Shown: positions 1 to 64,000 of the stretch, piece by piece
How the letters are laid out: the number at the start of each line of letters is the position of its first letter
Numbering within the stretch: the stretch's first letter is position 1
NCBI GenBank assembly: GCA_963813535.1
Contig: CAWEZH010000002.1
Coordinates: 1,312,001 to 1,376,000, forward strand
DNA length: 64,000 nucleotides
Reading direction: 5' to 3'
Source: an uncultured Chloroflexia bacterium
Lineage (GTDB): Bacteria; Chloroflexota; Limnocylindria; Limnocylindrales; CSP1-4
Translations under genes and position numbers: made by a program
The notes under the pieces: model-generated
Database searches by the model: none
The model's input: only the letters and a program-made list of their open reading frames with translations
What the model was told of the DNA's origin: nothing

Positions 1-25
1 ACGATGGTCCAGCCGTGACGGGGCC

Positions 26-439
26 GTGGCTTCGTCGACGGCGGAACGGAGCCAGACGATGACCGACTCGCCATCCCCGCCGAATGACTCCAACCCGACC
101 ACGCGATACGACCCTCCACCGCCCGAGGATCCGGTCGTGCCGGCCGGCGCTCAGGGCGCGGCGCCCGATGCTCCCACTCCGCCGCCGGTCTCCTCGTCGG
201 CACCGCCACCGCCTCCCCCGATGGCCCCCGCACCCACCTGGCGCTCTCGACGCGACGACCCCGGCCGCACCGGGTCGATCATCTTCGGCGTCATCCTCCT
301 GGCCGTCGGGCTGTGGTTCTTCGCCGACCAGACGCTCGGGCTCGACATGCCGCGGCTCCGCTGGAGCGAGCTCTGGCCGCTGCTGATCATCGCGATCGGC
401 GCCTGGGTCGTGCTCGCGTCGATGCGTCGAGGCCGATGA
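26..439 (+). CDS. Pro-rich membrane protein with LiaF/DUF5668-like two-TM C-terminus
   Basis: Pro-rich N-terminus followed by GSIIFGVILLAVGLWFF...LWPLLIIAIGAWVV. Start may be ATG 59. ATGA overlap with the next gene. Confidence 0.65.
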   Translation: MASSTAERSQTMTDSPSPPNDSNPTTRYDPPPPEDPVVPAGAQGAAPDAPTPPPVSSSAPPPPPPMAPAPTWRSRRDDPGRTGSIIFGVILLAVGLWFFADQTLGLDMPRLRWSELWPLLIIAIGAWVVLASMRRGR

Positions 440-1107
440 CGTCCGATACGCCAGGTTGGGTCCAGGGCGACGGGTCGCTGCAGGACCGACTGACGCTGGC
501 CGATTGGCGTCGGCGGGTCGCCGCTCTGTATGCGGAGGTGCGCACGATGGCGGCAAGCGACCCAGGCGTCGCGCTGGCCCACTGGCGAACCGTCCGTGAG
601 TGGCTGTTCCGCGACCATCCCCAGTCGCCGGTGCCGGTGGCGGAGCGAGCGTCGTTCGTCGCGCACCATTTCGAGCACGATCCCGCGCTCCGATTCGTGA
701 CACCGATCGAGCCCGCACCCGCCACCGATCCAGGTGCGCTCTCGATGGAGCTGCCGAACAGCGGCACCGACACCCTGTCGTTCCGGCGGATCGGCACGGT
801 CCGGCTGCGCTTCCCCGCCGGCGAGCGACGCCTTTCGGTCTTCTGGATGGCCGGCTATGCCGGTGGTCTGTTCATCCCGTTCCGCGACGCGACGAACGGG
901 GAGGAAACGTATGCCGCAGGCCGCTATCTGATCGATGCCGCGAAGTCGCACGACCTCGGCGTGGACACGTCGACCGGCGGTGTGATCCTCGACTTCAACT
1001 TCGCGACCCAGCCGTCGTGCGCGTTCGACCCGCGCTGGGCCTGCCCGCTGGCGCCTCCGGAGAATTGGCTCGACATCGCGGTCCGCGCCGGCGAACGGCT
1101 GACCTAG
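436..1107 (+). CDS. DUF1684 family protein
   Basis: LADWRRRVAALYA, HPQSPV, LFIPFRDATNGEETYAAGRYL, LDFNFATQPSCAFDPRWACPLAPPEN motifs. ATG 436 overlaps the upstream TGA. Confidence 0.88.
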   Translation: MTSDTPGWVQGDGSLQDRLTLADWRRRVAALYAEVRTMAASDPGVALAHWRTVREWLFRDHPQSPVPVAERASFVAHHFEHDPALRFVTPIEPAPATDPGALSMELPNSGTDTLSFRRIGTVRLRFPAGERRLSVFWMAGYAGGLFIPFRDATNGEETYAAGRYLIDAAKSHDLGVDTSTGGVILDFNFATQPSCAFDPRWACPLAPPENWLDIAVRAGERLT

Positions 1108-1143
1108 CCGGACCGTCCGGCGTCCGCCGCGTACCATCCGTCG

Positions 1144-1584
1144 ATGACCGAGACGACCGCGACCGCGTCACCGCTCACCCCGGCGATCCGCGAGTTCATC
1201 GCCGAAACGCGCTTCACGAGCATCGCCACGCTCGACCCCGACGGTGCGCCGCGCCAGGCCGTCGTCTGGTATCGACTCGACGGCGAGGAGATCGTGCTGA
1301 ACAGCGCGGTCGGTCGGCGTTGGCCGGCGAATCTCGTCCGTGACGGCCGCATCAGCCTCGCCGTCCTCGACGCAGGCGGTTACAGGTGGGTCGGGCTGAC
1401 CGGCGTGGCGACACCAGTCACCGACCAGCCGACCGCCCAGGCGGACATCGCCGAGATGGCTCGCCGCTACCACGCCGACGATCCTGCCAAGGCCGAGCGG
1501 CTCATCGCGAACCGTTTCCAGCGCCAGGAGCGCATCAGCTTCCGGGTCCGCGTCGATGCGGCCCACGAGCACCTCGAGGACTGA
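1144..1584 (+). CDS. PPOX-class (split beta-barrel) probable F420-dependent oxidoreductase
   Basis: IATLDPDGAPRQAVVWY, NLVRDGRISLAV; 146 aa; lies next to cof genes. Confidence 0.85.
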   Translation: MTETTATASPLTPAIREFIAETRFTSIATLDPDGAPRQAVVWYRLDGEEIVLNSAVGRRWPANLVRDGRISLAVLDAGGYRWVGLTGVATPVTDQPTAQADIAEMARRYHADDPAKAERLIANRFQRQERISFRVRVDAAHEHLED

Positions 1585-1587
1585 CCG

Positions 1588-2529
1588 ATGGCTGGAGACG
1601 CGATGCCCGTCAAGTTCGGGCTCCAGCTGTGGTCGCAGGCCACCGACTGGCCGTCGTTCCGCGACGCCGCGCTGGCCGCCGAGGCGAACGGCTGGGACTC
1701 GGTCTGGACCTGGGACCACCTGCTCGCGATCTTCGGCCCATGGGAGCAACCGATCTTCGAGGGGTGGAGCGCGCTGGCCGCGCTCGGTCCGATCACGAGT
1801 CGAGTCCGACTCGGGTTGATGGTCGGTGCCAACACGTTCCGCAACCCGGGTGTCACGACGAAGCTCGCGACGACGCTCGATCACGTCTCCGAGGGGCGCG
1901 CGGTCGTCGGCATCGGTGCGGCGTGGTTCGAACGCGAGCACGACGCATTCGGCATCCCGTTCGGCGCGAGCCCGGGCGAACGGATCGGCTGGCTCGATGA
2001 GGCCGTGATGCTGATGCGCCGATTGCTTGACGGCGAGCGCGTCGACCACACGGGCCCGACCTACGCGATGCACGACGCGTTGTGCGAACCGCGCCCCATC
2101 CAACCGCATCTCCCGATCCTCATCGGTGGCAGCGGGCGACAGAAGACGCTGCGGGTCGTCGCGGAGCGGGCGGACGGCTGGAACACGTCAGGGTCGTTCG
2201 ACGAGGTCCAGGACGCCCTGCAGACGCTCGAGCGCCACTGCGCGGCCATCGGTCGCGATCCCGCGACGATCGAGAAGACCGTCAGCTTCCACATCGTGTT
2301 GCGCGATGACGCCTTCGCGGCCGCTGTGCGCACGCGAGAGCTCCTGGCACACAACGGCGTCGACCCGGGTGATTTTGACGGCTCCCTCGCGGGAACGCCC
2401 GCCCAGGTCGCGGACGAATTGGGCCGGCATCAAGCGCTCGGTTTCGAGACGTTCATCGTGCGCATGCCCGCCCCGTACGACCTCGAGACGATCGAGCGGA
2501 TGCGGGAGGTCGCCGACCTCCTGGTCTGA
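1588..2529 (+). CDS. LLM-class (luciferase-like) probable F420-dependent oxidoreductase
   Basis: DSVWTWDHL, RLGLMVGANTFRNPG, TLDHVSEGRAVVGIGAAWFEREH, ILIGGSG. Start may be 1603. Confidence 0.9.
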   Translation: MAGDAMPVKFGLQLWSQATDWPSFRDAALAAEANGWDSVWTWDHLLAIFGPWEQPIFEGWSALAALGPITSRVRLGLMVGANTFRNPGVTTKLATTLDHVSEGRAVVGIGAAWFEREHDAFGIPFGASPGERIGWLDEAVMLMRRLLDGERVDHTGPTYAMHDALCEPRPIQPHLPILIGGSGRQKTLRVVAERADGWNTSGSFDEVQDALQTLERHCAAIGRDPATIEKTVSFHIVLRDDAFAAAVRTRELLAHNGVDPGDFDGSLAGTPAQVADELGRHQALGFETFIVRMPAPYDLETIERMREVADLLV

Positions 2530-2537
2530 GGGTCTGC

Positions 2538-3812
2538 TCAGGGGCCCGCACTGGTCGACCGGCGGTTCCACTCCGTCATGATCGCCTGCTCGAGGCGCTT
2601 GGCCTGGCTGCGCGGGAAGCTCACGGTCAGGTGGCCCCGATTGCGATGGACCAGCTTGCCCCACACCACCTCAGGACACGGGCTGGTGGGGCACACCCAC
2701 CGCTCCGGGTTGATGAACCCGGCCTTCCTCGCGCGGGCGACCCCGGCCTCGACGTTCAACCACGTGTAGCTGATCGCGCTCGAGACCGACGTCGCACAGC
2801 GGATCGAGTGCTTCGGGTTGCGGGCGAGGCACCCCGCCGGACTCCAGATGCGCGAGTTGGGCGTGTCCGCCAGGATGATGACACGACGCGCATACGGCAC
2901 GAGCCGGGCGAGCGTCCAGCGCATGCCCGTGATCCAGGCATCGGTCCGCGTCTTGCCGGTCAGGATCCGCCCGGCGTGGTTCGCGGCCACGAAGCCGCGC
3001 GAGCCGGACAGGAGGACGATGGCCGGCCGGATCTGACGGAGGCGCTCGACAGCACGGAGCCGCCACGAGAGACAGCCGCGGTCGATGGCGCGCTTGGTCT
3101 TGTCGTACGAGAGGAGCTTGGCCGGCGGACAGGTCGAGCGGGTCATGTTGATGAAGCGCCAGCCGCGGGCCTTCGCCACCCGCTCGACGGCCGGGAACCA
3201 GCTGAGCGCATGGCTGTCGCCGAACAGCACGATCGTCGTCTTGGCGCGGACGTTGGCGTAGATGCATCTCGACGACCCAGGTGCGGCCCAGTGGCAGCCA
3301 TCGCGATGCGGAAGCGGCATCTCGCGCGACACGCGGTCGAGACTCGCAAGCAGGGATCGCGGGACCGGCCCATCGACGGTCGCGGCTCGCTTGGGTGGAA
3401 CGATGGTCGGCGGAGGCGGCGCCGGCGGCGCGGGCGTGGGAGTCGGCGTCGGCACGGGCGTGGGCGTGGCGGTCGGTGTCGCCGTGGGTGTCGCCGTCGG
3501 GGTCGATGTCGGTGTGGCGGTCGGCGTCGCCGTGGGTGTCGCAGTCGGCGTGGCCGTGGGTGTCGGCTCCGGTGTCGCGGTCGGTGTCGGCTCCGGTGTC
3601 GCCGTCGGTGTCGGCTCCGGGGTGGGCGTCGGCGTGGGCTCGGCATCGGCCCCGATGGCGGCCAGCCGCTGACTCCCGTCGGATGGGAGGGGCGGTCCCC
3701 ATGCGCTCACGATCGTCGCGATGAGCGTGGCGACGATGACGATCGTGATCCCGAGCGACAGCCCGCCGCCCATCCGTGCCTGGACCGACGCGGCGCCGAG
3801 GTGGCGGAACAT
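2538..3812 (-). CDS. Membrane-anchored/secreted SGNH hydrolase-domain protein with PT-repeat linker
   Basis: N-terminal hydrophobic segment, PT repeat, then IVLFGDSHALSWFPA and Cys pairs typical of the SGNH domain of AT3-SGNH acyltransferases. GAGGGG RBS before ATG 3812. Confidence 0.75.
   Translation of the reverse strand: MFRHLGAASVQARMGGGLSLGITIVIVATLIATIVSAWGPPLPSDGSQRLAAIGADAEPTPTPTPEPTPTATPEPTPTATPEPTPTATPTATPTATPTATPTSTPTATPTATPTATPTPVPTPTPTPAPPAPPPPTIVPPKRAATVDGPVPRSLLASLDRVSREMPLPHRDGCHWAAPGSSRCIYANVRAKTTIVLFGDSHALSWFPAVERVAKARGWRFINMTRSTCPPAKLLSYDKTKRAIDRGCLSWRLRAVERLRQIRPAIVLLSGSRGFVAANHAGRILTGKTRTDAWITGMRWTLARLVPYARRVIILADTPNSRIWSPAGCLARNPKHSIRCATSVSSAISYTWLNVEAGVARARKAGFINPERWVCPTSPCPEVVWGKLVHRNRGHLTVSFPRSQAKRLEQAIMTEWNRRSTSAGP
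3410..3642 (-). repeat. Coding tandem repeat (TPEPTPTA / TPTA units)
   Basis: Degenerate 12/24-bp repeats such as ggtgtcggctccggtgtcgc encode the Pro/Thr linker. Confidence 0.9.
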
Positions 3813-4040
3813 CACATCCCCTCGGGCGCCGACCGGCTTCGAATGTCGAGCACCCCTCATCGACGCTTCGAACGCGGTCGTATTACGGCCGGCGATCAGC
3901 CGGCCGCGGCGGTCAGACATGACAGACTTGATGTCGCATCGCAGTGCCACCCTGGTGAAGGAGGACCCCGTGACCGTTGGCGGCGGAACCGTACGCGCCA
4001 GGTCAAGACGCGTCCACCCTTCCAGGGGGCCATCTGGCAC

Positions 4041-4994
4041 ATGAAGGTCGTCCTGCTGGCCGGTGGCGTGGGTGGGGCGAAGATGGCCGATGGCCTCGCC
4101 TCACAGGTCGGTCGCGACCTCACCGTCGTGGTCAACACCGGCGACGACCTCGAGCTCCATGGGCTCGCGATCTGGCCCGATCACGACACGGTCGCCTACA
4201 CGCTGGCTGGACTCGACGACGAGGTCCGAGGTTGGGGTGTCAATGGCGAGAGCTGGACCGTGATGGACCGGCTCGAGGGGCTCGGAGAACGGGAATGGTT
4301 CCGGCTCGGCGACAAGGACCTCGCGACCCACATCTGGCGGACGGATCGGTTGCGCGCGGGTCGACGAGCGACCGAGGTCGCGCTCGAGCTCACCGCTGCG
4401 ATGGGCATCGGATCGCGGATCCTGCCGATGGCCGATGAACCTGTCCGGACCGAGGTCCGCACGGACGATGGCTGGCTCGAGTTCCAGGAGTACTTCGTCC
4501 ATCGCCACCAGGAGCCGACGGTGCACGAGGTCCGCTTCCGCGGGATCGACACGGCGCGGGCCACCCCGGAGGTCATCGCCGGCGTCGCTCAAGCCGAGGT
4601 GATCGTCATCGCACCGTCGAACCCGATCGTCTCGGTCGACCCGATCCTTGCCGTTCCCGGGACCCGCGCGGCGGTCGAGGAGGCACGGGCGCGACGGATA
4701 CCCATCGTCGCCGTCAGCGGGATCGTCGGCGGGAAGGCGCTCAAGGGACCAGCCGACCGGATGCTGGCATCCCTTGGCGAGGAGCCGAGCGCATCTGGTG
4801 TGGCGGCGCGGTACGCGCCGCTTCTCAGTCATTTCGTGCTCGACGACGTCGATAGGGCGCTCGAGCCGGCCATCCGGAAGCTCGGCGTCGAGACCCTCGT
4901 GACCGACACGATCATGACCGACGACACGTCACGGGCCAGGCTGGCCGGCGAGATCCTGCGATTCGCGACGGCGTCCGTCGGCAGGACCCGATGA
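4041..4994 (+). CDS. cofD: 2-phospho-L-lactate transferase (CofD/FbiA)
   Basis: MKVVLLAGGVGGAK, VVNTGDD, PDHDTVAYTLAG, WFRLGDKDLATH, FQEYFV, APSNPIVS, KGPADRM. Confidence 0.95.
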   Translation: MKVVLLAGGVGGAKMADGLASQVGRDLTVVVNTGDDLELHGLAIWPDHDTVAYTLAGLDDEVRGWGVNGESWTVMDRLEGLGEREWFRLGDKDLATHIWRTDRLRAGRRATEVALELTAAMGIGSRILPMADEPVRTEVRTDDGWLEFQEYFVHRHQEPTVHEVRFRGIDTARATPEVIAGVAQAEVIVIAPSNPIVSVDPILAVPGTRAAVEEARARRIPIVAVSGIVGGKALKGPADRMLASLGEEPSASGVAARYAPLLSHFVLDDVDRALEPAIRKLGVETLVTDTIMTDDTSRARLAGEILRFATASVGRTR

Positions 4995-5614
4995 CCACGC
5001 CTCGGATCGTCGCCATCGTCCCGGTGGGCTCCATCGAAGGGGCGAAATCGCGGCTCGGCGCGGTCCTCGACGCGGAGGAACGCCACGACCTCGCCCTGCG
5101 CCTCGCCGAAACGACGATCCGCGCCGCGGTCGCGACACCAGGCATCGATGAGACGTTGGTGATCACCCCGGACGATGAGGTGCGCGAGCTCGGCTTGCGG
5201 GCGGGCGCCCGGCCGATGCGCCAGAGCAGCCGAGGACTCAACGACGGCCTGCGCGAGGCGCGGGATGAGGCCATCGCGGGTGGCGCCAGTGCGGTCCTCG
5301 TGCTGCCGATCGACATCCCACGGATATCGGCAGCGTCGCTTGGTCCGCTTGTCGATCTCGCCAGAGGCGCGACGAGTCCACTCGTCGCGATCGTTCCCGA
5401 CCGTCACGGCCGCGGTACGAACGCGTTGGTACTCAGGCCGCCGGACGTGATCGACTTCTGCTTCGGCGGCGACAGCTGGCAGGCACACCTCGAGGCAGCT
5501 CGCGAGGCCGATGCGACGATCGAAACCCTCGACGGGCCCCTGACACTCGACATCGACACGCCCGAGGACCTGCTGCTCGCGCAGGCCGAGATGCCCGAGA
5601 CGGTCGGTGGCTGA
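4991..5614 (+). CDS. cofC: Phospholactate/PEP guanylyltransferase (CofC/FbiD)
   Basis: IVPVGSIEGAKSRL, GLNDGL, PDRHGRGTNAL, FGGDS, LDIDTPEDL; ATGA-coupled to cofD. Confidence 0.93.
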   Translation: MTTPRIVAIVPVGSIEGAKSRLGAVLDAEERHDLALRLAETTIRAAVATPGIDETLVITPDDEVRELGLRAGARPMRQSSRGLNDGLREARDEAIAGGASAVLVLPIDIPRISAASLGPLVDLARGATSPLVAIVPDRHGRGTNALVLRPPDVIDFCFGGDSWQAHLEAAREADATIETLDGPLTLDIDTPEDLLLAQAEMPETVGG

Positions 5615-6374
5615 CCGCATCGAGGCCGTCGCCATCGAGGGTCTCGGAGAGATCGTCCCCGGGGACGACCTGCCGGCCCTCATCGCCAGCGCAGTCGCGG
5701 GCGCAACGAGCGTCCTGCCGCTGCGTGACGACGATGTCCTGGTCGTCACCCAGAAGGTCGTGTCGAAGGCCGAGGGCGCCGTGGTCGACCTGACCACGAT
5801 CGAGCCGCGAGCCGAGGCGGTCGAGTACGCCCAGCGGTTCGACCGTGACCCACGCCAGGTCGAGCTCGTGCTTCGCGAAGCGAAGCGGGTCGTGCGCATG
5901 GACAACGGTCTGGTCATCACCGAGACCCACCATGGGTTCGTCTGCGCGAACGGCGGTATCGATGCGTCGAACGTCGGGCCACGTACCGGGGACATCGTCA
6001 CGCTGCTGCCGCGCGACCCGGACGCCTCCGCCGACGCGATCCGGGCGGCGATCCGAGACCGCATCGGGCATGACCTGCCGGTGATCGTGTCGGACAGCTT
6101 CGGGCGGCCCTGGCGGTTCGGCATCGTCGATGTCGCGATCGGCGTGTCGGGCCTGCTGCCGCTCGACGATCTCCGTGGCACCCCCGACGCCGACGGCCGC
6201 GTGATGAAGTCGACGGTCCGCGCCGTCGCCGACCAGATCGCCTCGGCCGCGGAGCTCGCACTCGGCAAGACGGCCCGCCGGCCGCTGGCCCTGGTCCGCG
6301 GCGCCACGTTCCGCCGCGGCGAGGGCCGCATCGCGGATATGGTCATGCCCGCGGAGATGGACCTCTTCCGCTAA
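5607..6374 (+). CDS. cofE: Coenzyme F420-0:gamma-glutamyl ligase (single-domain CofE)
   Basis: GEIVPGDDL, VVTQKVVSKAEG, HGFVCANGGIDASN, LLPRDPDASA, DSFGRPWR, ends DLFR. Confidence 0.95.
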   Translation: MADRIEAVAIEGLGEIVPGDDLPALIASAVAGATSVLPLRDDDVLVVTQKVVSKAEGAVVDLTTIEPRAEAVEYAQRFDRDPRQVELVLREAKRVVRMDNGLVITETHHGFVCANGGIDASNVGPRTGDIVTLLPRDPDASADAIRAAIRDRIGHDLPVIVSDSFGRPWRFGIVDVAIGVSGLLPLDDLRGTPDADGRVMKSTVRAVADQIASAAELALGKTARRPLALVRGATFRRGEGRIADMVMPAEMDLFR

Positions 6375-6384
6375 CCTCCGGCCG

Positions 6385-7284
6385 ATGAAGGTCGGGCTCC
6401 AGATCTGCTCGTTCACGTGGCCCGGTGGGTCCGAGGCGATCGCACCGACCCTCGCCCGGATCGTCCGGGACGCCGACGAGATGGGCTTCGACTCGATCTG
6501 GGTCATGGACCACTTCTTCCAGATCCGTGGCGTCGGCCGGATCGAGGAACCCATGCTCGAGGGCATGACGACTCTTGGCTTCATGGCCGCCCATTCCATA
6601 CGCGCCCGGCTGGGGCTCATGGTCGGTGGCATCCACTACCGCAACCCGGGGCTGTGGGTCAAGGCGACGACGACGCTCGACGTCCTCTCGGGCGGCCGCG
6701 CCTGGCTGGGCATCGGCGCGGCCTGGAACCAGGAGGAATCGCGCGCGCTCGGCTTCCCGTTCCCACCGCTCGGCGAGCGGTTCGAGATGCTCGAGGAGAC
6801 ACTCCGGATCGCCCACGGGATGTTCGAGGGCGAGCGCGGGTCGGAGGGGAGCTTCCAGGGTCGTCACTTCCGCGCCGAGCGGCTCATGAACTCCCCGCAG
6901 TCGATCTCCCGACCCCGCATCCCGATCATGGTCGGCGGCGGGGGTGAGAAGAAGACGCTTCGGCTCGTCGCCCAGTACGCCGACGCGTGCAATGTCTTCG
7001 GTTCGCCGGAGGGCATCGCGCGGAAGTTCGCGATCCTCGACGAGCACTGTGCGGCCGTCGGGCGCGACCCGCGCGAGATCGAGCGGTCGACCCTCCAGAA
7101 CGTCCGTCTCGGGCCACCGAGCTCCACCCGCACCGAGTCGCCCCAACAGATCGTCGACCGCTTCGGCGAGCTATGGGACGCCGGCGCAGAGCACATCATC
7201 TTCGAGCTGAAGGACGCCAGCGAGCCCGAGTACATGGAGGGGCTCGGCAGGGACGTTCTGCCCGCGCTCCACGCCATCGGTTGA
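6385..7284 (+). CDS. LLM-class F420-dependent oxidoreductase
   Basis: GFDSIWVMDHFFQI, TTLDVLSGGRAWLGIGAAW, IMVGGGGEKKTLRLVAQYADACN. Confidence 0.93.
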   Translation: MKVGLQICSFTWPGGSEAIAPTLARIVRDADEMGFDSIWVMDHFFQIRGVGRIEEPMLEGMTTLGFMAAHSIRARLGLMVGGIHYRNPGLWVKATTTLDVLSGGRAWLGIGAAWNQEESRALGFPFPPLGERFEMLEETLRIAHGMFEGERGSEGSFQGRHFRAERLMNSPQSISRPRIPIMVGGGGEKKTLRLVAQYADACNVFGSPEGIARKFAILDEHCAAVGRDPREIERSTLQNVRLGPPSSTRTESPQQIVDRFGELWDAGAEHIIFELKDASEPEYMEGLGRDVLPALHAIG

Positions 7285-7349
7285 CCTAGGATGTGCGGAG
7301 AAACGCGATGCCATCACGCTCCGGGACGGCGTGGCTCGGCGCGGCGCCC

Positions 7350-7368
7350 GATACCCCCTGGGGGTATC
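7350..7368. promoter_or_regulatory. Perfect palindrome GATACCCCC-T-GGGGGTATC, CsoR/RicR/CstR-type operator
   Basis: 9-bp perfect inverted repeat of the TAC-C-tract/G-tract-GTA form, covering the -35 position of a promoter with -10 TAGCAT at 7382-7387. Confidence 0.75.
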
Positions 7369-7394
7369 AGTGACGAAGGTGTAGCATAAGTTCG

Positions 7395-8462
7395 ATGACT
7401 GACACGCCCAACCCGTTCGGCGGGTTCTCGATCGCGATCGATGAGAGTCCCGCCCCGAGCGACCCGGTGACCAAACCGGGCGGCCCATCGACGGTCGAGA
7501 GCGGCGAGGGCCGCGTCGATGCGAAGCTCGTGGTCATCGGCTCAGGGCCCGCCGGACTGACGGCCGCGATCTACGCGGCCCGCGCCAACCTCGAGCCGGT
7601 CGTGCTCGCCGGGTCGGCGCCGGGCGGCCAACTGATGCTGACCAGCGACGTCGAGAACTACCCCGGCTTTCCGGACGGCATCCAGGGGCCGGAGTTGATG
7701 GCCGCGTTCCGTGGGCAGGCCGAACGCTTCGGCTCGCAGGTGGTCGACGTCGACATCGACAAGGTCGACTTCTCCGAGCGTCCGTTCCGGATCTGGGCGC
7801 GCGGGACCGAATACCGCGCCCAGGCGGTGATCGTGGCTACGGGCGCATCCGCACTGTGGCTCGGCATCGATAGTGAGACCAGGCTCCGCGGCAGGGGCGT
7901 ATCGGCGTGCGCCACCTGCGACGGCTTCTTCTTCAAGGATCGCGAGATTGCCGTCGTCGGCGGCGGCGACACGGCGTTCGAGGAGGCGACCTACCTCACC
8001 CGGTTCGCGACCAAGGTCCATCTGCTCCACCGTCGTGACACGTTCCGAGCGAGCAAGATCATGGTCGACCGGGCGCTCGCCCATCCCAAGATCGACGTCC
8101 ACCCGAACGTGGCGGTGGAGGAGGTCATCGGCACGGAGAAGGTGCGCGGCCTGAAGCTTCGCGACACGAAGACCGGCGGGATCGAGGAGATGGCCGTCGA
8201 GGGCGTGTTCATCGCCATCGGCTACGAGCCGAACACCGGCCCGTTCCGTGACTGGCTGGAGGTCGACGAGAAGGGCTACCTCGTCGTCCACGACGAAACT
8301 CGGTCGAAAGTCGATGGCGTGTTCATCGCCGGCGACGTCCATGACCATCGATATCGGCAGGCGGTGACCGCCGCAGCCGACGGCTGCAAGGCTGCTATCG
8401 ACGCCGAGCGCTGGCTCGAGGCACAGGGGATCACCGAAGCCGCGACCGCGACGGCCTGGTAG
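7395..8462 (+). CDS. trxB: Thioredoxin-disulfide reductase
   Basis: VIGSGPAGLTAAIYAARA, GVSACATCDGFFF (CxxC), VVGGGDTA, HRRDTFRA, YRQAVTAA. Confidence 0.96.
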   Translation: MTDTPNPFGGFSIAIDESPAPSDPVTKPGGPSTVESGEGRVDAKLVVIGSGPAGLTAAIYAARANLEPVVLAGSAPGGQLMLTSDVENYPGFPDGIQGPELMAAFRGQAERFGSQVVDVDIDKVDFSERPFRIWARGTEYRAQAVIVATGASALWLGIDSETRLRGRGVSACATCDGFFFKDREIAVVGGGDTAFEEATYLTRFATKVHLLHRRDTFRASKIMVDRALAHPKIDVHPNVAVEEVIGTEKVRGLKLRDTKTGGIEEMAVEGVFIAIGYEPNTGPFRDWLEVDEKGYLVVHDETRSKVDGVFIAGDVHDHRYRQAVTAAADGCKAAIDAERWLEAQGITEAATATAW

Positions 8463-8467
8463 GCCGC

Positions 8468-9196
8468 GTGGCAGTCCCGCGCCGCGAGGCGATCCTGGAG
8501 CGCCTCGGCGTGATGCCGCCCGTGTGGACGATCGTGCGGTCCGCGCTGGATGCAGCGCTCACCGATGCCGAGACCAGGGTCGACCGATCCGGGCGACCGA
8601 TCACGGCACTCGACGCCGGCTGCGGCCGCGTGTCGCAGCTCCGACCCTTCCGGTCCCGCATCGGGCGCCTGGTCGGAGCGGACATCCACCAACCGGACGA
8701 TCCCCTGCCCCACCTCGACGACTTCGTCGCCGTCGACGTGTGCGGCGCCCCCGACACCTTCCCACCCGGGACATTCGACCTGATCCTGTCGAGCTTCACG
8801 CTCGAACACTTCGCCCGGCCGTCGGCTGCGCTCGCGAACCTGCGGCAGTGGCTGGCCCCGGACGGGACGCTCATCGCCACGACGGTCAACCGGCGCCACC
8901 CGTTCGTCGCCGCCTACCTCGGCTTGCCCGACCCCGTCCGACGGCGTGTCCAACCGCTGGTCAAGTCGACTGCCGCCGACGCGCACCCGCTCGTCGGCGC
9001 CTGCAATGAGCTGTCCACGGTCGTCGATGCCCTCGCCGATGCCGGTTTCCGCGATGTCGAGGTCACCACGGTCGGACACCTCGCCCGGGCATGGGGCCGG
9101 ACCTGGCCGACGTTCGCGCTCGGCCTGGCGGGCGACCTCATCGCAAAGGACGCACCTTCCCGCCGGTCGACGATCGTCGCGGTCGCGAGGGCCTGA
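8468..9196 (+). CDS. Class I SAM-dependent methyltransferase
   Basis: ALDAGCG motif I, FDLILSSFTLEH, LAPDGTL. Confidence 0.82.
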   Translation: MAVPRREAILERLGVMPPVWTIVRSALDAALTDAETRVDRSGRPITALDAGCGRVSQLRPFRSRIGRLVGADIHQPDDPLPHLDDFVAVDVCGAPDTFPPGTFDLILSSFTLEHFARPSAALANLRQWLAPDGTLIATTVNRRHPFVAAYLGLPDPVRRRVQPLVKSTAADAHPLVGACNELSTVVDALADAGFRDVEVTTVGHLARAWGRTWPTFALGLAGDLIAKDAPSRRSTIVAVARA

Positions 9197-11280
9197 TGGG
9201 CTTTCCGCGAAGCGGCGGCGTGCGTGCCGCGACCGGTGGCGTGAGCCGCGGCGGCCGGGGTACCGGCGGTGGCTCGGGTGGCTTCTTCGGCCGCGGCCCA
9301 TCGGAGGATTTCGTTCCGGTACCGAAGGAGCGCCGCGGCCAGACGATCCGGCGCATCCTCGTGTTCTTCAAGCCCTACCGGCCGCAGATCGCCGTCGTCC
9401 TGATCGCGATCCTCATGACGAGCTTCCTCGGGCTGGTCAACCCCTACCTGCTCAAGTTGCTCATCGACGAGGCGATTCCCCAGCGCGACCTGCGGTTGCT
9501 AACCATCTACGTGGGACTGATGATCGTCCTGCCGATCATCACGGGTCTCATCGGCGTCGGTCAGTCCTACCTCAACAACCTCATCGGGCAGCGGGTCATG
9601 CAGGACCTGCGTGGGGCGTTGTACCGGCACCTGCAGTCGATGCCGCTGCGATTCTTCACCGAGACCCGGACGGGCGAGATCCAGAGCCGCCTGGCCAACG
9701 ACGTCGGTGGCGTCCAGTCGGTCGTGACCGACACGGCGAGTTCCGTGACGTCCAACCTGGCCATCGCCGCCAGCACGATCGTCGCGATGTGGCTGATCGA
9801 CTGGCGACTGACCGTCCTGTCGCTCGGTCTGCTGCCGTTCTTCATGTACCTCACGTTCCGCGTCGGCAAGGTGCGCCGCGAGGTGTCGAGCGAGACCCAG
9901 AAGTCGCTGGCCGAGATGTCGGCGCTGACCGAGGAGACCCTGAGCGTCAGCGGGATGCTGCTGTCCAAGACCTTCGGTCAGCAGGCGAACTCGGAAAAGA
10001 AGTTCCGAGCGCTCAATGCCAGGCTGGCCGAGCTCCAGATCCGCCAGGCGATGGTCGGCCGCTGGTTCTTCATGATCATCGGGACGATCTTCAGCATCAC
10101 CCCGGCGTTCGTGTACTGGCTCGCCGGCTGGCTGACGATCCAGAACGATCCGACCGCGCCGACGATCGGCGACATCGTGGCGTTCACGACGCTACAGAGT
10201 CGGCTCTTCTTCCCGATGGGCCAGCTGCTCAACGTGCAGGTCGAGATCCAGGGCGCTTTGGCGTTGTTCGACCGGATCTTCGAGTACCTCGAGATGGATC
10301 CGGAGATCATCGATGCGCCGGATGCCGTGGATCTCGCACCGACAGCCGTTCGCGGTCACGTCCGGTTGCGCGATGTGGCCTTCCGCTACCCAACCGAGGC
10401 CGTACCGTCCGAACGGGCCGCGGCGGCGTTGGCACGCAAGGACGGACTCGAGGAAGAGCAGGTCGAGGTCGCTGTCGCTGCCGCGTCGGTCGACGTCGCG
10501 GCGGTCGAGACGTTGGTCAACGCGAGCGCACGACCGGGCGAGATGCCTGCCATCGAGATGCTGCCGACGTTCGCGCTCGAGGACATCGACTTCGAGGCAG
10601 AGCCAGGAGAACTGGTCGCCCTGGTCGGGCCATCGGGCTCGGGCAAGACGACGACCACGTACTTGATCCCGCGGCTGTACGACGTCGACGCCGGGGCGGT
10701 CGAGATCGACGGCATCGACGTTCGGCGAATCAAGCTCGCGTCACTCGGCCGGATGATCGGCGTCGTGACGCAGGAGACGTACCTGTTCCACGCGTCGGTG
10801 CGCGAGAACCTGCTCTACGCCAGGCCCGAAGCGACCGAGGATGAGGTGCGCGACGCGGCTCGCGCGGCGGCGATGCACGACAGGGTCATGGAGCTGCCCG
10901 AGGGCTACGACACGATCGTCGGCGAGCGTGGCTACAAGCTGTCGGGCGGCGAGAAGCAGCGCATCGCGATCGCCCGCGTGCTGCTCAAGGACCCTCGCAT
11001 CCTCATCCTCGACGAGGCGACGTCGGCGCTGGACACCGTCTCGGAGCGGCTCATCCAGGCCGCGTTCGAGCGGCTCATGGAGGGTCGGACCACGATCGCC
11101 ATCGCCCACCGGCTCTCGACGATCCTCCGCGCGGACCGGATCCTGGTCTACGACCGCGGCCGGGTCGTCGAGCGCGGCACGCACGCCGAACTGCTCGAGC
11201 AGGGCGGCTTGTACGCGCGGCTGTATCGCGAACAGTTCCTCACCGAGGCCTCCCCGACGGAGGTCGGCGCGGCCCGCTAG
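9196..11280 (+). CDS. ABC exporter, fused permease/ATPase (MsbA-like)
   Basis: TM domain, Walker A GPSGSGKT, LSGGEKQR signature, ILDEATSALD, AHRLST; TGATG overlap with the upstream gene. Confidence 0.93.
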   Translation: MGFPRSGGVRAATGGVSRGGRGTGGGSGGFFGRGPSEDFVPVPKERRGQTIRRILVFFKPYRPQIAVVLIAILMTSFLGLVNPYLLKLLIDEAIPQRDLRLLTIYVGLMIVLPIITGLIGVGQSYLNNLIGQRVMQDLRGALYRHLQSMPLRFFTETRTGEIQSRLANDVGGVQSVVTDTASSVTSNLAIAASTIVAMWLIDWRLTVLSLGLLPFFMYLTFRVGKVRREVSSETQKSLAEMSALTEETLSVSGMLLSKTFGQQANSEKKFRALNARLAELQIRQAMVGRWFFMIIGTIFSITPAFVYWLAGWLTIQNDPTAPTIGDIVAFTTLQSRLFFPMGQLLNVQVEIQGALALFDRIFEYLEMDPEIIDAPDAVDLAPTAVRGHVRLRDVAFRYPTEAVPSERAAAALARKDGLEEEQVEVAVAAASVDVAAVETLVNASARPGEMPAIEMLPTFALEDIDFEAEPGELVALVGPSGSGKTTTTYLIPRLYDVDAGAVEIDGIDVRRIKLASLGRMIGVVTQETYLFHASVRENLLYARPEATEDEVRDAARAAAMHDRVMELPEGYDTIVGERGYKLSGGEKQRIAIARVLLKDPRILILDEATSALDTVSERLIQAAFERLMEGRTTIAIAHRLSTILRADRILVYDRGRVVERGTHAELLEQGGLYARLYREQFLTEASPTEVGAAR

Positions 11281-11283
11281 CGG

Positions 11284-11772
11284 ATGCCGACCCACAAGTC
11301 CGTCCGCCTGGAGCACCGGGGCGGGATGGCGTTCCACGCCGAGCCCTCGTCGGGTCACCCCATGGACTTCGACGACCGCGAGTCGAACACCGGTGCGAGT
11401 CCGGTCGAGACCGTCCTGTCGGCGTTGGGGTCGTGTTCGGCGATGGATGTGATCGGGATCCTGGCCAAGAAGCGCCAGGAGATCAGCGCGTATCGGATCG
11501 AGGTGAGCGGCTCACAACGCGACGAGTACCCGCAGGTCTACAGCGAGATCGTCGTGACGCATGAGCTCGAAGGGCCGGGTTTGTCCGAGGCCGCCGTCCG
11601 CCGCGCGATCGAGCTGTCGGCGACCAAGTACTGCCCGGTCAGCGCGATGATCGCCGCCGGCGCGACCACGATCCATCACCGCTACCGCATCCGGACGGCG
11701 GGCGCCGAGCACGCCAGGGAAGACGAGGTCATCTCGACCGGCCCGTACCGCCGGCCGGACGTCCTCGGGTAG
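11284..11772 (+). CDS. OsmC/YhfA family protein
   Basis: SPVETVLSALGSCSAMDV and SATKYCPVS; two conserved Cys. Confidence 0.9.
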   Translation: MPTHKSVRLEHRGGMAFHAEPSSGHPMDFDDRESNTGASPVETVLSALGSCSAMDVIGILAKKRQEISAYRIEVSGSQRDEYPQVYSEIVVTHELEGPGLSEAAVRRAIELSATKYCPVSAMIAAGATTIHHRYRIRTAGAEHAREDEVISTGPYRRPDVLG

Positions 11773-11823
11773 GACAGGCGTTGGTCCTGCCGGCGTCAGG
11801 ACCCGCCGCCCACAGAACGCCAG

Positions 11824-11862
11824 GTTGCATGACTATGCACTGGCGTTGTATAGTCATGCGCC
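11824..11862 (+). promoter_or_regulatory. Tandem ARG boxes (ArgR operator) overlapping -10 TATAGT
   Basis: GTTGCATGACTATGCACT and GTTGTATAGTCATGCGCC: two 18-bp boxes 3 bp apart, upstream of argCJBRG. Confidence 0.88.
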
Positions 11863-11931
11863 CATGACGACGGTCTGTCAGGTCTCTGCGAGCAACCCGA
11901 GCCAGCCGCCTGTGAGCGGCCCCGAGCGCCT

Positions 11932-13089
11932 GTGAGCGCGGGGCTCGGATCGCCCGCGGCGGTCTCGACGGACCGCTCGTCCGGGGTCATGCCCCGCTCG
12001 GAGCGAGGGGTCCAGCCCGACGGCGGGCCTCGACGGCTCCGCGTCGGCATCGTCGGCGCCACCGGCTATGTCGGTGCCGAGCTCATCCGGCTTCTGTCCC
12101 GTCACCCGAACGTCGACATCGTGGGGCTGGCCGGTCGCGACCGTCACGACGACCCGATCGGCGGCTATCACCCGCATCTTGCCGCCACCGACCTCACCGT
12201 CCGCACCAACCTTCCCGAGGTCGACGCCGCGTTCCTTGCCCTCCCGCACGGCGCGGCGGTCGACCTCGTCCCTGATCTCATCGCCGCCGGGACCACGGTC
12301 ATTGACCTTGGTCCCGACTTCCGGCTGCGCGATCCGGACGACTACCCGCGCTGGTACGGCTTCGATCACCCCCGGCCCGACCTTCTCGAGCTCGCCGTCT
12401 ACGGCCTCCCCGAGCTCCATCGCGAGGAGCTCCGGGCACTCGTCGACGCTGACGTGGCCATCGTCGGTTCGCCCGGCTGCTACCCGACGGCGACGCTGCT
12501 CGCCCTGGCTCCGCTCGCCCGCGCCGGTCTCATCGGTGACCTCGTGGTCGATGCCAAGAGCGGCGTGTCCGGCGCCGGCCGCGACCCGAAGCCCGAGATG
12601 ATGTTCGGCGAGGTCGACGAGAGCGTGAAGGCGTACGGCCTGGGCGGCCATCGCCACGTCGCCGAGATCGAGCAGGAGCTAGCCGTCGCCGCGCTCGATG
12701 CCGGCCTCGAGCCAGATGCCAACCCCGGTGCGATGGCCGTCGACTTCCTCCCGCATCTCATCCCGATGGTGCGTGGCATCCTCTCGACGAATCACGTTCG
12801 GCCGACTCGCCCCATAACCCAGGCCGAAGTCGACGATCTCTACCGGACGGCGTACGCCGACGAGCCGTTCGTCCGGGTCGTCGCCGACCCGCCGGCCACG
12901 AAGCACACGACGGGGAGCAACCACGTCCTCGTGCACGCCCGGGTCGACGAGCGCACGGAGCGGCTGATCGTGATCGCCGCCGAGGACAACCTCGTGAAGG
13001 GTGCCGCCGGTCAGGCGATCCAGGCGTTCAACATCGTCCACGGGCTGGCCGAGACGGCCGGCCTCGAGCAGCTCCCGCTGGCGCCCTGA
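11932..13089 (+). CDS. argC: N-acetyl-gamma-glutamyl-phosphate reductase
   Basis: VGIVGATGYVGAEL, FLALPHG, PGCYPT, DAKSGVSGAG, DNLVKGAAGQAIQ. Start GTG 11932 or ATG 11989. Confidence 0.96.
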   Translation: MSAGLGSPAAVSTDRSSGVMPRSERGVQPDGGPRRLRVGIVGATGYVGAELIRLLSRHPNVDIVGLAGRDRHDDPIGGYHPHLAATDLTVRTNLPEVDAAFLALPHGAAVDLVPDLIAAGTTVIDLGPDFRLRDPDDYPRWYGFDHPRPDLLELAVYGLPELHREELRALVDADVAIVGSPGCYPTATLLALAPLARAGLIGDLVVDAKSGVSGAGRDPKPEMMFGEVDESVKAYGLGGHRHVAEIEQELAVAALDAGLEPDANPGAMAVDFLPHLIPMVRGILSTNHVRPTRPITQAEVDDLYRTAYADEPFVRVVADPPATKHTTGSNHVLVHARVDERTERLIVIAAEDNLVKGAAGQAIQAFNIVHGLAETAGLEQLPLAP

Positions 13090-14450
13090 TGGCCGTCTCC
13101 GAGCTGTCGTCGCCGTCACGCCCGGCCGTGGAGCGGCGGGCAGCCATGCCCGGTGGCTTCGTCGCCGGGGGTGCCACGGCCGGCATCAAGGCCTCGGGCC
13201 GGCCGGACCTCGGCCTCATCGTGGCGACCGAGGGATCCGCGGCGGCCGCCGCCGTGTTCACCCCGAACGCCTTCGCGGCCGCTCCCGTGACGCTGTCCCG
13301 GGCCAATCTCGCGGCCACCTCGGATGATCCGCGCGGCGGGTTCGGCTTCGCCTCGGCGATCGTGTCGACCAGCGGCTGTGCGAACGCCGCGACCGGCGCC
13401 GCTGGTGACGGCGACCAGGAACGGGTCGGTGGGATCGTGTCGTCCGCCCTCGGCATCGACACCGAGCGCGTGCTGCACCTGTCGACCGGCATCATCGGTA
13501 CGCGCCTGCCGCTCGATCGCGTCGAGAAGGGCGTCGCGTCGCTCACACCGACGCTCACCGGCGATGACGACAGCCTCGCGGCCGTCGCCGAGGCCCTGCG
13601 CACGACCGACTCGGTCGCCAAGGTCGCCACGACGTCCCTGGTGCTGCCCGCCGTCGATGGCGAGCCGATGACCGTGACGATCACCGGCATCGCGAAGGGG
13701 GTCGGCATGATCCATCCGAACATGGCGACGATGTTGTCGGTCCTCCTGACCGACGCTGCCGCCGCGCCCGAGGTCCTCTGGGGCCTGCTCAGACCGGCCG
13801 CCGCTCGGACCTGGGACCAGCTGTCGGTCGATGGCGATACGAGCACCAACGACACGGTGTTCCTGCTGGCGTCGGGCAAGGCCGGGGCAGCTCCATTGAG
13901 CGCCGGCGGGAATGCAGCGGTGGCGTTCGGTGCCGCGCTCGAGGCCGTGGCACGTGACCTTGCGCGTCAGCAAGCGGCCGACGGCGAGGGGGCGACGATC
14001 CTGATCACCGCCTCGGTCACGGGCGCCGCGGATGACACCGAAGCACGCGCAGTCGCGCGCGCCGTCGTGTCGAGCAGCCTGGTGAAGGCCGCCGCACACG
14101 GCAAGGACCCCAACTGGGGTCGCATCGCGGGCGCGGCGGGGAATGCCGTGACGGCGTCCGCCGCTGTGCTCGAAGCGGCGGGTCTGTCCCGCGACGAGGC
14201 CACTGCCCGCGCCGCCCAGCCAGCCGCGCTCGACCCGGATCGGCTGCGCATCTCCATCGCCGGCCACCTGGTCTTCGATGGCAGCAAGGGCGGACCGCTC
14301 GACTTCGATCGCGCCGCCGCGCGCGCCGCGATGGACGCCCCTGAGCTCCTGATCGAGCTCGATCTGGGCCTCGGCGCCGGCACCGGCGAAGCCTTCGGCT
14401 GCGACCTGACCGAGGAATATGTCATCGAGAACTCGGAGTACACCACCTGA
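13089..14450 (+). CDS. argJ: Bifunctional ornithine acetyltransferase
   Basis: GIKASGRPDL, STGIIG, AKGVGMIHPNMATML (autoproteolysis site), DGDTSTND, DPNWGRI, GCDLT. Confidence 0.96.
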   Translation: MAVSELSSPSRPAVERRAAMPGGFVAGGATAGIKASGRPDLGLIVATEGSAAAAAVFTPNAFAAAPVTLSRANLAATSDDPRGGFGFASAIVSTSGCANAATGAAGDGDQERVGGIVSSALGIDTERVLHLSTGIIGTRLPLDRVEKGVASLTPTLTGDDDSLAAVAEALRTTDSVAKVATTSLVLPAVDGEPMTVTITGIAKGVGMIHPNMATMLSVLLTDAAAAPEVLWGLLRPAAARTWDQLSVDGDTSTNDTVFLLASGKAGAAPLSAGGNAAVAFGAALEAVARDLARQQAADGEGATILITASVTGAADDTEARAVARAVVSSSLVKAAAHGKDPNWGRIAGAAGNAVTASAAVLEAAGLSRDEATARAAQPAALDPDRLRISIAGHLVFDGSKGGPLDFDRAAARAAMDAPELLIELDLGLGAGTGEAFGCDLTEEYVIENSEYTT

Positions 14451-15235
14451 TGTCCGAGATCCTCGTCGTCAAGTTGGGTGGCACCACCATCGCGGAGCAG
14501 TCGCAGGTGCTCGCGGACGTGGCAGCGATCGCCCGTCGCCGGCCGGTCGTCCTCGTCCACGGCGGCGGCAAGCGCATCACCGAGTGGCTGGAGCGCCTCG
14601 GCGTGCCGTCGAAGTTCGAGGGCGGTCTCCGCGTCACCGATGCCCAGTCCCTCGAAGTGGCCGCCGCGGTCCTACGCGGAGTCGTCAACAGCGAGCTCGT
14701 CGCCGGGTTGCGCGATCTCGGCGTCGATGCGGTCGGGCTGTCAGGGGTCGATGGCGGGCTGCTCATCGCGGAGCGCATCCCCCATCTCGGCCTCGTCGCC
14801 AGCGTGACCGGCTTACGCCGCGACCTGCTCGACGCGGTCCTCGTCTCGGGCCAGGTGCCGGTCGTCGCGCCGCTCGCGAGGGACGCCGAGGGCATCGTCT
14901 GCAATGTCAACGCCGACGACGCCGCGGCGGGCATCGCCGCCGGCCTCGGTGCCCGCCAACTCGTCCTCCTCACCGATGTCGACGGCGTCCGCGACGCCGA
15001 CGGCGGCAAGCTCGACACCCTGACCGTGGCCGAGGCGGAGCACCTCATCGACAGCGGCGTCATCGCCGGCGGTATGGTGCCCAAGATTCGTGCGGCTCTG
15101 TCGGCGCTGGGCTGGGAGGGAGCGGAGGCGATCATCGCCGACGCCGCTGCGGACGATGCGCTGGAACGCGCCCTGAGCGACCCGACCTTCGGCACGCGCA
15201 TCACGGCGACGCGCCAGGCGGTGGGCGCGGCATGA
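14450..15235 (+). CDS. argB: Acetylglutamate kinase
   Basis: VVKLGG, VHGGG, GLRVTD, NVNAD, LTDVDGV, GGMVPK. Confidence 0.95.
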   Translation: MSEILVVKLGGTTIAEQSQVLADVAAIARRRPVVLVHGGGKRITEWLERLGVPSKFEGGLRVTDAQSLEVAAAVLRGVVNSELVAGLRDLGVDAVGLSGVDGGLLIAERIPHLGLVASVTGLRRDLLDAVLVSGQVPVVAPLARDAEGIVCNVNADDAAAGIAAGLGARQLVLLTDVDGVRDADGGKLDTLTVAEAEHLIDSGVIAGGMVPKIRAALSALGWEGAEAIIADAAADDALERALSDPTFGTRITATRQAVGAA

Positions 15236-15777
15236 ACGGCAGGACGTCCGGCCAGGATCTCAAGCGGCTCCGCCAGCGCGCCATCCGCCAGGTGATCGCG
15301 TCGCGCCCGATCGGCAGCCAGCGTGAGCTGGTCGATGCACTGACCGCACAGGGCTTCGATGTCACGCAGGCCACCGTCAGTCGCGACATCACGGAACTGG
15401 GTCTGCTCAAGGCGCCCCGGACCGACGGGGCCGTGTACGTGTCGCCCGAGGACGTCGCTTCGCGCGCGCCGGCGACGCTGCCGACCGCCGGCGTCACCGG
15501 CGCGACTAGAGACGACCGCCTCGGCCGCATCCTCTCCGATGTCCCCGTCACGGTCGGCCGGAGCGGCTTGATCCTCGTCCTGACCGGCACACCCGGAACG
15601 GCGAGCGTCGTCGCGCAGGCCATCGACGAGTCCTCCCTGCAGGAGCAGGAGGGCACGCTGGCGGGCGACAATACGCTCCTGGTCCTGTTCGCCGACGAAG
15701 TCCGCCTCGAGCGCTGGCTCGCGCGCTTCGAGGCCATCCAACGGTCGATCGCGGAGGAGGTTCCCGCACCGGTATGA
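15232..15777 (+). CDS. argR: Arginine repressor
   Basis: SQRELVDAL, VTQATVSRDI, PGTA, GTLAGDNT; ATGA overlap with argB. Confidence 0.93.
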   Translation: MNGRTSGQDLKRLRQRAIRQVIASRPIGSQRELVDALTAQGFDVTQATVSRDITELGLLKAPRTDGAVYVSPEDVASRAPATLPTAGVTGATRDDRLGRILSDVPVTVGRSGLILVLTGTPGTASVVAQAIDESSLQEQEGTLAGDNTLLVLFADEVRLERWLARFEAIQRSIAEEVPAPV

Positions 15778-17058
15778 AGAAGGTCGTTCTCGCCTATTCC
15801 GGCGGTCTGGACACGTCCGTCGCCGTCTCCTGGCTCAAGGAGCAGTACGACGCCGAGGTCGTGACGTTGACGGTCGATCTCGGCGGCGGGTCGCTGCGCG
15901 AAGGCGTCGAGCGGCGCGCCATGTCCGCCGGTGCCTCGCGTGCCTACGTGATCGATGCGCGAGAGCGCTTCATCACCGACTACGTCTGGCCGCACCTCCA
16001 GGCCAATGCGCTGTACCAGGGCGCCTACCCGCTGGCGACGGCGCTCGCCAGGCCCCTCATCGCCCAACTGCTCGTGGAGGTCGCCCGACGCGAGAGCGCC
16101 GACGCCGTCGCCCACGGTTGCACCGGCAAGGGCAACGACCAGGTCCGGTTCGACGTCGCGACCCACGCGCTCGATCCGGGGCTCGAGGTCGTCGCTCCGA
16201 TGCGCGTGGGCATGGGCCTGACCCGCGACCAGGAGATCGACTACGCCAACGAACGTGGCATCGAGATCCCGATCACCAAGCAGTCGCCCTACTCGATCGA
16301 CGTGAACCTGTGGGGCCGGTCGTGCGAGACCGGCGTCCTCGAGGACCCCTGGGTCACGCCACCGCCCGACGCCTACGAGTGGACGGTCGAACCGTCCGCA
16401 GCCCCGGATCCGGTCGAGATCGTCATCGACTTCGAGGGGGGCGTGCCCGTGGCGATCGACGGGGAGCGCCTCGGTGCCGGTCGAGCTCGTCCAGCGGCTC
16501 CACGACCTGGGCGGCACGCACGGCGTCGGCCGGATCGATCACGTCGAGGATCGGCTGGTCGGGATCAAGAGCCGGGAGATCTATGAGACGCCGGCGGCCA
16601 CCATCCTGCACGCTGCCCATCGGGCGCTGGAAGGGCTCACGCTGACCCGCGACACACTCCGGTTCAACCGGCTTGTCGCGGACGAGCTGTCGCGCCTCAT
16701 CTACGACGGGCTGTGGTTCAGCGCCCTGTCGCGTGACCTGCGCGCCTATGTCGCCTCTTCACAGCGGGTCGTGTCGGGCGAGGTCCGGATGCGGCTCGAC
16801 CACGGCCAGGCGGTCGTGGCCGGTCGCAAGTCGCCGCTGTCGCTCTACGACAAGAGCCTGGCGACGTACGACGAGGGCGATGCGTTCGACCACGCGAGTG
16901 CCGTCGGGTTCATCGAGATCTTCGGTCTGCCGCTGCGGGTCGAGGCGGCGCGACACGGTGCCGTGGGAGCACGCTACGGTGCGGCCTGGTCGTGGACCGA
17001 TCCCCTGCTCGAAACATTGCCGACCACGGTCACCGATCCGGAGCCGGCGGCGGTCTGA
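15774..17058 (+). pseudogene. argG: Argininosuccinate synthase, split by a +1 frameshift near 16473-16476 (possibly a sequencing error)
   Basis: VVLAYSGGLDTS and HGCTGKGNDQVRF in ORF 15774-16586; GVGRIDHVEDRLVGIKSREIYE in ORF 16474-17058. Removing one base restores ...DGERL(G/V)PVELVQ. Confidence 0.9.
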
Positions 17059-17091
17059 CGCTCCGGCTCCACGGCGACCGGCGCGTATCGC

Positions 17092-18336
17092 ATGCCCGAT
17101 GATCGGCCCATGACGACCGACCGGGTGCCGATCGGCGACGCCACCTTCCGTGAGCTCGCGTTCCTCCACGAGATCGCCCAGCTCGCGACACAGGCACGCG
17201 ACTGGGACGAGCTGATGCGGTCGATCGTCGATGGGACGACGGCCGCGATGGACGTCGAGGTCTGCTCGTTCTACCTGGCCGACCACGAACGGACCCGGCT
17301 GACCCTCGCCGCGACGAACGGCCTCGATACGACCCAGGTCGGTCACGTGAGCCTGGCCTGGGGCGAGGGCATCACCGGCCGCGTCGCCGCGACGCGTTCG
17401 CCGATCTCGGTCGAGGACGTGACGCGCGACGAGCGATTCGCCTGGGTGCGCGGCTTCGACATCGAGGGCCTGGCCGGGATGCTGTCGGTCCCGCTGGTCT
17501 GGCATGACGGGGTCGTGGGCGTCCTCAATGTCCAGACACGGGCAGTTCGTCGGTTCGAGCCCGACGAGATCGATCTCCTCCAGACGATCGGCGCGCTGCT
17601 CGCCGGGATCGTCGAGAAGGGCCGGCTGACGGCCGAGGTCGAAGCGCGACTCGCCCAGCTCACCGCCCTCGACACGGCGCGGTCGGAGCTGTTGAGCGTC
17701 GTGACACACGAGCTTCGGACGCCGCTGTCGATCGTGCGCGTCTACGTCGACCTGCTGGCCGAGGCCTCGCGCGAACGCGCCGACACAGCGGACTGGCGCG
17801 AGGCGGCGAACGAGCAACTCGCACGCCTCGACCGACTCGTGGACTCGATCCTGGCGTCGGTCCGCGGCGAGGGACTCACCGGTCTGTCACGAGCGCCGTT
17901 CGAAGCGGTCCAGGCCGTCGACGAGGTCGTCGAGACGCTCCGGCTCCTGCTCCGGCCGCATCCGATCCGCTGGGCCCGCCCCGATGCACCGATGACCGCC
18001 ATCGGCGACGAGACTCGGTTCCGACAGGTCCTCGAGCAGTTGCTCGAGAACGAGTCGAAGTACGCGCCGACGGAGGAGGGCGTCAGCATCGGGATCTGGC
18101 GGCTCGGCGACGAGATCCAGGTCTACGTGACCGATGACGGCCCGGGTGTACCGGTCGACGAATGGGAGAGCGTGTTCGAACCGTTCGTACGGCTCGAGGG
18201 TCGTGCTCGATCGCGCGGGTCAGGGATCGGCCTGTTCGCCGCGCGTCGGCTCATGTCCGCGATGGGCGGACGCATCTTCCTCGAACCCAATGGCTTCGCC
18301 GGCTCGCGGTTCGTGGTGGGCCTGCCGGCCGGCTAG
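17092..18336 (+). CDS. GAF-domain sensor histidine kinase (orphan)
   Basis: GAF (LAATNGL, GEGITGRVA, VVGVLNVQ), H-box THELRTPL, DDGPG, GSGIGL. Start may be 17110. Confidence 0.9.
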   Translation: MPDDRPMTTDRVPIGDATFRELAFLHEIAQLATQARDWDELMRSIVDGTTAAMDVEVCSFYLADHERTRLTLAATNGLDTTQVGHVSLAWGEGITGRVAATRSPISVEDVTRDERFAWVRGFDIEGLAGMLSVPLVWHDGVVGVLNVQTRAVRRFEPDEIDLLQTIGALLAGIVEKGRLTAEVEARLAQLTALDTARSELLSVVTHELRTPLSIVRVYVDLLAEASRERADTADWREAANEQLARLDRLVDSILASVRGEGLTGLSRAPFEAVQAVDEVVETLRLLLRPHPIRWARPDAPMTAIGDETRFRQVLEQLLENESKYAPTEEGVSIGIWRLGDEIQVYVTDDGPGVPVDEWESVFEPFVRLEGRARSRGSGIGLFAARRLMSAMGGRIFLEPNGFAGSRFVVGLPAG

Positions 18337-18357
18337 GTCGAGCTTCCAGTAAGCCCA

Positions 18358-18391
18358 GGAAGGGGCCCGTCCTTCGGGACGGGCCCCTTCC
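18358..18391. terminator. Bidirectional hairpin, 15-bp perfect stem with cUUCGg loop
   Basis: GGAAGGGGCCCGTCC-TTCG-GGACGGGCCCCTTCC between convergent genes. Confidence 0.85.
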
Positions 18392-18439
18392 ATGTGGTCC
18401 GGGCCGGAGGAGGCGACCCGGTGGGCCGAGGAGGATCGA

Positions 18440-19468
18440 TCAGGGGCCCGCCGTCGCGGCTGCCGAGGGGATGCCCTGCTCGCTGCCGATCAGACGATGC
18501 TCATCAGCGAGGCGTCGATAGATGGCGGCCGTCGCACCGATGGCGTCCCGATAAGGCGTCACCGGGACGTCGCCGAGCTCAGCCACGCAGTCGTGGGCGA
18601 TGTCCGCCGGGAATGGCAGCTCGGTCGGGGCGACAGTGATGCGACCGGCCGCCTCGGGCACGGCGTCCTCGATCGCCCGGACCCAGTCGTCGAGGGCGAC
18701 TGCATCGCCGCCGAGGTTGTATACAGGCGAGCCGCCGCCGGGGCTGCGGCTGGCGAGGATGAGCGTCCGGGCCACGTCCTCGGCGTACTGGAACAGCGTG
18801 CGCCCGCCGAACGAGATCTCGAATGGCTCTCCGAGGACCGCCGCGGCGATCGCCACGGTCGGGCTGCTCGTCATGCCCTGGTCGCGCCCGGCACCGTACA
18901 CGGTCATCGGCCGTAGCCCGACGCTCGACACGCCGTAGTCGGCCCAGTACAGCCGCGCCGTTCCCTCGTTCGCCAGCTTGTAGACGCCATACAGATTGCC
19001 CGGATGGGCATCGGCATCCTCCTCGAGTCGGCCCGTCGCCGCATCGACATCCGATGGCGCATACATCCCGATCGACCCCGTGTACACGACAGGCGCCATG
19101 CCCGGACCGCGGCGTCGGACCGCCTCGAACACGTTGACGGTGCCCGTGACATTGACCTGCGCCCCGCGGACCGGATCGGCGCGGCAGAACGGGACCTGCA
19201 GTGCCGCCAGGTGGATGACGTTCGTGACGTCATGGTCGGCCAGGGCGCCCTCGAGCGAGCCGAGATCGGTGATGTCCCCATTGACGACGGTCACACGATC
19301 CAGTTCGTCGGGCTCGACGATCTGGGCGATGCGCCGCGGGTCGCGACCAAGGTCGAACGCGACCACCGGAACGCCCTCACGGACCAGCGTTCGCACGGTC
19401 CACGCTCCGATGCAACCGAGCGCGCCGGTGACGAGGAACCGCTCGCCGCGCCCGTCCGGCGCGGTCAC
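18440..19468 (-). CDS. NAD-dependent epimerase/dehydratase (extended SDR)
   Basis: FLVTGALGCIG, IHLAAL, YGVYK (YxxxK), LRPMTVYG; GTGA-coupled to the FAH gene. Confidence 0.9.
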   Translation of the reverse strand: MTAPDGRGERFLVTGALGCIGAWTVRTLVREGVPVVAFDLGRDPRRIAQIVEPDELDRVTVVNGDITDLGSLEGALADHDVTNVIHLAALQVPFCRADPVRGAQVNVTGTVNVFEAVRRRGPGMAPVVYTGSIGMYAPSDVDAATGRLEEDADAHPGNLYGVYKLANEGTARLYWADYGVSSVGLRPMTVYGAGRDQGMTSSPTVAIAAAVLGEPFEISFGGRTLFQYAEDVARTLILASRSPGGGSPVYNLGGDAVALDDWVRAIEDAVPEAAGRITVAPTELPFPADIAHDCVAELGDVPVTPYRDAIGATAAIYRRLADEHRLIGSEQGIPSAAATAGP

Positions 19469-20349
19469 GCTGCCGCCTCGCCGCGGTCGAACCGGCAGGT
19501 GTTCTCGAGCCGGCCGATGCCATCGATCTCGACGACGACGCGGGCCCCGTCCCCGAGGAAGCGGGGCGGGTCGCGGAAGGCGCCGACACCTGCCGGCGTG
19601 CCGGTTGCGATGACATCGCCGGGCTCGAGCGTGAATGCCTCCGAGCAATGACTGATGATCTCCGCGACCGAGAAGTACATCAGCGCGGTGCTGGCGTCCT
19701 GGACGACCTCGCCGTCGACCGTGCAGCGGATCGCCAGCTGTTGTGGATCGCCGACCACATCGGCCGTGACCAGATACGGGCCCATCGGGCAGAACGTATC
19801 CAGCGATTTGCCGCGGATCCACTGCCCGTCACCGAACTGCAGGTCACGAGCCGACACATCGTTGAGGCAGGTGTACCCGAACACGTGATCGAGCGCGGCG
19901 TCAGGCGCCACCCGACGCGCCGTCCGGCCGATGACGACAGCGAGCTCCGCCTCCCAGTCGACCTGGCCAGTGAGTCCCGGATCCCACCGGATGTCGACGC
20001 CCGGGCCGATCACCGAGCTCGGCCACTTCGCGAAGATGAGCGGGGCCGCAGGCGGCTCGACACCCTCCTCGGCGGCGTGCTCGCGGTAGTTGCGCCCGAT
20101 CGCGACGATCTTGCCGGGCCGCGGCACGGGGGCCAGAAGCTCGATGTCGGCGAGGGGCCGACCGCGCTCGGCGATGCGTGCCTTGGACGCCGCGGCGCGC
20201 AGCTCGTCGACGACGTCGCGCCCGGCACGGAGCAGGGCGCCGATCGTGGCCGGACCACCCGGGACGACCGAAGTGGCGGGAAGCCAGCGGTCGGCATCGA
20301 CGACGCCCAGCGTCTCGATGTCCGCGGACTGGCAGGAGAGCAAGCGCAC
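19465..20349 (-). CDS. Fumarylacetoacetate hydrolase family protein (likely 2,4-diketo-3-deoxy-aldonate hydrolase)
   Basis: KIVAIGRNY, DWEAELAVVIG, NDVSARD, KSLDTFCPMGP, PGDVIATGTP; GGAG RBS before GTG 20349. Confidence 0.9.
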   Translation of the reverse strand: MRLLSCQSADIETLGVVDADRWLPATSVVPGGPATIGALLRAGRDVVDELRAAASKARIAERGRPLADIELLAPVPRPGKIVAIGRNYREHAAEEGVEPPAAPLIFAKWPSSVIGPGVDIRWDPGLTGQVDWEAELAVVIGRTARRVAPDAALDHVFGYTCLNDVSARDLQFGDGQWIRGKSLDTFCPMGPYLVTADVVGDPQQLAIRCTVDGEVVQDASTALMYFSVAEIISHCSEAFTLEPGDVIATGTPAGVGAFRDPPRFLGDGARVVVEIDGIGRLENTCRFDRGEAAA

Positions 20350-20363
20350 GGTCGCTCCACTGT

Positions 20364-20379
20364 GTTCAGCATTCTGGCC
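20364..20379. promoter_or_regulatory. Candidate IclR operator copy (GTTCAGCATTCTGGCC)
   Basis: 13/16 identical to the 23287-23302 site; lies in the divergent FAH/AKR promoter region. Confidence 0.6.
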
Positions 20380-20458
20380 GTTGGACCGAGGACTGGACGA
20401 TACGCTAGCCTCTGCATTCGCGTCAATCACAACGGGCGTCGCGAGGATATGGTGAGTC

Positions 20459-21487
20459 ATGGCGCTCGATCCCAAGGAACGTGTCGCGCTCGGCCGAACG
20501 GGGTTGACGGTGACGCGGCTTGCGCTCGGCGGGGCATCGATCGGCGGGCTGTTCTCGGCAGTCGACGAGGCGGCAGCGATCGCGACGGTCCGCCACGCCT
20601 GGGACCTCGGTGTTCGCACGTTCGACACCGCCCCGCTCTACGGCTACGGCACATCGGAACGCCGCATGGGACAGGCCCTGAAGGACCGGCCGCGGGACGC
20701 ATTCGTGCTGTCCACCAAGGTCGGTCGATTGGTCCACCACGAATCCGCGATCCGCGCTGGGGCCGACGTCGACCGGCAGCGCCTCGGGACGAAGGACGAT
20801 GCGTACTACGAGCGGGCCGAGCCCCTCCGCATCGTGTTCGACTACAGCGCCGACGGCGTGCGCCGGTCACTCGAGGCGAGTCTCGAGCGACTCGGCCTCG
20901 ACCGCGTCGACATCGCGCTGATCCATGACCCCGACGATCACTGGCGGGAGGCGATCGACGGCGCGTGGCCGGCCCTCGCCCGGCTTCGCGACGAGGGCGT
21001 CGTGCGCGCGGTCGGCGCGGGCATGAACCGATCGGAGATGCTCACCCGCTTCGCCCGTGAGACCGACATGGATGTCCTCCTGCTCGCGAACCGCTACACG
21101 CTGCTGGACCAGGGCGCCCTGGCGACGCTGCTGCCCGCCTGCGCCGAGCGTGGGATCGCGATCCTGCTCGGCGGGGTGATGAACACCGGGATCCTGGCCG
21201 ACCCCCGGCCCGGCAGCCGGTTCGACTATGGGCCGGCTCGCGCCGACCTCGTGGCCCAGGCCCAGCGGCTTGCCGCGGTCTGCGCGCGGTACGACGTCCC
21301 GCTTCGTGCCGCCGCGATCCAGTTCCCGCTCGCGCACCCGGCGGTCGCCTCGTTGGTCGCCGGCGTTCGAAGCATCGCCCATCTCGACGACTATCCGGCG
21401 ATGATGGCGGTGCCCATCCCGGCCGACCTTTGGACCGAGCTCCGAGCCGAGGGCCTGATCGCGCCCGAGGCGCCGGTGCCCGCATGA
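20459..21487 (+). CDS. Aldo/keto reductase, L-fucose / D-threo-aldose 1-dehydrogenase-like
   Basis: FDTAPLYGYGTSE, LSTKVGR, FDYSADGVRRSLEASLERLG, IHDPD; pathway context. Confidence 0.85.
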   Translation: MALDPKERVALGRTGLTVTRLALGGASIGGLFSAVDEAAAIATVRHAWDLGVRTFDTAPLYGYGTSERRMGQALKDRPRDAFVLSTKVGRLVHHESAIRAGADVDRQRLGTKDDAYYERAEPLRIVFDYSADGVRRSLEASLERLGLDRVDIALIHDPDDHWREAIDGAWPALARLRDEGVVRAVGAGMNRSEMLTRFARETDMDVLLLANRYTLLDQGALATLLPACAERGIAILLGGVMNTGILADPRPGSRFDYGPARADLVAQAQRLAAVCARYDVPLRAAAIQFPLAHPAVASLVAGVRSIAHLDDYPAMMAVPIPADLWTELRAEGLIAPEAPVPA

Positions 21488-22332
21488 CGCCGATCCAGAC
21501 CGTCGACGCCCACCACCACTTCTGGGATCCGGCGACAGCCGACTATCCGTGGCTGACCGACGACCTCGCGGTCATCCGCCGGCCATTCGCTCCCGACGAC
21601 CTCGAGCCTGAACTCGAGGCCGCGGGGATCGACGCCACGGTCCTCGTGCAGACGCGATCGAGCCTCGATGAGACGCGCGAGTTCCTGCAGCTGGCCGAAG
21701 CGACGCCGTTCATCCGTGGCGTGATCGGTTGGGTGGATCTCACCGCGGCCACCGTGGGAGAGACGATCGCAGCCCTCCGCTCCGTGCCGGGTGGCGACCG
21801 TCTCGTCGGCATCCGCCACCAGGTCCACGACGAGCCGGACCCCGAGTGGCTCCTGAGAGATGAGGTCGTCGACGGGATCCGCGCCGTCGGCGCCGCGGGT
21901 CTCGCGTATGACCTCCTGATCCGACCGCGCGAGCTACCGGCTGCCCTGCGAGTGGCGCGGCGACTGCCGGAGGTCCGATTCGTCATCGACCACTTGGCCA
22001 AGCCGCCGATCGCGGGCGGGGATGGGCAGGGGTGGTGGGACGGGATCGCGGCCTTCGCCGCGCTCGACCATGTCGCGTGCAAGATCTCGGGCCTGGTGAC
22101 CGAGGCGTCGTGGTCGTCGTGGACGCCCTCGATCCTGCAGCCGTACGTCGACCACGCGATCGCGGCCTTCGGACCGACCCGACTCATGTTCGGATCTGAC
22201 TGGCCGGTCTGCCTGCTCGCTGCGACCTACGCCCAGGTGGTCGATGTCGCGCGTACGACGCTCGGCAGCCTCACGCCGTCGGAGCGGGCGGCGGTGTTCG
22301 GGGTGAACGCGGCACGCATCTACCGGCTATGA
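21484..22332 (+). CDS. Amidohydrolase, L-fuconolactonase-like
   Basis: DAHHHFW, VIDHLAKP, KISGL, RLMFGSDWPV. Confidence 0.88.
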   Translation: MTPIQTVDAHHHFWDPATADYPWLTDDLAVIRRPFAPDDLEPELEAAGIDATVLVQTRSSLDETREFLQLAEATPFIRGVIGWVDLTAATVGETIAALRSVPGGDRLVGIRHQVHDEPDPEWLLRDEVVDGIRAVGAAGLAYDLLIRPRELPAALRVARRLPEVRFVIDHLAKPPIAGGDGQGWWDGIAAFAALDHVACKISGLVTEASWSSWTPSILQPYVDHAIAAFGPTRLMFGSDWPVCLLAATYAQVVDVARTTLGSLTPSERAAVFGVNAARIYRL

Positions 22333-23165
22333 CCGTCGGTGCGGAGGCGTGCCGCGCCGCTGGCCGGCGCCGAGCGCAGGGGATCCGATAGCCGATCGGT
22401 GAGCCGATGCAGGTCGGCGATGAGGGCCGGCACACGGTCGTACGTGGCACGTGCCTTGAGCAATGTGATGCTCGCGGCATATGGGCCGTCGCCCGGTCCG
22501 CGGCCGGGGATCGCGATGCCGAAGCAGACCACCCCCTCCACGGTCTCCTCATCGTCCATCGAGTAGCCGCGCTGCCGCACGACCGCCAGATCGGCCAAGA
22601 GCGCCTCGAGCGTCCGCAGCGACCGGCGCGTCAGGCTCGGCAGCTCGACGCCCCGCAACCGGTCCTCTACCTCGGCCGGATCGAGCGCCGCCAGGGCCGC
22701 CTTGCCCGTCGCCGTGACGCTGGCCGGGAGGCGCCGACCGATCTGCGAGGTGAGGCGGACCGGCTGTCGCCCGTCATGACGGGCGAGATAGGTCATCTCT
22801 CCTCCGTCGAGGACGGCGAGTTGGATCGTCTCGTCCGAGCCGGCCTCGAGCTCCAGGCACGCGTCGTAGAACTCCCGGACGAGGTCGATCGTCGCGAGAT
22901 ACGCGCCGCCGAGCTCGGCTAGCCGGCGGCCGAGGGCGAAGCCCGTGCCGACCCGTCGGACCAGGCCGGCGTCGGCGAGCGCGCCGCAGACATTGGCGAT
23001 GGATGACTTCGGCAGACCAAGCCGGCGAGCGAGCTCGCTCGGTCCCGCCGCGACCCCGCCGTTCTCAGCGAGCAGGTCGAGGATCGCGGCCGCGCGGGTG
23101 ACCGCCGGAGCGAGCGACTCGCTCTCGGCGACCGCGTCGTCCTCGGCTCGAACCGTGTCGGTCAT
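22320..23165 (-). CDS. IclR family transcriptional regulator
   Basis: APAVTRAAAILDLL, HTH LARRLGLPKSS, TATGKAALA, RQRGYSMDDEE. Confidence 0.92.
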   Translation of the reverse strand: MTDTVRAEDDAVAESESLAPAVTRAAAILDLLAENGGVAAGPSELARRLGLPKSSIANVCGALADAGLVRRVGTGFALGRRLAELGGAYLATIDLVREFYDACLELEAGSDETIQLAVLDGGEMTYLARHDGRQPVRLTSQIGRRLPASVTATGKAALAALDPAEVEDRLRGVELPSLTRRSLRTLEALLADLAVVRQRGYSMDDEETVEGVVCFGIAIPGRGPGDGPYAASITLLKARATYDRVPALIADLHRLTDRLSDPLRSAPASGAARLRTDGHSR

Positions 23166-23286
23166 CGCCTTCTACCCCTCGATCTCGGTAGCGAACGTCC
23201 GGCCAATACCGGTCAACCTGCTGAACCGCGTGCGATATCTTGACTTTGGTCGCGGTGTCGCCATACTGGCCAGCATACCGCCGTCC

Positions 23287-23302
23287 GTTCAGTATGCTGG
23301 AC
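23287..23302. promoter_or_regulatory. Candidate IclR operator (GTTCAGTATGCTGGAC); related reverse copy at 23211-23226
   Basis: Imperfect palindrome between the divergent iclR and ABC genes; recurs at 20364. Confidence 0.65.
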
Positions 23303-23338
23303 GATGCGCGGAGAATGTCAAGAGGAGGGCCTCACGCC

Positions 23339-24898
23339 GTGTCTCGGTTCCGCATGGTCGCGGCAGCGATCATCCCGATTCTCGTCCTGACGGCCTGCAG
23401 CCCATCGGCCAGTCCGTCGCCATCCGCATCGGCCGCGTCGGCCGAGCCGCCGCCGTCGGCATCGGCGTCGGCGGAAGCCACGCCCGCCGGCTCGCCGGGC
23501 ACCAAGTTCGCCGGCATCAGCGTCAATCTCCTCACCTTCAACGGTCCGCAAGTCGCAGAGCCGCTCCAGCGGCGCGCTCCGGACTGGGAGCAGCTTACCG
23601 GCGGCCACGTCAATGTCGTCGCGGTCGGTTTCCAGACGATCTACGACAAGGCGCTGCTCGACGCGTCGACCGGGACGAACTCGTTCGACGGCTACGTCTT
23701 CGACCCGCAGTGGCTGGGCGACTTCGTCGGCCCGGGCTATCTGCTCGACCTCACCGACCGGGTGTCGGCCGACAGCCAGCTCGATTGGCAGGACATCGGG
23801 CCGTTCTTCCGTGACTTCAACGCCACCTACAACGGCAAGGTCTACACGATCCCGCTCGACGGCGACTTCCACATGGTCTATTACCGATCCGACCTGCTGG
23901 AGAAGGATGGCTTGAAGCCGCCGGCCACGTGGGACGACTACATGACGATCGCCGCGAAGTACAACGGCCAGGACCTCAACGAAGACGGTGAGCCGGACTA
24001 CGGCTCGTGCATCGCCAAGAAGAAGGGCGCCCAGAGCTACTGGTGGATCATCTCCATCGCGGCCGGCCTGCTGCAGGGCAAGGGCACCAACGAAGGCGCG
24101 TTCTTCGACACGGCCAACCTGAACCCGCTGTTCGGCCAGAACGACGCCATCACCAAGGCCCTCGACATGTACGCCAAGACGGCGACCGTCGGCCCGCCCG
24201 ATGAGCTGAACATGGACGTCGGCGGCACGCGCGGCCTGTTCACCACCGGACGTTGCGCGCTGTCCATGGACTGGGGCGACATCGGGACGCTGGCCCCGGG
24301 CACGTACGCCCAGGACAAGACCGGCGCCACGATCACCCCAGGCTGGAAGGAGGTCCTCGATCGCTCGAGCGGCAAGCTCGTCGCCTGCGATGGGACGACG
24401 TGCCCGAACGCCGTCGATGGCGTGAACTACGCGCCGTTCGCCTCGTTCGGCGGCTGGTCGGGGGCGGTCAACGCCGCCTCTCCCAAGGAGAACCAGGACG
24501 CCGTCTACGACTTCCTGTCGTACATGAGCGCCCCGGCCCAGTCCGGCATCGATGTCACACTGGGCAAGACCGGCTACAACCCGTATCGGACGTCACACTT
24601 CTCGAATATCCAGCCGTGGATCGATGCGGGTCTCAGCCAGGCCGCCGCCGAGAATTACCTCGGCGCCATCAAGTCCAGCCTCGAGAACTCGAACATGGTC
24701 CTCGACATGCGGATCCCGCTGACCAAGCGCTACCAGCAGGACGTGCTGGATACGGCGGTCTCGCAATACCTCGCCGGCGAACTCGATGCCGCTGGCGCAG
24801 AGCAGGCGATCGCCGACGGCTGGAACGCGATCAGCGACGAGGCCGGGAAGGACGCCCAGCTCGCCGCGTATGTCGCCAGTCTTGGCGTCGAGCGGTAG
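23339..24898 (+). CDS. Sugar ABC transporter substrate-binding lipoprotein
   Basis: AGAGGAGG RBS, lipobox LTAC, Ser/Ala/Pro linker, IPLDGDFHMVYYRSDL. Confidence 0.9.
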   Translation: MSRFRMVAAAIIPILVLTACSPSASPSPSASAASAEPPPSASASAEATPAGSPGTKFAGISVNLLTFNGPQVAEPLQRRAPDWEQLTGGHVNVVAVGFQTIYDKALLDASTGTNSFDGYVFDPQWLGDFVGPGYLLDLTDRVSADSQLDWQDIGPFFRDFNATYNGKVYTIPLDGDFHMVYYRSDLLEKDGLKPPATWDDYMTIAAKYNGQDLNEDGEPDYGSCIAKKKGAQSYWWIISIAAGLLQGKGTNEGAFFDTANLNPLFGQNDAITKALDMYAKTATVGPPDELNMDVGGTRGLFTTGRCALSMDWGDIGTLAPGTYAQDKTGATITPGWKEVLDRSSGKLVACDGTTCPNAVDGVNYAPFASFGGWSGAVNAASPKENQDAVYDFLSYMSAPAQSGIDVTLGKTGYNPYRTSHFSNIQPWIDAGLSQAAAENYLGAIKSSLENSNMVLDMRIPLTKRYQQDVLDTAVSQYLAGELDAAGAEQAIADGWNAISDEAGKDAQLAAYVASLGVER

Positions 24899-24917
24899 CT
24901 CAGCCTCAGCCGACCAA

Positions 24918-24947
24918 GGGAGCCTGAGCGTCGACGGTCAGGCTCCC
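24918..24947 (+). other. Intra-operon stem-loop after the substrate-binding gene
   Basis: GGGAGCCTGA...TCAGGCTCCC, 10-bp stem. Confidence 0.6.
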
Positions 24948-24971
24948 GAAACCCGCGAACCGCGCCGAGCG

Positions 24972-26075
24972 ATGACGTCGCTCGGCGCGTGGCGTTCCGA
25001 CGGGGCGGCTCGCTGGCTGTTCATCTGGCCCACGGTCCTGTTCATCCTCGTCCTGTCGCTCTTCCCCCTGGTCGCCTCGCTCGCGCTATCGCTCTCGAGG
25101 CTGGCCTTCCACCAGGGTGGCGTCGACCTCAAGTTCATCGGATTCACGAACTACCAGCAGCTCCTCTTCGGTCTGGAGCGCAGCCACTTCCTCGGCGTCC
25201 TCAAGTCCCCGTCGCCCGTGGGCTGGGCGATCCTCATCGCGACGATCGCGGTCACCACGTACGCCTGGATGCGCTCAGCGCGGAGCGGCCAGGTCGGCCC
25301 GTTCGGGCTCGTCCTCCGCTTGTTCGGCGGCCTACTGCTGGTCGGGTTCGTCTGGCTGCTGGTGCAGACCATGGCAAGCGAGGGAGGTCGTCCCGGGTCG
25401 CTGATCGTGACGTTGATCTTCGTGGTCGTGGGGATCGCGCTCCAGTACCTGCTGGGGCTCGGTCTCGCCCTGCTCGCGGTCCAGCAGGTGCCATGGCGCC
25501 GCTTCTTCCGGATCGTCTTCCTGATCCCGTTGACGATCACGCCGGTCGGCGTCGGGTACATGTTCCTCATGCTGACCGACACCTCGAAGGGACCGCTCGA
25601 ACCCCTCTGGGTCGCTCTCGGTCTGCGCGACTTCACGTGGGTGACCGATCCATGGCTGGCCCGGGCCGCCGTGATCATCGGCGACACGTGGCAGTGGACG
25701 CCGTTCGTGTTCATCGTGCTGCTGGCCGCCGTCGAGAGCCTCGACCAGGAGGTGCGTGAGGCGGCGCTCGCCGATGGCGCCAGCCGCTGGCAGTCGTTCC
25801 GGCACATCACGTTCCCTGCCTTGCTGCCAGTGACGACGACCATCATCCTCATCCGCCTCATCGAGGGTTTCAAGATCATCGACATGCCGAACATCCTGCT
25901 GGGCGGTGGCCCAGGGACGGCGACGCAATCGATGACGCTCCAGGCGTACATCGACTGGAACACGCTGAACCTCGGCCGGTCGGCCGCGGTCGCCTATCTC
26001 CTGCTCCTCCTGGTGACGATCATCGCGACCGTGTACGTCAGCCTGGTCCGGCGACGGGTGACGGAGACCGTATGA
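24972..26075 (+). CDS. Sugar ABC permease (MalF-like)
   Basis: WQWTPFVFIVLLAA, EAALADGAS (EAA loop). Start uncertain. Confidence 0.88.
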   Translation: MTSLGAWRSDGAARWLFIWPTVLFILVLSLFPLVASLALSLSRLAFHQGGVDLKFIGFTNYQQLLFGLERSHFLGVLKSPSPVGWAILIATIAVTTYAWMRSARSGQVGPFGLVLRLFGGLLLVGFVWLLVQTMASEGGRPGSLIVTLIFVVVGIALQYLLGLGLALLAVQQVPWRRFFRIVFLIPLTITPVGVGYMFLMLTDTSKGPLEPLWVALGLRDFTWVTDPWLARAAVIIGDTWQWTPFVFIVLLAAVESLDQEVREAALADGASRWQSFRHITFPALLPVTTTIILIRLIEGFKIIDMPNILLGGGPGTATQSMTLQAYIDWNTLNLGRSAAVAYLLLLLVTIIATVYVSLVRRRVTETV

Positions 26076-27097
26076 CCAACCCGTTCCGCCGCCGATCCGC
26101 GGCCGATCTCTCGGTGCCGGCCAAGATCGTCGCGTTCCTGCTCCTGTGTGGCTGGGCGATCGTCGTCCTGTTCCCGATCTACTGGTTGATCGTGACGTCG
26201 TTCAAGACCCCGTACGACGTCGACAAGGGTCCGTTCTACCTGCCGTTCGTGGATTTCCAGCCGACCCTCGATGCGTGGCGCTACATCCTGGTCGAGCTCG
26301 GCAATGACACGCTCCGCCCGTACGTGAACACGGTGATCGTGGGCCTGACCAGCGCGACCATCGCCCTGGTGATGGGGTCGTTCACGGCCTACGCACTCGT
26401 GCGCTTCACCTATCGGCCAAAGCTCGGGCTGATCGGCGTGGCCATCGGGACGATCGCGTTCGCGTTCGTGGCCATGGCCATCGGAGCGCCCGTGCCGATC
26501 GCCGTCGCTGCGGCCGTCGCGATCTTCATCCTGCTCGCCCAGACGATCGGGCGGCGCTTCCGCCGGACACTGGCCAACAGCGACATCGCGTTCTGGCTGA
26601 TCTCGCAGCGGATCCTGCCGCCGATCGCCATCGCGATCCCGCTCTACGTGCTGTTCCAGCAGGTCGGGCTGCTGGACAGCCTGGCGGCACTCGTGATCAC
26701 CTACGTCGCTGCCAACCTCCCGATCGTCGTCTGGCTCATGCGCGAGTACTTCATGTCGCTGCCGCGCGAGCTCGAGGAGTCCGCCGCCGTCGACGGTGCG
26801 TCGGTCTACCAGATCGTGCGGTCGATCGTGCTGCCCATCTCGGTACCGGGCCTGGTGGCGACATTTCTCATCGTCCTGATCTTCGCGTGGAACGAATTCC
26901 TCATCGCGCTCGTGCTGACCAGCGCCGATGCGCAGACGATGCCCCTCCAGGTCGCCGCCCAGAATGCGACCCGCGGGCCGCAGTGGTGGGCGATGTCGGT
27001 CCTGATCATCATCATGATCACCCCCGTGGTCGTGATGGCGATCGCCCTCGAGCGGTTCATCACACGGGGCATCCTCGTCGGTGCATTGAAGGGCTGA
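26072..27097 (+). CDS. Sugar ABC permease (MalG-like)
   Basis: LPRELEESAAVDGAS, FAWNEF, ends GALKG. Confidence 0.9.
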   Translation: MTNPFRRRSAADLSVPAKIVAFLLLCGWAIVVLFPIYWLIVTSFKTPYDVDKGPFYLPFVDFQPTLDAWRYILVELGNDTLRPYVNTVIVGLTSATIALVMGSFTAYALVRFTYRPKLGLIGVAIGTIAFAFVAMAIGAPVPIAVAAAVAIFILLAQTIGRRFRRTLANSDIAFWLISQRILPPIAIAIPLYVLFQQVGLLDSLAALVITYVAANLPIVVWLMREYFMSLPRELEESAAVDGASVYQIVRSIVLPISVPGLVATFLIVLIFAWNEFLIALVLTSADAQTMPLQVAAQNATRGPQWWAMSVLIIIMITPVVVMAIALERFITRGILVGALKG

Positions 27098-27100
27098 GGC

Positions 27101-28402
27101 GTGACCAGGATCTCCGAGCTCGACGTCCTCGACATCCGCTTCCCGACGTCACGCGACCTCGATGGGTCGGACGCGATGAACCCGGACCCCGACTACTCCG
27201 CGGCGTACGTCGTCGTCCGCGACAAGGCCGGTGACGACCTCGAGGGCCACGGCCTGACGTTCACGATCGGACGCGGCACGGAGGTCGTCGTCTCGGCGGT
27301 CGAGGCACTCCGGCCGTTGGTCGTGGGACGCTCGAGCGAGGAGCTGTTCGCCGACATGGGCGCGTTCTGGCGGTCGCTGGTCGGCGATAGCCAGCTGCGC
27401 TGGATCGGCCCGGAGAAGGGCGTCATCCACCTCGCCACGGCCGCGGTCGTCAACGCGGTGTGGGACCTGTTCGCGAAGCGGGCCGGGAAGCCGCTCTGGC
27501 AGCTCGTCGCCGACATGTCACCGGCCGAGCAGGTCGCGCTGGTCGACTTCCGCTACATCACCGACCTGCTAACGCCCGACGCCGCCCTCGCCCGTCTCGA
27601 GCGACTGGCACCGACACGTGGTGAGCGCGTGGCGGAGCTGCGGCGCGACGGCTATCCCGCGTACACCACGTCCGTCGGATGGCTCGGCTACCCGGACGAC
27701 AAGGTGCGTCGCCTGTGCCGGGAGGCGATCGCCGAGGGCTGGACCCGCTTCAAGATGAAGGTCGGGGCGGACGTGGCCGACGACATCCGGCGGGGCGGCA
27801 TCATCCGCGAGGAGATCGGCCCCGACCGCATGCTGGCGGTCGACGCCAACCAGCGCTGGGACGTGGGGCAGGCGATCGACTGGATGCGCCAGCTCGCGCC
27901 CATCGACCCGTACTGGATCGAGGAGCCGACGAGTCCCGACGACATCCTCGGTCACGCGGCGATCGCCCGGGCCGTGGCGCCGGTCAGGGTCGCGACCGGC
28001 GAACACGTCCACAACCGGGTGATGTTCAAACAGCTATTGCAAGCCGACGCGATCGGCGTTTGCCAGATCGACGCGTGCCGGCTTGGCGGCGTCAACGAGG
28101 TCCTGGCGGTCCTGCTCATGTCGGCCGAGACCGGTGTTCCGGTCTGCCCGCACGCCGGCGGCGTCGGACTGTGTGAGTTGGTCCAGCACCTGTCGATCAT
28201 CGACTACGTGTGCGTCAGCGGCTCACTCGAGGGCCGGATGATCGAGTACGTCGACCACCTCCACGAGCACTTCCTCGACCCGGTGATCATCCGCGATGGG
28301 TCGTACCTGGTCCCGACGCGGCCCGGCTACAGCGCCCAGATGCGGCCCGCGTCGCTCGAGCGATACCGCTACCCGGGCGGTGCCGCCTGGGCGAACGCGT
28401 GA
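27101..28402 (+). CDS. L-fuconate dehydratase (enolase superfamily)
   Basis: [62 protein letters not shown]. Confidence 0.93.
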
Positions 28403-28722
28403 AGCGGTACGGCCAGCGGATCCGAGTCCGCCCCGAGTCCATCGAGGATTACGAGCGGCTGCACGCCGACCCGTGGCCGGGCGTGCTCGAACGGATCCAC
28501 CGCTCGAACATCCGCAACTACTCGATCTTTCGGCACGGGACCGACCTGTTCGCCTACTTCGAGTACGTCGGCGACGACTTCGCGGCGGACATGGCGGCGA
28601 TGGCCGCCGACGAGACCACCCAGCGCTGGTGGGCCCTCACCGACGCCATGCAGGACCCGCTGCCCGACCGCCAGCCGGGCACCTGGTGGACGGCGATCGA
28701 GGAGGTCTTCCACACCGACTGA
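28399..28722 (+). CDS. L-rhamnose/L-fucose mutarotase family protein
   Basis: [32 protein letters not shown]; GTGA overlap. Confidence 0.9.
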
Positions 28723-28734
28723 CCGCCGGTCCGG

Positions 28735-29844
28735 TCAGGCGGGGCTCGCGACGACCCGCGATTCTTCGGCCCGGAGGCGGGCGTAGCCCGGCTTGACGAC
28801 CTCATTGATGAGGCGGAGTCGCTCGTCGAACGGCGCGAACGCCGACTTGAGGGCGTTGATCGTCAGCCACTCCATCTCGCCGAGGCCGATACGGAACGCC
28901 TCGTCGAGGGCAGCGAACTCGCTCGACATCGAGACGCCGCTCATCAGCCGGTTATCGGTGTTGAGGGTCACCCGGAAGCGCAGTCGCCGGAGCAGGTCGA
29001 TGGGGTGCTCCGCGATCGAGGGGGCGGCCGCGGTGTGCACGTTCGACGTCGGGCACATCTCCAGGGGCACGCGACGGTCACGGACGAATGTCGCGAGCCG
29101 ACCGAGCTCGACCGTCCCGTCGTCGCGCACGCTGATGTCGTCGACGATGCGGACGCCGTGGCCCAGCCGCTCGGCACCGCAGTACTGGAGCGCTTCCCAG
29201 ATCGACGGCAGCCCGAACGACTCGCCGGCATGGATCGTGATGTGGAAGTTCTCGCGACGGACGTACTCGAACGCGTCGAGGTGGCGCGTCGGTCGGTAGC
29301 CGGCTTCGGGTCCGGCGATGTCGAAACCGACCACGCCCGCGTCGCGCCAGCGGACGGCGCATTCGGCGACCTCGACCGAGCGAGCGGCTTGGCGCATGGC
29401 CGTGACGAGCATCTTCATGACGATCGGATGGCCGGCCGCCTCGGCGTTCCGTGCCCCGATCGAGAAGCCCTCGAGGTTCGCGGCCACCACGTCGTCGAGC
29501 GTCAGGCCACGTTCCGTGGACAGCTCGGGGGCGTAGCGGACCTCGGCGTATACGACACCGTCGGCGGCCAGGTCCTCCGCGCACTCGGCCGCGACCCGGA
29601 CGATCGCGTCGCGCTCCTGCATCACGCCGACGGTGTGGGCGAAGGTCTCGAGATAGAGCTCGAGGGACTTGCGGTCGGCGCCTCGACGGATGTGCGCCGC
29701 CAACTCGTCGGGATCGGTCGTGGGTAGCCCGTCGTAGCCGTGCTCGGCGGCCAGATCGACGATCGTCGACGGTCGCAACCCACCGTCGAGGTGGTCGTGG
29801 AGCAACGCCTTGGGAGCCTGGCGGATCGTCTCCTGACGCAGCAT
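28735..29844 (-). CDS. add: Adenosine deaminase
   Basis: [41 protein letters not shown]. Confidence 0.95.
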
Positions 29845-29938
29845 GTGGCGGGATGGTACAAGCCTGCGGCAAGCGTGGTCGCCATCGACCATTGACCGAT
29901 TCGCGGGGCTCGGCGGACCATAGGGGGAGTCCGGTCCG

Positions 29939-30733
29939 GTGAGGACCGATACAGGAACAGGGGGTTTCGCCACGGTGCACTCCACGATCGCCGCCCGACG
30001 CAGCACGCTCCTCCGACTCGTGATGACAGGGCTGATGGCGCTGGTCGCGCTCGGCGCACCGGTCGCCGTCGCAGCCGCCGGTTCGGCGACGTACCGCGAT
30101 TGCACGTCGATCGACGTCGCCGCCGGGGCGGACCTCCACCGCTGCAACCTCGCCGATTCGACGATCATCGGGCTCGACCTGCACGGCATCAACGTTGCGT
30201 GGTCCGATCTGTCGCGCGTCAGCGGCGGGTGTGACCCGGACCTGCCGCGGACGAACCTGGCCGGCGCGATCGCCTATCGCGCGATCTTCGTGGACGCCCA
30301 GCTATGCGACGCGATCCTGAGCGGGGCCGACCTGCATGGCTCGGATCTGACGGGTGCCTCCCTCGAGGACGCCTCCGTGGACGGGGCGAATCTGTCCCGG
30401 GCGACGCTTACCGGTGCGGGTGCGGCATTCGCCCCATTCATGGACAGCGACCTGTCCAACGCTGTCTGGCGCGACGGATTCGCGAACGGCGCCACGTTCG
30501 ATGGCGCCGACCTTCACCGCATCGACTTCCGGGGCACGGACCTGCGGTCGTCGAGCTTCGTGGGTTCGGATCTCCGCTATGCGCAGCTTGACGGCGTCGA
30601 TCTCAGCGATGCCGACCTGACGGACGCGAACCTTCGACGAGCGACCGGCCTCGCGTCGGCGACGTTCTCGAACACGACGTGTGCGGACGGGACCAATAGC
30701 GATGCCAATGGCGGGACCTGCGTCGGTCACTGA
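29939..30733 (+). CDS. Secreted pentapeptide-repeat protein
   Basis: Signal-like N-terminus, repeated A(D/N)Lxx units, Cys-containing ends. Start may be 30023. Confidence 0.85.
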
Positions 30734-30766
30734 CCGACGCCGCCTGCGAGGAGCGCTCTTCGTGTC

Positions 30767-32191
30767 CTAGGGCTGGGCGCCCTCGAGCCGTCGCCGGGCC
30801 GCGCTGAGTGCATCCGCGACTCGCGTCGGGGCGGTGCCACCGATGACGTCGCAGGAGGCAAGCGCACCGTCCACCGACGCTGCCCCACGCACGATCTCGC
30901 CGATCGTCTCGTCGTCGGCGAGGGCCTTGGCGCTCGGGTCGCCCGCGGCACCGAGCGCCAGGCCGATCATCGGGTCGGGAACCTGGTCGAGCCGGACGCC
31001 GGCCTCTTCGGCCTGGGCGACGATCGAACCGACGACGTGGTGGGCGACGCGGAACGGGATACCGCGGCGTACGAGGGCATCGGCGACCGCGGTCGCGGTG
31101 GTATAGCCCTCGTCGGCCGCGGTCCGCATGCGTTCGCGATCGACCGCGACCGTGTCGAGCAGGCCGCTCATGACGCCGAGGGACGCCGCATACACGGCGA
31201 CCGCGTCGAACAGTGGCGCCTTGTCCTCCTGCAGGTCGCGCTGGTACGCGAGCGGAAGACCCTTGACCAAGGTCAGCAGCCCGGCTTGGGCGCCGATGAC
31301 CCGCGCTGCACGTCCGCGGACGAGCTCGGCCGGGTCGGGGTTCCTCTTGTTCGGCATGACCGACGAGCCGGTCGAGAAGGCATCACTCACCCGCACGAAG
31401 CCGAACCGGGGGTTCGACCACCACGTGATCTCCTCGGCGAGCCGGCTGAGGTGGACCATACCCAGGGCGATCGCTCCGACGATCTCGATGACGAAGTCGC
31501 GGTCGCTCACGGCATCGAGTGAGTTGGCGGTCACGCCGTCGAAGCCGAGCTCCTGCGCCGAGGCCTCGCGGTCGAGCGGGAAGCCCGCTCCCGCCAACGG
31601 CCCGGCACCGAGCGGCGAGACATTGGCACGCCGGCGGGCATCGGCGAGACGTGCCCGGTCGCGCTCGGCCATCTCGACATAGGCCAGCAGGTGATGGGCG
31701 AACAGGACGGGCTGGGCCGGCTGGATGTGCGTGGTGCCGGGCAGGATCGCGGTGCCCTCGCGCTCGGCCAGTCCCACGAGCGCCATCTCGAACGAGACCA
31801 GTGCCTTGTCGAGCCGGTCGATCGCACGACGCGACCACAGTCGAAGGTCCGTGGCGACCTGATCGTTGCGCGAGCGACCCGTCTGCAGCTTCCCGGCCAC
31901 GGCGCCGATCCGCTCGGCGAGCGCCGACTCGAGGTTGAGGTGGACGTCCTCGAGCTCGGGATCCCAGGCCATCGACCCATCGGCGACGGCCCCGGCCAGG
32001 CCCTCCAGCCCGCCGACCAGCTCGCCGACCTCGGCATCGGTCAACAACCCGGCCCGCCCCAGGGCGTGGACATGGGCGATCGATCCCGCGATGTCGTCGA
32101 CCGCGAGCTCACGGTCGAGATCGACCGAACGGGTGAAATCGGCCACTCGTCGGTCGTTCTCTTCCGAGAACCGGCCACCCCACAGGCGCAT
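30767..32191 (-). CDS. argH: Argininosuccinate lyase
   Basis: LWGGRF, GRSRNDQVATD, THIQPAQP, STGSSVMPNKRNPD, YQRDLQEDK; AAGGAGG RBS. Confidence 0.96.
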   Translation of the reverse strand: MRLWGGRFSEENDRRVADFTRSVDLDRELAVDDIAGSIAHVHALGRAGLLTDAEVGELVGGLEGLAGAVADGSMAWDPELEDVHLNLESALAERIGAVAGKLQTGRSRNDQVATDLRLWSRRAIDRLDKALVSFEMALVGLAEREGTAILPGTTHIQPAQPVLFAHHLLAYVEMAERDRARLADARRRANVSPLGAGPLAGAGFPLDREASAQELGFDGVTANSLDAVSDRDFVIEIVGAIALGMVHLSRLAEEITWWSNPRFGFVRVSDAFSTGSSVMPNKRNPDPAELVRGRAARVIGAQAGLLTLVKGLPLAYQRDLQEDKAPLFDAVAVYAASLGVMSGLLDTVAVDRERMRTAADEGYTTATAVADALVRRGIPFRVAHHVVGSIVAQAEEAGVRLDQVPDPMIGLALGAAGDPSAKALADDETIGEIVRGAASVDGALASCDVIGGTAPTRVADALSAARRRLEGAQP

Positions 32192-32225
32192 GCACCCCTC
32201 CTTGGCGTCCCGTCATGCTAGCGGC

Positions 32226-33866
32226 ATGACCCACCCCACTCCCTGGTGGCGCGACGCCGTGGTGTACCAGCTGTACATCCGCAGCTTCGCCGACGGGGAC
32301 GGCGACGGCATCGGCGACATCGCCGGCATGCGCGCCCGGCTTCCCTACCTGAGCGATCTCGGCGTCGATGCGATCTGGATCAACCCCTGGTTTCCGTCGC
32401 CGATGATCGACGGCGGCTATGACGTGGTCGACTACCGCGATGTCGACCCGCTGTTCGGCACGCTCGACGATGCCGTGGAGTTCATCGACGACACGCACCG
32501 GCACGGCATCAAGGTCCTGCTCGACATCGTGCCCAACCACACGTCGGACCAGCACCCATGGTTCCAGGCCGCGCTCGCCGCCGGCCCGGGCAGTCGTGAG
32601 CGCGACCGCTACGTGTTCCGCGACGGCAAGGGCCGCGCCGGCAGCCGGCCACCGACCGACTGGCCGAGCGTGTTCGGCGGGCCGGCGTGGACGCGCATCA
32701 CCGAGCCGGACGGGCGCCCAGGGCAGTGGTATCTGCACCTGTTCGCCCCCGAGCAGCCCGACCTCGACTGGACGGCGCCGGAGGTCGCTGCGGAATTCGA
32801 ATCGATCCTGCGCTTCTGGTACGAGCGAGGTGCCGACGGGTTCCGCATCGATGTCGCGCACGGCCTGGTGAAGGACCCGGCGTTCCCCGACCTGCGCGGT
32901 CGGTCGCCGAAGTCGGCGACCAAGCCCGGGCCGTACTGGGACCAGGACGGCGTGCACGATGTCTACCGGCGCTGGCGGGCCGTGGCCGATGCGTACGGCG
33001 ACCGCCCGTTCGTCGCGGAGGTGTTCGTGTCGACGCCCGACCGGCTGGCGCGCTACGTGCGCCCCGACGAGCTGCACACGGCCTTCGACTTCCGCTTCCT
33101 CCAAGCCGGCTGGGACGCGACCGCGCTGCGGTCGGCGATCGACGACAGCCTCCACGTCCTCGGGCCGGTGGGTGCGCCGGCGACGTGGGTCCTGTCGAAC
33201 CATGACCAGGTCAGACACGTGACGCGACTCGGTCGCCCCGCTTCGCGGGGGAGCGGGGCGGTCGGAGCTGCCGGCGCCGGTGTCGCGACGCCGGACACGC
33301 CCGATCTGCAGCTGGGACGGCGTCGGGCACGTGCCGCGCTGCTCCTGATGCTGGCGCTCCCCGGTTGCGTCTACCTGTACCAGGGGGAGGAGCTCGGTCT
33401 CGAGGAGGTCGATGACCTGCCCGAGGACCTGCTCCAGGACCCGACGTGGCTGCGTTCCGGGCATACGATCCGGGGCCGCGACGGTTGTCGTGTGCCGCTG
33501 CCCTGGTCCGGGGCCGCGCCGCCATTCGGCTTCGGCCCGGCTGGTTCGACGCCGTGGCTGCCCCAGCCGGCGAGCTGGCGCGAGCGGACGGTCGCGACCC
33601 AGACAGGCGACCCCGGATCGTTCCTCGAGCTGTATCGGACCGCGCTGCGGCTGCGCCACCAGCACCTCGGTTTCCGGGGGACCGGGATGGCCTGGCTGGC
33701 CGCGCCAGCGTCCGTGCTCCGATTCGATCGGCCGGGTGGGCTCGAGTCGATCGTCAACCTCGGCACGACGCCGATCGAGCTGCCGGCCGGCCGGCCAGTC
33801 CTCCTGGCAAGCGGCCCGGTCGCCGACGGGGCCTTGCCCCCGGATACCGCCGTCTGGCTGGTGTGA
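32226..33866 (+). CDS. GH13 alpha-glucosidase
   Basis: WWRDAVVYQLYIRSFADGDGDG, DIVPNHTS, GFRIDVAH, SNHD, YQGEELG, GRDGCRVP. Confidence 0.93.
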   Translation: MTHPTPWWRDAVVYQLYIRSFADGDGDGIGDIAGMRARLPYLSDLGVDAIWINPWFPSPMIDGGYDVVDYRDVDPLFGTLDDAVEFIDDTHRHGIKVLLDIVPNHTSDQHPWFQAALAAGPGSRERDRYVFRDGKGRAGSRPPTDWPSVFGGPAWTRITEPDGRPGQWYLHLFAPEQPDLDWTAPEVAAEFESILRFWYERGADGFRIDVAHGLVKDPAFPDLRGRSPKSATKPGPYWDQDGVHDVYRRWRAVADAYGDRPFVAEVFVSTPDRLARYVRPDELHTAFDFRFLQAGWDATALRSAIDDSLHVLGPVGAPATWVLSNHDQVRHVTRLGRPASRGSGAVGAAGAGVATPDTPDLQLGRRRARAALLLMLALPGCVYLYQGEELGLEEVDDLPEDLLQDPTWLRSGHTIRGRDGCRVPLPWSGAAPPFGFGPAGSTPWLPQPASWRERTVATQTGDPGSFLELYRTALRLRHQHLGFRGTGMAWLAAPASVLRFDRPGGLESIVNLGTTPIELPAGRPVLLASGPVADGALPPDTAVWLV

Positions 33867-33910
33867 GTCCCGGACGCTGACGCGCCCGACGCGCGGTCTG
33901 CGGCCCCGTT

Positions 33911-35002
33911 CTACCCGCTCGCGGGAACCGACACGGTCGGCACGCGCGCGGCGAGGGCTGCTCGCAGACGCTCGGCGGCGTCCTCCGGCGTGATGTCCCG
34001 CTGGGTCTCGGCCAGCAGTTCGTAGCCGACCATGAACTTGCGCAGGCCCGCATTCAAGAGCGGCGGGTAGAAGTGTGCGTGGAGCTGCCAGGCCTCCTGG
34101 AGCGCGACGTCCTCCGCACCGAACGGCGCCTGGTGCCAGCCCATGGAATACGGGAAGGGTCGGCGATGGAGTCCGTCGTAGGCACCGAGCACGTGCTGCA
34201 GGGCGACGACGAGATCGTCCCTCCCGGGCACATCGACCGCGGTCAGACGGGCGGCGGGACGCTTCGGGATGACCAGGACCTCGAATGGCCAGGTCGCCCA
34301 GAACGGCACGACCGACAGCCAGTCCTTCGACTCGTGGACGACCCGCGGCCCGCCGGATTCCTGGGCGACGTAATCGAGCAGCAGTCGGCGACCGGTGGCG
34401 ACCAGGTGCGCCTGCTGCGTCGCGGCTTCGCGAGCGGCCATCACGGGCAGGGCAGTCCCGGCCCAGATCTGCCCGTGTGGATGCGGGTTCGATGCGCCCA
34501 TCGCAGAGCCACGGTTCTCGAAGACCTGTACCCAGCGGTAGCGAGTCGCCAGTTCGTCGGTCTGCTCGGCCCACAGGTCGACGACGCTGCGAACGTCGGC
34601 GGCCGGCATGGCCGCAAGGGTCAGGTCGTGGCGCGGCGAGAAGCACACGACGCGACACTCACCGCGCTCGCCCTCGGCACGCAGGAGGCCATCGGCAAAC
34701 CTGGCCGTCGAGGTCTCGCCGCGCAGTGCGCTGAAGTCGTTCACGAACACGAAGGTCGATCCGTACGCCGGGTTCACGTCGCCGTTGGCACGCGTGTTGC
34801 CCGGACACAGGTAGCACGCCGGCTCGTACGCTCGACGTTCGACGGTGGCGTCCGTCTCCTCGGCGCCGAGCCAGGGCCGGCGGGTCCGGCCCGATGACAC
34901 GAGGACCCATTCGTCGTGGAGCGGGTTGTACCGACGGTGCGGATCCTGGGCGAGCTCCTCGGGAAAGACCCCGTCCGTCGGCGGAACGTCAGCTGGCCGC
35001 AT
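33911..35002 (-). CDS. galT: Galactose-1-phosphate uridylyltransferase
   Basis: PHRRYNPL, CYLCPGN, FENRGSAMGASNPHPHGQIW (HPH), RKFMVGYE. Confidence 0.96.
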   Translation of the reverse strand: MRPADVPPTDGVFPEELAQDPHRRYNPLHDEWVLVSSGRTRRPWLGAEETDATVERRAYEPACYLCPGNTRANGDVNPAYGSTFVFVNDFSALRGETSTARFADGLLRAEGERGECRVVCFSPRHDLTLAAMPAADVRSVVDLWAEQTDELATRYRWVQVFENRGSAMGASNPHPHGQIWAGTALPVMAAREAATQQAHLVATGRRLLLDYVAQESGGPRVVHESKDWLSVVPFWATWPFEVLVIPKRPAARLTAVDVPGRDDLVVALQHVLGAYDGLHRRPFPYSMGWHQAPFGAEDVALQEAWQLHAHFYPPLLNAGLRKFMVGYELLAETQRDITPEDAAERLRAALAARVPTVSVPASG

Positions 35003-35819
35003 CGACCGGCGCGTCTTCGGAGACCGGGTCCACCACGACCAGCCGGCGCACTTCACGCTGGAGCACCGCGCGCGCGTCGGGCTGGAGGCCCCCGTCGGTG
35101 ACGAGGACGTCGGCCTGATCCAGCCGCGCGATCGAGCTGATCCCGATGACGCCCCACTTGGTGTGGTCGGCGACGACGACCAGGTGGCGGGCGGCTTCGA
35201 TGAGCGCGCGGTCGGTCTCGGCTTCGGACAGGTTGGGGCAGGTGAAGCCGGAGTGTGGATCCATGCCATGCACCCCGACGAAGACGAGATCGACGTGGAC
35301 GGTCCGCAACGCGGCCACGGCGAACGGACCGACCAGTGCCTCCGATCGCGTTCGCACCCCGCCCGTCAGGATGATGGTCTGATCGGCACGCCCGCCGTGA
35401 TGGAGCACGTCGGTCACGCGGATCGAGTTCGTGACCACCGTGATCCTCGGGATATCGACCAGCCGCTGGGCTAACGCGTATGTGGTGGTCCCGGCCGACA
35501 GGGCGATCGCCATGCCCGGCTCGACAAGGCCGGCCGCCGAGACAGCGATCGCATCCTTTTCTGACTGCTGGAGGCTGGACTTCGTGGCGAATGTCGGCTC
35601 GAACAGGGCACTGCCCTCGACCGACGTCGCACCACCGTGCACCTTCTCGACGAGGCCACGATCATCGAGGATCTCGAGATCGCGCCGCACGGTCATGTCG
35701 GAGACACCCAGCTCGCGCACGAGATCGGCGACGCGGACGGCGCCGTCCTCCCGCACGCGCTCGAGGATCCTCGCCTGGCGCTGTCGCGCCAGCATCACAC
35801 GGTTCTCGTCGGACCCCAC
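34989..35819 (-). CDS. DeoR/GlpR family regulator
   Basis: VSDMTVRRDL, HGGA, AGTT, VVTNS, ADHTK. Start may be 35795. Confidence 0.92.
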   Translation of the reverse strand: MGSDENRVMLARQRQARILERVREDGAVRVADLVRELGVSDMTVRRDLEILDDRGLVEKVHGGATSVEGSALFEPTFATKSSLQQSEKDAIAVSAAGLVEPGMAIALSAGTTTYALAQRLVDIPRITVVTNSIRVTDVLHHGGRADQTIILTGGVRTRSEALVGPFAVAALRTVHVDLVFVGVHGMDPHSGFTCPNLSEAETDRALIEAARHLVVVADHTKWGVIGISSIARLDQADVLVTDGGLQPDARAVLQREVRRLVVVDPVSEDAPVDAAS

Positions 35820-35938
35820 ACTCGGTCGCTCCGTACTGGGCCTGTACCTTGATCGGCTCTACACATCAGATTGCCGTGGATTCGAACGAAAGTCAACGTA
35901 ACACAAGGTATCACCAACCTCCGGTTGTCCGATAACGG

Positions 35939-35968
35939 TTGACATCGCGTCGTTAACGGGACCACAAT
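35939..35968 (+). promoter_or_regulatory. Sigma70-type promoter TTGACA-18-CACAAT for the galactoside ABC operon
   Basis: Consensus -35, near-consensus -10, GGAGGAG RBS downstream. Confidence 0.6.
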
Positions 35969-36016
35969 CTGGCGGAACCTGTTGGAATCTGTCGCAGGTC
36001 ATGTGGAGGAGCATCC

Positions 36017-37372
36017 ATGGCAGACCCAGTCGACCCGCGTCACCGATCGATCAGGTCGCTCGCCGGGCTCTCTGCGATCGCGGTCCTGGTATTCGCCTGC
36101 ACATCGTCGGGCGGCGCCACCACGGCCCCCAGCGCGGCACCGTCGAGTGGAGCGTCCGGTGCGGTCAGTGAGGCGCCGAGCACCGCGGCGTTGGGCGAGA
36201 CGACGCTCGGCTCGAACGAGAGCGACGAATCCCCGAAGGCCGCCGTCCAGGCGATCGTCGACTTCTGCGAGGGGTCGACCGGCGCCACCGTCAAGGTCAA
36301 CGTCAACGACCACAACACGTTCCAGAACCAGATCAGCTCGTACCTGCAGGGAACGCCGGACGACGTCGTCAAGTGGTTCGCCGGGAACCGCGTCCGGTTC
36401 TTCGCCGCGCAGGGCCTCCTGTCGCCCATCGACGACGTCTGGGCGGAGATCGAAGCGAACATGACGCCGGGCCTGAAGGCCGCGTCCCTGGGCACCGATG
36501 GGAAGGCCTATTTCGTGCCCGTCTACAACTACCCGTGGGTCGTGCTCTACCGCAAGAGCGTCTTCGAGGAGAAGGGCTACACGATCCCCAAGACGATCGA
36601 CGAATTCAAGGCGCTTGGCGACAAGATGAAGTCCGATGGCCTCGTGCCGCTCGCCTTCGGCGACCAGGACGGCTGGCCGGCGATGGGCACCTTCGACATC
36701 CTGAACATGCGCCTCAACGGCTACCAGTTCCACGTCGGTCTCATGGACGGGACGGAGAAGTGGAGCGACCCGAAGGTCAAGGCCGTGTTCGAGTACTGGC
36801 GAGACCTGCTGCCCTACTTCCAGGAGGGCGCTCCGGGTCGGACCTGGCAGGATGCCGCGAAGGCCGCCCTCGTCGATTCGACGGCCGGGATGTACTTCCT
36901 GGGCACGTTCGCGGTCGAGCAGGCCGGTGAGAACGGCGCCGACGTCGGCTTCTTCCCCTTCCCGTTGCTCGGGACCGAGTTCGACGGGGAGAACGCGATC
37001 GACGCGCCGATCGACGGCTTCATGCTCAGCGCGAACCCGAAGAACCCCGATGCGGCCAAGGCATTCCTCAAGTGCGTCGGCTCGCCGGAAGCCCAGGTCG
37101 CCTACGTGACCAGCCAGGGCATCGGCAGCGTGGCTGTCTCGCCGACGGCCGACACCAGCGCCTACACCGACGTCCAGAAGGCGTCGGCTGAGGTCCTCAA
37201 GTCTGCCGGCAACATCGCCCAGTTCCTCGACCGCGACGCGCGGGCCGACTTCGCCGGTCCGTCCGGGATGCAGGGCTTCCTGCTCAGCTTCCTGAACGAT
37301 CCGGACCAGGACCTCGACAAGTTCCTCGGTGAGATCCAGGCTTACTACGACACGCTGCCTCCGCAGCAGTAA
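36017..37372 (+). CDS. Sugar ABC substrate-binding lipoprotein (galactoside)
   Basis: Lipobox VFAC, YFVPVYNYPWVVLYRK, DAPIDGFM. Confidence 0.9.
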   Translation: MADPVDPRHRSIRSLAGLSAIAVLVFACTSSGGATTAPSAAPSSGASGAVSEAPSTAALGETTLGSNESDESPKAAVQAIVDFCEGSTGATVKVNVNDHNTFQNQISSYLQGTPDDVVKWFAGNRVRFFAAQGLLSPIDDVWAEIEANMTPGLKAASLGTDGKAYFVPVYNYPWVVLYRKSVFEEKGYTIPKTIDEFKALGDKMKSDGLVPLAFGDQDGWPAMGTFDILNMRLNGYQFHVGLMDGTEKWSDPKVKAVFEYWRDLLPYFQEGAPGRTWQDAAKAALVDSTAGMYFLGTFAVEQAGENGADVGFFPFPLLGTEFDGENAIDAPIDGFMLSANPKNPDAAKAFLKCVGSPEAQVAYVTSQGIGSVAVSPTADTSAYTDVQKASAEVLKSAGNIAQFLDRDARADFAGPSGMQGFLLSFLNDPDQDLDKFLGEIQAYYDTLPPQQ

Positions 37373-37393
37373 CCACACGAAGGCACCGCCAAC

Positions 37394-38374
37394 GTGCAAG
37401 AACCGATCACCCGATCGGCGACCGTCATCCCGTCGGCCCAGGTCGGCGGGATGACCACATCACGTCGCGGACGGCGGCAGCGGCGCTTCAATCCCCTCTC
37501 GCGCAGTGATCGGCTGACCCTCGCGGTCATGGTCGCGATCCCGACCCTGCTCGTCGTCGTGTTCGTCATCATCCCGACGATCGCCTCGGTCGTCCTCTCG
37601 TTCACGAGCTGGAACGGGATCGGCGGCCTGGACGCCATCAAGTTCATCGGGCTGAAGAACTACACCGACCTCGTCACCATCTACAAGCCGTTCTGGCCGG
37701 CGATCGCGCACAACGTCATCTGGCTGGTCTTCTTCCTCGTCATCGCCACGCCGCTCGGGATGTTCCTCGCCGTCCTCCTCGACAAGAACATCCGCGGAAC
37801 CCGCATCTACCAGAGCGCCATCTACATGCCGGTCGTGCTGTCGCTGGCGATCGTGGGCTTCATCTGGCAGCTCATCTACGCGCCGGAGCAGGGCCTGCTC
37901 AACAACCTGCTCGGACGCACCGCGCAGGGCAACCAGATCTCCTGGCTCGGCGACCCCGACATCAACCTGTGGGCCGTGCTGATCGCCGCGAGCTGGCGCC
38001 AGGTCGGCTACGTGATGATCCTCTACCTGGCCGGTCTCAAGGCCGTCGACCCGGCGCTGCGAGAGGCCGCCGCGATCGACGGAGCCAGTGAACGCCAGAC
38101 CTTCTTCCGCGTCGTCTTCCCGGTGATGCGCCCCATCAACATCGTGATCCTGGTGATCACCGTCATCGAGTCGCTCCGAGCGTTCGACCTTGCGTTCATC
38201 GTCAACAAGGGCCTCAACGGCCTCGAGCTCCTGTCGACGCTGGTGACCAACAACATCATCGGCGAGACCAGCCGGATCGGCTTCGGATCGGCGATCGCCG
38301 TCGTCCTCCTTGTCGTCTCTGTCGGGCCGATCATCGTGTTCCTGGCCCGCGCCCTTCGGGGGGAGTCCGCGTGA
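37394..38374 (+). CDS. Sugar ABC permease
   Basis: WRQVGYVMILYLAGL, EAAAIDGAS. Confidence 0.9.
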   Translation: MQEPITRSATVIPSAQVGGMTTSRRGRRQRRFNPLSRSDRLTLAVMVAIPTLLVVVFVIIPTIASVVLSFTSWNGIGGLDAIKFIGLKNYTDLVTIYKPFWPAIAHNVIWLVFFLVIATPLGMFLAVLLDKNIRGTRIYQSAIYMPVVLSLAIVGFIWQLIYAPEQGLLNNLLGRTAQGNQISWLGDPDINLWAVLIAASWRQVGYVMILYLAGLKAVDPALREAAAIDGASERQTFFRVVFPVMRPINIVILVITVIESLRAFDLAFIVNKGLNGLELLSTLVTNNIIGETSRIGFGSAIAVVLLVVSVGPIIVFLARALRGESA

Positions 38375-39285
38375 CCGAGATCGCGGCCACGGCCCGCGTC
38401 GAGACGTACGACGGGACGGCCACCCGCCGTCGCAAGCGACTGCGTCGGGCGGGGCTCCACGTGTTCCTCATCGTCGTGAGCCTGATCTGGCTGGCGCCGC
38501 TCGCGTGGGCCATCTACACGTCGTTGCGACCGTACGAGGAGACGAGTCGCCTGGGGTACGTGTCCTTCGGTGGCGAGTACAACCTCGATAACTACATCGA
38601 CTCGTGGACCAAGGGCGAGATCTTCAAGTACTTCATCAATACGGCGATCATCCTGGTCCCGGCCGTCCTGCTGGTGCTCCTGCTGGCCTCGATGATGGCG
38701 TTCGCCGTGTCGCGTTACAGCTGGCGGTTCAACCTCGCCCTGCTGATGCTGTTCACCGCGGCGAACCTGCTCCCGCCGCAGGTCATCATCACGCCGCTCT
38801 TCCGGATGTTCCTGGTCCTCCCGCTGCCGCCGATCCTGAGCGGCAACGGCGTCTTCTACGACCAGTACTTCGGGATCATGGTGATCCATGTCGCCTTCCA
38901 GCTCGGGTTCTGCACGTTCGTCCTGAGCAACTACATGAAGACCCTGCCGCGCGAGCTGAACGAAGCGGCGATCGTCGACGGGGCGGGTGTCTGGCGGACG
39001 TTCTGGAGCGTCATCCTGCCCCTCACGCGACCGGCCATCGCGGCCCTCGCGACGCTGCAGGTGACCTGGATCTACAACGACTTCTTCTGGGCATTGATCC
39101 TGATGTTCACCGGCGACAAGCGCCCGATCACGTCGGCGCTGAACCAGCTGAAGGGCCAGTTCTTCACGGACAACAACCTGGTCGCGGCGGGCGCGTTGTT
39201 GGTCGCCCTGCCGACGCTCGTCGTGTTCTTCGTGCTCCAGAAGCAATTCGTCCGCGGACTCACCCTCGGCTCGACCAAGGGCTGA
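38371..39285 (+). CDS. Sugar ABC permease
   Basis: LPRELNEAAIVDGAG, YNDFFWA, ends GSTKG. Confidence 0.9.
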   Translation: MTEIAATARVETYDGTATRRRKRLRRAGLHVFLIVVSLIWLAPLAWAIYTSLRPYEETSRLGYVSFGGEYNLDNYIDSWTKGEIFKYFINTAIILVPAVLLVLLLASMMAFAVSRYSWRFNLALLMLFTAANLLPPQVIITPLFRMFLVLPLPPILSGNGVFYDQYFGIMVIHVAFQLGFCTFVLSNYMKTLPRELNEAAIVDGAGVWRTFWSVILPLTRPAIAALATLQVTWIYNDFFWALILMFTGDKRPITSALNQLKGQFFTDNNLVAAGALLVALPTLVVFFVLQKQFVRGLTLGSTKG

Positions 39286-39309
39286 TCGGGGCGTCCTCCT
39301 CCCGCCCCG

Positions 39310-39338
39310 CTGGGGCCGGCCTTCATGGTCGGCCCCAG
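39310..39338. terminator. Hairpin between convergent genes
   Basis: CTGGGGCCGGCC-TTCAT-GGTCGGCCCCAG (one G-U pair). Confidence 0.65.
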
Positions 39339-39352
39339 TCCGTTCCCTCGAG

Positions 39353-41578
39353 TCAGGTCCGCTCGAGGACGAACAGGCGGGACCAGAAGTCCCCGAGTCG
39401 GGCAGCGAGGTGACGCTCGGCGTGGAGGTCGAGCCCGACGGCCATGAGCTCGGCGCCCGTCCGGACCCCGAGATTGGGTCGGACGATCGGATCGTCCGGG
39501 CGCTCGGGCCATGCCGTCACCCTGTACTCGGCACCCGCATCGAGCCCGCGCAATCGCAGTCGGGCCGCCTCCGGCGTCGGCCGATTGAGGGTCGCATAGA
39601 CACCGACGAGGGCGACTCCGCCGTCCATGGCCACCGACATCCACGAGACGCGATCGCGACGACCATCGGCGAACGGGCTCAGCAGCCGATGGAAGCGGCC
39701 ATGTTGCAGGGTCGCGCGATGCGCCCGGTAGAAGGCGACCTGGTCGCGCACCTGAGCCTGCTCGACGGCTGTGAGCGTCGTCGGATCCAGCTCGTAGCCG
39801 AGGACGCCGAAGAAGGCGACCGCGGCGCGCGTCTCAAGGGGCGTGACGCGTCCCGTCTGGTGGTTGGGCACCGCGGAGACGTGGGCGCCCATCGAGCTCG
39901 GCGGATAGACCAGCGACGTCCCCCACTGGATCGCCAGCCGCTCGATGGCGTCGGTGTCGTCACTGGTCCAGGTCTGGGGCGCGAAGGCCAGCATCCCGGG
40001 GTCGAACCGACCGCCGCCGCTCGCGCACGACTCGAACAGGATCTCCGGGAAGCGTGTCGTCAGGCGCTCGTACAGGTCGTACACGCCAAGGATGTAGCGG
40101 TGGAAGAACTCGCCCTGACGGTCTGCCGGGAGTGTCGACCCGTATGGCTCCGTGATGCTCCGGTTCATGTCCCACTTGACGTAGCTCACGGGTGCGCTCG
40201 CGAGGACACTGCCGAGCGACTCGGCGAGGTGGTCGACCACATCGGGCCGGGTCATGTCGAGGACGAGCTGCTGCCGGCTCTCCGTCCGCGGGCGACCGGG
40301 GATGCCGATCGCCCAGTCCGGGTGCGCCCGGTACAGATCGCTGTCCACGCTGACCATCTCCGGTTCGATCCAGATCCCGAACCCCATGCCGAGCTCGGCG
40401 ATCCGCCGGCCGAGCCCATCCAGTCCGTCGGGCAGCTTTCGCAGATCCGGGACCCAGTCGCCCAGCGAGCTGTCGTCGGCGTCGCGGTGCCCGAACCAAC
40501 CATCGTCGAGCACGAACAGCTCGATCCCCAGGTCGCGAGCGGCTCGCGCGATCTCGACGAGGCGGTCGGCGTCGAAGTCGAAGTACGTGCCCTCCCAGTT
40601 GTTGAGCAGGACCGGCCGCGGTCGATCCCGCCAGGTGCCGCGAGCCAGCCTGGACCGGTACAGGTCATGGAAGGCCTGGCTCATCCCGTTGAGGCCCTGG
40701 TCCGTCCAGACGACCACCGCCTCCGGCGTGGTGAACGCCTCGCCCGGCTCCAGCCGCCAGGCGAACGTCTCGGGCTCGATCCCCAGTCGGATCCTGGTCG
40801 TCCCGAACGCCTCGACCTCAGCCTCGGCCAGGAAGTTGCCGGAGTACACGAGGCTGCAGCCGATCGCCTCGCCGACTGCCTCGTCCGTTGACGTCCGCCG
40901 GAGGGCCAGGAACGGGTTGTGCTCGGCGCCGGATGCCCCGCGCCGGCTCGACAGCGCGACGCGGCCAGGCTGGAGGGTCCCCTCGACGACGTGTGCCTCC
41001 CGCGCCCAGGCGCCGCTCAACGAGACGGCCACCCAGTCGTGGTCGGGCAGGTCGAGCGAGAGGCTCATCGCCGTGCGGAGGACGATCGGGTCGCGCGTGG
41101 CACGCAGCGTGGCGCTCCGGGCGACGATCGGGAGATCGGCGAACAGCGTGAACCGGAGATCGACCGTCAGCCCCGTGTGCTCGTCCACGAGCTCGACCGT
41201 AAGCGTGTCCGCCTCCTCATCGGATTCGACATAGGTCGACGGCAATGGGGCGATCGATGGCTTGCCCGGCGCGATCGCGTGGCCCGCGTACCGGAGCACT
41301 GCCGTCCCCGATCCATCGGGGCCGCTGGCGACGAGCGCGGGCACTCGGAGGTCACCGGTGCCGGATGTCGGGTAGACGAACGGGATCGGATCGCCGACCC
41401 GATTCCCGAAGCCCTCGAACGGGTCCGGTCCGAGGTGCCGGTATGACCGGCCCGGCGCGAGCGGCGCACCGAGATGAAGACCGCCCAGGGAGCCGTCCTC
41501 GTAGACCCGGAGGATCATGCTGACGCGGTCGTTGTGCAGGTGGAACTGACGATCGTCGGGCCGCCACTCGATCGTCAT
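39353..41578 (-). CDS. GH36 alpha-galactosidase
   Basis: LNNWEGTYF, FVLDDGWFG, WIEPEMV, YVKWDMNR, CASGGGRFD, WTSDDTD; ATGA-coupled to the GH2 gene. Confidence 0.95.
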   Translation of the reverse strand: MTIEWRPDDRQFHLHNDRVSMILRVYEDGSLGGLHLGAPLAPGRSYRHLGPDPFEGFGNRVGDPIPFVYPTSGTGDLRVPALVASGPDGSGTAVLRYAGHAIAPGKPSIAPLPSTYVESDEEADTLTVELVDEHTGLTVDLRFTLFADLPIVARSATLRATRDPIVLRTAMSLSLDLPDHDWVAVSLSGAWAREAHVVEGTLQPGRVALSSRRGASGAEHNPFLALRRTSTDEAVGEAIGCSLVYSGNFLAEAEVEAFGTTRIRLGIEPETFAWRLEPGEAFTTPEAVVVWTDQGLNGMSQAFHDLYRSRLARGTWRDRPRPVLLNNWEGTYFDFDADRLVEIARAARDLGIELFVLDDGWFGHRDADDSSLGDWVPDLRKLPDGLDGLGRRIAELGMGFGIWIEPEMVSVDSDLYRAHPDWAIGIPGRPRTESRQQLVLDMTRPDVVDHLAESLGSVLASAPVSYVKWDMNRSITEPYGSTLPADRQGEFFHRYILGVYDLYERLTTRFPEILFESCASGGGRFDPGMLAFAPQTWTSDDTDAIERLAIQWGTSLVYPPSSMGAHVSAVPNHQTGRVTPLETRAAVAFFGVLGYELDPTTLTAVEQAQVRDQVAFYRAHRATLQHGRFHRLLSPFADGRRDRVSWMSVAMDGGVALVGVYATLNRPTPEAARLRLRGLDAGAEYRVTAWPERPDDPIVRPNLGVRTGAELMAVGLDLHAERHLAARLGDFWSRLFVLERT

Positions 41579-44500
41579 GCCCGCATCGTCCAGGACCAGC
41601 GGTAGGTGCCGGGCCCGACCAGGTACGCCGGCAACGTGTCGGGTCCGCACGAGGCGGTGCCCAGGCCGCGGTGGGCCACGTCGATATGGACGATGGTCGC
41701 GTCGGCGCTCACCAACTCCTCGTGATGCGTCGCCGCCGCGAGCGCCGTGGCGCGGTGGTGCGTCGCCGAGACCTGCATCGGGCGGTCGAAGCTGAGCCGC
41801 AGGGTCTGCCCGGTGTCGTCCGCCAGCTCGAGCCAGCGGACGTCAGCGTGACCCCCGTTCTCCTGCGGGCGGATGTACGGCACGGTCTGCTCGCGCACCG
41901 TCGAGCGCCAGCGACCGATCAGCGCGCCGCGCTTCCGGTCGGGATACGACTCGTGGGGCCCGCGCCCGAACCAGTCCAACGTCTCGAAGCCAGGCAGGAC
42001 CTCGAGCTCGATGCCGACCCGCGCGACATCGACGAGCTCGTCCGGCACGATGACAGTCTCGTCGATCCGGATATCGCCCGATCCGACGTCCGTCACCGAA
42101 CGCTCGTGGCGGATGACCGCGCCACAGCCCGTCGTGACCGCGTCGACTGTCGTGACACGACCGTCCGCGGCGCGATCGAGGGACAGCAGCCGGCGTTCGA
42201 GCCGGTCGAGGCCGAGCGCCGACCAGACCGCGGCGAACCCGCCGATGCGGTCGTTGTCGGTCGGCGCTCGCCACAGGGACAGTCTTGGCGAGACGGCGAT
42301 GAGCGGGTGACGGAGGTCGCCGCGATCATCGACGTGCAGCTTCTGCGCGCTGCTCCCGGACGGGCGAGCCGCGTCAGTGGCGACCTCCGCCGGCTCGGAC
42401 AGCGATGTCGGCAGCGGCACCTGGAGCGCGCACACCTCGAAGCCTTCGGGCGCCCACGGGACGGGCCGACCGAGGGCCCAGCGGGTGGTCAGCCAGACCT
42501 CGCGGGCGCTCGGGAGCGGATCGGGAAGGCCCGCGAGTCCAAGGTGTCCGGTCGCCCCAGGCGCGATCGCCGGCACGCTCGCACGGCCGCTCGCCGCGAC
42601 CTCGCCATCGACGGTGACCTCCCACGCCATGCGTAGATCGCCAAGGTCGGTGAAGTCGCGACGATTGGCGATGGCCAGCTCTGTCCCCGTCCAGGCGATC
42701 GCCAGGGGTGCGGCGAGAGCCCGATGCTCCCAGAGCGCCGGCTTCGGCGCCCCGTCGGGCCAGGTCAGGCCGTCCGCGCAGAAATTCCCGTCATTGGGCA
42801 CGTCACCGAAGTCGCCTCCGTACGCCCAGCGCACGGCGCCGCCCGGCAGCGACTGGAGGAGACCGTGGTCGCGCCACTCCCAGATGAAGCCACCCTGCAG
42901 ACCCGGCGTCCCCTCGATGGCGTCCCAGTGCTCGGCGAGCGTCCCGTTCGAGTTGCCCATGGCGTGCGAGTACTCGCACATGATCAGCGGGTGCCGCTGG
43001 AGACCGGAGCGCGCGTGCTCGACGATCGCCTCGAGCTCCGGGTACATGGGACACGTCAGGTCCGAGATGGCCTGGTCGCTCGTCCAATCCCAGCGGATGG
43101 CGCCCTCGTAGTGCAACGGTCGCGACGGATCGAAGCGCCGCAGCCAGGCGGCCGCGGCATCGTGATTGGCACCGTGGCCAGACTCGTTGCCGAGCGACCA
43201 GGCGATGATCGATGGGTGGTTTCGGTCGCGGATCGCCATCCGGGCCACTCGACTCACCCACTGCGCGAGGTAGCGCGGGTCGTCGCACAGCGTGCTCTGG
43301 AACGCATGCGATTCGATGTCGGCTTCGTCGATCACGTACAGCCCGAGCTCGTCGCACAGATCGAGGAAGACCGGGTCGTTCGGGTAGTGGGACGTGCGCA
43401 CCGCGTTGAAGCCGAAGCGCTTCATCGCGACGACGTCGTCCCGCATCGACGCTTCCGAGACGACGCGCCCGGTCCGTTGGTCGAAGTCGTGTCGATTCAC
43501 GCCACGGATGAGGACGCGGCGCCCGTTGATGAGCAGGTCGACGCCCGAGACCTCGACGCGGCGGAACCCGACCTGCACCGTGGCCCGCTCCACGATCCGG
43601 CCGTCCGGTGCTAGGAGGTCGACGTCCAGGTCATACCGCCGCGGGTCCTCTGCCGACCACGGCTCGACCGCGGGAAGCCGGAGGTCGAAGGTGACCCGCC
43701 CGCCGAGCGGCGGCACCAGGTGCGGTTCGAGCTCAGCCCAGTCGGCAGCGCGCTCGGCGACCGCCGGCGGACCGCCGACGGCATGTCGCCGCATCAGATC
43801 CATCGATCCCGGATCCTGGGGGTGCTCTGGACGCGCTTGGAGAGGCACCGAAGCACGCAGCGGCGCCAGCAAGCCGGGGATCGACGCCTCGACGGCCCAG
43901 CCCGGCTCGGGATCGGCGCCGAGGGTTGCCACGTCCACCGTGAGCTGCAGCGTCCCCGTCCCAAGGTCGGGCTCGAGGCCGGCGATGGCACCGATGTCGG
44001 CGAGATACGTGCGGTCGGTCGCGTACAGGAAGATCGATCGGGTGATCCCGCCGTGCCACCACTGGTCCTGGTCCTCGACATACGTGGCGTCGGACCACTT
44101 GACGACCGTCAGACGGATCTCGTTGGCGCCGGGCTGCACGACGGCGGTGAGGTCGAACTCGGCGGCGAGGTGCGAGTCCTTGCTCATCCCGATGTCGGTG
44201 CCATTGACGCGCAGGAGCAGGACGCTCTCAGCAGCCCCGACGTGGAGCACGATCCGGCGTGACGCCCAGTCGGCGGGAACGTCGACGGTCCGCTCATAGA
44301 TACCCGTCGGGTTCACCGCCGGCAGGTGCGGTGGGACCCCGGGGAACGGCATCTGGACGTTCGTGTACTGCGGCACATCCCAGGTGTCCTGGCGGGTCCA
44401 GCAGCCCGGGACGGCGATGTCCCGCCACGCGTCCGCCTCGAGATCCGCCGTCGGGGTCTCGAGCAGCTGGAAGCGCCACGTGCCATCGAGCGACAATCGC

Positions 44501-44583
44501 TCGTGATGCCTGACGGCGTGCATCGGAAGACGACCGAGCGACACGAGCTCGGGACTGGTCCAGGGATGGCTCACGACCGGCAT
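41575..44583 (-). CDS. lacZ: GH2 beta-galactosidase
   Basis: GVNRHD, NAVRTSHYP, WSLGNESG, CEYSHAMGNS, GGFIWEW, PQENG. Start may be GTG 44574. Confidence 0.92.
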   Translation of the reverse strand: MPVVSHPWTSPELVSLGRLPMHAVRHHERLSLDGTWRFQLLETPTADLEADAWRDIAVPGCWTRQDTWDVPQYTNVQMPFPGVPPHLPAVNPTGIYERTVDVPADWASRRIVLHVGAAESVLLLRVNGTDIGMSKDSHLAAEFDLTAVVQPGANEIRLTVVKWSDATYVEDQDQWWHGGITRSIFLYATDRTYLADIGAIAGLEPDLGTGTLQLTVDVATLGADPEPGWAVEASIPGLLAPLRASVPLQARPEHPQDPGSMDLMRRHAVGGPPAVAERAADWAELEPHLVPPLGGRVTFDLRLPAVEPWSAEDPRRYDLDVDLLAPDGRIVERATVQVGFRRVEVSGVDLLINGRRVLIRGVNRHDFDQRTGRVVSEASMRDDVVAMKRFGFNAVRTSHYPNDPVFLDLCDELGLYVIDEADIESHAFQSTLCDDPRYLAQWVSRVARMAIRDRNHPSIIAWSLGNESGHGANHDAAAAWLRRFDPSRPLHYEGAIRWDWTSDQAISDLTCPMYPELEAIVEHARSGLQRHPLIMCEYSHAMGNSNGTLAEHWDAIEGTPGLQGGFIWEWRDHGLLQSLPGGAVRWAYGGDFGDVPNDGNFCADGLTWPDGAPKPALWEHRALAAPLAIAWTGTELAIANRRDFTDLGDLRMAWEVTVDGEVAASGRASVPAIAPGATGHLGLAGLPDPLPSAREVWLTTRWALGRPVPWAPEGFEVCALQVPLPTSLSEPAEVATDAARPSGSSAQKLHVDDRGDLRHPLIAVSPRLSLWRAPTDNDRIGGFAAVWSALGLDRLERRLLSLDRAADGRVTTVDAVTTGCGAVIRHERSVTDVGSGDIRIDETVIVPDELVDVARVGIELEVLPGFETLDWFGRGPHESYPDRKRGALIGRWRSTVREQTVPYIRPQENGGHADVRWLELADDTGQTLRLSFDRPMQVSATHHRATALAAATHHEELVSADATIVHIDVAHRGLGTASCGPDTLPAYLVGPGTYRWSWTMRA

Positions 44584-44711
44584 TGTCCCATCCGCTCGGG
44601 GGCGTCAGCGGGCGGGCGGCGACTCGGTGCGGCGAGCGGCCGACCACGCAACGGTCGTACGTTTCTCGGAGTTCCAAACGGTGTGATCAGCCGCCGCCCC
44701 GCGTACCGGAT

Positions 44712-44735
44712 GTTGGCCTATCGATGTAGGCCAAC
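44712..44735. promoter_or_regulatory. Perfect inverted repeat GTTGGCCTA-N6-TAGGCCAAC, candidate operator
   Basis: Directly upstream of -10 TATGAT (44742-44747) of the EamA gene. Confidence 0.6.
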
Positions 44736-44753
44736 CACGACTATGATGCCGCG

Positions 44754-45674
44754 ATGACGGACCGCTCCTCGCAGCTCGACTGGGTGATCTTTCTCCTGCT
44801 CGGGTTCATCTGGGGGTCGAGCTACCTGTTCATCAAGCTCGCCGTCGACGACTTCGGGACGTTCACGCTGGTCGCCCTGCGCCTCATCGTGGGCGGGATC
44901 CTGCTCTGGATCGTCATCCGCGTCGCCGGCCAGGAGCTGCCGCGCGACCGGCGCATCTACGGCCACTTGATCGTCATGGCGATCATCAACATCACGATCC
45001 CGTTCCTGCTCATCACGTGGGCGGAACAGTCAGTGGAGTCGTCGCTCGCCGCGATCCTCACGTCACCCGTGCCGCTCTTCGCGATCGTGCTCTCGGCGCT
45101 GTTCCTGCCGGATGAGCCGATGCGCGTGAACGGGCTGATCGGTCTCATCGTCGGGTTCATCGGCGTGGTGATCATCACCAGTCGCGGGCTGACCGGCGCC
45201 GGATCGTCGCTCATCGGTGAGATCGCGCTGCTCGGGGCGGCCCTCAGCTATGCCGCCGGGGCTGTCTACTCGCGGCGCAATGTCCGGGGCGTCCCGCCGA
45301 TGATCCCGGCTGTCTTCCAGGTGACCTTCGCCGCGATCATCGTGGGCGTCCCGGCCATCATCCTCGAGCGACCGTGGGAGGCCCGCCCAGACGCGCAGGC
45401 CGTGTTCTCCATCCTGTGGCTCGGCATCCTCGGGTCCGGCATCGCCTATCTGTTCGTCTTCAGACTGTTCGCCCATTGGGGTGCGACACGCACCACGCTG
45501 GTGGCCTATCTGCTGCCGGTCGTCGGGATCGTCCTCGGCTACATCGTCCTTGCCGAGCCGGTCGATGCGCGCCTCATCGTCGGGACCGGGCTCGTGATCG
45601 CGGGCGTGGCCCTCGTGAACAGTCGGTTCGGGCGTCGGCGACTCTTCGGGCGGGGGGCGCCGGCAGCCGCCTAA
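44754..45674 (+). CDS. EamA/DMT transporter
   Basis: IWGSSYLFIK, about 10 TM segments, GATRTTLVAYLLPV. Confidence 0.9.
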   Translation: MTDRSSQLDWVIFLLLGFIWGSSYLFIKLAVDDFGTFTLVALRLIVGGILLWIVIRVAGQELPRDRRIYGHLIVMAIINITIPFLLITWAEQSVESSLAAILTSPVPLFAIVLSALFLPDEPMRVNGLIGLIVGFIGVVIITSRGLTGAGSSLIGEIALLGAALSYAAGAVYSRRNVRGVPPMIPAVFQVTFAAIIVGVPAIILERPWEARPDAQAVFSILWLGILGSGIAYLFVFRLFAHWGATRTTLVAYLLPVVGIVLGYIVLAEPVDARLIVGTGLVIAGVALVNSRFGRRRLFGRGAPAAA

Positions 45675-45686
45675 GGCCGCCGTCCC

Positions 45687-46574
45687 TCAGCTCGGTGTCG
45701 CGCCGAGCGCCAGGAGCAGTGCTCCACCGACGATCAGCGTCGACGCACCCACCCGCCGGACGATGTCGCCGCGGTCCGCCGCCTCGCCCAGCCGGACCGA
45801 GCCCCAGGCGGCGGCGAATACCGCGGCAGACTCGCGCAACGGCGCTACGCCCGCCAGCGGCGCGATGCTGAGCGCCCACAGGATCAACAGGTATGCGGCC
45901 AGGGTCAGCCAGCCCCCGATCGCCGCATAACGGATCTGTTCCGGCCCGCCCGCGAAGACCCGGCCGCCCGCTACCAACTTCACCCAGAGCACGAGCACGA
46001 TGTCCGTCGTGACCCACAGGATCGCGGCGTACGTGAGCGGGTCGATCAGGCGCGCCCCGACCCGGTCGATCGCGGTGTACGTCGCGATCGTGACGCCGAT
46101 GGCCAGCGCGAACGCGATCGAGGGATCGAACGAGCTCTTGCCGCGCAGTACGACCCATGGCCGCTGGAGGATGAGGACTCCGGCCAGGAGCGCTGCGACG
46201 CCGATCGATCCGGCGAGCCCCAGCCGCTCGCCAAGGACGAACACGCCGACCGCGACCGCGAGGAGCGGCGCCGTCCCGCGCGCGATCGGATAGATGACCG
46301 ACAGGTCACCTCGTCTGTACGCCGCCGACAACAGGATGAAGTAACCCGCCTCGATGACGCCTGACAGCACTCCCAGGGCGACACCTTCGATCGGGAGCGC
46401 CGGCCGGCCCGACGCCGACCAGGCGATGAAGCCCGCCGGGACGATCCCGAGCGTCGCCGCGAGCATGCCCACCGTCGCCGCGCGGAGCGGGTCGCCGGCC
46501 GTCTTGAGCCGGACGTTCCAGGCGACATGCAGGCCGGCGCTGACGAGGACCAGCGCGATGACGAATGGGTCCAT
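45687..46574 (-). CDS. EamA/DMT transporter
   Basis: LHVAWN, AYRRGDLSVIYPIARG, LRESAAVFA. Confidence 0.88.
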   Translation of the reverse strand: MDPFVIALVLVSAGLHVAWNVRLKTAGDPLRAATVGMLAATLGIVPAGFIAWSASGRPALPIEGVALGVLSGVIEAGYFILLSAAYRRGDLSVIYPIARGTAPLLAVAVGVFVLGERLGLAGSIGVAALLAGVLILQRPWVVLRGKSSFDPSIAFALAIGVTIATYTAIDRVGARLIDPLTYAAILWVTTDIVLVLWVKLVAGGRVFAGGPEQIRYAAIGGWLTLAAYLLILWALSIAPLAGVAPLRESAAVFAAAWGSVRLGEAADRGDIVRRVGASTLIVGGALLLALGATPS

Positions 46575-46583
46575 GCCGCGACG

Positions 46584-48257
46584 TTAGCGGCCCACGTCCC
46601 TCCGCTGCATGCCCCACGCGCCCACCAGCAGCCCGCCGATCGCCAGTATCGCCGCGACGGCGATGCCCACGATGTCGTACGTGCCGGCCATCGGTTGACC
46701 GAGGTGCTTATAGATCGAGAGGTCGAGGATCACGTCCGGCAGGTCGAGCGCGGCACCCAGCGTGTCGAGGACGAACGTGCCGATCACGGCGGCCGCTGCG
46801 ACGGGAGCCGCGAGCGACGAGCGGACGAGCCCACCGGCCGCGAAGCCGATGCCTGCGAACCCGGCGGCGGCGAGTCCGAGGATGGCCGCGCCGGCCACGG
46901 GAGCGCCGATGTCGCCGCCCTGGGAGGCGACCGCCGCGATCACGAACGCCCCGAGGACGATGACGAAGACGCCGATCCCGGCCATCACCCCGAGCCCGCT
47001 GCGCAGGGCCCAGCCTGCCCGTGACACGGGGGTCGAGAGCACGAGGTCGAGTCGTCGCTCACCCTCGTCGCTCGCCCACGCCGCGAGGAACGTGGCGCCC
47101 GCCAGGCCGGCCATGAGCGAGGCGAAGGCGAAGAACGCAAGTTGAAGGATGCCCGATGGCTGGCTCAGGTCGAGGTCCGGGTAGATGATCCGGATGTAAT
47201 CCGTCAACCCCGGCGTCTGGTTCAGGACGTCCGTCAGCGCCTGCGCCGACGACGCGATCAGCGCGGCATACAGGCCGACACCGCCGCCCCACCCGAGTGC
47301 GGCCGGCGTCAGGTCGGACAGGAGGCGAGTGAACGGGTTGCGGGTCCCGCGCGGCAGCCCCGGGATGCGCAGCCAGCGCAGGGGCGCGACCGCGCCGATG
47401 TCCCGCCGTTCGAAGACGGCGACGCCGATGGCAAGCAGGACGACGACGACGACGGCAAGCAGACCGACCGAGGGCCAGTCGGTGACGCCGGCGATCGGGC
47501 GGTGACCCGAGGTCCACGCGTACCAGGACAGGGGCCCGAGCGCCTCGAGCGTCGGTGACAGCGTCGAGAAGGACGAGACGAGGTACATCCCGAACAGGGC
47601 GAGCAGCCCCACGCCGGCCGCTCGCGACCGACCCACGACCGGCGCGACCGCGAACGCGATCGACCCGGCCGCGAGCATCAGCAGCCCATAGAGAGTGACC
47701 TGCCCGAGCGCTGCATCCAGCGGGATCTCGTCGCCCGGCAGCGTCGCGAAGACCTGTCCGGCGACGTACAGGAGCAGTGCCGCTATGAGCATCGCCACGA
47801 CCAGTGCTGTGATGTGGCCGGCAAGCTTCTGGAGCGCGATGGACCGGCGGCTGTGCGGCGTCGACACGAGCAGATCGAGGCTGCCCTTGGCGGCCTCACC
47901 GGCGAGCGTGCCTGAGAGGGCCAGCACCGACCACAGCCCGAGCAGGACGGGCAGGATGTTGCCTACCCGCCAGGAGATGAAGCCGCCAAGCGTCTCGATG
48001 TTGATCGGCTCCCCGAGCAGGCCCCGGAAGACCGCAGGCAGCGCCGTCATCGAGGTGACCAGGACCTGACGTTTCTGCAGCGTGTCGAACTCGGCGGCGA
48101 TGGGCGCGGCGGTCGCGAGCATGAACAGCCCGCCCATCAGGCCGACGACGAGCGCCGCGCGACGGCTGTCTCGGAGCGTCTTGGCGTAGGTCGATGTCAG
48201 GCCCATCACCCGCGACCACGGTCGCGGACGAGAAAGGACGGCGGTGCTAGCGGCCAT
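46584..48257 (-). CDS. ABC-2 type exporter permease, internally duplicated
   Basis: Two halves, each with an E..G/R.LDL..STP.SR motif; FERRDI and C-terminal RRDV. Confidence 0.85.
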   Translation of the reverse strand: MAASTAVLSRPRPWSRVMGLTSTYAKTLRDSRRAALVVGLMGGLFMLATAAPIAAEFDTLQKRQVLVTSMTALPAVFRGLLGEPINIETLGGFISWRVGNILPVLLGLWSVLALSGTLAGEAAKGSLDLLVSTPHSRRSIALQKLAGHITALVVAMLIAALLLYVAGQVFATLPGDEIPLDAALGQVTLYGLLMLAAGSIAFAVAPVVGRSRAAGVGLLALFGMYLVSSFSTLSPTLEALGPLSWYAWTSGHRPIAGVTDWPSVGLLAVVVVVLLAIGVAVFERRDIGAVAPLRWLRIPGLPRGTRNPFTRLLSDLTPAALGWGGGVGLYAALIASSAQALTDVLNQTPGLTDYIRIIYPDLDLSQPSGILQLAFFAFASLMAGLAGATFLAAWASDEGERRLDLVLSTPVSRAGWALRSGLGVMAGIGVFVIVLGAFVIAAVASQGGDIGAPVAGAAILGLAAAGFAGIGFAAGGLVRSSLAAPVAAAAVIGTFVLDTLGAALDLPDVILDLSIYKHLGQPMAGTYDIVGIAVAAILAIGGLLVGAWGMQRRDVGR

Positions 48258-49173
48258 CGGGACCGACCCCGGCCGGGACCGAGCTCTCGTGGCTGCCGTA
48301 CTGGGCCAGGAACACGTCCTCGAGGTTGGGTTCGCGGCTGACGACATCGGTGAGCCCATGAGCGGCGGACATGGCGATGACCTTGCCGATCGGCCCATTC
48401 ACGCGCATGCGGACCACGTTCCCGTCGACCTCGAGGTCGCTCACGCCGTCGATGGCCGTGAACACCGCGGCCGGGATGGGGCGCTCGAACGTGAGCTCGA
48501 CGTGATGGAAGGCGAGCTGTCGGATGTTCTCGATCCGGTCGACCTGGACGAGACGACCCTCGCGGATGATCGCAACGCGATCGCACGTCCGGTCGACCTC
48601 GTCGATGACGTGCGACGACAGGAAGATCGTCCGGCCCTCGGCCTTGGCCTCGCTCACCATCTCGAAGAATGCCTGCTGGATGAGCGGATCGAGGCCCGCT
48701 GTGGGCTCGTCGAGGATCAGCAGGTCGGGCTTGTGCTGGAGCGCGACCACGAGGCCGACCTTCTGCTTGTTGCCCTTCGAGTACTCCTTGTAGCGGCGTG
48801 TCGGATCGAGGTCCAGCCGCTCGACGAGCTCGGCCACGTAGCCCGGGTCGACGCCTCCGCGCAGGTTCGCGAAGTAGGTGATCGTGTCGGCGCCGGTAAG
48901 GCGGTCGTACAGATCGAACTCACCGGGCAGGTAGCCCACGCGTCGGTGGATCGACACGGGGTCCTTGGTGGTCTCGATCCCGAATACCTCGGCACGACCC
49001 GATGTCGGGCGGATGAGGTCGAGCAGGACGCGCATCGTCGTGGTCTTGCCTGCGCCGTTGGGGCCCAGGAAGCCGAAGATCTCGCCCGCTTCGACGTCGA
49101 GGTCGACCTCGGTGATCCCGCGGTGGATGCCATAGGTCTTGGTGAGCTGCTCGGTATGGATGACCGAAGTCAT
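48247..49173 (-). CDS. ABC transporter ATP-binding protein
   Basis: GPNGAGKTT, YSKGNKQK, LILDEPT, LSSH. Confidence 0.93.
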   Translation of the reverse strand: MTSVIHTEQLTKTYGIHRGITEVDLDVEAGEIFGFLGPNGAGKTTTMRVLLDLIRPTSGRAEVFGIETTKDPVSIHRRVGYLPGEFDLYDRLTGADTITYFANLRGGVDPGYVAELVERLDLDPTRRYKEYSKGNKQKVGLVVALQHKPDLLILDEPTAGLDPLIQQAFFEMVSEAKAEGRTIFLSSHVIDEVDRTCDRVAIIREGRLVQVDRIENIRQLAFHHVELTFERPIPAAVFTAIDGVSDLEVDGNVVRMRVNGPIGKVIAMSAAHGLTDVVSREPNLEDVFLAQYGSHESSVPAGVGPDGR

Positions 49174-49694
49174 GCTGATTCCTTCCTGCCGGTCGGTCCG
49201 GCACGCTCTCGCAGGAAGCGGTCGACCACGGTCGGGACCTCCTGTTCGACGAACGCAAAGACGTCCCGCAATTCCTCGAGGCGGCGGCGTGATGCCGGCG
49301 GCCGGTCGGCGATGGCCTCGAGGCCGCGTTCCGCGAGCTCCCGGAACGTGCGGTAGATGCGACCCGCGTTCTCGAGGAACGAATCGAGGGCTTCGGGCGG
49401 GGCGCTGAAGTACTCACGCCGGTCGCCACGTCGCGTCGAGCGCCGGATCATGCCGGCGCTCGCCAGGATGCGCGCGGTGCCGCTGATGGCCCCACGGCTC
49501 GCCTGCAGCGCCTCGGCCAGGTCGGCCGCCGTCTGCTCGGGCGGCTCGCAGATGAGCAGCCAGCCCCACATGCGGCCGGCCATCGGCGTCATGCCATATG
49601 ACGCGAGGACCCGACCCATCTCCTCGACGAAGGCGCTTTCGCCCTCGGTCATGCGCGATCGCATCGGTTCATGCGCCGACGCTACGCCGTTCAC
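49170..49694 (-). CDS. GbsR/MarR-family regulator
   Basis: FVEEMG...GMTPMAGRMWGWLL, LQASRGAISG, GDRREYF. Start uncertain (49652-49694). Confidence 0.85.
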   Translation of the reverse strand: MNGVASAHEPMRSRMTEGESAFVEEMGRVLASYGMTPMAGRMWGWLLICEPPEQTAADLAEALQASRGAISGTARILASAGMIRRSTRRGDRREYFSAPPEALDSFLENAGRIYRTFRELAERGLEAIADRPPASRRRLEELRDVFAFVEQEVPTVVDRFLRERAGPTGRKESA

Positions 49695-49696
49695 TC

Positions 49697-49716
49697 CGTT
49701 CAGTCAATACTGAACG
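49697..49716. promoter_or_regulatory. Palindrome CGTTCAGT-N4-ACTGAACG, probable autoregulatory operator
   Basis: 8-bp perfect inverted repeat immediately upstream of the GbsR/MarR-ABC operon. Confidence 0.7.
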
Positions 49717-49731
49717 TTCCGAATTGAGCGG

Positions 49732-50268
49732 CTATTGAGCGCTTCGGCGGCTTGCCGCTGGGGCCGAGGGGTGCTCCCCGCGCTCGGCTCGTTCCTTGAG
49801 CGCCCGCAAATGGGCCTCGACACGAGCCTCGAGGGACCGGCGACCGAGACGCACGAGGATGTCCGTCCAGCGGTCGATCAGCTCGAACGTCGCGCCGTGG
49901 ATCACGCGGGTCCCGCCGGCGATGGGCTCGAGCCGCCAGGACCACTCGCTCTCGAACCCGGAACCGGTCACGCGGAGCCGGAAGACCGACTCCGGGCGGG
50001 CCTCCAGGCTCTCGACCCGGGCCATCTCGCGGAGCAGCCCGAGTCGCGTTCGGGCGGTACGTGTCGCTGCGGCGGCCGGCCACGAGGGGGCGGCCGGTCC
50101 GAGCCGCAACTCGGGGAACAACGTCGACGATGCGGTCGGATCGTGGAGGGCGGCCCACACCGCGCGCGGTGTCGCCTGGACGAACACCCGGCGCTCGACG
50201 AGTCGATCGTCGCGCAGGTGGTCGCCGGCACGACGGTAGCCGACCTCTGGATCGGGACGGACAGCCAT
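49732..50268 (-). CDS. SRPBCC/START-fold protein
   Basis: VERRVFVQATPRAVWAALHD, WSWRLEPIAGGTRV, LRALKERAE. Confidence 0.7.
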   Translation of the reverse strand: MAVRPDPEVGYRRAGDHLRDDRLVERRVFVQATPRAVWAALHDPTASSTLFPELRLGPAAPSWPAAAATRTARTRLGLLREMARVESLEARPESVFRLRVTGSGFESEWSWRLEPIAGGTRVIHGATFELIDRWTDILVRLGRRSLEARVEAHLRALKERAERGEHPSAPAASRRSAQ

Positions 50269-50273
50269 CTCGC

Positions 50274-51227
50274 TCAGACCCCGATCGGGTGCCAGACCGT
50301 CTTCATCTCGAGGAAGACGGCGATCCACTCGGGGCGCTCCGATGCTCGGTCGTCGAGCCAGTCGAACCGCGCATCGCTGACGCGCGCGGGTCGGCGAGAG
50401 ACGCGCTTGATGTCGTCGGCGGCCAGCTGTTCGGTCTCGACCCGCATGTCGTCGGGCACCCCCCAGACGTCGAGCGCGTCGACGTCGACGTGACCGGCGA
50501 GCACCGGGACGAGCTCCTTCTTGCGGCCGGTGAGGATGTTGACGACGCCACCAGGGACGTCGGATGTCGCCAGTACCTCGCTCAGCGTGATGGCCGGCAG
50601 CGGACGCGTTTCCGAGGCGAGCAGCACGACCGTGTTACCTGAGACGAGCGGCGGAGCGAGCCGGCTGACCAACCCGAGCAGCGACGACGTTTCGGGCGCG
50701 ACCACGCCGACGATCCCCGTCGGCTCCGGGATCGTGAAGTTGAAGTAGGGAGCGGCAACGGGGTTGGCCGATCCCAGGATCTGGGTGATCTTGTCGGCCC
50801 AGCCGGCGTACCAGACCCAGCGATCGATGGCCCGGTCGACGATCTCGCCCGCGCGCGCGTCGCGCAACCCTTCGGCGCTGGCCACCTCGGCGACGAACTG
50901 GTCGCGCCGGCCCTCCATCAGCTCGGCGACGCGGTACAGGACCTGGCCCCGGTTCATCGCCGTCTTGGCGGCCCAGCCCGAGACCGCACCATGCGCGGCG
51001 CGGACCGCATCGCGCACGTCCTTGCGCGACGCCCGGACCGCGTTGGCCAGCGGAGTGCCGTCACTGGCCGACACGAGGTACGAACGCCCACTCTCGCTGC
51101 GCGGGAACGCCCCGCCGATGTACAGCTTGTACGTCTTGCGGACGCCGATCCGGGGCACCGCCCCGTCGCGCGACGTCCCGTTGCGCGACGACCCGTTCCG
51201 CGATGCAGCCCCTCGGCCCGTGGCCAT
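50274..51227 (-). CDS. Truncated aldehyde-dehydrogenase-family protein (Rossmann-like part only)
   Basis: VRKTYKLYIGGAFPRSESGR, WYAGWADK, EPTGIVG, ends KTVWHPIG; no ELGGK or catalytic Cys segment. Confidence 0.88.
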   Translation of the reverse strand: MATGRGAASRNGSSRNGTSRDGAVPRIGVRKTYKLYIGGAFPRSESGRSYLVSASDGTPLANAVRASRKDVRDAVRAAHGAVSGWAAKTAMNRGQVLYRVAELMEGRRDQFVAEVASAEGLRDARAGEIVDRAIDRWVWYAGWADKITQILGSANPVAAPYFNFTIPEPTGIVGVVAPETSSLLGLVSRLAPPLVSGNTVVLLASETRPLPAITLSEVLATSDVPGGVVNILTGRKKELVPVLAGHVDVDALDVWGVPDDMRVETEQLAADDIKRVSRRPARVSDARFDWLDDRASERPEWIAVFLEMKTVWHPIGV

Positions 51228-52750
51228 CAGCGGTGCTCGAGACGGACGTAGGCGTGCAGCCCATGCATACCGCCCTCGCGGCCGAACCCGGACTCCTTGT
51301 AGCCCCCGAATGGCGAGGTCGGGTCGAACTTGTTGAACGTATTAGCCCACACCACGCCGGCCTGCAGCCGCGACACCATCTCGAGGATCCGCGAGCCCTT
51401 GTCGGTCCAGACGCCGGCCGACAGCCCATAGCGGGTGTTGTTCGCTTTCTCGACCGCCTCATCAGGCGTCCGGAAGGTCAGGACCGACAGCACCGGCCCG
51501 AAGATCTCCTCGCGGGCGATCCGGTGGCTCTGGGCGACGTTCGTGAAGAGCGTGGGGCGGAAGAAGTAGCCGCGCTCTGGCAGGTCGCACGCGGGCTGGT
51601 AGAGATCGGCGCCCTCGGCAACGCCAGAGGCGACGAGCTCCGTGATCTTCTCGAGCTGCGCCTTGGAGTTGATCGCGCCGACGTCCGTGTTCTTGTCGAG
51701 CGGGTCACCGACACGGATCGTGGAGAGGCGGTCCTTGAGCTTGTCGACGAGCGTATCGGCGATCGACTCCTGCACCAGCAGCCGCGACCCCGCGCAGCAC
51801 ACCTCACCCTGGTTGAAGTAGATCCCGTTGACGATGCCCTCGATGGCCTGGTCCAGCGGGGCGTCGTCGAACACGATGTTGGCGGCCTTGCCGCCGAGCT
51901 CGAGCGTCAGGGCCTTGTCCGAACCCGCCACCCCGCGGCCGATCTTCTTGCCGATCTCAGTCGAGCCGGTGAAGGCGACCTTGTCGACATCGGGGTGGGT
52001 CGCGAGGTGCATCCCGATCTCGCCCGGGCCGGTGACGATGTTGACGGTGCCCGGTGGCAGGTCGGCCTGCCGGACGACCTCGGCGAACAGCATCGCGGAG
52101 AGCGGCGTGGTCGACGCGGGCTTGAGCACGACCGTGTTCCCGGCTGCCAGCGCGGGGGCGATCTTCCACGCCAGCATCAGCAGCGGGAAGTTCCACGGGA
52201 TGATCTGGGCCGCCACACCTAGGGGCTTGGCGACCCGGCCAGGGAAGGCGTAGTCGAGCTTGTCGGCCCAGCCGGCGTAGTACCAAAAGTGGTTGGCAGC
52301 AAGCGGGACGTCGACGTCCCGGCTCTCCTTGATCGGCTTGCCGGAGTCCATCGACTCGAGGACGGCGAACTCGCGAGCGCGTTCCTGGAGGATCCGCGAG
52401 ATCCGGAAGAGGTACTTCGCACGCTCCCGGCCGGACAGCTGGCCCCATGACCGGCGCTGGGCACGCCGTGCGGCCCGCACCGCCTTGTCGACGTCCCCGG
52501 CGGTTGCCTTGGCGACCTTGGCGAGCGGTAGCTCCGTTGACGGGTCGATCGAGACGAACGTGCCGCCGCCGGTGGCGGCCACGGACCGCCCGTTGATGAA
52601 CAGCCCGTACTGCTCCTGGAGCGTGACGATGTCACGCGCCTCGGGCGCCGGGGCGTACTCCCACGGGATCGCCTGACCGTCCCCGAAACCCCAGCTGTTC
52701 GGCCGCTGGTCCGAGGTGACGACGACACTCGTGCTGGTGCGGTCCGCCAT
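51227..52750 (-). CDS. Aldehyde dehydrogenase
   Basis: IIPWNFP, FTGST, LELGGK, NQGEVCCAG, EEIFGPV, FGGYKESG. Start 52750 fits -10 CATAAT. Confidence 0.95.
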   Translation of the reverse strand: MADRTSTSVVVTSDQRPNSWGFGDGQAIPWEYAPAPEARDIVTLQEQYGLFINGRSVAATGGGTFVSIDPSTELPLAKVAKATAGDVDKAVRAARRAQRRSWGQLSGRERAKYLFRISRILQERAREFAVLESMDSGKPIKESRDVDVPLAANHFWYYAGWADKLDYAFPGRVAKPLGVAAQIIPWNFPLLMLAWKIAPALAAGNTVVLKPASTTPLSAMLFAEVVRQADLPPGTVNIVTGPGEIGMHLATHPDVDKVAFTGSTEIGKKIGRGVAGSDKALTLELGGKAANIVFDDAPLDQAIEGIVNGIYFNQGEVCCAGSRLLVQESIADTLVDKLKDRLSTIRVGDPLDKNTDVGAINSKAQLEKITELVASGVAEGADLYQPACDLPERGYFFRPTLFTNVAQSHRIAREEIFGPVLSVLTFRTPDEAVEKANNTRYGLSAGVWTDKGSRILEMVSRLQAGVVWANTFNKFDPTSPFGGYKESGFGREGGMHGLHAYVRLEHR

Positions 52751-52789
52751 GGTCGGCATTATGTCACCGCCTTCGTGCGGGGCTCCTTC

Positions 52790-53752
52790 TCAGCAGTCGT
52801 AGGCGGCGAGCGGGTATGACCGTTCGCAGAACCCCACGTGGACATGATCGTCGTGGCCGGTGTACCAGCGCGTCAGGCCTTCGCGGATGAGCACCGGATC
52901 ATTGAAGTAGATGACCTTGATGTGCCCCGGGGCGGCGGCCCGGATGGCACGAACCAGATCGCGCGTGGCCGCGCGGTCGTACGACGACATCCGAAAGCTC
53001 CCGCCCAACTGGCATTGGCGCTCGTCCCGACGCATCGTGCGGATGTCGACATCGAGACCGCGCGCGTGGCTTTCGTGGCCGGGGATGTCACCGCCATGCT
53101 CGAGGCCGATGTCACCGATGGCGATCGGACCGTGGCCGCGCTGCACGACGGTGACCGCGGCAGCCCGGACCTGGCCGATCGCCGCGCCCGTGCCCCAGTC
53201 GGCAGGCCCGTTGCCCACCTGGTAGTCGCACATCCAGCGACCGAAGACCGGCCGCTCGAAATGGCCGATCAGCTGACGCCAGGTCGCGCTGTCGACGACA
53301 CCCGTTGCGGGCAGTGCCGCATGGCGCTGGAACGTGCGCACGGCCGCGACGGTCGCCGGGCCCAGGGTGCCGTGGACGGTGAGACCCGCCCGTCGCTTGT
53401 CGTTCAGCTGCCGCTGGACCACCTTGACCGCCTCGCCCCTTGCCCATGGCTCGAGTCGGACGACCAACCGGACCCACGTCGAGGCATCGACCATGCCGGT
53501 CACCGGCAAGGCCTTGGCTGACTGGAAAGCACGGACCGCGCCGATCGTCGGCGTGTCGTACACGCCCGAGATGGCGAGGCCGGTCGCACCGTGATACCGC
53601 AGCAGGCCCTGCAGGGCTCGCACGTTCGAGCCGCGGTTGCCGACACTCTGGTGCGGATAGATCGGCGCGCCTGCAGACGCGACCCCGGAGACGGCGACGG
53701 TCAGCAGGGCGACGGACAGCGCGATGAAGGTCAGGCGAACCCGGCGGGACAT
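52790..53752 (-). CDS. Secreted peptidoglycan-binding protein with MepA-like (LAS) Zn endopeptidase domain
   Basis: Signal peptide, two PG_binding_1-like repeats (AVRAFQ, AVRTFQ), [18 protein letters not shown]. Confidence 0.82.
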
Positions 53753-53865
53753 GGCGGAGAGGCTACAGGCATCGGCCGATCCGCTGCATCACACGATGGG
53801 ACTAGGCGAGCCGACGTCTGCCTCCTTCCGGAAACGATGCCCTCGCAGCGTCGTAGGCTGCGCGC

Positions 53866-54579
53866 ATGGACCGACTGGCGGGGGTCGAGGAGCTGCTCGA
53901 CGGTCCGCTCCACGATCGCGCTGCGCTGGTCGGCAACCTGCGCGATCTCGCGCGGGTGAATCGACGACTCGGCGGCGTCGACCTCAGCGCCCGCGCGATC
54001 GATGCGCTGGCGCCCGGCACGGCCGAGCTCCGGATCCTCGACGTGGGCACCGGCGGCGCCGACATCCCGCTCGGGCTGATCGATCGTGGCCGGGCGACCG
54101 GTCGGCTGGTGCGGGTCACCGGCGTCGACAGCCGACCCGAGGTGCTGGCAGCCGCCGCGCTCGCCGATCCGCGGGTCACGGCGACCGGGGAGCTGGCGCT
54201 GCACGTAGCCGACGGCCGGTCCCTGCCATTCGCCGACGGTTCGTTCGAAGTCGTCCATGCCTCGCTCGTCGTCCACCATCTCGAGCCCGACACGGCACGG
54301 TCGTTGCTTGCCGAGATGGGCCGGGTCGCCCGCTTGGGCGTGGTCCTCAATGACCTCGTCCGCAGCCGACCGGCGTGGCTCGGCGCCTGGTTGCTGAGCC
54401 ATCTCGCGACGCGGAACCGCCTGACGCGCTACGACGCCCCCATGTCGGTCCGGCGGGCGTACTCGGTCGCGGAACTGACGGCGCTGATGGCTGCGGCCGG
54501 TCTTCGCGTCGAGCGACGCTACGACGGGTTCATGGGGCATCGGATCGCGCTCGCCGCGCGACACGACGGCGTGCGGTGA
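53866..54579 (+). CDS. SAM-dependent methyltransferase of the type found beside type III PKS genes
   Basis: EELLD...LRDLARVNRRLGG, ILDVGTGGADI, SLVVHHL, NDLVR, DAPMSVRRAY. Confidence 0.85.
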   Translation: MDRLAGVEELLDGPLHDRAALVGNLRDLARVNRRLGGVDLSARAIDALAPGTAELRILDVGTGGADIPLGLIDRGRATGRLVRVTGVDSRPEVLAAAALADPRVTATGELALHVADGRSLPFADGSFEVVHASLVVHHLEPDTARSLLAEMGRVARLGVVLNDLVRSRPAWLGAWLLSHLATRNRLTRYDAPMSVRRAYSVAELTALMAAAGLRVERRYDGFMGHRIALAARHDGVR

Positions 54580-55799
54580 GCAGCGGCAGGACCGTGGACG
54601 TCGCGATCGTCGGTGCCGGGCCGGCCGGGACCGCGCTGGCGGCGGCGCTCGCGAGGCGAGGTCTGGACGTCGTGGTGTTGGAGCGTGCGGCGGCGTGGCA
54701 GTGGCGGGCCGGTGGCGTCTTCACGTCACCCGCGGCCGTCGCCGCGCTCACCCGGGTCGGGCTGGGGTCCGCCGTCATCGGTGACGTCACCACGCCGATC
54801 GCGGCGATGCGGCTCGAGACACCGGGTGGTTCGACCGTGCGGCTGACGTACGGGGCGGATCAGGGCGGGCCACCGGCGGTCGGGTTCGACCGCTCGCGGC
54901 TCGATCCTGCTCTGGAGCAGCTCGCGCGCGACGCCGGTGCGACCGTCCGCCGCGGCGTGAACGTCCGGGCGGTGACCCTCGGCGGACCCGGGCCAGCCAT
55001 CCTGGACCTCGGGGGTGAACACGTCGCCACCCGCATGGTGGTCGGCGCCGACGGCACCCACTCGATCGTCGCGCGAGACGCGGCCGTCGCACGACCGCCT
55101 CGACTGCCGCCGCGCGTCGGACTGACCTGGCATGTCGTCGATCCACGTCCCGAGCCGGCAACGCCGATCGATGCCCGGCTGGTCGTCGTTCGCGATGCGT
55201 ATGTCGGGCTTGCGCCGGTGCCCGGCGCGCGCCTGAACATCGGTATCGTGCTCGGGCGTTCCTGGCACACATCGCTCGCCCGCGACGGAGCGGCAACGAC
55301 CGTCCGCCGCGTCCTCGATCTCGTCCCGATCGCTGGCGACGACCCGGTCGCCTGGGCGGACGCGACGCCGTGCGATCGGATCGCCGGCGCCTCACCTCTG
55401 GGCGTGCGCGTGACGCGGCGTGCCGGCAACGGGTGGTTCCTGGTAGGTGACGCCGCCGGCTTCCTCGACCCGTTCACCGGCGAGGGTCTCCATCGCGCAC
55501 TGGTCTCGACGGAGCTCGCGGCTCGCGCCATCCCAGCGGCACTCAGCGGGGGCTCGGGAGCCCGGGAACGTGCGGCCGCCGCGTATGACCGCTCGATGCG
55601 TCGGCGTTTCGGCTCGAAGGATGCGGTCTCCTTCCTGGTCCAGTCGTTCCTGGCCCGGCCGGGGCTGTTCGAGTACGCCGCGCGACGGCTCGCCGAACGG
55701 CCCGGCGTCCGTGCGACGATGGGCCTCGTGATGGGTGACCTGGTTCCCGCGTCGCGTGCGCTGGATCCCCGCTTCCTCGCGGCGCTACTGGCGCCGTGA
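54576..55799 (+). CDS. FAD-dependent oxidoreductase (geranylgeranyl-reductase/monooxygenase-like)
   Basis: VAIVGAGPAG, RSRLD, VGADG, LVGDAAGFLDPFTGEG; GTGA overlap. Confidence 0.88.
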   Translation: MSSGRTVDVAIVGAGPAGTALAAALARRGLDVVVLERAAAWQWRAGGVFTSPAAVAALTRVGLGSAVIGDVTTPIAAMRLETPGGSTVRLTYGADQGGPPAVGFDRSRLDPALEQLARDAGATVRRGVNVRAVTLGGPGPAILDLGGEHVATRMVVGADGTHSIVARDAAVARPPRLPPRVGLTWHVVDPRPEPATPIDARLVVVRDAYVGLAPVPGARLNIGIVLGRSWHTSLARDGAATTVRRVLDLVPIAGDDPVAWADATPCDRIAGASPLGVRVTRRAGNGWFLVGDAAGFLDPFTGEGLHRALVSTELAARAIPAALSGGSGARERAAAAYDRSMRRRFGSKDAVSFLVQSFLARPGLFEYAARRLAERPGVRATMGLVMGDLVPASRALDPRFLAALLAP

Positions 55800-55815
55800 C
55801 CACGGGCGTGAGCCG

Positions 55816-56247
55816 GTGAGCGAGGATCGCGTCCGCGTCGCGGCGTACGCGATCGTTCGTGATGAGCAGGACCGGGTGCTGTTGTGCCACATCCACCCGT
55901 CGGTCGGGGTCGGCGACGTCTGGACGCTGCCCGGTGGCGGGCTCGAATTCGGCGAGTCGCCGGCGCGGGCCGTCGTCCGCGAGATGCAGGAGGAGACGGG
56001 GTTCCTCGGCGAGATCGAGCGGCTCGTGGAGGTCGACGACCGACTGTTCAGCAACGGCGACGACGGCGACCGGATGCACGCGATCCGGATCGTCTACGAC
56101 GTGCGGATCGTCGGTGGCGCTCTGCGCGACGAGGCCGACGGCTCGACCGACACGTGCCGCTGGGTCGCCCCCGAGGAGGCGCTCCAGATGCGTCTCGGCG
56201 AGCTGGCGCGACATGCCGTCGAGCGGCTCGCCGCCGTCGATGCATAG
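55816..56247 (+). CDS. Nudix hydrolase
   Basis: Nudix box WTLPGGGLEFGESPARAVVREMQEETG. Confidence 0.88.
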   Translation: MSEDRVRVAAYAIVRDEQDRVLLCHIHPSVGVGDVWTLPGGGLEFGESPARAVVREMQEETGFLGEIERLVEVDDRLFSNGDDGDRMHAIRIVYDVRIVGGALRDEADGSTDTCRWVAPEEALQMRLGELARHAVERLAAVDA

Positions 56248-56743
56248 CCAGATCGCGATCGACATCGACGCGCCCGCGGCGCTGGTGTTCGCCCTCGCGC
56301 GAGACGTGGAGCGGTGGGCGACGCTCCTCCCTCACTACGTTCGTTCCGGCGTCCTCGGCCGCGATCCCAGTGGGCGTCAGCTCGTCGAGTTCGTCGCTCG
56401 CCGCCCGTTCGTCCCGGTGCTCGGACTCGGTCTCCCGGTCGTCTGGCGATCGCGGACATGGAACGAGCCCGACGCACGACGCCTTCGTTTCGAGCACGTC
56501 GCCGGGGCGACCCGCGGCATGGACGTGACGTGGGACATCGTTCCGCGCCCCGATGGCATGGGCTGTCGCGTCACCATCAGCCACGAGTTCGCCCCTCCGG
56601 TGCCCGGCTTCGCCACGTTCGTGGACCGATTCTTCACGCGCGCGATCGCCGGCCGCACCCTCGGCACGTTCAAGGCACTGGCCGAGACGCTGGACCGCGC
56701 CGATAGGTCCGATCCCGCACCGCCGCCGAATCCCTCGACATGA
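56240..56743 (+). CDS. SRPBCC polyketide cyclase/aromatase-like protein
   Basis: IDIDAPAALVFALARDVERWATLLPHY, LRFEHVAGATRGMDVTW, IAGRTLGTFK. Confidence 0.8.
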   Translation: MHSQIAIDIDAPAALVFALARDVERWATLLPHYVRSGVLGRDPSGRQLVEFVARRPFVPVLGLGLPVVWRSRTWNEPDARRLRFEHVAGATRGMDVTWDIVPRPDGMGCRVTISHEFAPPVPGFATFVDRFFTRAIAGRTLGTFKALAETLDRADRSDPAPPPNPST

Positions 56744-58002
56744 GCGAGCGACGACGGATCTGGATCACCGGCCTCGGGATCGTCACGCCCATCGGGACGG
56801 GCGTCGAGGCGTTCCGAGCCGGCCTCCGTCGTGCCGAGTCACCGGTCAAGCGCATCGACCGCTTCGATCCGTCGCCCTTCCGCAGCCAGGTGGCGGCCCA
56901 GGTCGACGACTTCGACCCGTTGTCGTGGATGCCACCCAAGACGGCCCGCCAACTCGATCGGTTCAGCCAGTTCGGGATGGTCGCCGGCCGCCTGGCTCTC
57001 GACGATGCGGGGATGCGACCCGGCGAGGCCGGTGCCCCGGACCCGGAACGCGTCGGGATCTACCTCGGGTCGGCGCTCGGCGGCATCGCGTTCGCGGAGG
57101 AGCAGCACGAACGGTTCATGGAGAAGGGCATCCGCCAGGTCGCCCCGACGCTCGCCCTTGCCGTCTTCGGCGGCGCCGCGCCGGCCAACCTCGGGATCGA
57201 GCTCGACGTCCGCGGCCCCATCCTCTCGACCGCCAATTCCTGCGCATCGGGTGGTGTCGCCCTGGGTGAGGCGATGGGCGACCTGCGCGAGGGACGGGTC
57301 GATGCGGCGATCGCCGGCGGCTGCGAGATCCCTCTGTCGCCGCTCGCGTTCGGAGCGTTCGACATCATCCGGGCCCTCTCCGCGGGACACAACGACGACC
57401 CAAGCCACGCCGCACGACCCTTCGACAGCGAGCGCGATGGATTCGTCATGGGTGAGGGCGCGACCCTGCTCGTGCTCGAGGAGGCCGGGGCGGCCGCCCG
57501 GCGGGGCGCGACTCCGTATGCCGAGCTGCTCGGCTACGGCGCGACGTCCGACGCGCACCACATGGTCCAGCCGCGCGCCGACGGTCGCGAGGCGGCGCGA
57601 GCGACGACCATCGCGCTCGACGATGCCGCGGTCGACGCAGGCGAGATCGAGTACGTCAACGCGCACGCGTCGTCGACGCCGATCGGCGACATCGCCGAGG
57701 CGCGCGCCATCACGATCGCCCTCGGCGAGCGCGCCGCGACGGTGCCGGTCAGCGGGACCAAGGCCCTCTATGGGCATCCCCTCGGTGCGTCGGGTGCCAT
57801 CGAGGCGGCCATCTGTGCGCTGGCCATCCACGACGGGTGGGCGCCGGCGTCGGTCAACCTCGAGTCGCCCGAGCCGGAGCTCGACGGGCTGCTGCCAGGC
57901 CTCCTGCGCGAGGGCCGCGACGGGACCTACCGGCGGGTGCTGAGCACCTCGTTCGGGTTCGGCGGGCTGAACGCCGCGTTGGTGTTCGGCGCCGTCGACT
58001 GA
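56740..58002 (+). CDS. Beta-ketoacyl synthase (FabF / KS-alpha-like)
   Basis: ITGLGIVTPIG, TANSCASG (catalytic Cys), DGFVMGEG, NAHASST, GHPLGASG, SFGFGGLN. Confidence 0.92.
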   Translation: MSERRRIWITGLGIVTPIGTGVEAFRAGLRRAESPVKRIDRFDPSPFRSQVAAQVDDFDPLSWMPPKTARQLDRFSQFGMVAGRLALDDAGMRPGEAGAPDPERVGIYLGSALGGIAFAEEQHERFMEKGIRQVAPTLALAVFGGAAPANLGIELDVRGPILSTANSCASGGVALGEAMGDLREGRVDAAIAGGCEIPLSPLAFGAFDIIRALSAGHNDDPSHAARPFDSERDGFVMGEGATLLVLEEAGAAARRGATPYAELLGYGATSDAHHMVQPRADGREAARATTIALDDAAVDAGEIEYVNAHASSTPIGDIAEARAITIALGERAATVPVSGTKALYGHPLGASGAIEAAICALAIHDGWAPASVNLESPEPELDGLLPGLLREGRDGTYRRVLSTSFGFGGLNAALVFGAVD

Positions 58003-59309
58003 AGCACGGCCTCTGCCGGGACCGTCTCGGCCGCGCGTGCCGTGACCGCCAGGTCGCGGGCGCCGATCCGTCGATACCAGACGAGCGCCCCGACCCCGCA
58101 TACGAGCGAGAGGACGCCACCGATGGCGACGGCCTGGAGGATCCCGATCGTCGACGCGACCGCGCCCATGAGGAGGCCGCCGATCGGCATCGACGCCGAG
58201 AAGACCGTGGTGTAGACGCTCATCACTCGCCCGCGCAGCCCATCGGGCACGGCCAGCTGGATCGTGGCGTTGGCGGTGGCGGCCATGATGATGCCGCCGG
58301 CCCCGATCGGAACCATCAGCAGCAGCGACAGCGGGAACGACGTCGAGGCCGCCAGGGCGACCGTCGCGATGCCGAGCGCGACCGCGCCGAGGGCGATGCG
58401 GATCGGGCGAGGTCGACCGGCGATCACCAGCACGACCGCCGATACCAGCGCACCGATACCTGACGCGGTCATCAGGAAGCCGTAGCCCGAGGCGTCGCTA
58501 CCGAGCACGTCCTGAGCGAGCGGCGGGATGAGCACCTGGAAGTTCATGCCGAACGTGGCGACCAGCCCCACCGTCGTCACGGCCATCAATACGATGGGCG
58601 TGTGGCGGACGAAGGCGAGGCCCTCGCGCAGGGTCTCGACGACAGCACCGACCGACCGCGGTCGGGGCACCAGACGCGGCAGGTGCAACTCGTCGTCGCG
58701 CATGGCCGCCAAGGCGATGATCACCGCGAGGAAGCTGACGGCGTTGATCGCGAATGCCGGGGCGATCCCGAATGCGGCGATCGTCAGCCCAGCCATGGCC
58801 GGCCCGACGACGCGGGCACCGTTGAACATCGCCGAGTTGATGGCCACCGCGTTGCCGATATCACGGGGACCGACCATCTCGATCGCGAACGACTGGCGGA
58901 CGGGCATGTCGACGGCGCTCGCGCACCCCAGGAGCAGGGCCAGCACGACGATCATCCAGACCTCGACCAACCCGGTCGCGGTGAGGATCGTCAGGATGAT
59001 GGCGAGCACCATCATCACGACCTGGGCGGCCAGCAAGGTCTGGCGCTTGGGCAGCACGTCCGCGAGGATGCCGGCGAAGAGGCCAAGGACCATGACCGGC
59101 AGGAACTGCGCGGTGGCAACCACGCCGAGCCAGAAGGGGTCGCCGGTGAGCGTCAACACCAGCCAACCCTGGGCGACCTGCTGCATCCAGGTGCCGATGA
59201 GCGACACCGCTTGGCCGAAGAAGAACAGCCGGTAGTTGCGGTGGCCGAAGGCCTTGCCGGCCTTGCTCCGAGCGAGCCGTCGTGGGGCGAGGACAGACAC
59301 ACCGGTCAT
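57927..59309 (-). CDS. MFS transporter
   Basis: NYRLFFFGQAVSLIGTWMQ, MPVRQSF, FNGARVVGPA, LRGRVMS. Confidence 0.92.
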   Translation of the reverse strand: MTGVSVLAPRRLARSKAGKAFGHRNYRLFFFGQAVSLIGTWMQQVAQGWLVLTLTGDPFWLGVVATAQFLPVMVLGLFAGILADVLPKRQTLLAAQVVMMVLAIILTILTATGLVEVWMIVVLALLLGCASAVDMPVRQSFAIEMVGPRDIGNAVAINSAMFNGARVVGPAMAGLTIAAFGIAPAFAINAVSFLAVIIALAAMRDDELHLPRLVPRPRSVGAVVETLREGLAFVRHTPIVLMAVTTVGLVATFGMNFQVLIPPLAQDVLGSDASGYGFLMTASGIGALVSAVVLVIAGRPRPIRIALGAVALGIATVALAASTSFPLSLLLMVPIGAGGIIMAATANATIQLAVPDGLRGRVMSVYTTVFSASMPIGGLLMGAVASTIGILQAVAIGGVLSLVCGVGALVWYRRIGARDLAVTARAAETVPAEAVLQSTAPNTNAAFSPPNPNEVLSTRR

Positions 59310-59806
59310 GACCGCGCGTCCCGCTCGGGATGGGGCGTCGGGCCGCCATCGATCTCCGAGAGATGGGCCTCCAGGTGGACCCGTCGCTCGCGGGCGGCGT
59401 CGATCATGGACCGAAGACGGAGGGCCTTGGCTTCGAGGGTCGCGATCTGGCGGTCGACGCGGGTGCGGGCGTCCTCGAGGATCGCCCGCCGCTCGGCCGG
59501 GTCCTGCGTGGCGCGGAAGCGTTCGCGGTTGCGCTCGCGCGCCGCCTCGTCCTCGAGCAATTGGCCGATCTGGGCGAGCGAGAACCCGGCCTCGTCGCGG
59601 AGCTCCTTGATGTGCCGCAGCCGGTCAAGGTCCGAGTCGTCGTACAGCCGGTAGGCACCACCGGAGCGACCGGCCGGCTCGAGCAGACCGACCTCCTCGT
59701 AATAGCGGATGGCGCGGGATGTCAGACCGGTCTCGGCGGCGACCTCCTGGATCTTGAGCAGCGGGGGGTCTGCGGCGGGCGCGGCCGTCGTTGGTCTGGT
59801 GGGCAT
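59306..59806 (-). CDS. MerR family regulator
   Basis: IQEVAAETGLTSRAIRYYEEVGLL, YRLY, GFSLAQI; ATGA-coupled to the MFS gene. Confidence 0.92.
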   Translation of the reverse strand: MPTRPTTAAPAADPPLLKIQEVAAETGLTSRAIRYYEEVGLLEPAGRSGGAYRLYDDSDLDRLRHIKELRDEAGFSLAQIGQLLEDEAARERNRERFRATQDPAERRAILEDARTRVDRQIATLEAKALRLRSMIDAARERRVHLEAHLSEIDGGPTPHPERDARS

Positions 59807-59824
59807 CGCACGCAGTCTATCACA

Positions 59825-59846
59825 ACCTTAACGTTCACGTGAAGGT
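59825..59846. promoter_or_regulatory. MerR-type operator ACCTTAACGT-TC-ACGTGAAGGT
   Basis: 9/10 inverted repeat just upstream of -10 TAGACT of merR. Confidence 0.75.
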
Positions 59847-59936
59847 CCGGATGAGCCATTCGGGAACGATTCCTCCCGACGACCCGCCAATACACTCCAG
59901 ACGCGACCAGACCGGCCGTGCGGATCCGAGGGCGAC

Positions 59937-60494
59937 GTGGAGCGAGACCTCGTGGAGCGAGCGCGGAAGGGCGATCATGACGCCTTCGCTGTGCTGGCAG
60001 GCGCCACGATCGGTCGGCTTGACGCCGCGGCTCGGCTCATCCTGAGGGACTCGTACCGAGCGGAGGACGCCGTCCAGGAGACGCTCGTCCGATGCTGGCG
60101 GGACCTGCCCACCCTGCGCGATCCCGATCGCTTCGATGCCTGGCTTCACCGGATCTTTCTCAACGCCTGCCGCGATCAGCTCCGGGTCGCCAAGCGCAGG
60201 AGCATCGAGGTCGAGCTTCCCGAGATCCATCCCCTCTCGGTGCCTGACTCCCAATCGGCCACCGCCGACCGGGACCTCATCGAGCGTGGCGTTCGTCACC
60301 TCGATACCGACCAGCGCACCGTGATCGTCCTTCACTACTACCTTGGCCTGCCGCTGCCCGATGCCGCCTCAGCGATGGGGATCCCGCTCGGGACCGCGAA
60401 GTCACGCCTCCATCGGGCGACCCAGGCACTCCGAGCCGCTCTCGACTCGGATGCGCGAGGAGCCCCGCAGATGGCGGAGGGTCGGTCCAGATGA
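59937..60494 (+). CDS. ECF sigma-70 factor
   Basis: AEDAVQE, FDAWLHRI, region 4 IPLGTAKSRLHRA. Confidence 0.92.
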   Translation: MERDLVERARKGDHDAFAVLAGATIGRLDAAARLILRDSYRAEDAVQETLVRCWRDLPTLRDPDRFDAWLHRIFLNACRDQLRVAKRRSIEVELPEIHPLSVPDSQSATADRDLIERGVRHLDTDQRTVIVLHYYLGLPLPDAASAMGIPLGTAKSRLHRATQALRAALDSDARGAPQMAEGRSR

Positions 60495-61920
60495 CATATC
60501 GCGACGATCTCGACCGGCTCCTCTCCGCGTGGCTCGACGACCCGTATACGCCACCCGCTCCGCACTACCTCGGTCGTGTCCTGGAGCGGACCCGGCAGAC
60601 ACGACAGCGACCGGCCTGGGCCAGCCTCGAAAGGTGGCTTCCCATGGCTGACAAGGTTCTCCAACCGGCCACGTCACCGCCGCTGCGTGTGGCCTGGCTC
60701 CTGATCATCGCGGTGCTGTCTGGTGGCCCTCGTGGCCGGAGTGGCGATCGTGGGGTCGCGACCTCCTCACAGCCGAGTCCTGTCATCCCCCAGGGGCGCG
60801 TGCCGCGGTCTTCGCCTTCAGCTCGATCGTCGGTGGAGCCGACGGCGACATCTATCTCGCGCGAGCGGACGGCACCGATGTGCGCCAGCTCACCAGCGGG
60901 CCCGGGCATCGGCTGACGTCTCCCGCCTGGTCGCCGGATGGCACCCGCATCGCCTACCGCGTCTGGGAGGGCGGAAACGACTCCCTTGTCGTCATCGACG
61001 CGGGCGGCGGCAACGCGACGACACTGGCCACGATGGCCTCGAGCGCGGCGTATTGCGCACGGGGCGGCCCGGTCTGGTCACCGAGACGGGAATGACTCTC
61101 GTCTTCCCAAGCACCCGGTGTGCGCGAGTCGGTTTGACCTCTTCATCGTGCCCGGCGGACGGGTCGTCACCCGCGACGAGGCTGCTGGCCCCGGGCATGG
61201 AGGGTCAGGCCGCCGACTGGTCGCCCGACGGCGAAACAGATCGCCTTCCTGGGCAGGGACGCGACCGGCAGCGTCGGCTTCTATGTGGTCGATGCAAAAC
61301 CGGCGATGGCGCTGAGGCGGCGGGCTCCAGAGCACGTCAGCATCCTGGCCTTTGACAGCCTTGATTTCGCGAACGCCACTGGAGGAGCATGGTATCCTGC
61401 CGATGGTCACCCGACGGGACCGAGCTCGCGGTCGTCTCTGACGTGGTTGCGACCGGCGCTAGCGCCTCGGAACAAGGAACATCGTCGTGGTCAAACCCGA
61501 TGGCTCCGAGCCGAGGGTCGTCGCGAAGGCGGCCTTCAACCCCGCCTGGTCACCCGACGGCGAAGCGCATCGCCTTCCACCGCCAAGTCGACCCCTCGGA
61601 GTACTTCGACGGATCGACCGTGTACCTGCGCGGACTTGGGTCGATCGAATGCGGACGGCACCAACGAACGTCGACTCGATCCGTTGGTGGAGGGTTGCGC
61701 CCCTGCGCCGGAGTGGTCGCCCGACGGGACCCGCCTTGCGGGGGTGCTGATCGTGCCGACACCGGATGACCCCAAGCTCGGGTTCCACTACGGGGTGATG
61801 ACGGTGGACGGTGACGATCCACAGGTCGCCCTCCTTGATGGTGGGGCCGGATCCTGGCAGCCCGTCGTCGCGCCGATCCCACCGGCGCCATCGTTCGGGG
61901 TGAGCTCGCCAGCCCCTTGA
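60491..61920 (+). pseudogene. Anti-sigma-like protein with TolB/PD40 (WSPDG) repeats, multiply frameshifted
   Basis: N-terminal LDRLLSAWL...RQRPAW plus TM segment; WSPDG repeats spread over all three frames. Confidence 0.8.
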
Positions 61921-61938
61921 TCCGACCCTCGCGCAGTT

Positions 61939-61968
61939 CGGTGACCCCGGCTCCGGCCGGGGTCACCG
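61939..61968. terminator. Bidirectional hairpin, 13-bp perfect stem
   Basis: CGGTGACCCCGGC-TCCG-GCCGGGGTCACCG between convergent genes. Confidence 0.82.
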
Positions 61969-61972
61969 CGAT

Positions 61973-62965
61973 TTAGTCGATCGTGAAGGCGTCGGGGTCC
62001 TGGTAGCGGCCGGTCCGCTGGAACTCGATCTGCATCAGCACGTCGTTGAGCAATGAGGACGCCCCGAAGCGGAACCAATCCGGGCTCATCCAGCGCGGCC
62101 CGAGCGTCTCGTACAGGATCACGAGGTACTGGATGGCTTCCTTGGCCGTCTTGATCCCACCGGCCGGCTTCATGCCGACCTGCCGTCCGGTCGCCCGCTC
62201 GAAGTCGCGGATCGCCTCGAGCATCACGAGCGTCACCGGCATCGTTGCGGCGGGCGTGACCTTGCCGGTCGACGTCTTGATGAAGTCGGCCCCGGCGGCC
62301 ATCGCCAGGATCGACGCGCGGCGGACGTTGTCGTACGTCTCGAGCTCGCCCGTCTCGAGGATGACCTTCAGGTGGGCGTCGCCGGCGGCCTCCTTGACCT
62401 CGACGATCTCCTCGAACACGGCGGCGAAGTCACCCGACAGGAAGGCGCCACGGTCGATGACCATGTCGACCTCGTCGGCGCCCGCCTCGACCGCGGCGCG
62501 CGTCTCGGCCAGCTTGATGTCACGGAACGTCTGGCCGCTGGGGAACCCGGTCGCGACGCTGGCGACCTTGACGTCGCTCCCCTTCAGCGCCTCCTTGGCG
62601 TCAGCGACCATCGCCGGGTAGACGCAGATCGCCGCGACGGACGGGATCGTCGGGTCGCCAGGCTTGGGGTGCATGGCCTTGACGCACAGGGCGCGGACCT
62701 TGCCGGGCGTGTCCTTCCCCTCGAGGGTCGTCAGATCCATCATCCGGATGGCCAGGTCGAGGGCCCAGAGCTTCGATGCCTTCTTGATCGACCGCCGTTT
62801 GAGCGCGTCGACGCGCGCCTCGACGCCCACCTGGTCGACGGTCGACACGCGCCCCAGCAGGCTGCCGAGCGGGTCACCGAGTGAGCGCGTTCGACCGTCC
62901 CACGCGCGGATGAGCTCGTTGGCGCGCTGACGCGCGAGGGTGTCGGGTGGCTTGGTCGCGGTCAT
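61973..62965 (-). CDS. deoC: Deoxyribose-phosphate aldolase (long form)
   Basis: MDLTTLEG, VATGFPSG, GADEVDMV, LKVILETGEL, DFIKTSTGK, KPAGGI, FRFGASSLL. Confidence 0.96.
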   Translation of the reverse strand: MTATKPPDTLARQRANELIRAWDGRTRSLGDPLGSLLGRVSTVDQVGVEARVDALKRRSIKKASKLWALDLAIRMMDLTTLEGKDTPGKVRALCVKAMHPKPGDPTIPSVAAICVYPAMVADAKEALKGSDVKVASVATGFPSGQTFRDIKLAETRAAVEAGADEVDMVIDRGAFLSGDFAAVFEEIVEVKEAAGDAHLKVILETGELETYDNVRRASILAMAAGADFIKTSTGKVTPAATMPVTLVMLEAIRDFERATGRQVGMKPAGGIKTAKEAIQYLVILYETLGPRWMSPDWFRFGASSLLNDVLMQIEFQRTGRYQDPDAFTID

Positions 62966-63073
62966 GGGACGGAGAGGATACCGCTAGGATCGAGCAGCGC
63001 CCACCGGGAAACCGCGCCGGCCCGGTTCGGCGTAGCGTCCGGCATACGAGGTGGTGACGAAGGAGGGCCCTGG

Positions 63074-63544
63074 ATGGATCGACGACGGCTCGTGGCGCTG
63101 GCAGGTGGATCGGCGCTCGTGATCGTGATCGGTGCCGGGACGGCGCTGGCCGCTGATCGGTCCGTCGCGATCTCCGGTTTCACCTTCTCGCCACGGACGG
63201 TGACCGTGAACGTCGGCGACACCGTCACCTGGACCAACAGCGACGCCCAGGCCCACACGGCGACGTCCGGGAGTGCCTGGAGCACGGGAGACATCGGCAA
63301 CGGCGAGTCGGCGTCGATCACGTTCTCGACGGCGGGTACGTTCGACTACATCTGCGCCATCCACCCGACCATGACCGGCACGGTCGTGGTCAGTGCCGGA
63401 GGCGCACCGCCGACCGATACCCTGGCCGCCTCCGGACAGGACGCCGGCACACCCTTGCCCACCACCCTGGCGCTGCTCGGTCTGGTGACGCTCGTCGCGG
63501 CCCTCGTTGCCGGCCACCATCTGCGGGGTCGGGCGACCGACTGA
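63074..63544 (+). CDS. Secreted cupredoxin (plastocyanin/amicyanin-like) with C-terminal membrane anchor
   Basis: Signal peptide, VGDTVTWTN, HTAT, YICAIHPTM type-1 Cu ligands; AAGGAGG RBS. Confidence 0.9.
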   Translation: MDRRRLVALAGGSALVIVIGAGTALAADRSVAISGFTFSPRTVTVNVGDTVTWTNSDAQAHTATSGSAWSTGDIGNGESASITFSTAGTFDYICAIHPTMTGTVVVSAGGAPPTDTLAASGQDAGTPLPTTLALLGLVTLVAALVAGHHLRGRATD

Positions 63545-63554
63545 CGTGACCTCG

Positions 63555-64000
63555 TCAGCGGCCTCCGCGCACCTTCGGCAGCGGCGGCATCGTGTGCTTG
63601 CCGTCGACCAGGAAGTGGCGGAACCAGTCGAGGACGATCCGCAGGTTCTCGATCCGTCGGAACGGGGTACCGGAACGGGTCAGCTCGTGGGTCTCCTCGG
63701 GCACACGCAGCAAACGGACCGGGCGTCGCAGCGAGCGCAGCACGGTAAAGAGGGCCTCGGCCTGTCCGACGGTCGTCCTGATATCGCGTTCGGAGTGCTG
63801 GATCAGCAACGGGGTGTGGATGCGGTGCGCGTACGACACCGGTGAGATCTCCCGGAAATAGGCCGGGTCACTCCAGGGCGTTGCGTCGAACTCGAGCATC
63901 GCCCAGTCGCCGCCACTGATGTCGCCCGTCAGGAACAGCATCGACATGTCGCTGACCGAGCGACAGGTCATCGCGGCGCGAAAGCGATCGTCGTGGGCGA
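63555..64000 (-). CDS. S9 family (prolyl oligopeptidase-like) peptidase, C-terminal part; runs off the window
   Basis: DRFRAA, SPVSYA, TPLLIQHSERDIRT (Asp), ETHELTRSG (His). Confidence 0.9.
   Translation of the reverse strand, partial: AHDDRFRAAMTCRSVSDMSMLFLTGDISGGDWAMLEFDATPWSDPAYFREISPVSYAHRIHTPLLIQHSERDIRTTVGQAEALFTVLRSLRRPVRLLRVPEETHELTRSGTPFRRIENLRIVLDWFRHFLVDGKHTMPPLPKVRGGR

What the first reader, a model, noticed from the sequence alone, without database searches (positions are those of the whole stretch)
53866..58002. Five-gene operon: methyltransferase, FAD enzyme, Nudix, SRPBCC cyclase and a lone ketosynthase, with no ACP or CLF
Seen in sequence: five co-oriented genes tightly joined (GTGA overlap, 16-bp gap, 8-bp overlap, ATGA overlap) behind one leaderless-type promoter (TAGGCT, 6 nt before ATG). 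The KS keeps a Cys-His-His triad (ANSC, NAH, GHP). There is no second KS/chain-length factor, ACP, FabD or FabG nearby, so it is not a normal fab locus. Established: TcmN-like SRPBCC proteins cyclise/aromatise polyketides in type II PKS, and this methyltransferase type plus FAD oxidoreductase is, from my recall, usually paired with a type III PKS. Inference: a FabF-fold KS plus START cyclase replaces the type III PKS, giving a minimal pathway to a methylated, oxidised aromatic lipid (alkylresorcinol/quinone-like) using housekeeping ACP or CoA esters. This is the best candidate for an undescribed system here.
Basis: partly seen in the sequence, partly recalled or inferred. Interest (0 to 1): 0.8.

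Follow-up and report, generated by a model that had tools for sequence, protein, structure and literature searches.

The report
Ketosynthase-cyclase pair replacing type III PKS
A soil and freshwater class of Chloroflexota carries a conserved operon whose methyltransferase and flavoenzyme normally accompany a type III polyketide synthase, but here that synthase's place is taken by a small cyclase-like protein and a divergent fatty-acid-type ketosynthase, which suggests an undescribed route to a phenolic lipid.

Summary
Five co-oriented genes lie at 53866-58002 with the stated overlaps and no ACP, CLF, FabD/G/H or type III PKS in the window.

- **Conservation:** 70 of 70 related Limnocylindria-type loci with enough flanking DNA keep MT-FAD-SRPBCC-KS. 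Nudix is optional (46 of 70). SRPBCC and KS are translationally coupled.
- **MT and FAD:** they belong to the HidA/HidB-like pair. 8 of 8 annotated full-length plasmid homologues of the MT sit beside a type III PKS and an FAD enzyme.
- **SRPBCC:** its nearest relatives by sequence profile and by predicted fold are the type II PKS aromatase/cyclases (WhiE-ORFVI, ZhuI, TcmN).
- **KS:** it keeps the Cys-His-His triad but scores below NCBI's FabF cut-off, like a Streptomyces KS-alpha-like enzyme. It falls in a separate well-supported clade from E. coli, Priestia and fabD-linked Thermomicrobium FabF.

Best reading (about 0.5): KS plus cyclase replace the type III PKS and yield a methylated, hydroxylated phenolic lipid built on housekeeping ACP.

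Two things remain untested: whether these genomes hold a second, canonical FabF, and what the product is. I found no published description. I rate it a new variant of a known kind.

The parts
53854..53859 (+). -10-like hexamer TAGGCT, 6 nt upstream of the MT start codon. It is the likely promoter of a leaderless or near-leaderless operon transcript.
   Evidence: Read. A TAnnnT hexamer starts 10-13 nt upstream of the MT start in 29 of 71 related loci (script count). It starts within 16 nt in 49 of 71 (my count from the printed list). Function as a promoter is inferred.
53866..54579 (+). Class I SAM-dependent methyltransferase of the PRK06202 / HidA-like kind (237 aa).
   Evidence: Pfam Methyltransf_25/11. 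Its top NCBIfam hit is NF004851 PRK06202, 129.2 bits, below the 243 cut-off; the next family scores 42 bits. It is 25-33% identical to MTs of type III PKS operons, which all have PRK06202 as their top family.
54576..55799 (+). FAD-dependent oxidoreductase of the geranylgeranyl-reductase / aromatic-hydroxylase superfamily, HidB-like (407 aa).
   Evidence: Pfam FAD_binding_3, 75.8 bits. NCBIfam GG-red-SF, 115.7 bits, below the 158.8 cut-off. The same top family and almost the same score (116.2) is found for the Paludisphaera FAD enzyme next to a type III PKS. It is 29-32% identical to five such enzymes. Its best PDB hits are flavin halogenases, CmlS at E 1.4e-16.
55816..56247 (+). Nudix hydrolase (143 aa). 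It is an accessory, not a core member.
   Evidence: Pfam NUDIX, 74.6 bits. Present in 46 of 70 complete related loci: 40 adjacent to SRPBCC, 4 separated by an insertion, 2 after the KS, 24 absent.
56240..56743 (+). SRPBCC/START-fold protein of the aromatase/cyclase kind (167 aa).
   Evidence: Pfam Polyketide_cyc2 and Polyketide_cyc. In a family profile search of PDB, 9 of the 12 matches at E<=1 are type II PKS ARO/CYCs; the best are WhiE-ORFVI 2kf2/3tl1 at E 2.7e-6. The AlphaFold2 model has pLDDT 87.9. The Foldseek top hits are ZhuI, WhiE-ORFVI, TcmN and BexL, with TM 0.67-0.75.
56740..58002 (+). Divergent FabF-derived ketosynthase with an intact Cys168-His309-His346 triad (420 aa).
   Evidence: Pfam ketoacyl-synt plus Ketoacyl-synt_C. 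TIGR03150 fabF scores 435.7 bits against a cut-off of 493.75. It sits in a distinct starred clade in three quick trees. An exact 4-nt overlap with the SRPBCC stop is found in 47 of the 56 loci where the start could be placed.

Best explanation
This is one conserved biosynthetic operon of Limnocylindria-type Chloroflexota. A HidA/HidB-like tailoring pair (SAM methyltransferase and FAD oxidoreductase) is joined to a translationally coupled pair: an aromatase/cyclase-like SRPBCC protein and a divergent FabF-derived ketosynthase. That pair occupies the place which a type III polyketide synthase holds in related operons of other phyla.

Proposed mechanism, all steps inferred:
1. The KS is acylated by a fatty acyl thioester from primary metabolism.
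2. The KS extends it several times with malonyl-ACP from the housekeeping FabD/ACP, without reduction.
3. The SRPBCC protein holds the poly-beta-keto chain and directs aldol cyclisation and aromatisation to a resorcinol-type ring.
4. The methyltransferase methylates the ring.
5. The flavoenzyme hydroxylates it.

The product would be a methoxylated alkyl-phenol or quinol lipid of the hierridin or alkylbenzoquinone kind. Nudix is an optional accessory of unknown role.

Shown here: the gene anatomy, the family assignments, the conservation, and the MT/FAD link to type III PKS operons. Inferred: the substrates, iterative non-reducing elongation, the cyclase activity, use of housekeeping ACP, and the product.
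For: 1. **Anatomy.** There are overlapping or near-abutting junctions behind a single -10-like box.

2. **Conservation.**
- 73 of 73 loci with at least 2600 nt upstream have MT and FAD.
- 75 of 75 with at least 1400 nt downstream have the KS.
- 70 of 70 with room on both sides have all four core genes.
- The immediate flanks vary: M74 peptidase, pfkB kinase or Kelch protein upstream; MFS-MerR, S9 peptidase or an HTH protein downstream.
- SRPBCC to KS: 47 of 56 placeable junctions are the exact 4-nt overlap.

3. **MT/FAD module.**
- 41 plasmid records match the MT. I inspected 10.
- All 8 with at least 78% coverage and annotation have a type III PKS and an FAD enzyme as neighbours. They are Paludisphaera, Sphingobium, Deinococcus, Falsirhodobacter, Roseomonas, Paracoccus, Psychrobacter and Novosphingobium.
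- The window MT and FAD are as similar to these (25-33% and 29-32%) as these are to one another (26-35% and 26-31%).
- They share the top NCBIfam families.
- The methyltransferase-oxidoreductase-type III PKS gene order, and the HidA/HidB/HidC roles, are described in PMC10896814 and PMC6836626 (passages read).

4. **SRPBCC.**
- Its nearest solved relatives by sequence profile and by fold are type II PKS ARO/CYCs.
- I mapped it through the WhiE alignment onto the TcmN residues listed in a preprint. Of the 7 pocket residues called highly conserved among ARO/CYCs, 5 are identical (W26, W69, S71, M94, W98) and F32 is a conserved Leu.

5. **KS.**
- It scores 435.7 on TIGR03150, below the 493.75 cut-off.
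- A Streptomyces KS-alpha-like enzyme scores 423.0. fabD-linked Thermomicrobium FabF scores 608.3, E. coli FabF 650.9 and Priestia FabF 594.3.
- It lies in a 16-19-row clade with SH-aLRT 99-100. This is separate from a 15-16-row clade (95-98) holding the E. coli, Priestia and Thermomicrobium FabFs.
- An AU test rejects grouping it with the Thermomicrobium FabF (p 7e-5).

6. **Independent link.** A distant protein, P0237, fuses a sub-cut-off FabF-like KS (41% identical to ours) to a C-terminal SRPBCC domain. That domain matches this SRPBCC family by hhalign (probability 80.5%, E 1.3e-5).
Against: - No product, expression or biochemical data exist.
- I could not examine whole genomes. A second, canonical FabF in these organisms is not shown, and the KS could be their elongating FAS enzyme.
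- The KS is conserved like neighbouring primary-metabolism enzymes. Its median identity to the window is 84%, against 87% for AldDH and 91% for DeoC. SRPBCC, MT and FAD are at 62-66%.
- All 80 loci are from one class and share wider synteny (AldDH upstream, DeoC downstream), so conservation partly reflects vertical descent.
- By sequence, the KS is closer to true FabFs than to act KS-alpha in PDB (334 against 284 bits).
- Of the five TcmN residues reported essential (R69, Y35, R82, W108, Q110), only Y35 is kept. The others map to T73 (with R72 adjacent), H86, V111 and I113.
- In 4 of 70 loci, ATP-grasp genes are inserted between the MT-FAD side and the SRPBCC-KS side.
- Three rows that score as FabF equivalogs (P0132, P0151, P0167) fall outside the starred FabF clade.
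- The trees are 'quick' trees. The careful search never finished.
- The group tested by the AU test was named after I had seen the tree.
Confidence: 0.5

Rival explanations
1. The KS is, or doubles as, the fatty-acid-elongating condensing enzyme of these bacteria and merely rides at the end of the operon. MT, FAD enzyme and SRPBCC then act on some other lipid. One example would be tailoring and chaperoning an isoprenoid quinone, with the SRPBCC as a COQ10/RatA-like lipid binder.
For: - The KS has housekeeping-level conservation: median 84%, against 62-66% for its operon partners and 87-91% for flanking primary enzymes.
- It has an intact triad and gating GFGG motif.
- Its best PDB matches are true FabFs.
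- It passes the broader NCBIfam 'beta-ketoacyl-ACP synthase II' subfamily cut-off, 429.6 against 387.
- No ACP is encoded nearby.
- JGI labels many SRPBCC relatives 'RatA'.
- The MT and FAD enzyme have weak UbiE/MenG, MenJ and UbiH-type hits.
- A canonical FabF in the same genomes was not demonstrated.
Against: - The KS scores below the FabF equivalog cut-off, on a par with a KS-alpha-like enzyme.
- It lies in a separate starred clade from E. coli, Priestia and fabD-linked Thermomicrobium FabF, and the AU test rejects union with the latter.
- It is only 41% identical to the Thermomicrobium FabF, which is itself 49% identical to E. coli FabF.
- The clade has its own motifs around the active-site Cys and Lys.
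- The exact 4-nt coupling to the SRPBCC is conserved.
- An independent KS-SRPBCC fusion exists.
- No COQ10-type structure appears among the profile's PDB hits at E<=1, whereas 9 of 12 are ARO/CYCs.
- In type III PKS operons too, the synthase is the most conserved member: 39-40% against 26-35%.
Confidence: 0.2
2. KS and SRPBCC do work together, but not as a resorcinol synthase. One possibility is that the KS performs one or two condensations and the SRPBCC acts as a dehydratase, thioester-release factor or hydrophobic carrier. The product would then be a beta-keto acid, pyrone, ketone or head-to-head condensed lipid, which the GG-reductase-family flavoenzyme reduces and the MT methylates.
For: - Four of the five TcmN catalytic residues are not retained, and the deep-pocket positions are aliphatic (V111, I113).
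- The flavoenzyme's top NCBIfam family is the geranylgeranyl reductase subfamily.
- A FabF-type homodimer has no chain-length factor to programme a poly-beta-keto chain (none nearby).
- The START fold serves many lipid-binding roles; one search also lists ABA receptors, thebaine synthase and uncharacterised START proteins at similar scores.
Against: - The MT/FAD pair's homologues accompany ring-forming type III PKSs in 8 of 8 inspected cases.
- HidA was shown to methylate an alkylresorcinol (PMC6836626, passage).
- The SRPBCC's top profile and fold hits are specifically ARO/CYCs, and 5 of the 7 conserved ARO/CYC pocket residues are identical.
Confidence: 0.2
3. There is no functional unit. The genes are neighbours through inherited synteny in one class and have unrelated functions.
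For: All 80 loci are from one lineage. Synteny extends beyond the five genes, to AldDH, MFS-MerR and DeoC. Nudix comes and goes, and insertions split the block in 4 of 70 loci.
Against: - The four-gene block is kept in 70 of 70 loci while its immediate flanks change.
- Start/stop overlaps are conserved.
- A conserved -10-like box sits directly before the first gene.
- MT and FAD are a known functional pair elsewhere.
- A KS-SRPBCC fusion exists in an unrelated organism.
Confidence: 0.05

Closest known systems
hidABC / srs-type alkylresorcinol operons (methyltransferase, FAD oxidoreductase, type III PKS), as in Cyanobium hierridin biosynthesis and the Planctomycetota three-gene operon
   Same: - The MT comes first and the FAD enzyme second, with the carbon-skeleton-forming genes last.
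- The MT shares the PRK06202 family and the FAD enzyme shares the GG-reductase-subfamily profile.
- Pairwise identities are as high as among bona fide members.
- The operons are compact, with overlapping genes.
   Different: - There is no type III PKS in the window or in any of the 80 related loci.
- An SRPBCC protein and a FabF-type KS stand in its place.
- An optional Nudix gene is present.
- The MT scores below the PRK06202 cut-off (129 against 243 bits).
Minimal type II PKS with a TcmN/WhiE/ZhuI-type aromatase/cyclase
   Same: - A thiolase-fold KS with a Cys-His-His triad sits beside a monodomain SRPBCC ARO/CYC-like protein.
- The KS is as far from FabF as a Streptomyces KS-alpha-like enzyme is: 435.7 and 423.0 bits on TIGR03150.
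- The SRPBCC's best sequence and fold matches are ARO/CYCs.
   Different: - There is no chain-length factor and no dedicated ACP.
- The KS does not group with the KS-alpha-like reference in a supported clade.
- Only Y35 of the five essential TcmN residues is kept.
- The system is found in uncultured Chloroflexota, not actinomycetes.
Housekeeping FabF (beta-ketoacyl-ACP synthase II)
   Same: The fold, length, catalytic triad, Lys341 and C-terminal GFGG motif match. The best PDB hit is Thermus FabF 1j3n at 334 bits.
   Different: - It is below the equivalog cut-off.
- It falls in a separate clade.
- It has N-S-C-A-S-G and T-K-A-L-Y-G-H-P motifs where FabFs have (S/T)-A-C and T-K-S-M-x-G-H.
- It is not linked to acpP/fabD/fabG, unlike E. 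coli and Thermomicrobium fabF.
DarAB-type dialkylresorcinol synthesis (ketosynthase DarB plus aromatase DarA, with ACP)
   Same: A condensing enzyme plus a separate aromatising protein makes a resorcinol lipid from fatty-acid-derived thioesters (PMC6836626, passage).
   Different: The paper describes DarB as a phylogenetically distinct class of ketosynthase that has lost elongation ability. That it is FabH-like is my recollection, not a tool result. Here the KS is FabF-type (PF00109/PF02801). I did not compare any DarA or DarB sequence.

Membership tests
Housekeeping FabF (NCBIfam TIGR03150 equivalog) | Score at or above the curated equivalog cut-off (493.75 bits) | tested here: not met
   The window KS scores 435.7 bits. 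Of 52 representatives scanned, 37 were above the cut-off (497.5-647.7) and 15 below, including all nearest relatives of this KS. Thermomicrobium FabF scores 608.3, E. coli 650.9 and Priestia 594.3.
Housekeeping FabF (NCBIfam TIGR03150 equivalog) | Cys-His-His triad, catalytic Lys and GFGG gate | tested here: met
   C168, H309, H346, K341 and F407-G408-G409 are invariant in 30 aligned sequences.
Housekeeping FabF (NCBIfam TIGR03150 equivalog) | Groups with known FabFs in a tree | tested here: not met
   The KS sits in separate starred clades in the quick trees. The AU test rejects union with fabD-linked Thermomicrobium FabF, p 7e-5. The careful tree did not finish.
Housekeeping FabF (NCBIfam TIGR03150 equivalog) | Linked to acpP/fabD/fabG, or the only elongating KS of the genome | not testable with these tools
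   No fab genes occur in the 64-kb window or in the 80 loci.
Type II PKS minimal system (KS-alpha, chain-length factor, ACP) | Adjacent KS-beta/CLF partner | tested here: not met
   Only one KS-like gene occurs per locus in the window and the 80 loci.
Type II PKS minimal system (KS-alpha, chain-length factor, ACP) | Dedicated ACP in the cluster | tested here: not met
   There is no PP-binding Pfam hit among the window ORFs. Three ACP queries gave no tblastn hit. ORFs under 80 aa were not scanned with Pfam.
TcmN/WhiE/ZhuI-type aromatase/cyclase | SRPBCC helix-grip fold, with ARO/CYCs as the nearest relatives | tested here: met
   Profile against PDB: 9 of 12 hits are ARO/CYCs, the best at E 2.7e-6. 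The Foldseek top hits are 3tfz, 3tl1, 2rer and 4xrw, TM 0.67-0.75. Other START proteins score only a little lower.
TcmN/WhiE/ZhuI-type aromatase/cyclase | Conserved pocket residues W28, F32, W65, S67, R69, M91, W95 (list from preprint 10.64898/2026.02.27.708631) | tested here: inconclusive
   Mapped through the WhiE alignment, these become W26, L30, W69, S71, T73 (with R72 adjacent), M94 and W98. That is 5 identical, 1 conservative, and R69 not aligned. The mapping is by hand from one HMMER alignment.
TcmN/WhiE/ZhuI-type aromatase/cyclase | Residues reported essential for TcmN catalysis (R69, Y35, R82, W108, Q110) | tested here: not met
   Only Y35 is kept, as the invariant Y33. The others map to T73, H86, V111 and I113.
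hidABC-type alkylresorcinol operon | HidA-like methyltransferase and HidB-like FAD oxidoreductase as adjacent genes | tested here: met
   Hid proteins themselves were not available. The comparison is with eight plasmid operons of the same composition.
hidABC-type alkylresorcinol operon | Type III PKS (chalcone-synthase-like) in the operon | tested here: not met
   Three type III PKS queries gave no hit in the window or the 80 loci, and there is no such Pfam domain.
Flavin-dependent halogenase (best PDB matches of the FAD enzyme) | Catalytic Lys near residue 70-80 and a WxWxIP motif (motifs recalled, not from a call) | tested here: not met
   The protein has a single Lys, near the C-terminus, and reads AYVGLAPV where I expect the motif by recall; I made no alignment to a halogenase (sequence). 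The CmlS match is at E 1.4e-16.

The most novel reading that the evidence does not exclude
A two-protein polyketide synthase with no chain-length factor and no ACP of its own. A FabF-derived KS homodimer is translationally coupled to a monodomain aromatase/cyclase. It borrows the fatty-acid ACP and has displaced the type III PKS in a hid-like operon. In this reading a whole abundant soil and freshwater class of Chloroflexota makes a core methoxy-alkylphenol or alkylquinone lipid, possibly a membrane redox carrier, by a route not yet described.
Probability: 0.35. Interest if true: 0.8.

Novelty: new variant of a known kind. Interest (0 to 1): 0.62.

Why it matters
If the reading is right, three things follow.

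1. Resorcinol-type phenolic lipids could be made by a third enzymatic logic: a FAS-type KS with a START-fold cyclase. The known routes are type III PKSs and DarAB. This would be a clear case of non-orthologous displacement inside an otherwise conserved operon.

2. It would be the smallest type II-like PKS known. It would show that a KS without a chain-length factor or its own ACP can be programmed by a cyclase.

3. It would assign a function to a gene set present throughout Limnocylindria (Ellin6529-type bacteria, by my recollection). These organisms are common in soils and lakes, and no lipid chemistry came up for them in my searches.

The idea is directly testable by expressing two or four small genes.

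Tried and rejected
- **Complex prediction.** Complex prediction with two KS copies plus SRPBCC residues 1-150, using my own alignments, returned 'no answer' with score 0.00. It counts neither for nor against binding.
- **Cluster look-up.** The origin and names of P0124, P0129 and the others stayed unknown, except for what one search gave.
- **Careful tree.** The bootstrap tree did not finish in two 300-s runs on one CPU. I used quick trees only.
- **SRPBCC against plasmids.** tblastn found no match.
- **FAD enzyme against plasmids.** tblastn found no match at E<=1e-5, although direct blastp to the plasmid operons' FAD enzymes gives E down to 3e-23. That search was simply insensitive.
- **Longer forms of the SRPBCC.** There are 28 hits, all singletons. 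They include Nudix-SRPBCC and SRPBCC-KS read-throughs at 40-82% identity. I take them as probable frameshift or gene-calling artefacts of overlapping genes, not as evidence of fusion.
- **KS-Nudix fusion P0167.** It is a bona fide FabF by score, 584.7 bits, so I did not use it as support.
- **Novosphingobium KS.** This KS lies beside a type III PKS, but it is only 35% identical to ours and sits on a long branch. It is not the same family.
- **Halogenase reading of the FAD enzyme.** Rejected (see the membership test).
- **Shared contigs.** I compared the contig lengths listed for P0124-like proteins with those of the 80 loci, looking for a paralogue on the same contig. None matched.
- **Literature.** Ten searches found no description of this gene combination. 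The searched library lacks most subscription-journal papers.
- **Not checked.** I opened no supplementary files.

Full report
**Observation**

- MT, 53866-54579.
- FAD enzyme, 54576-55799, GTG start, GTGA overlap.
- Nudix, 55816-56247, after a 16-nt gap.
- SRPBCC, 56240-56743, 8-nt overlap.
- KS, 56740-58002, ATGA overlap.

TAGGCT lies at 53854-53859, 6 nt before the first possible start codon of the MT gene.

Pfam and NCBIfam give these assignments:
- a class I SAM methyltransferase whose top family is PRK06202;
- an FAD_binding_3 / geranylgeranyl-reductase-subfamily flavoprotein;
- a Nudix hydrolase;
- a Polyketide_cyc/Polyketide_cyc2 SRPBCC protein;
- a two-domain beta-ketoacyl synthase.

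The block is bounded by a divergent peptidoglycan-binding peptidase gene upstream. Downstream lies a convergent MFS gene followed by a MerR-family gene on the same strand. Neither Pfam on 47 further window ORFs nor tblastn with ACP, FabD, FabG, FabH, CLF-like and type III PKS queries finds any partner gene in the 64 kb.

**Who has it**

The SRPBCC protein belongs to a tight family. There are 2158 database proteins at E<=1e-3, and the best 120 are all at least 68% identical. The named ones are Chloroflexota or Candidatus Limnocylindrales.

A scan of one genome per species with a 25-sequence alignment found 177 relatives. The best 80 loci were kept. Nearly all are MAG contigs titled Chloroflexia, Chloroflexota or Limnocylindrales. 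Five carry other labels.

Local tblastn gave these counts:

| Loci with enough flanking DNA | Genes found |
|---|---|
| 73 with at least 2600 nt upstream | MT and FAD in 73 of 73 |
| 75 with at least 1400 nt downstream | KS in 75 of 75 |
| 70 with room on both sides | all four core genes in 70 of 70 |

Nudix is present in 46 of 70. It is adjacent in 40, separated by an insertion in 4, moved behind the KS in 2 and absent in 24.

The SRPBCC stop and the KS start form the exact 4-nt overlap in 47 of the 56 loci where the start could be placed, and 54 of 56 lie within -30 to +60 nt. A TAnnnT box stands 10-13 nt before the MT start in 29 of 71 loci and within 16 nt in 49 of 71. Several others show a GAGGA-like motif instead.

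Wider synteny is also conserved: aldehyde dehydrogenase upstream and DeoC aldolase downstream. The immediate flanks, however, change between lineages. So the block behaves as a unit, but all this evidence comes from one class.

**The MT-FAD pair**

tblastn of the MT against 72,556 plasmids matched 41 records, 25 of them over at least 80% of the query. I inspected 10.
- All 8 with at least 78% coverage and annotation have a type III PKS and an FAD-dependent enzyme as neighbours. They span four phyla.
- The two partial matches were a cyanobacterial plasmid without a PKS and an unannotated record.

The window MT is 25-33% identical to these MTs, and the window FAD enzyme is 29-32% identical to five of their FAD enzymes. 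The plasmid proteins are no closer to one another.

All three plasmid MTs that I scanned have PRK06202 as their top NCBIfam family. The Paludisphaera FAD enzyme has the same top family and almost the same score as ours.

The literature describes this trio as the hidABC operon of cyanobacteria and a three-gene operon in 58 of 96 planctomycetal type III PKS loci. In those systems the PKS makes alkylresorcinols, HidA methylates them and HidB is proposed to hydroxylate them (PMC10896814 and PMC6836626, passages read).

**The SRPBCC protein**

A profile of the family hits 12 PDB sequences at E<=1. Nine of them are type II PKS aromatase/cyclases (WhiE-ORFVI, BexL, TcmN, ZhuI), the best at E 2.7e-6.

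The AlphaFold2 model (pLDDT 87.9) finds ZhuI, WhiE-ORFVI, TcmN, BexL and StfQ among its best Foldseek matches. Other START-fold proteins score only slightly lower.

I used the WhiE alignment and the residue lists quoted in a TcmN preprint.
- Five of the seven 'highly conserved ARO/CYC pocket residues' are identical and invariant or nearly so in this family (W26, W69, S71, M94, W98).
- F32 is Leu.
- R69 aligns with T73, next to the invariant R72.
- Of the five residues reported essential in TcmN, only Y35 is kept. R82, W108 and Q110 map to H86, V111 and I113.

The protein therefore looks like a relative of ARO/CYCs with a differently lined, more aliphatic deep pocket. It cannot be filed as a TcmN-type enzyme.

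**The KS**

The KS keeps the Cys-His-His triad, the catalytic Lys and the GFGG motif.

Its best solved relatives are FabFs: Thermus 1j3n at 334 bits, with act KS-alpha at 284 bits.

Scores on the FabF equivalog model TIGR03150 (cut-off 493.75) place it below housekeeping FabFs:

| Protein | Bits |
|---|---|
| Window KS | 435.7 |
| Streptomyces KS-alpha-like enzyme (CLF-like partner and ACP beside it) | 423.0 |
| Priestia FabF | 594.3 |
| fabD-linked Thermomicrobium roseum FabF | 608.3 |
| E. coli FabF | 650.9 |
| 37 of 52 database representatives | 497.5-647.7 |

An exhaustive search shows one ortholog cluster (80% identity), then P0124 (56%) and P0129 (53%), then the bulk at about 44%.

In three quick maximum-likelihood trees the Limnocylindria KSs form a clade with SH-aLRT 100. 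That clade sits inside a 16-19-row clade (99-100) together with P0124-like proteins, P0129 and P0138/P0150/P0153. Of the P0124-like proteins that carry an NCBI name, seven are Chloroflexota or Chloroflexi, one is Nitrospinae and one is Entotheonellia.

The E. coli, Priestia and Thermomicrobium FabFs sit in a separate clade with support 95-98. An AU test rejects uniting the Limnocylindria KSs with the Thermomicrobium FabF (p 7e-5; I named the group after seeing the tree).

The KS is 41% identical to the Thermomicrobium FabF, which is itself 49% identical to E. coli FabF.

The clade has its own motifs around the active-site Cys and Lys.

Caveats:
- the trees are quick trees;
- three FabF-scoring rows fall outside the FabF clade;
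- the genomic context of the non-Limnocylindria clade members is unknown.

**An independent link between KS and SRPBCC**

Among the KS relatives, P0237 (604 aa, low-G+C composition, 41% identical in the KS part, sub-cut-off on TIGR03150) carries a C-terminal Polyketide_cyc domain. That domain aligns to this SRPBCC family by profile comparison: probability 80.5%, E 1.3e-5, with shared GxPxxW and GxxxGxxxTW stretches.

The 28 longer forms found with the SRPBCC itself are singletons and probably read-through artefacts.

**Interpretation**

A type III PKS combines two chemistries in one active site: iterative decarboxylative condensation, and aldol cyclisation with aromatisation. Here they are represented by two separate, translationally coupled proteins. 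These stand in the position of the PKS, behind the same tailoring pair.

The product would be a methylated and hydroxylated phenolic lipid built on housekeeping acyl- and malonyl-ACP.

The main rival, at about 0.2, is that the KS is the class's fatty-acid-elongating enzyme. In its favour:
- its conservation (median 84%) matches neighbouring primary enzymes (87-91%) rather than its operon partners (62-66%);
- I could not test for a second FabF.

Against this reading, the synthase is also the most conserved member of type III PKS operons.

A second rival, also about 0.2, keeps the KS-SRPBCC partnership but doubts the resorcinol product. The reason is the missing TcmN catalytic residues and the GG-reductase affinity of the flavoenzyme.

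**Novelty**

Ten full-text searches found no description of a methyltransferase-FAD-SRPBCC-FabF-like KS operon, nor of a KS without a chain-length factor paired with an ARO/CYC. The searched library omits most subscription journals.

I rate the finding a new variant of a known kind: a hid-type phenolic-lipid operon with a different core synthase. It is of real but still hypothetical interest.

**What stayed open**

- Whole-genome content: whether there is a second FabF, and where acpP lies.
- Gene neighbourhoods outside Limnocylindria.
- A finished bootstrap tree.
- Any physical KS-SRPBCC contact; the one complex job gave no verdict.
- The metagenome and viral contig collections, which were closed.

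Noticed in passing
window 57927-58002: The KS gene and the convergent MFS transporter ORF (57927-59309, minus strand) overlap by 76 nt at their 3' ends, leaving no room for a terminator between them. Overlaps of about 60-70 nt recur in many related loci, for example L001, L002 and L004. The MFS C-terminus may simply be an open antisense frame.
   Followed up: partly
window 15774-17058: Argininosuccinate synthase is split into two overlapping ORFs, 15774-16586 and 16474-17058. They cover the N-terminal domain plus profile positions 1-63 of the C-terminal domain, and positions 65-217, respectively. This is a frameshift, either real or a sequencing error.
   Followed up: no
window 50274-51227: A 317-aa ORF matches only positions 9-232 of the 461-position aldehyde dehydrogenase profile. 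It lies directly downstream of a full-length aldehyde dehydrogenase gene at 51227-52759. It is a possible truncated duplicate.
   Followed up: no
window 1144-7284: The window holds a cluster of F420-related genes: CofC-like guanylyltransferase, F420-0:gamma-glutamyl ligase, two luciferase-like monooxygenases and a PNPOx-like protein. The organism probably uses coenzyme F420.
   Followed up: no
L001 4838-7576; L009, L011, L012 between Nudix and SRPBCC: In 4 of 70 loci, about 2.7-3 kb is inserted inside the operon. It carries ATP-grasp-type genes, one of them on the opposite strand. The insertion separates MT-FAD from SRPBCC-KS. Nudix stays with SRPBCC-KS in L001 and with MT-FAD in the other three.
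   Followed up: partly
L093 (Novosphingobium pentaromativorans plasmid pLA3) 1-4666: This type III PKS cluster also encodes a phosphopantetheine-binding protein and a FabF-like KS (35% identical to the window KS, 339.8 bits on TIGR03150). They lie between the PKS and a DUF2147 gene, with the PRK06202-type MT divergent from them. It looks like a dedicated starter-unit supply for the PKS.
   Followed up: partly
proteins P0141, P0148, P0156, P0159, P0160, P0174, P0176, P0188, P0225, P0228, P0131, P0158, P0165: Thirteen FabF-like representatives (38-44% identical to the window KS) carry N-terminal signalling domains: PocR sensor with or without GGDEF, PilZ, or a response-regulator receiver. Ketosynthases fused to c-di-GMP or two-component modules seem unusual to me. 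I did not pursue this.
   Followed up: no
window 54576-55799: The best solved relatives of the HidB-like flavoenzyme are flavin-dependent halogenases, CmlS at E 1.4e-16 and CndH. However, the protein has a single Lys, near its C-terminus, and no WxWxIP-type motif (motifs recalled). The cyanobacterial review notes that the hid cluster has no halogenase although hierridin C is chlorinated. Whether HidB-like enzymes relate to that puzzle is open.
   Followed up: partly
L003, L004, L021, L030, L038: Five loci with the same operon and flanks carry record titles from other taxa: Schumannella, Patescibacteria group, Isosphaeraceae and Anaerolineaceae. Given 63-74% SRPBCC identity and, in the longer contigs, the same flanking genes, these look like mis-binned or mislabelled contigs rather than gene transfer.
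   Followed up: no
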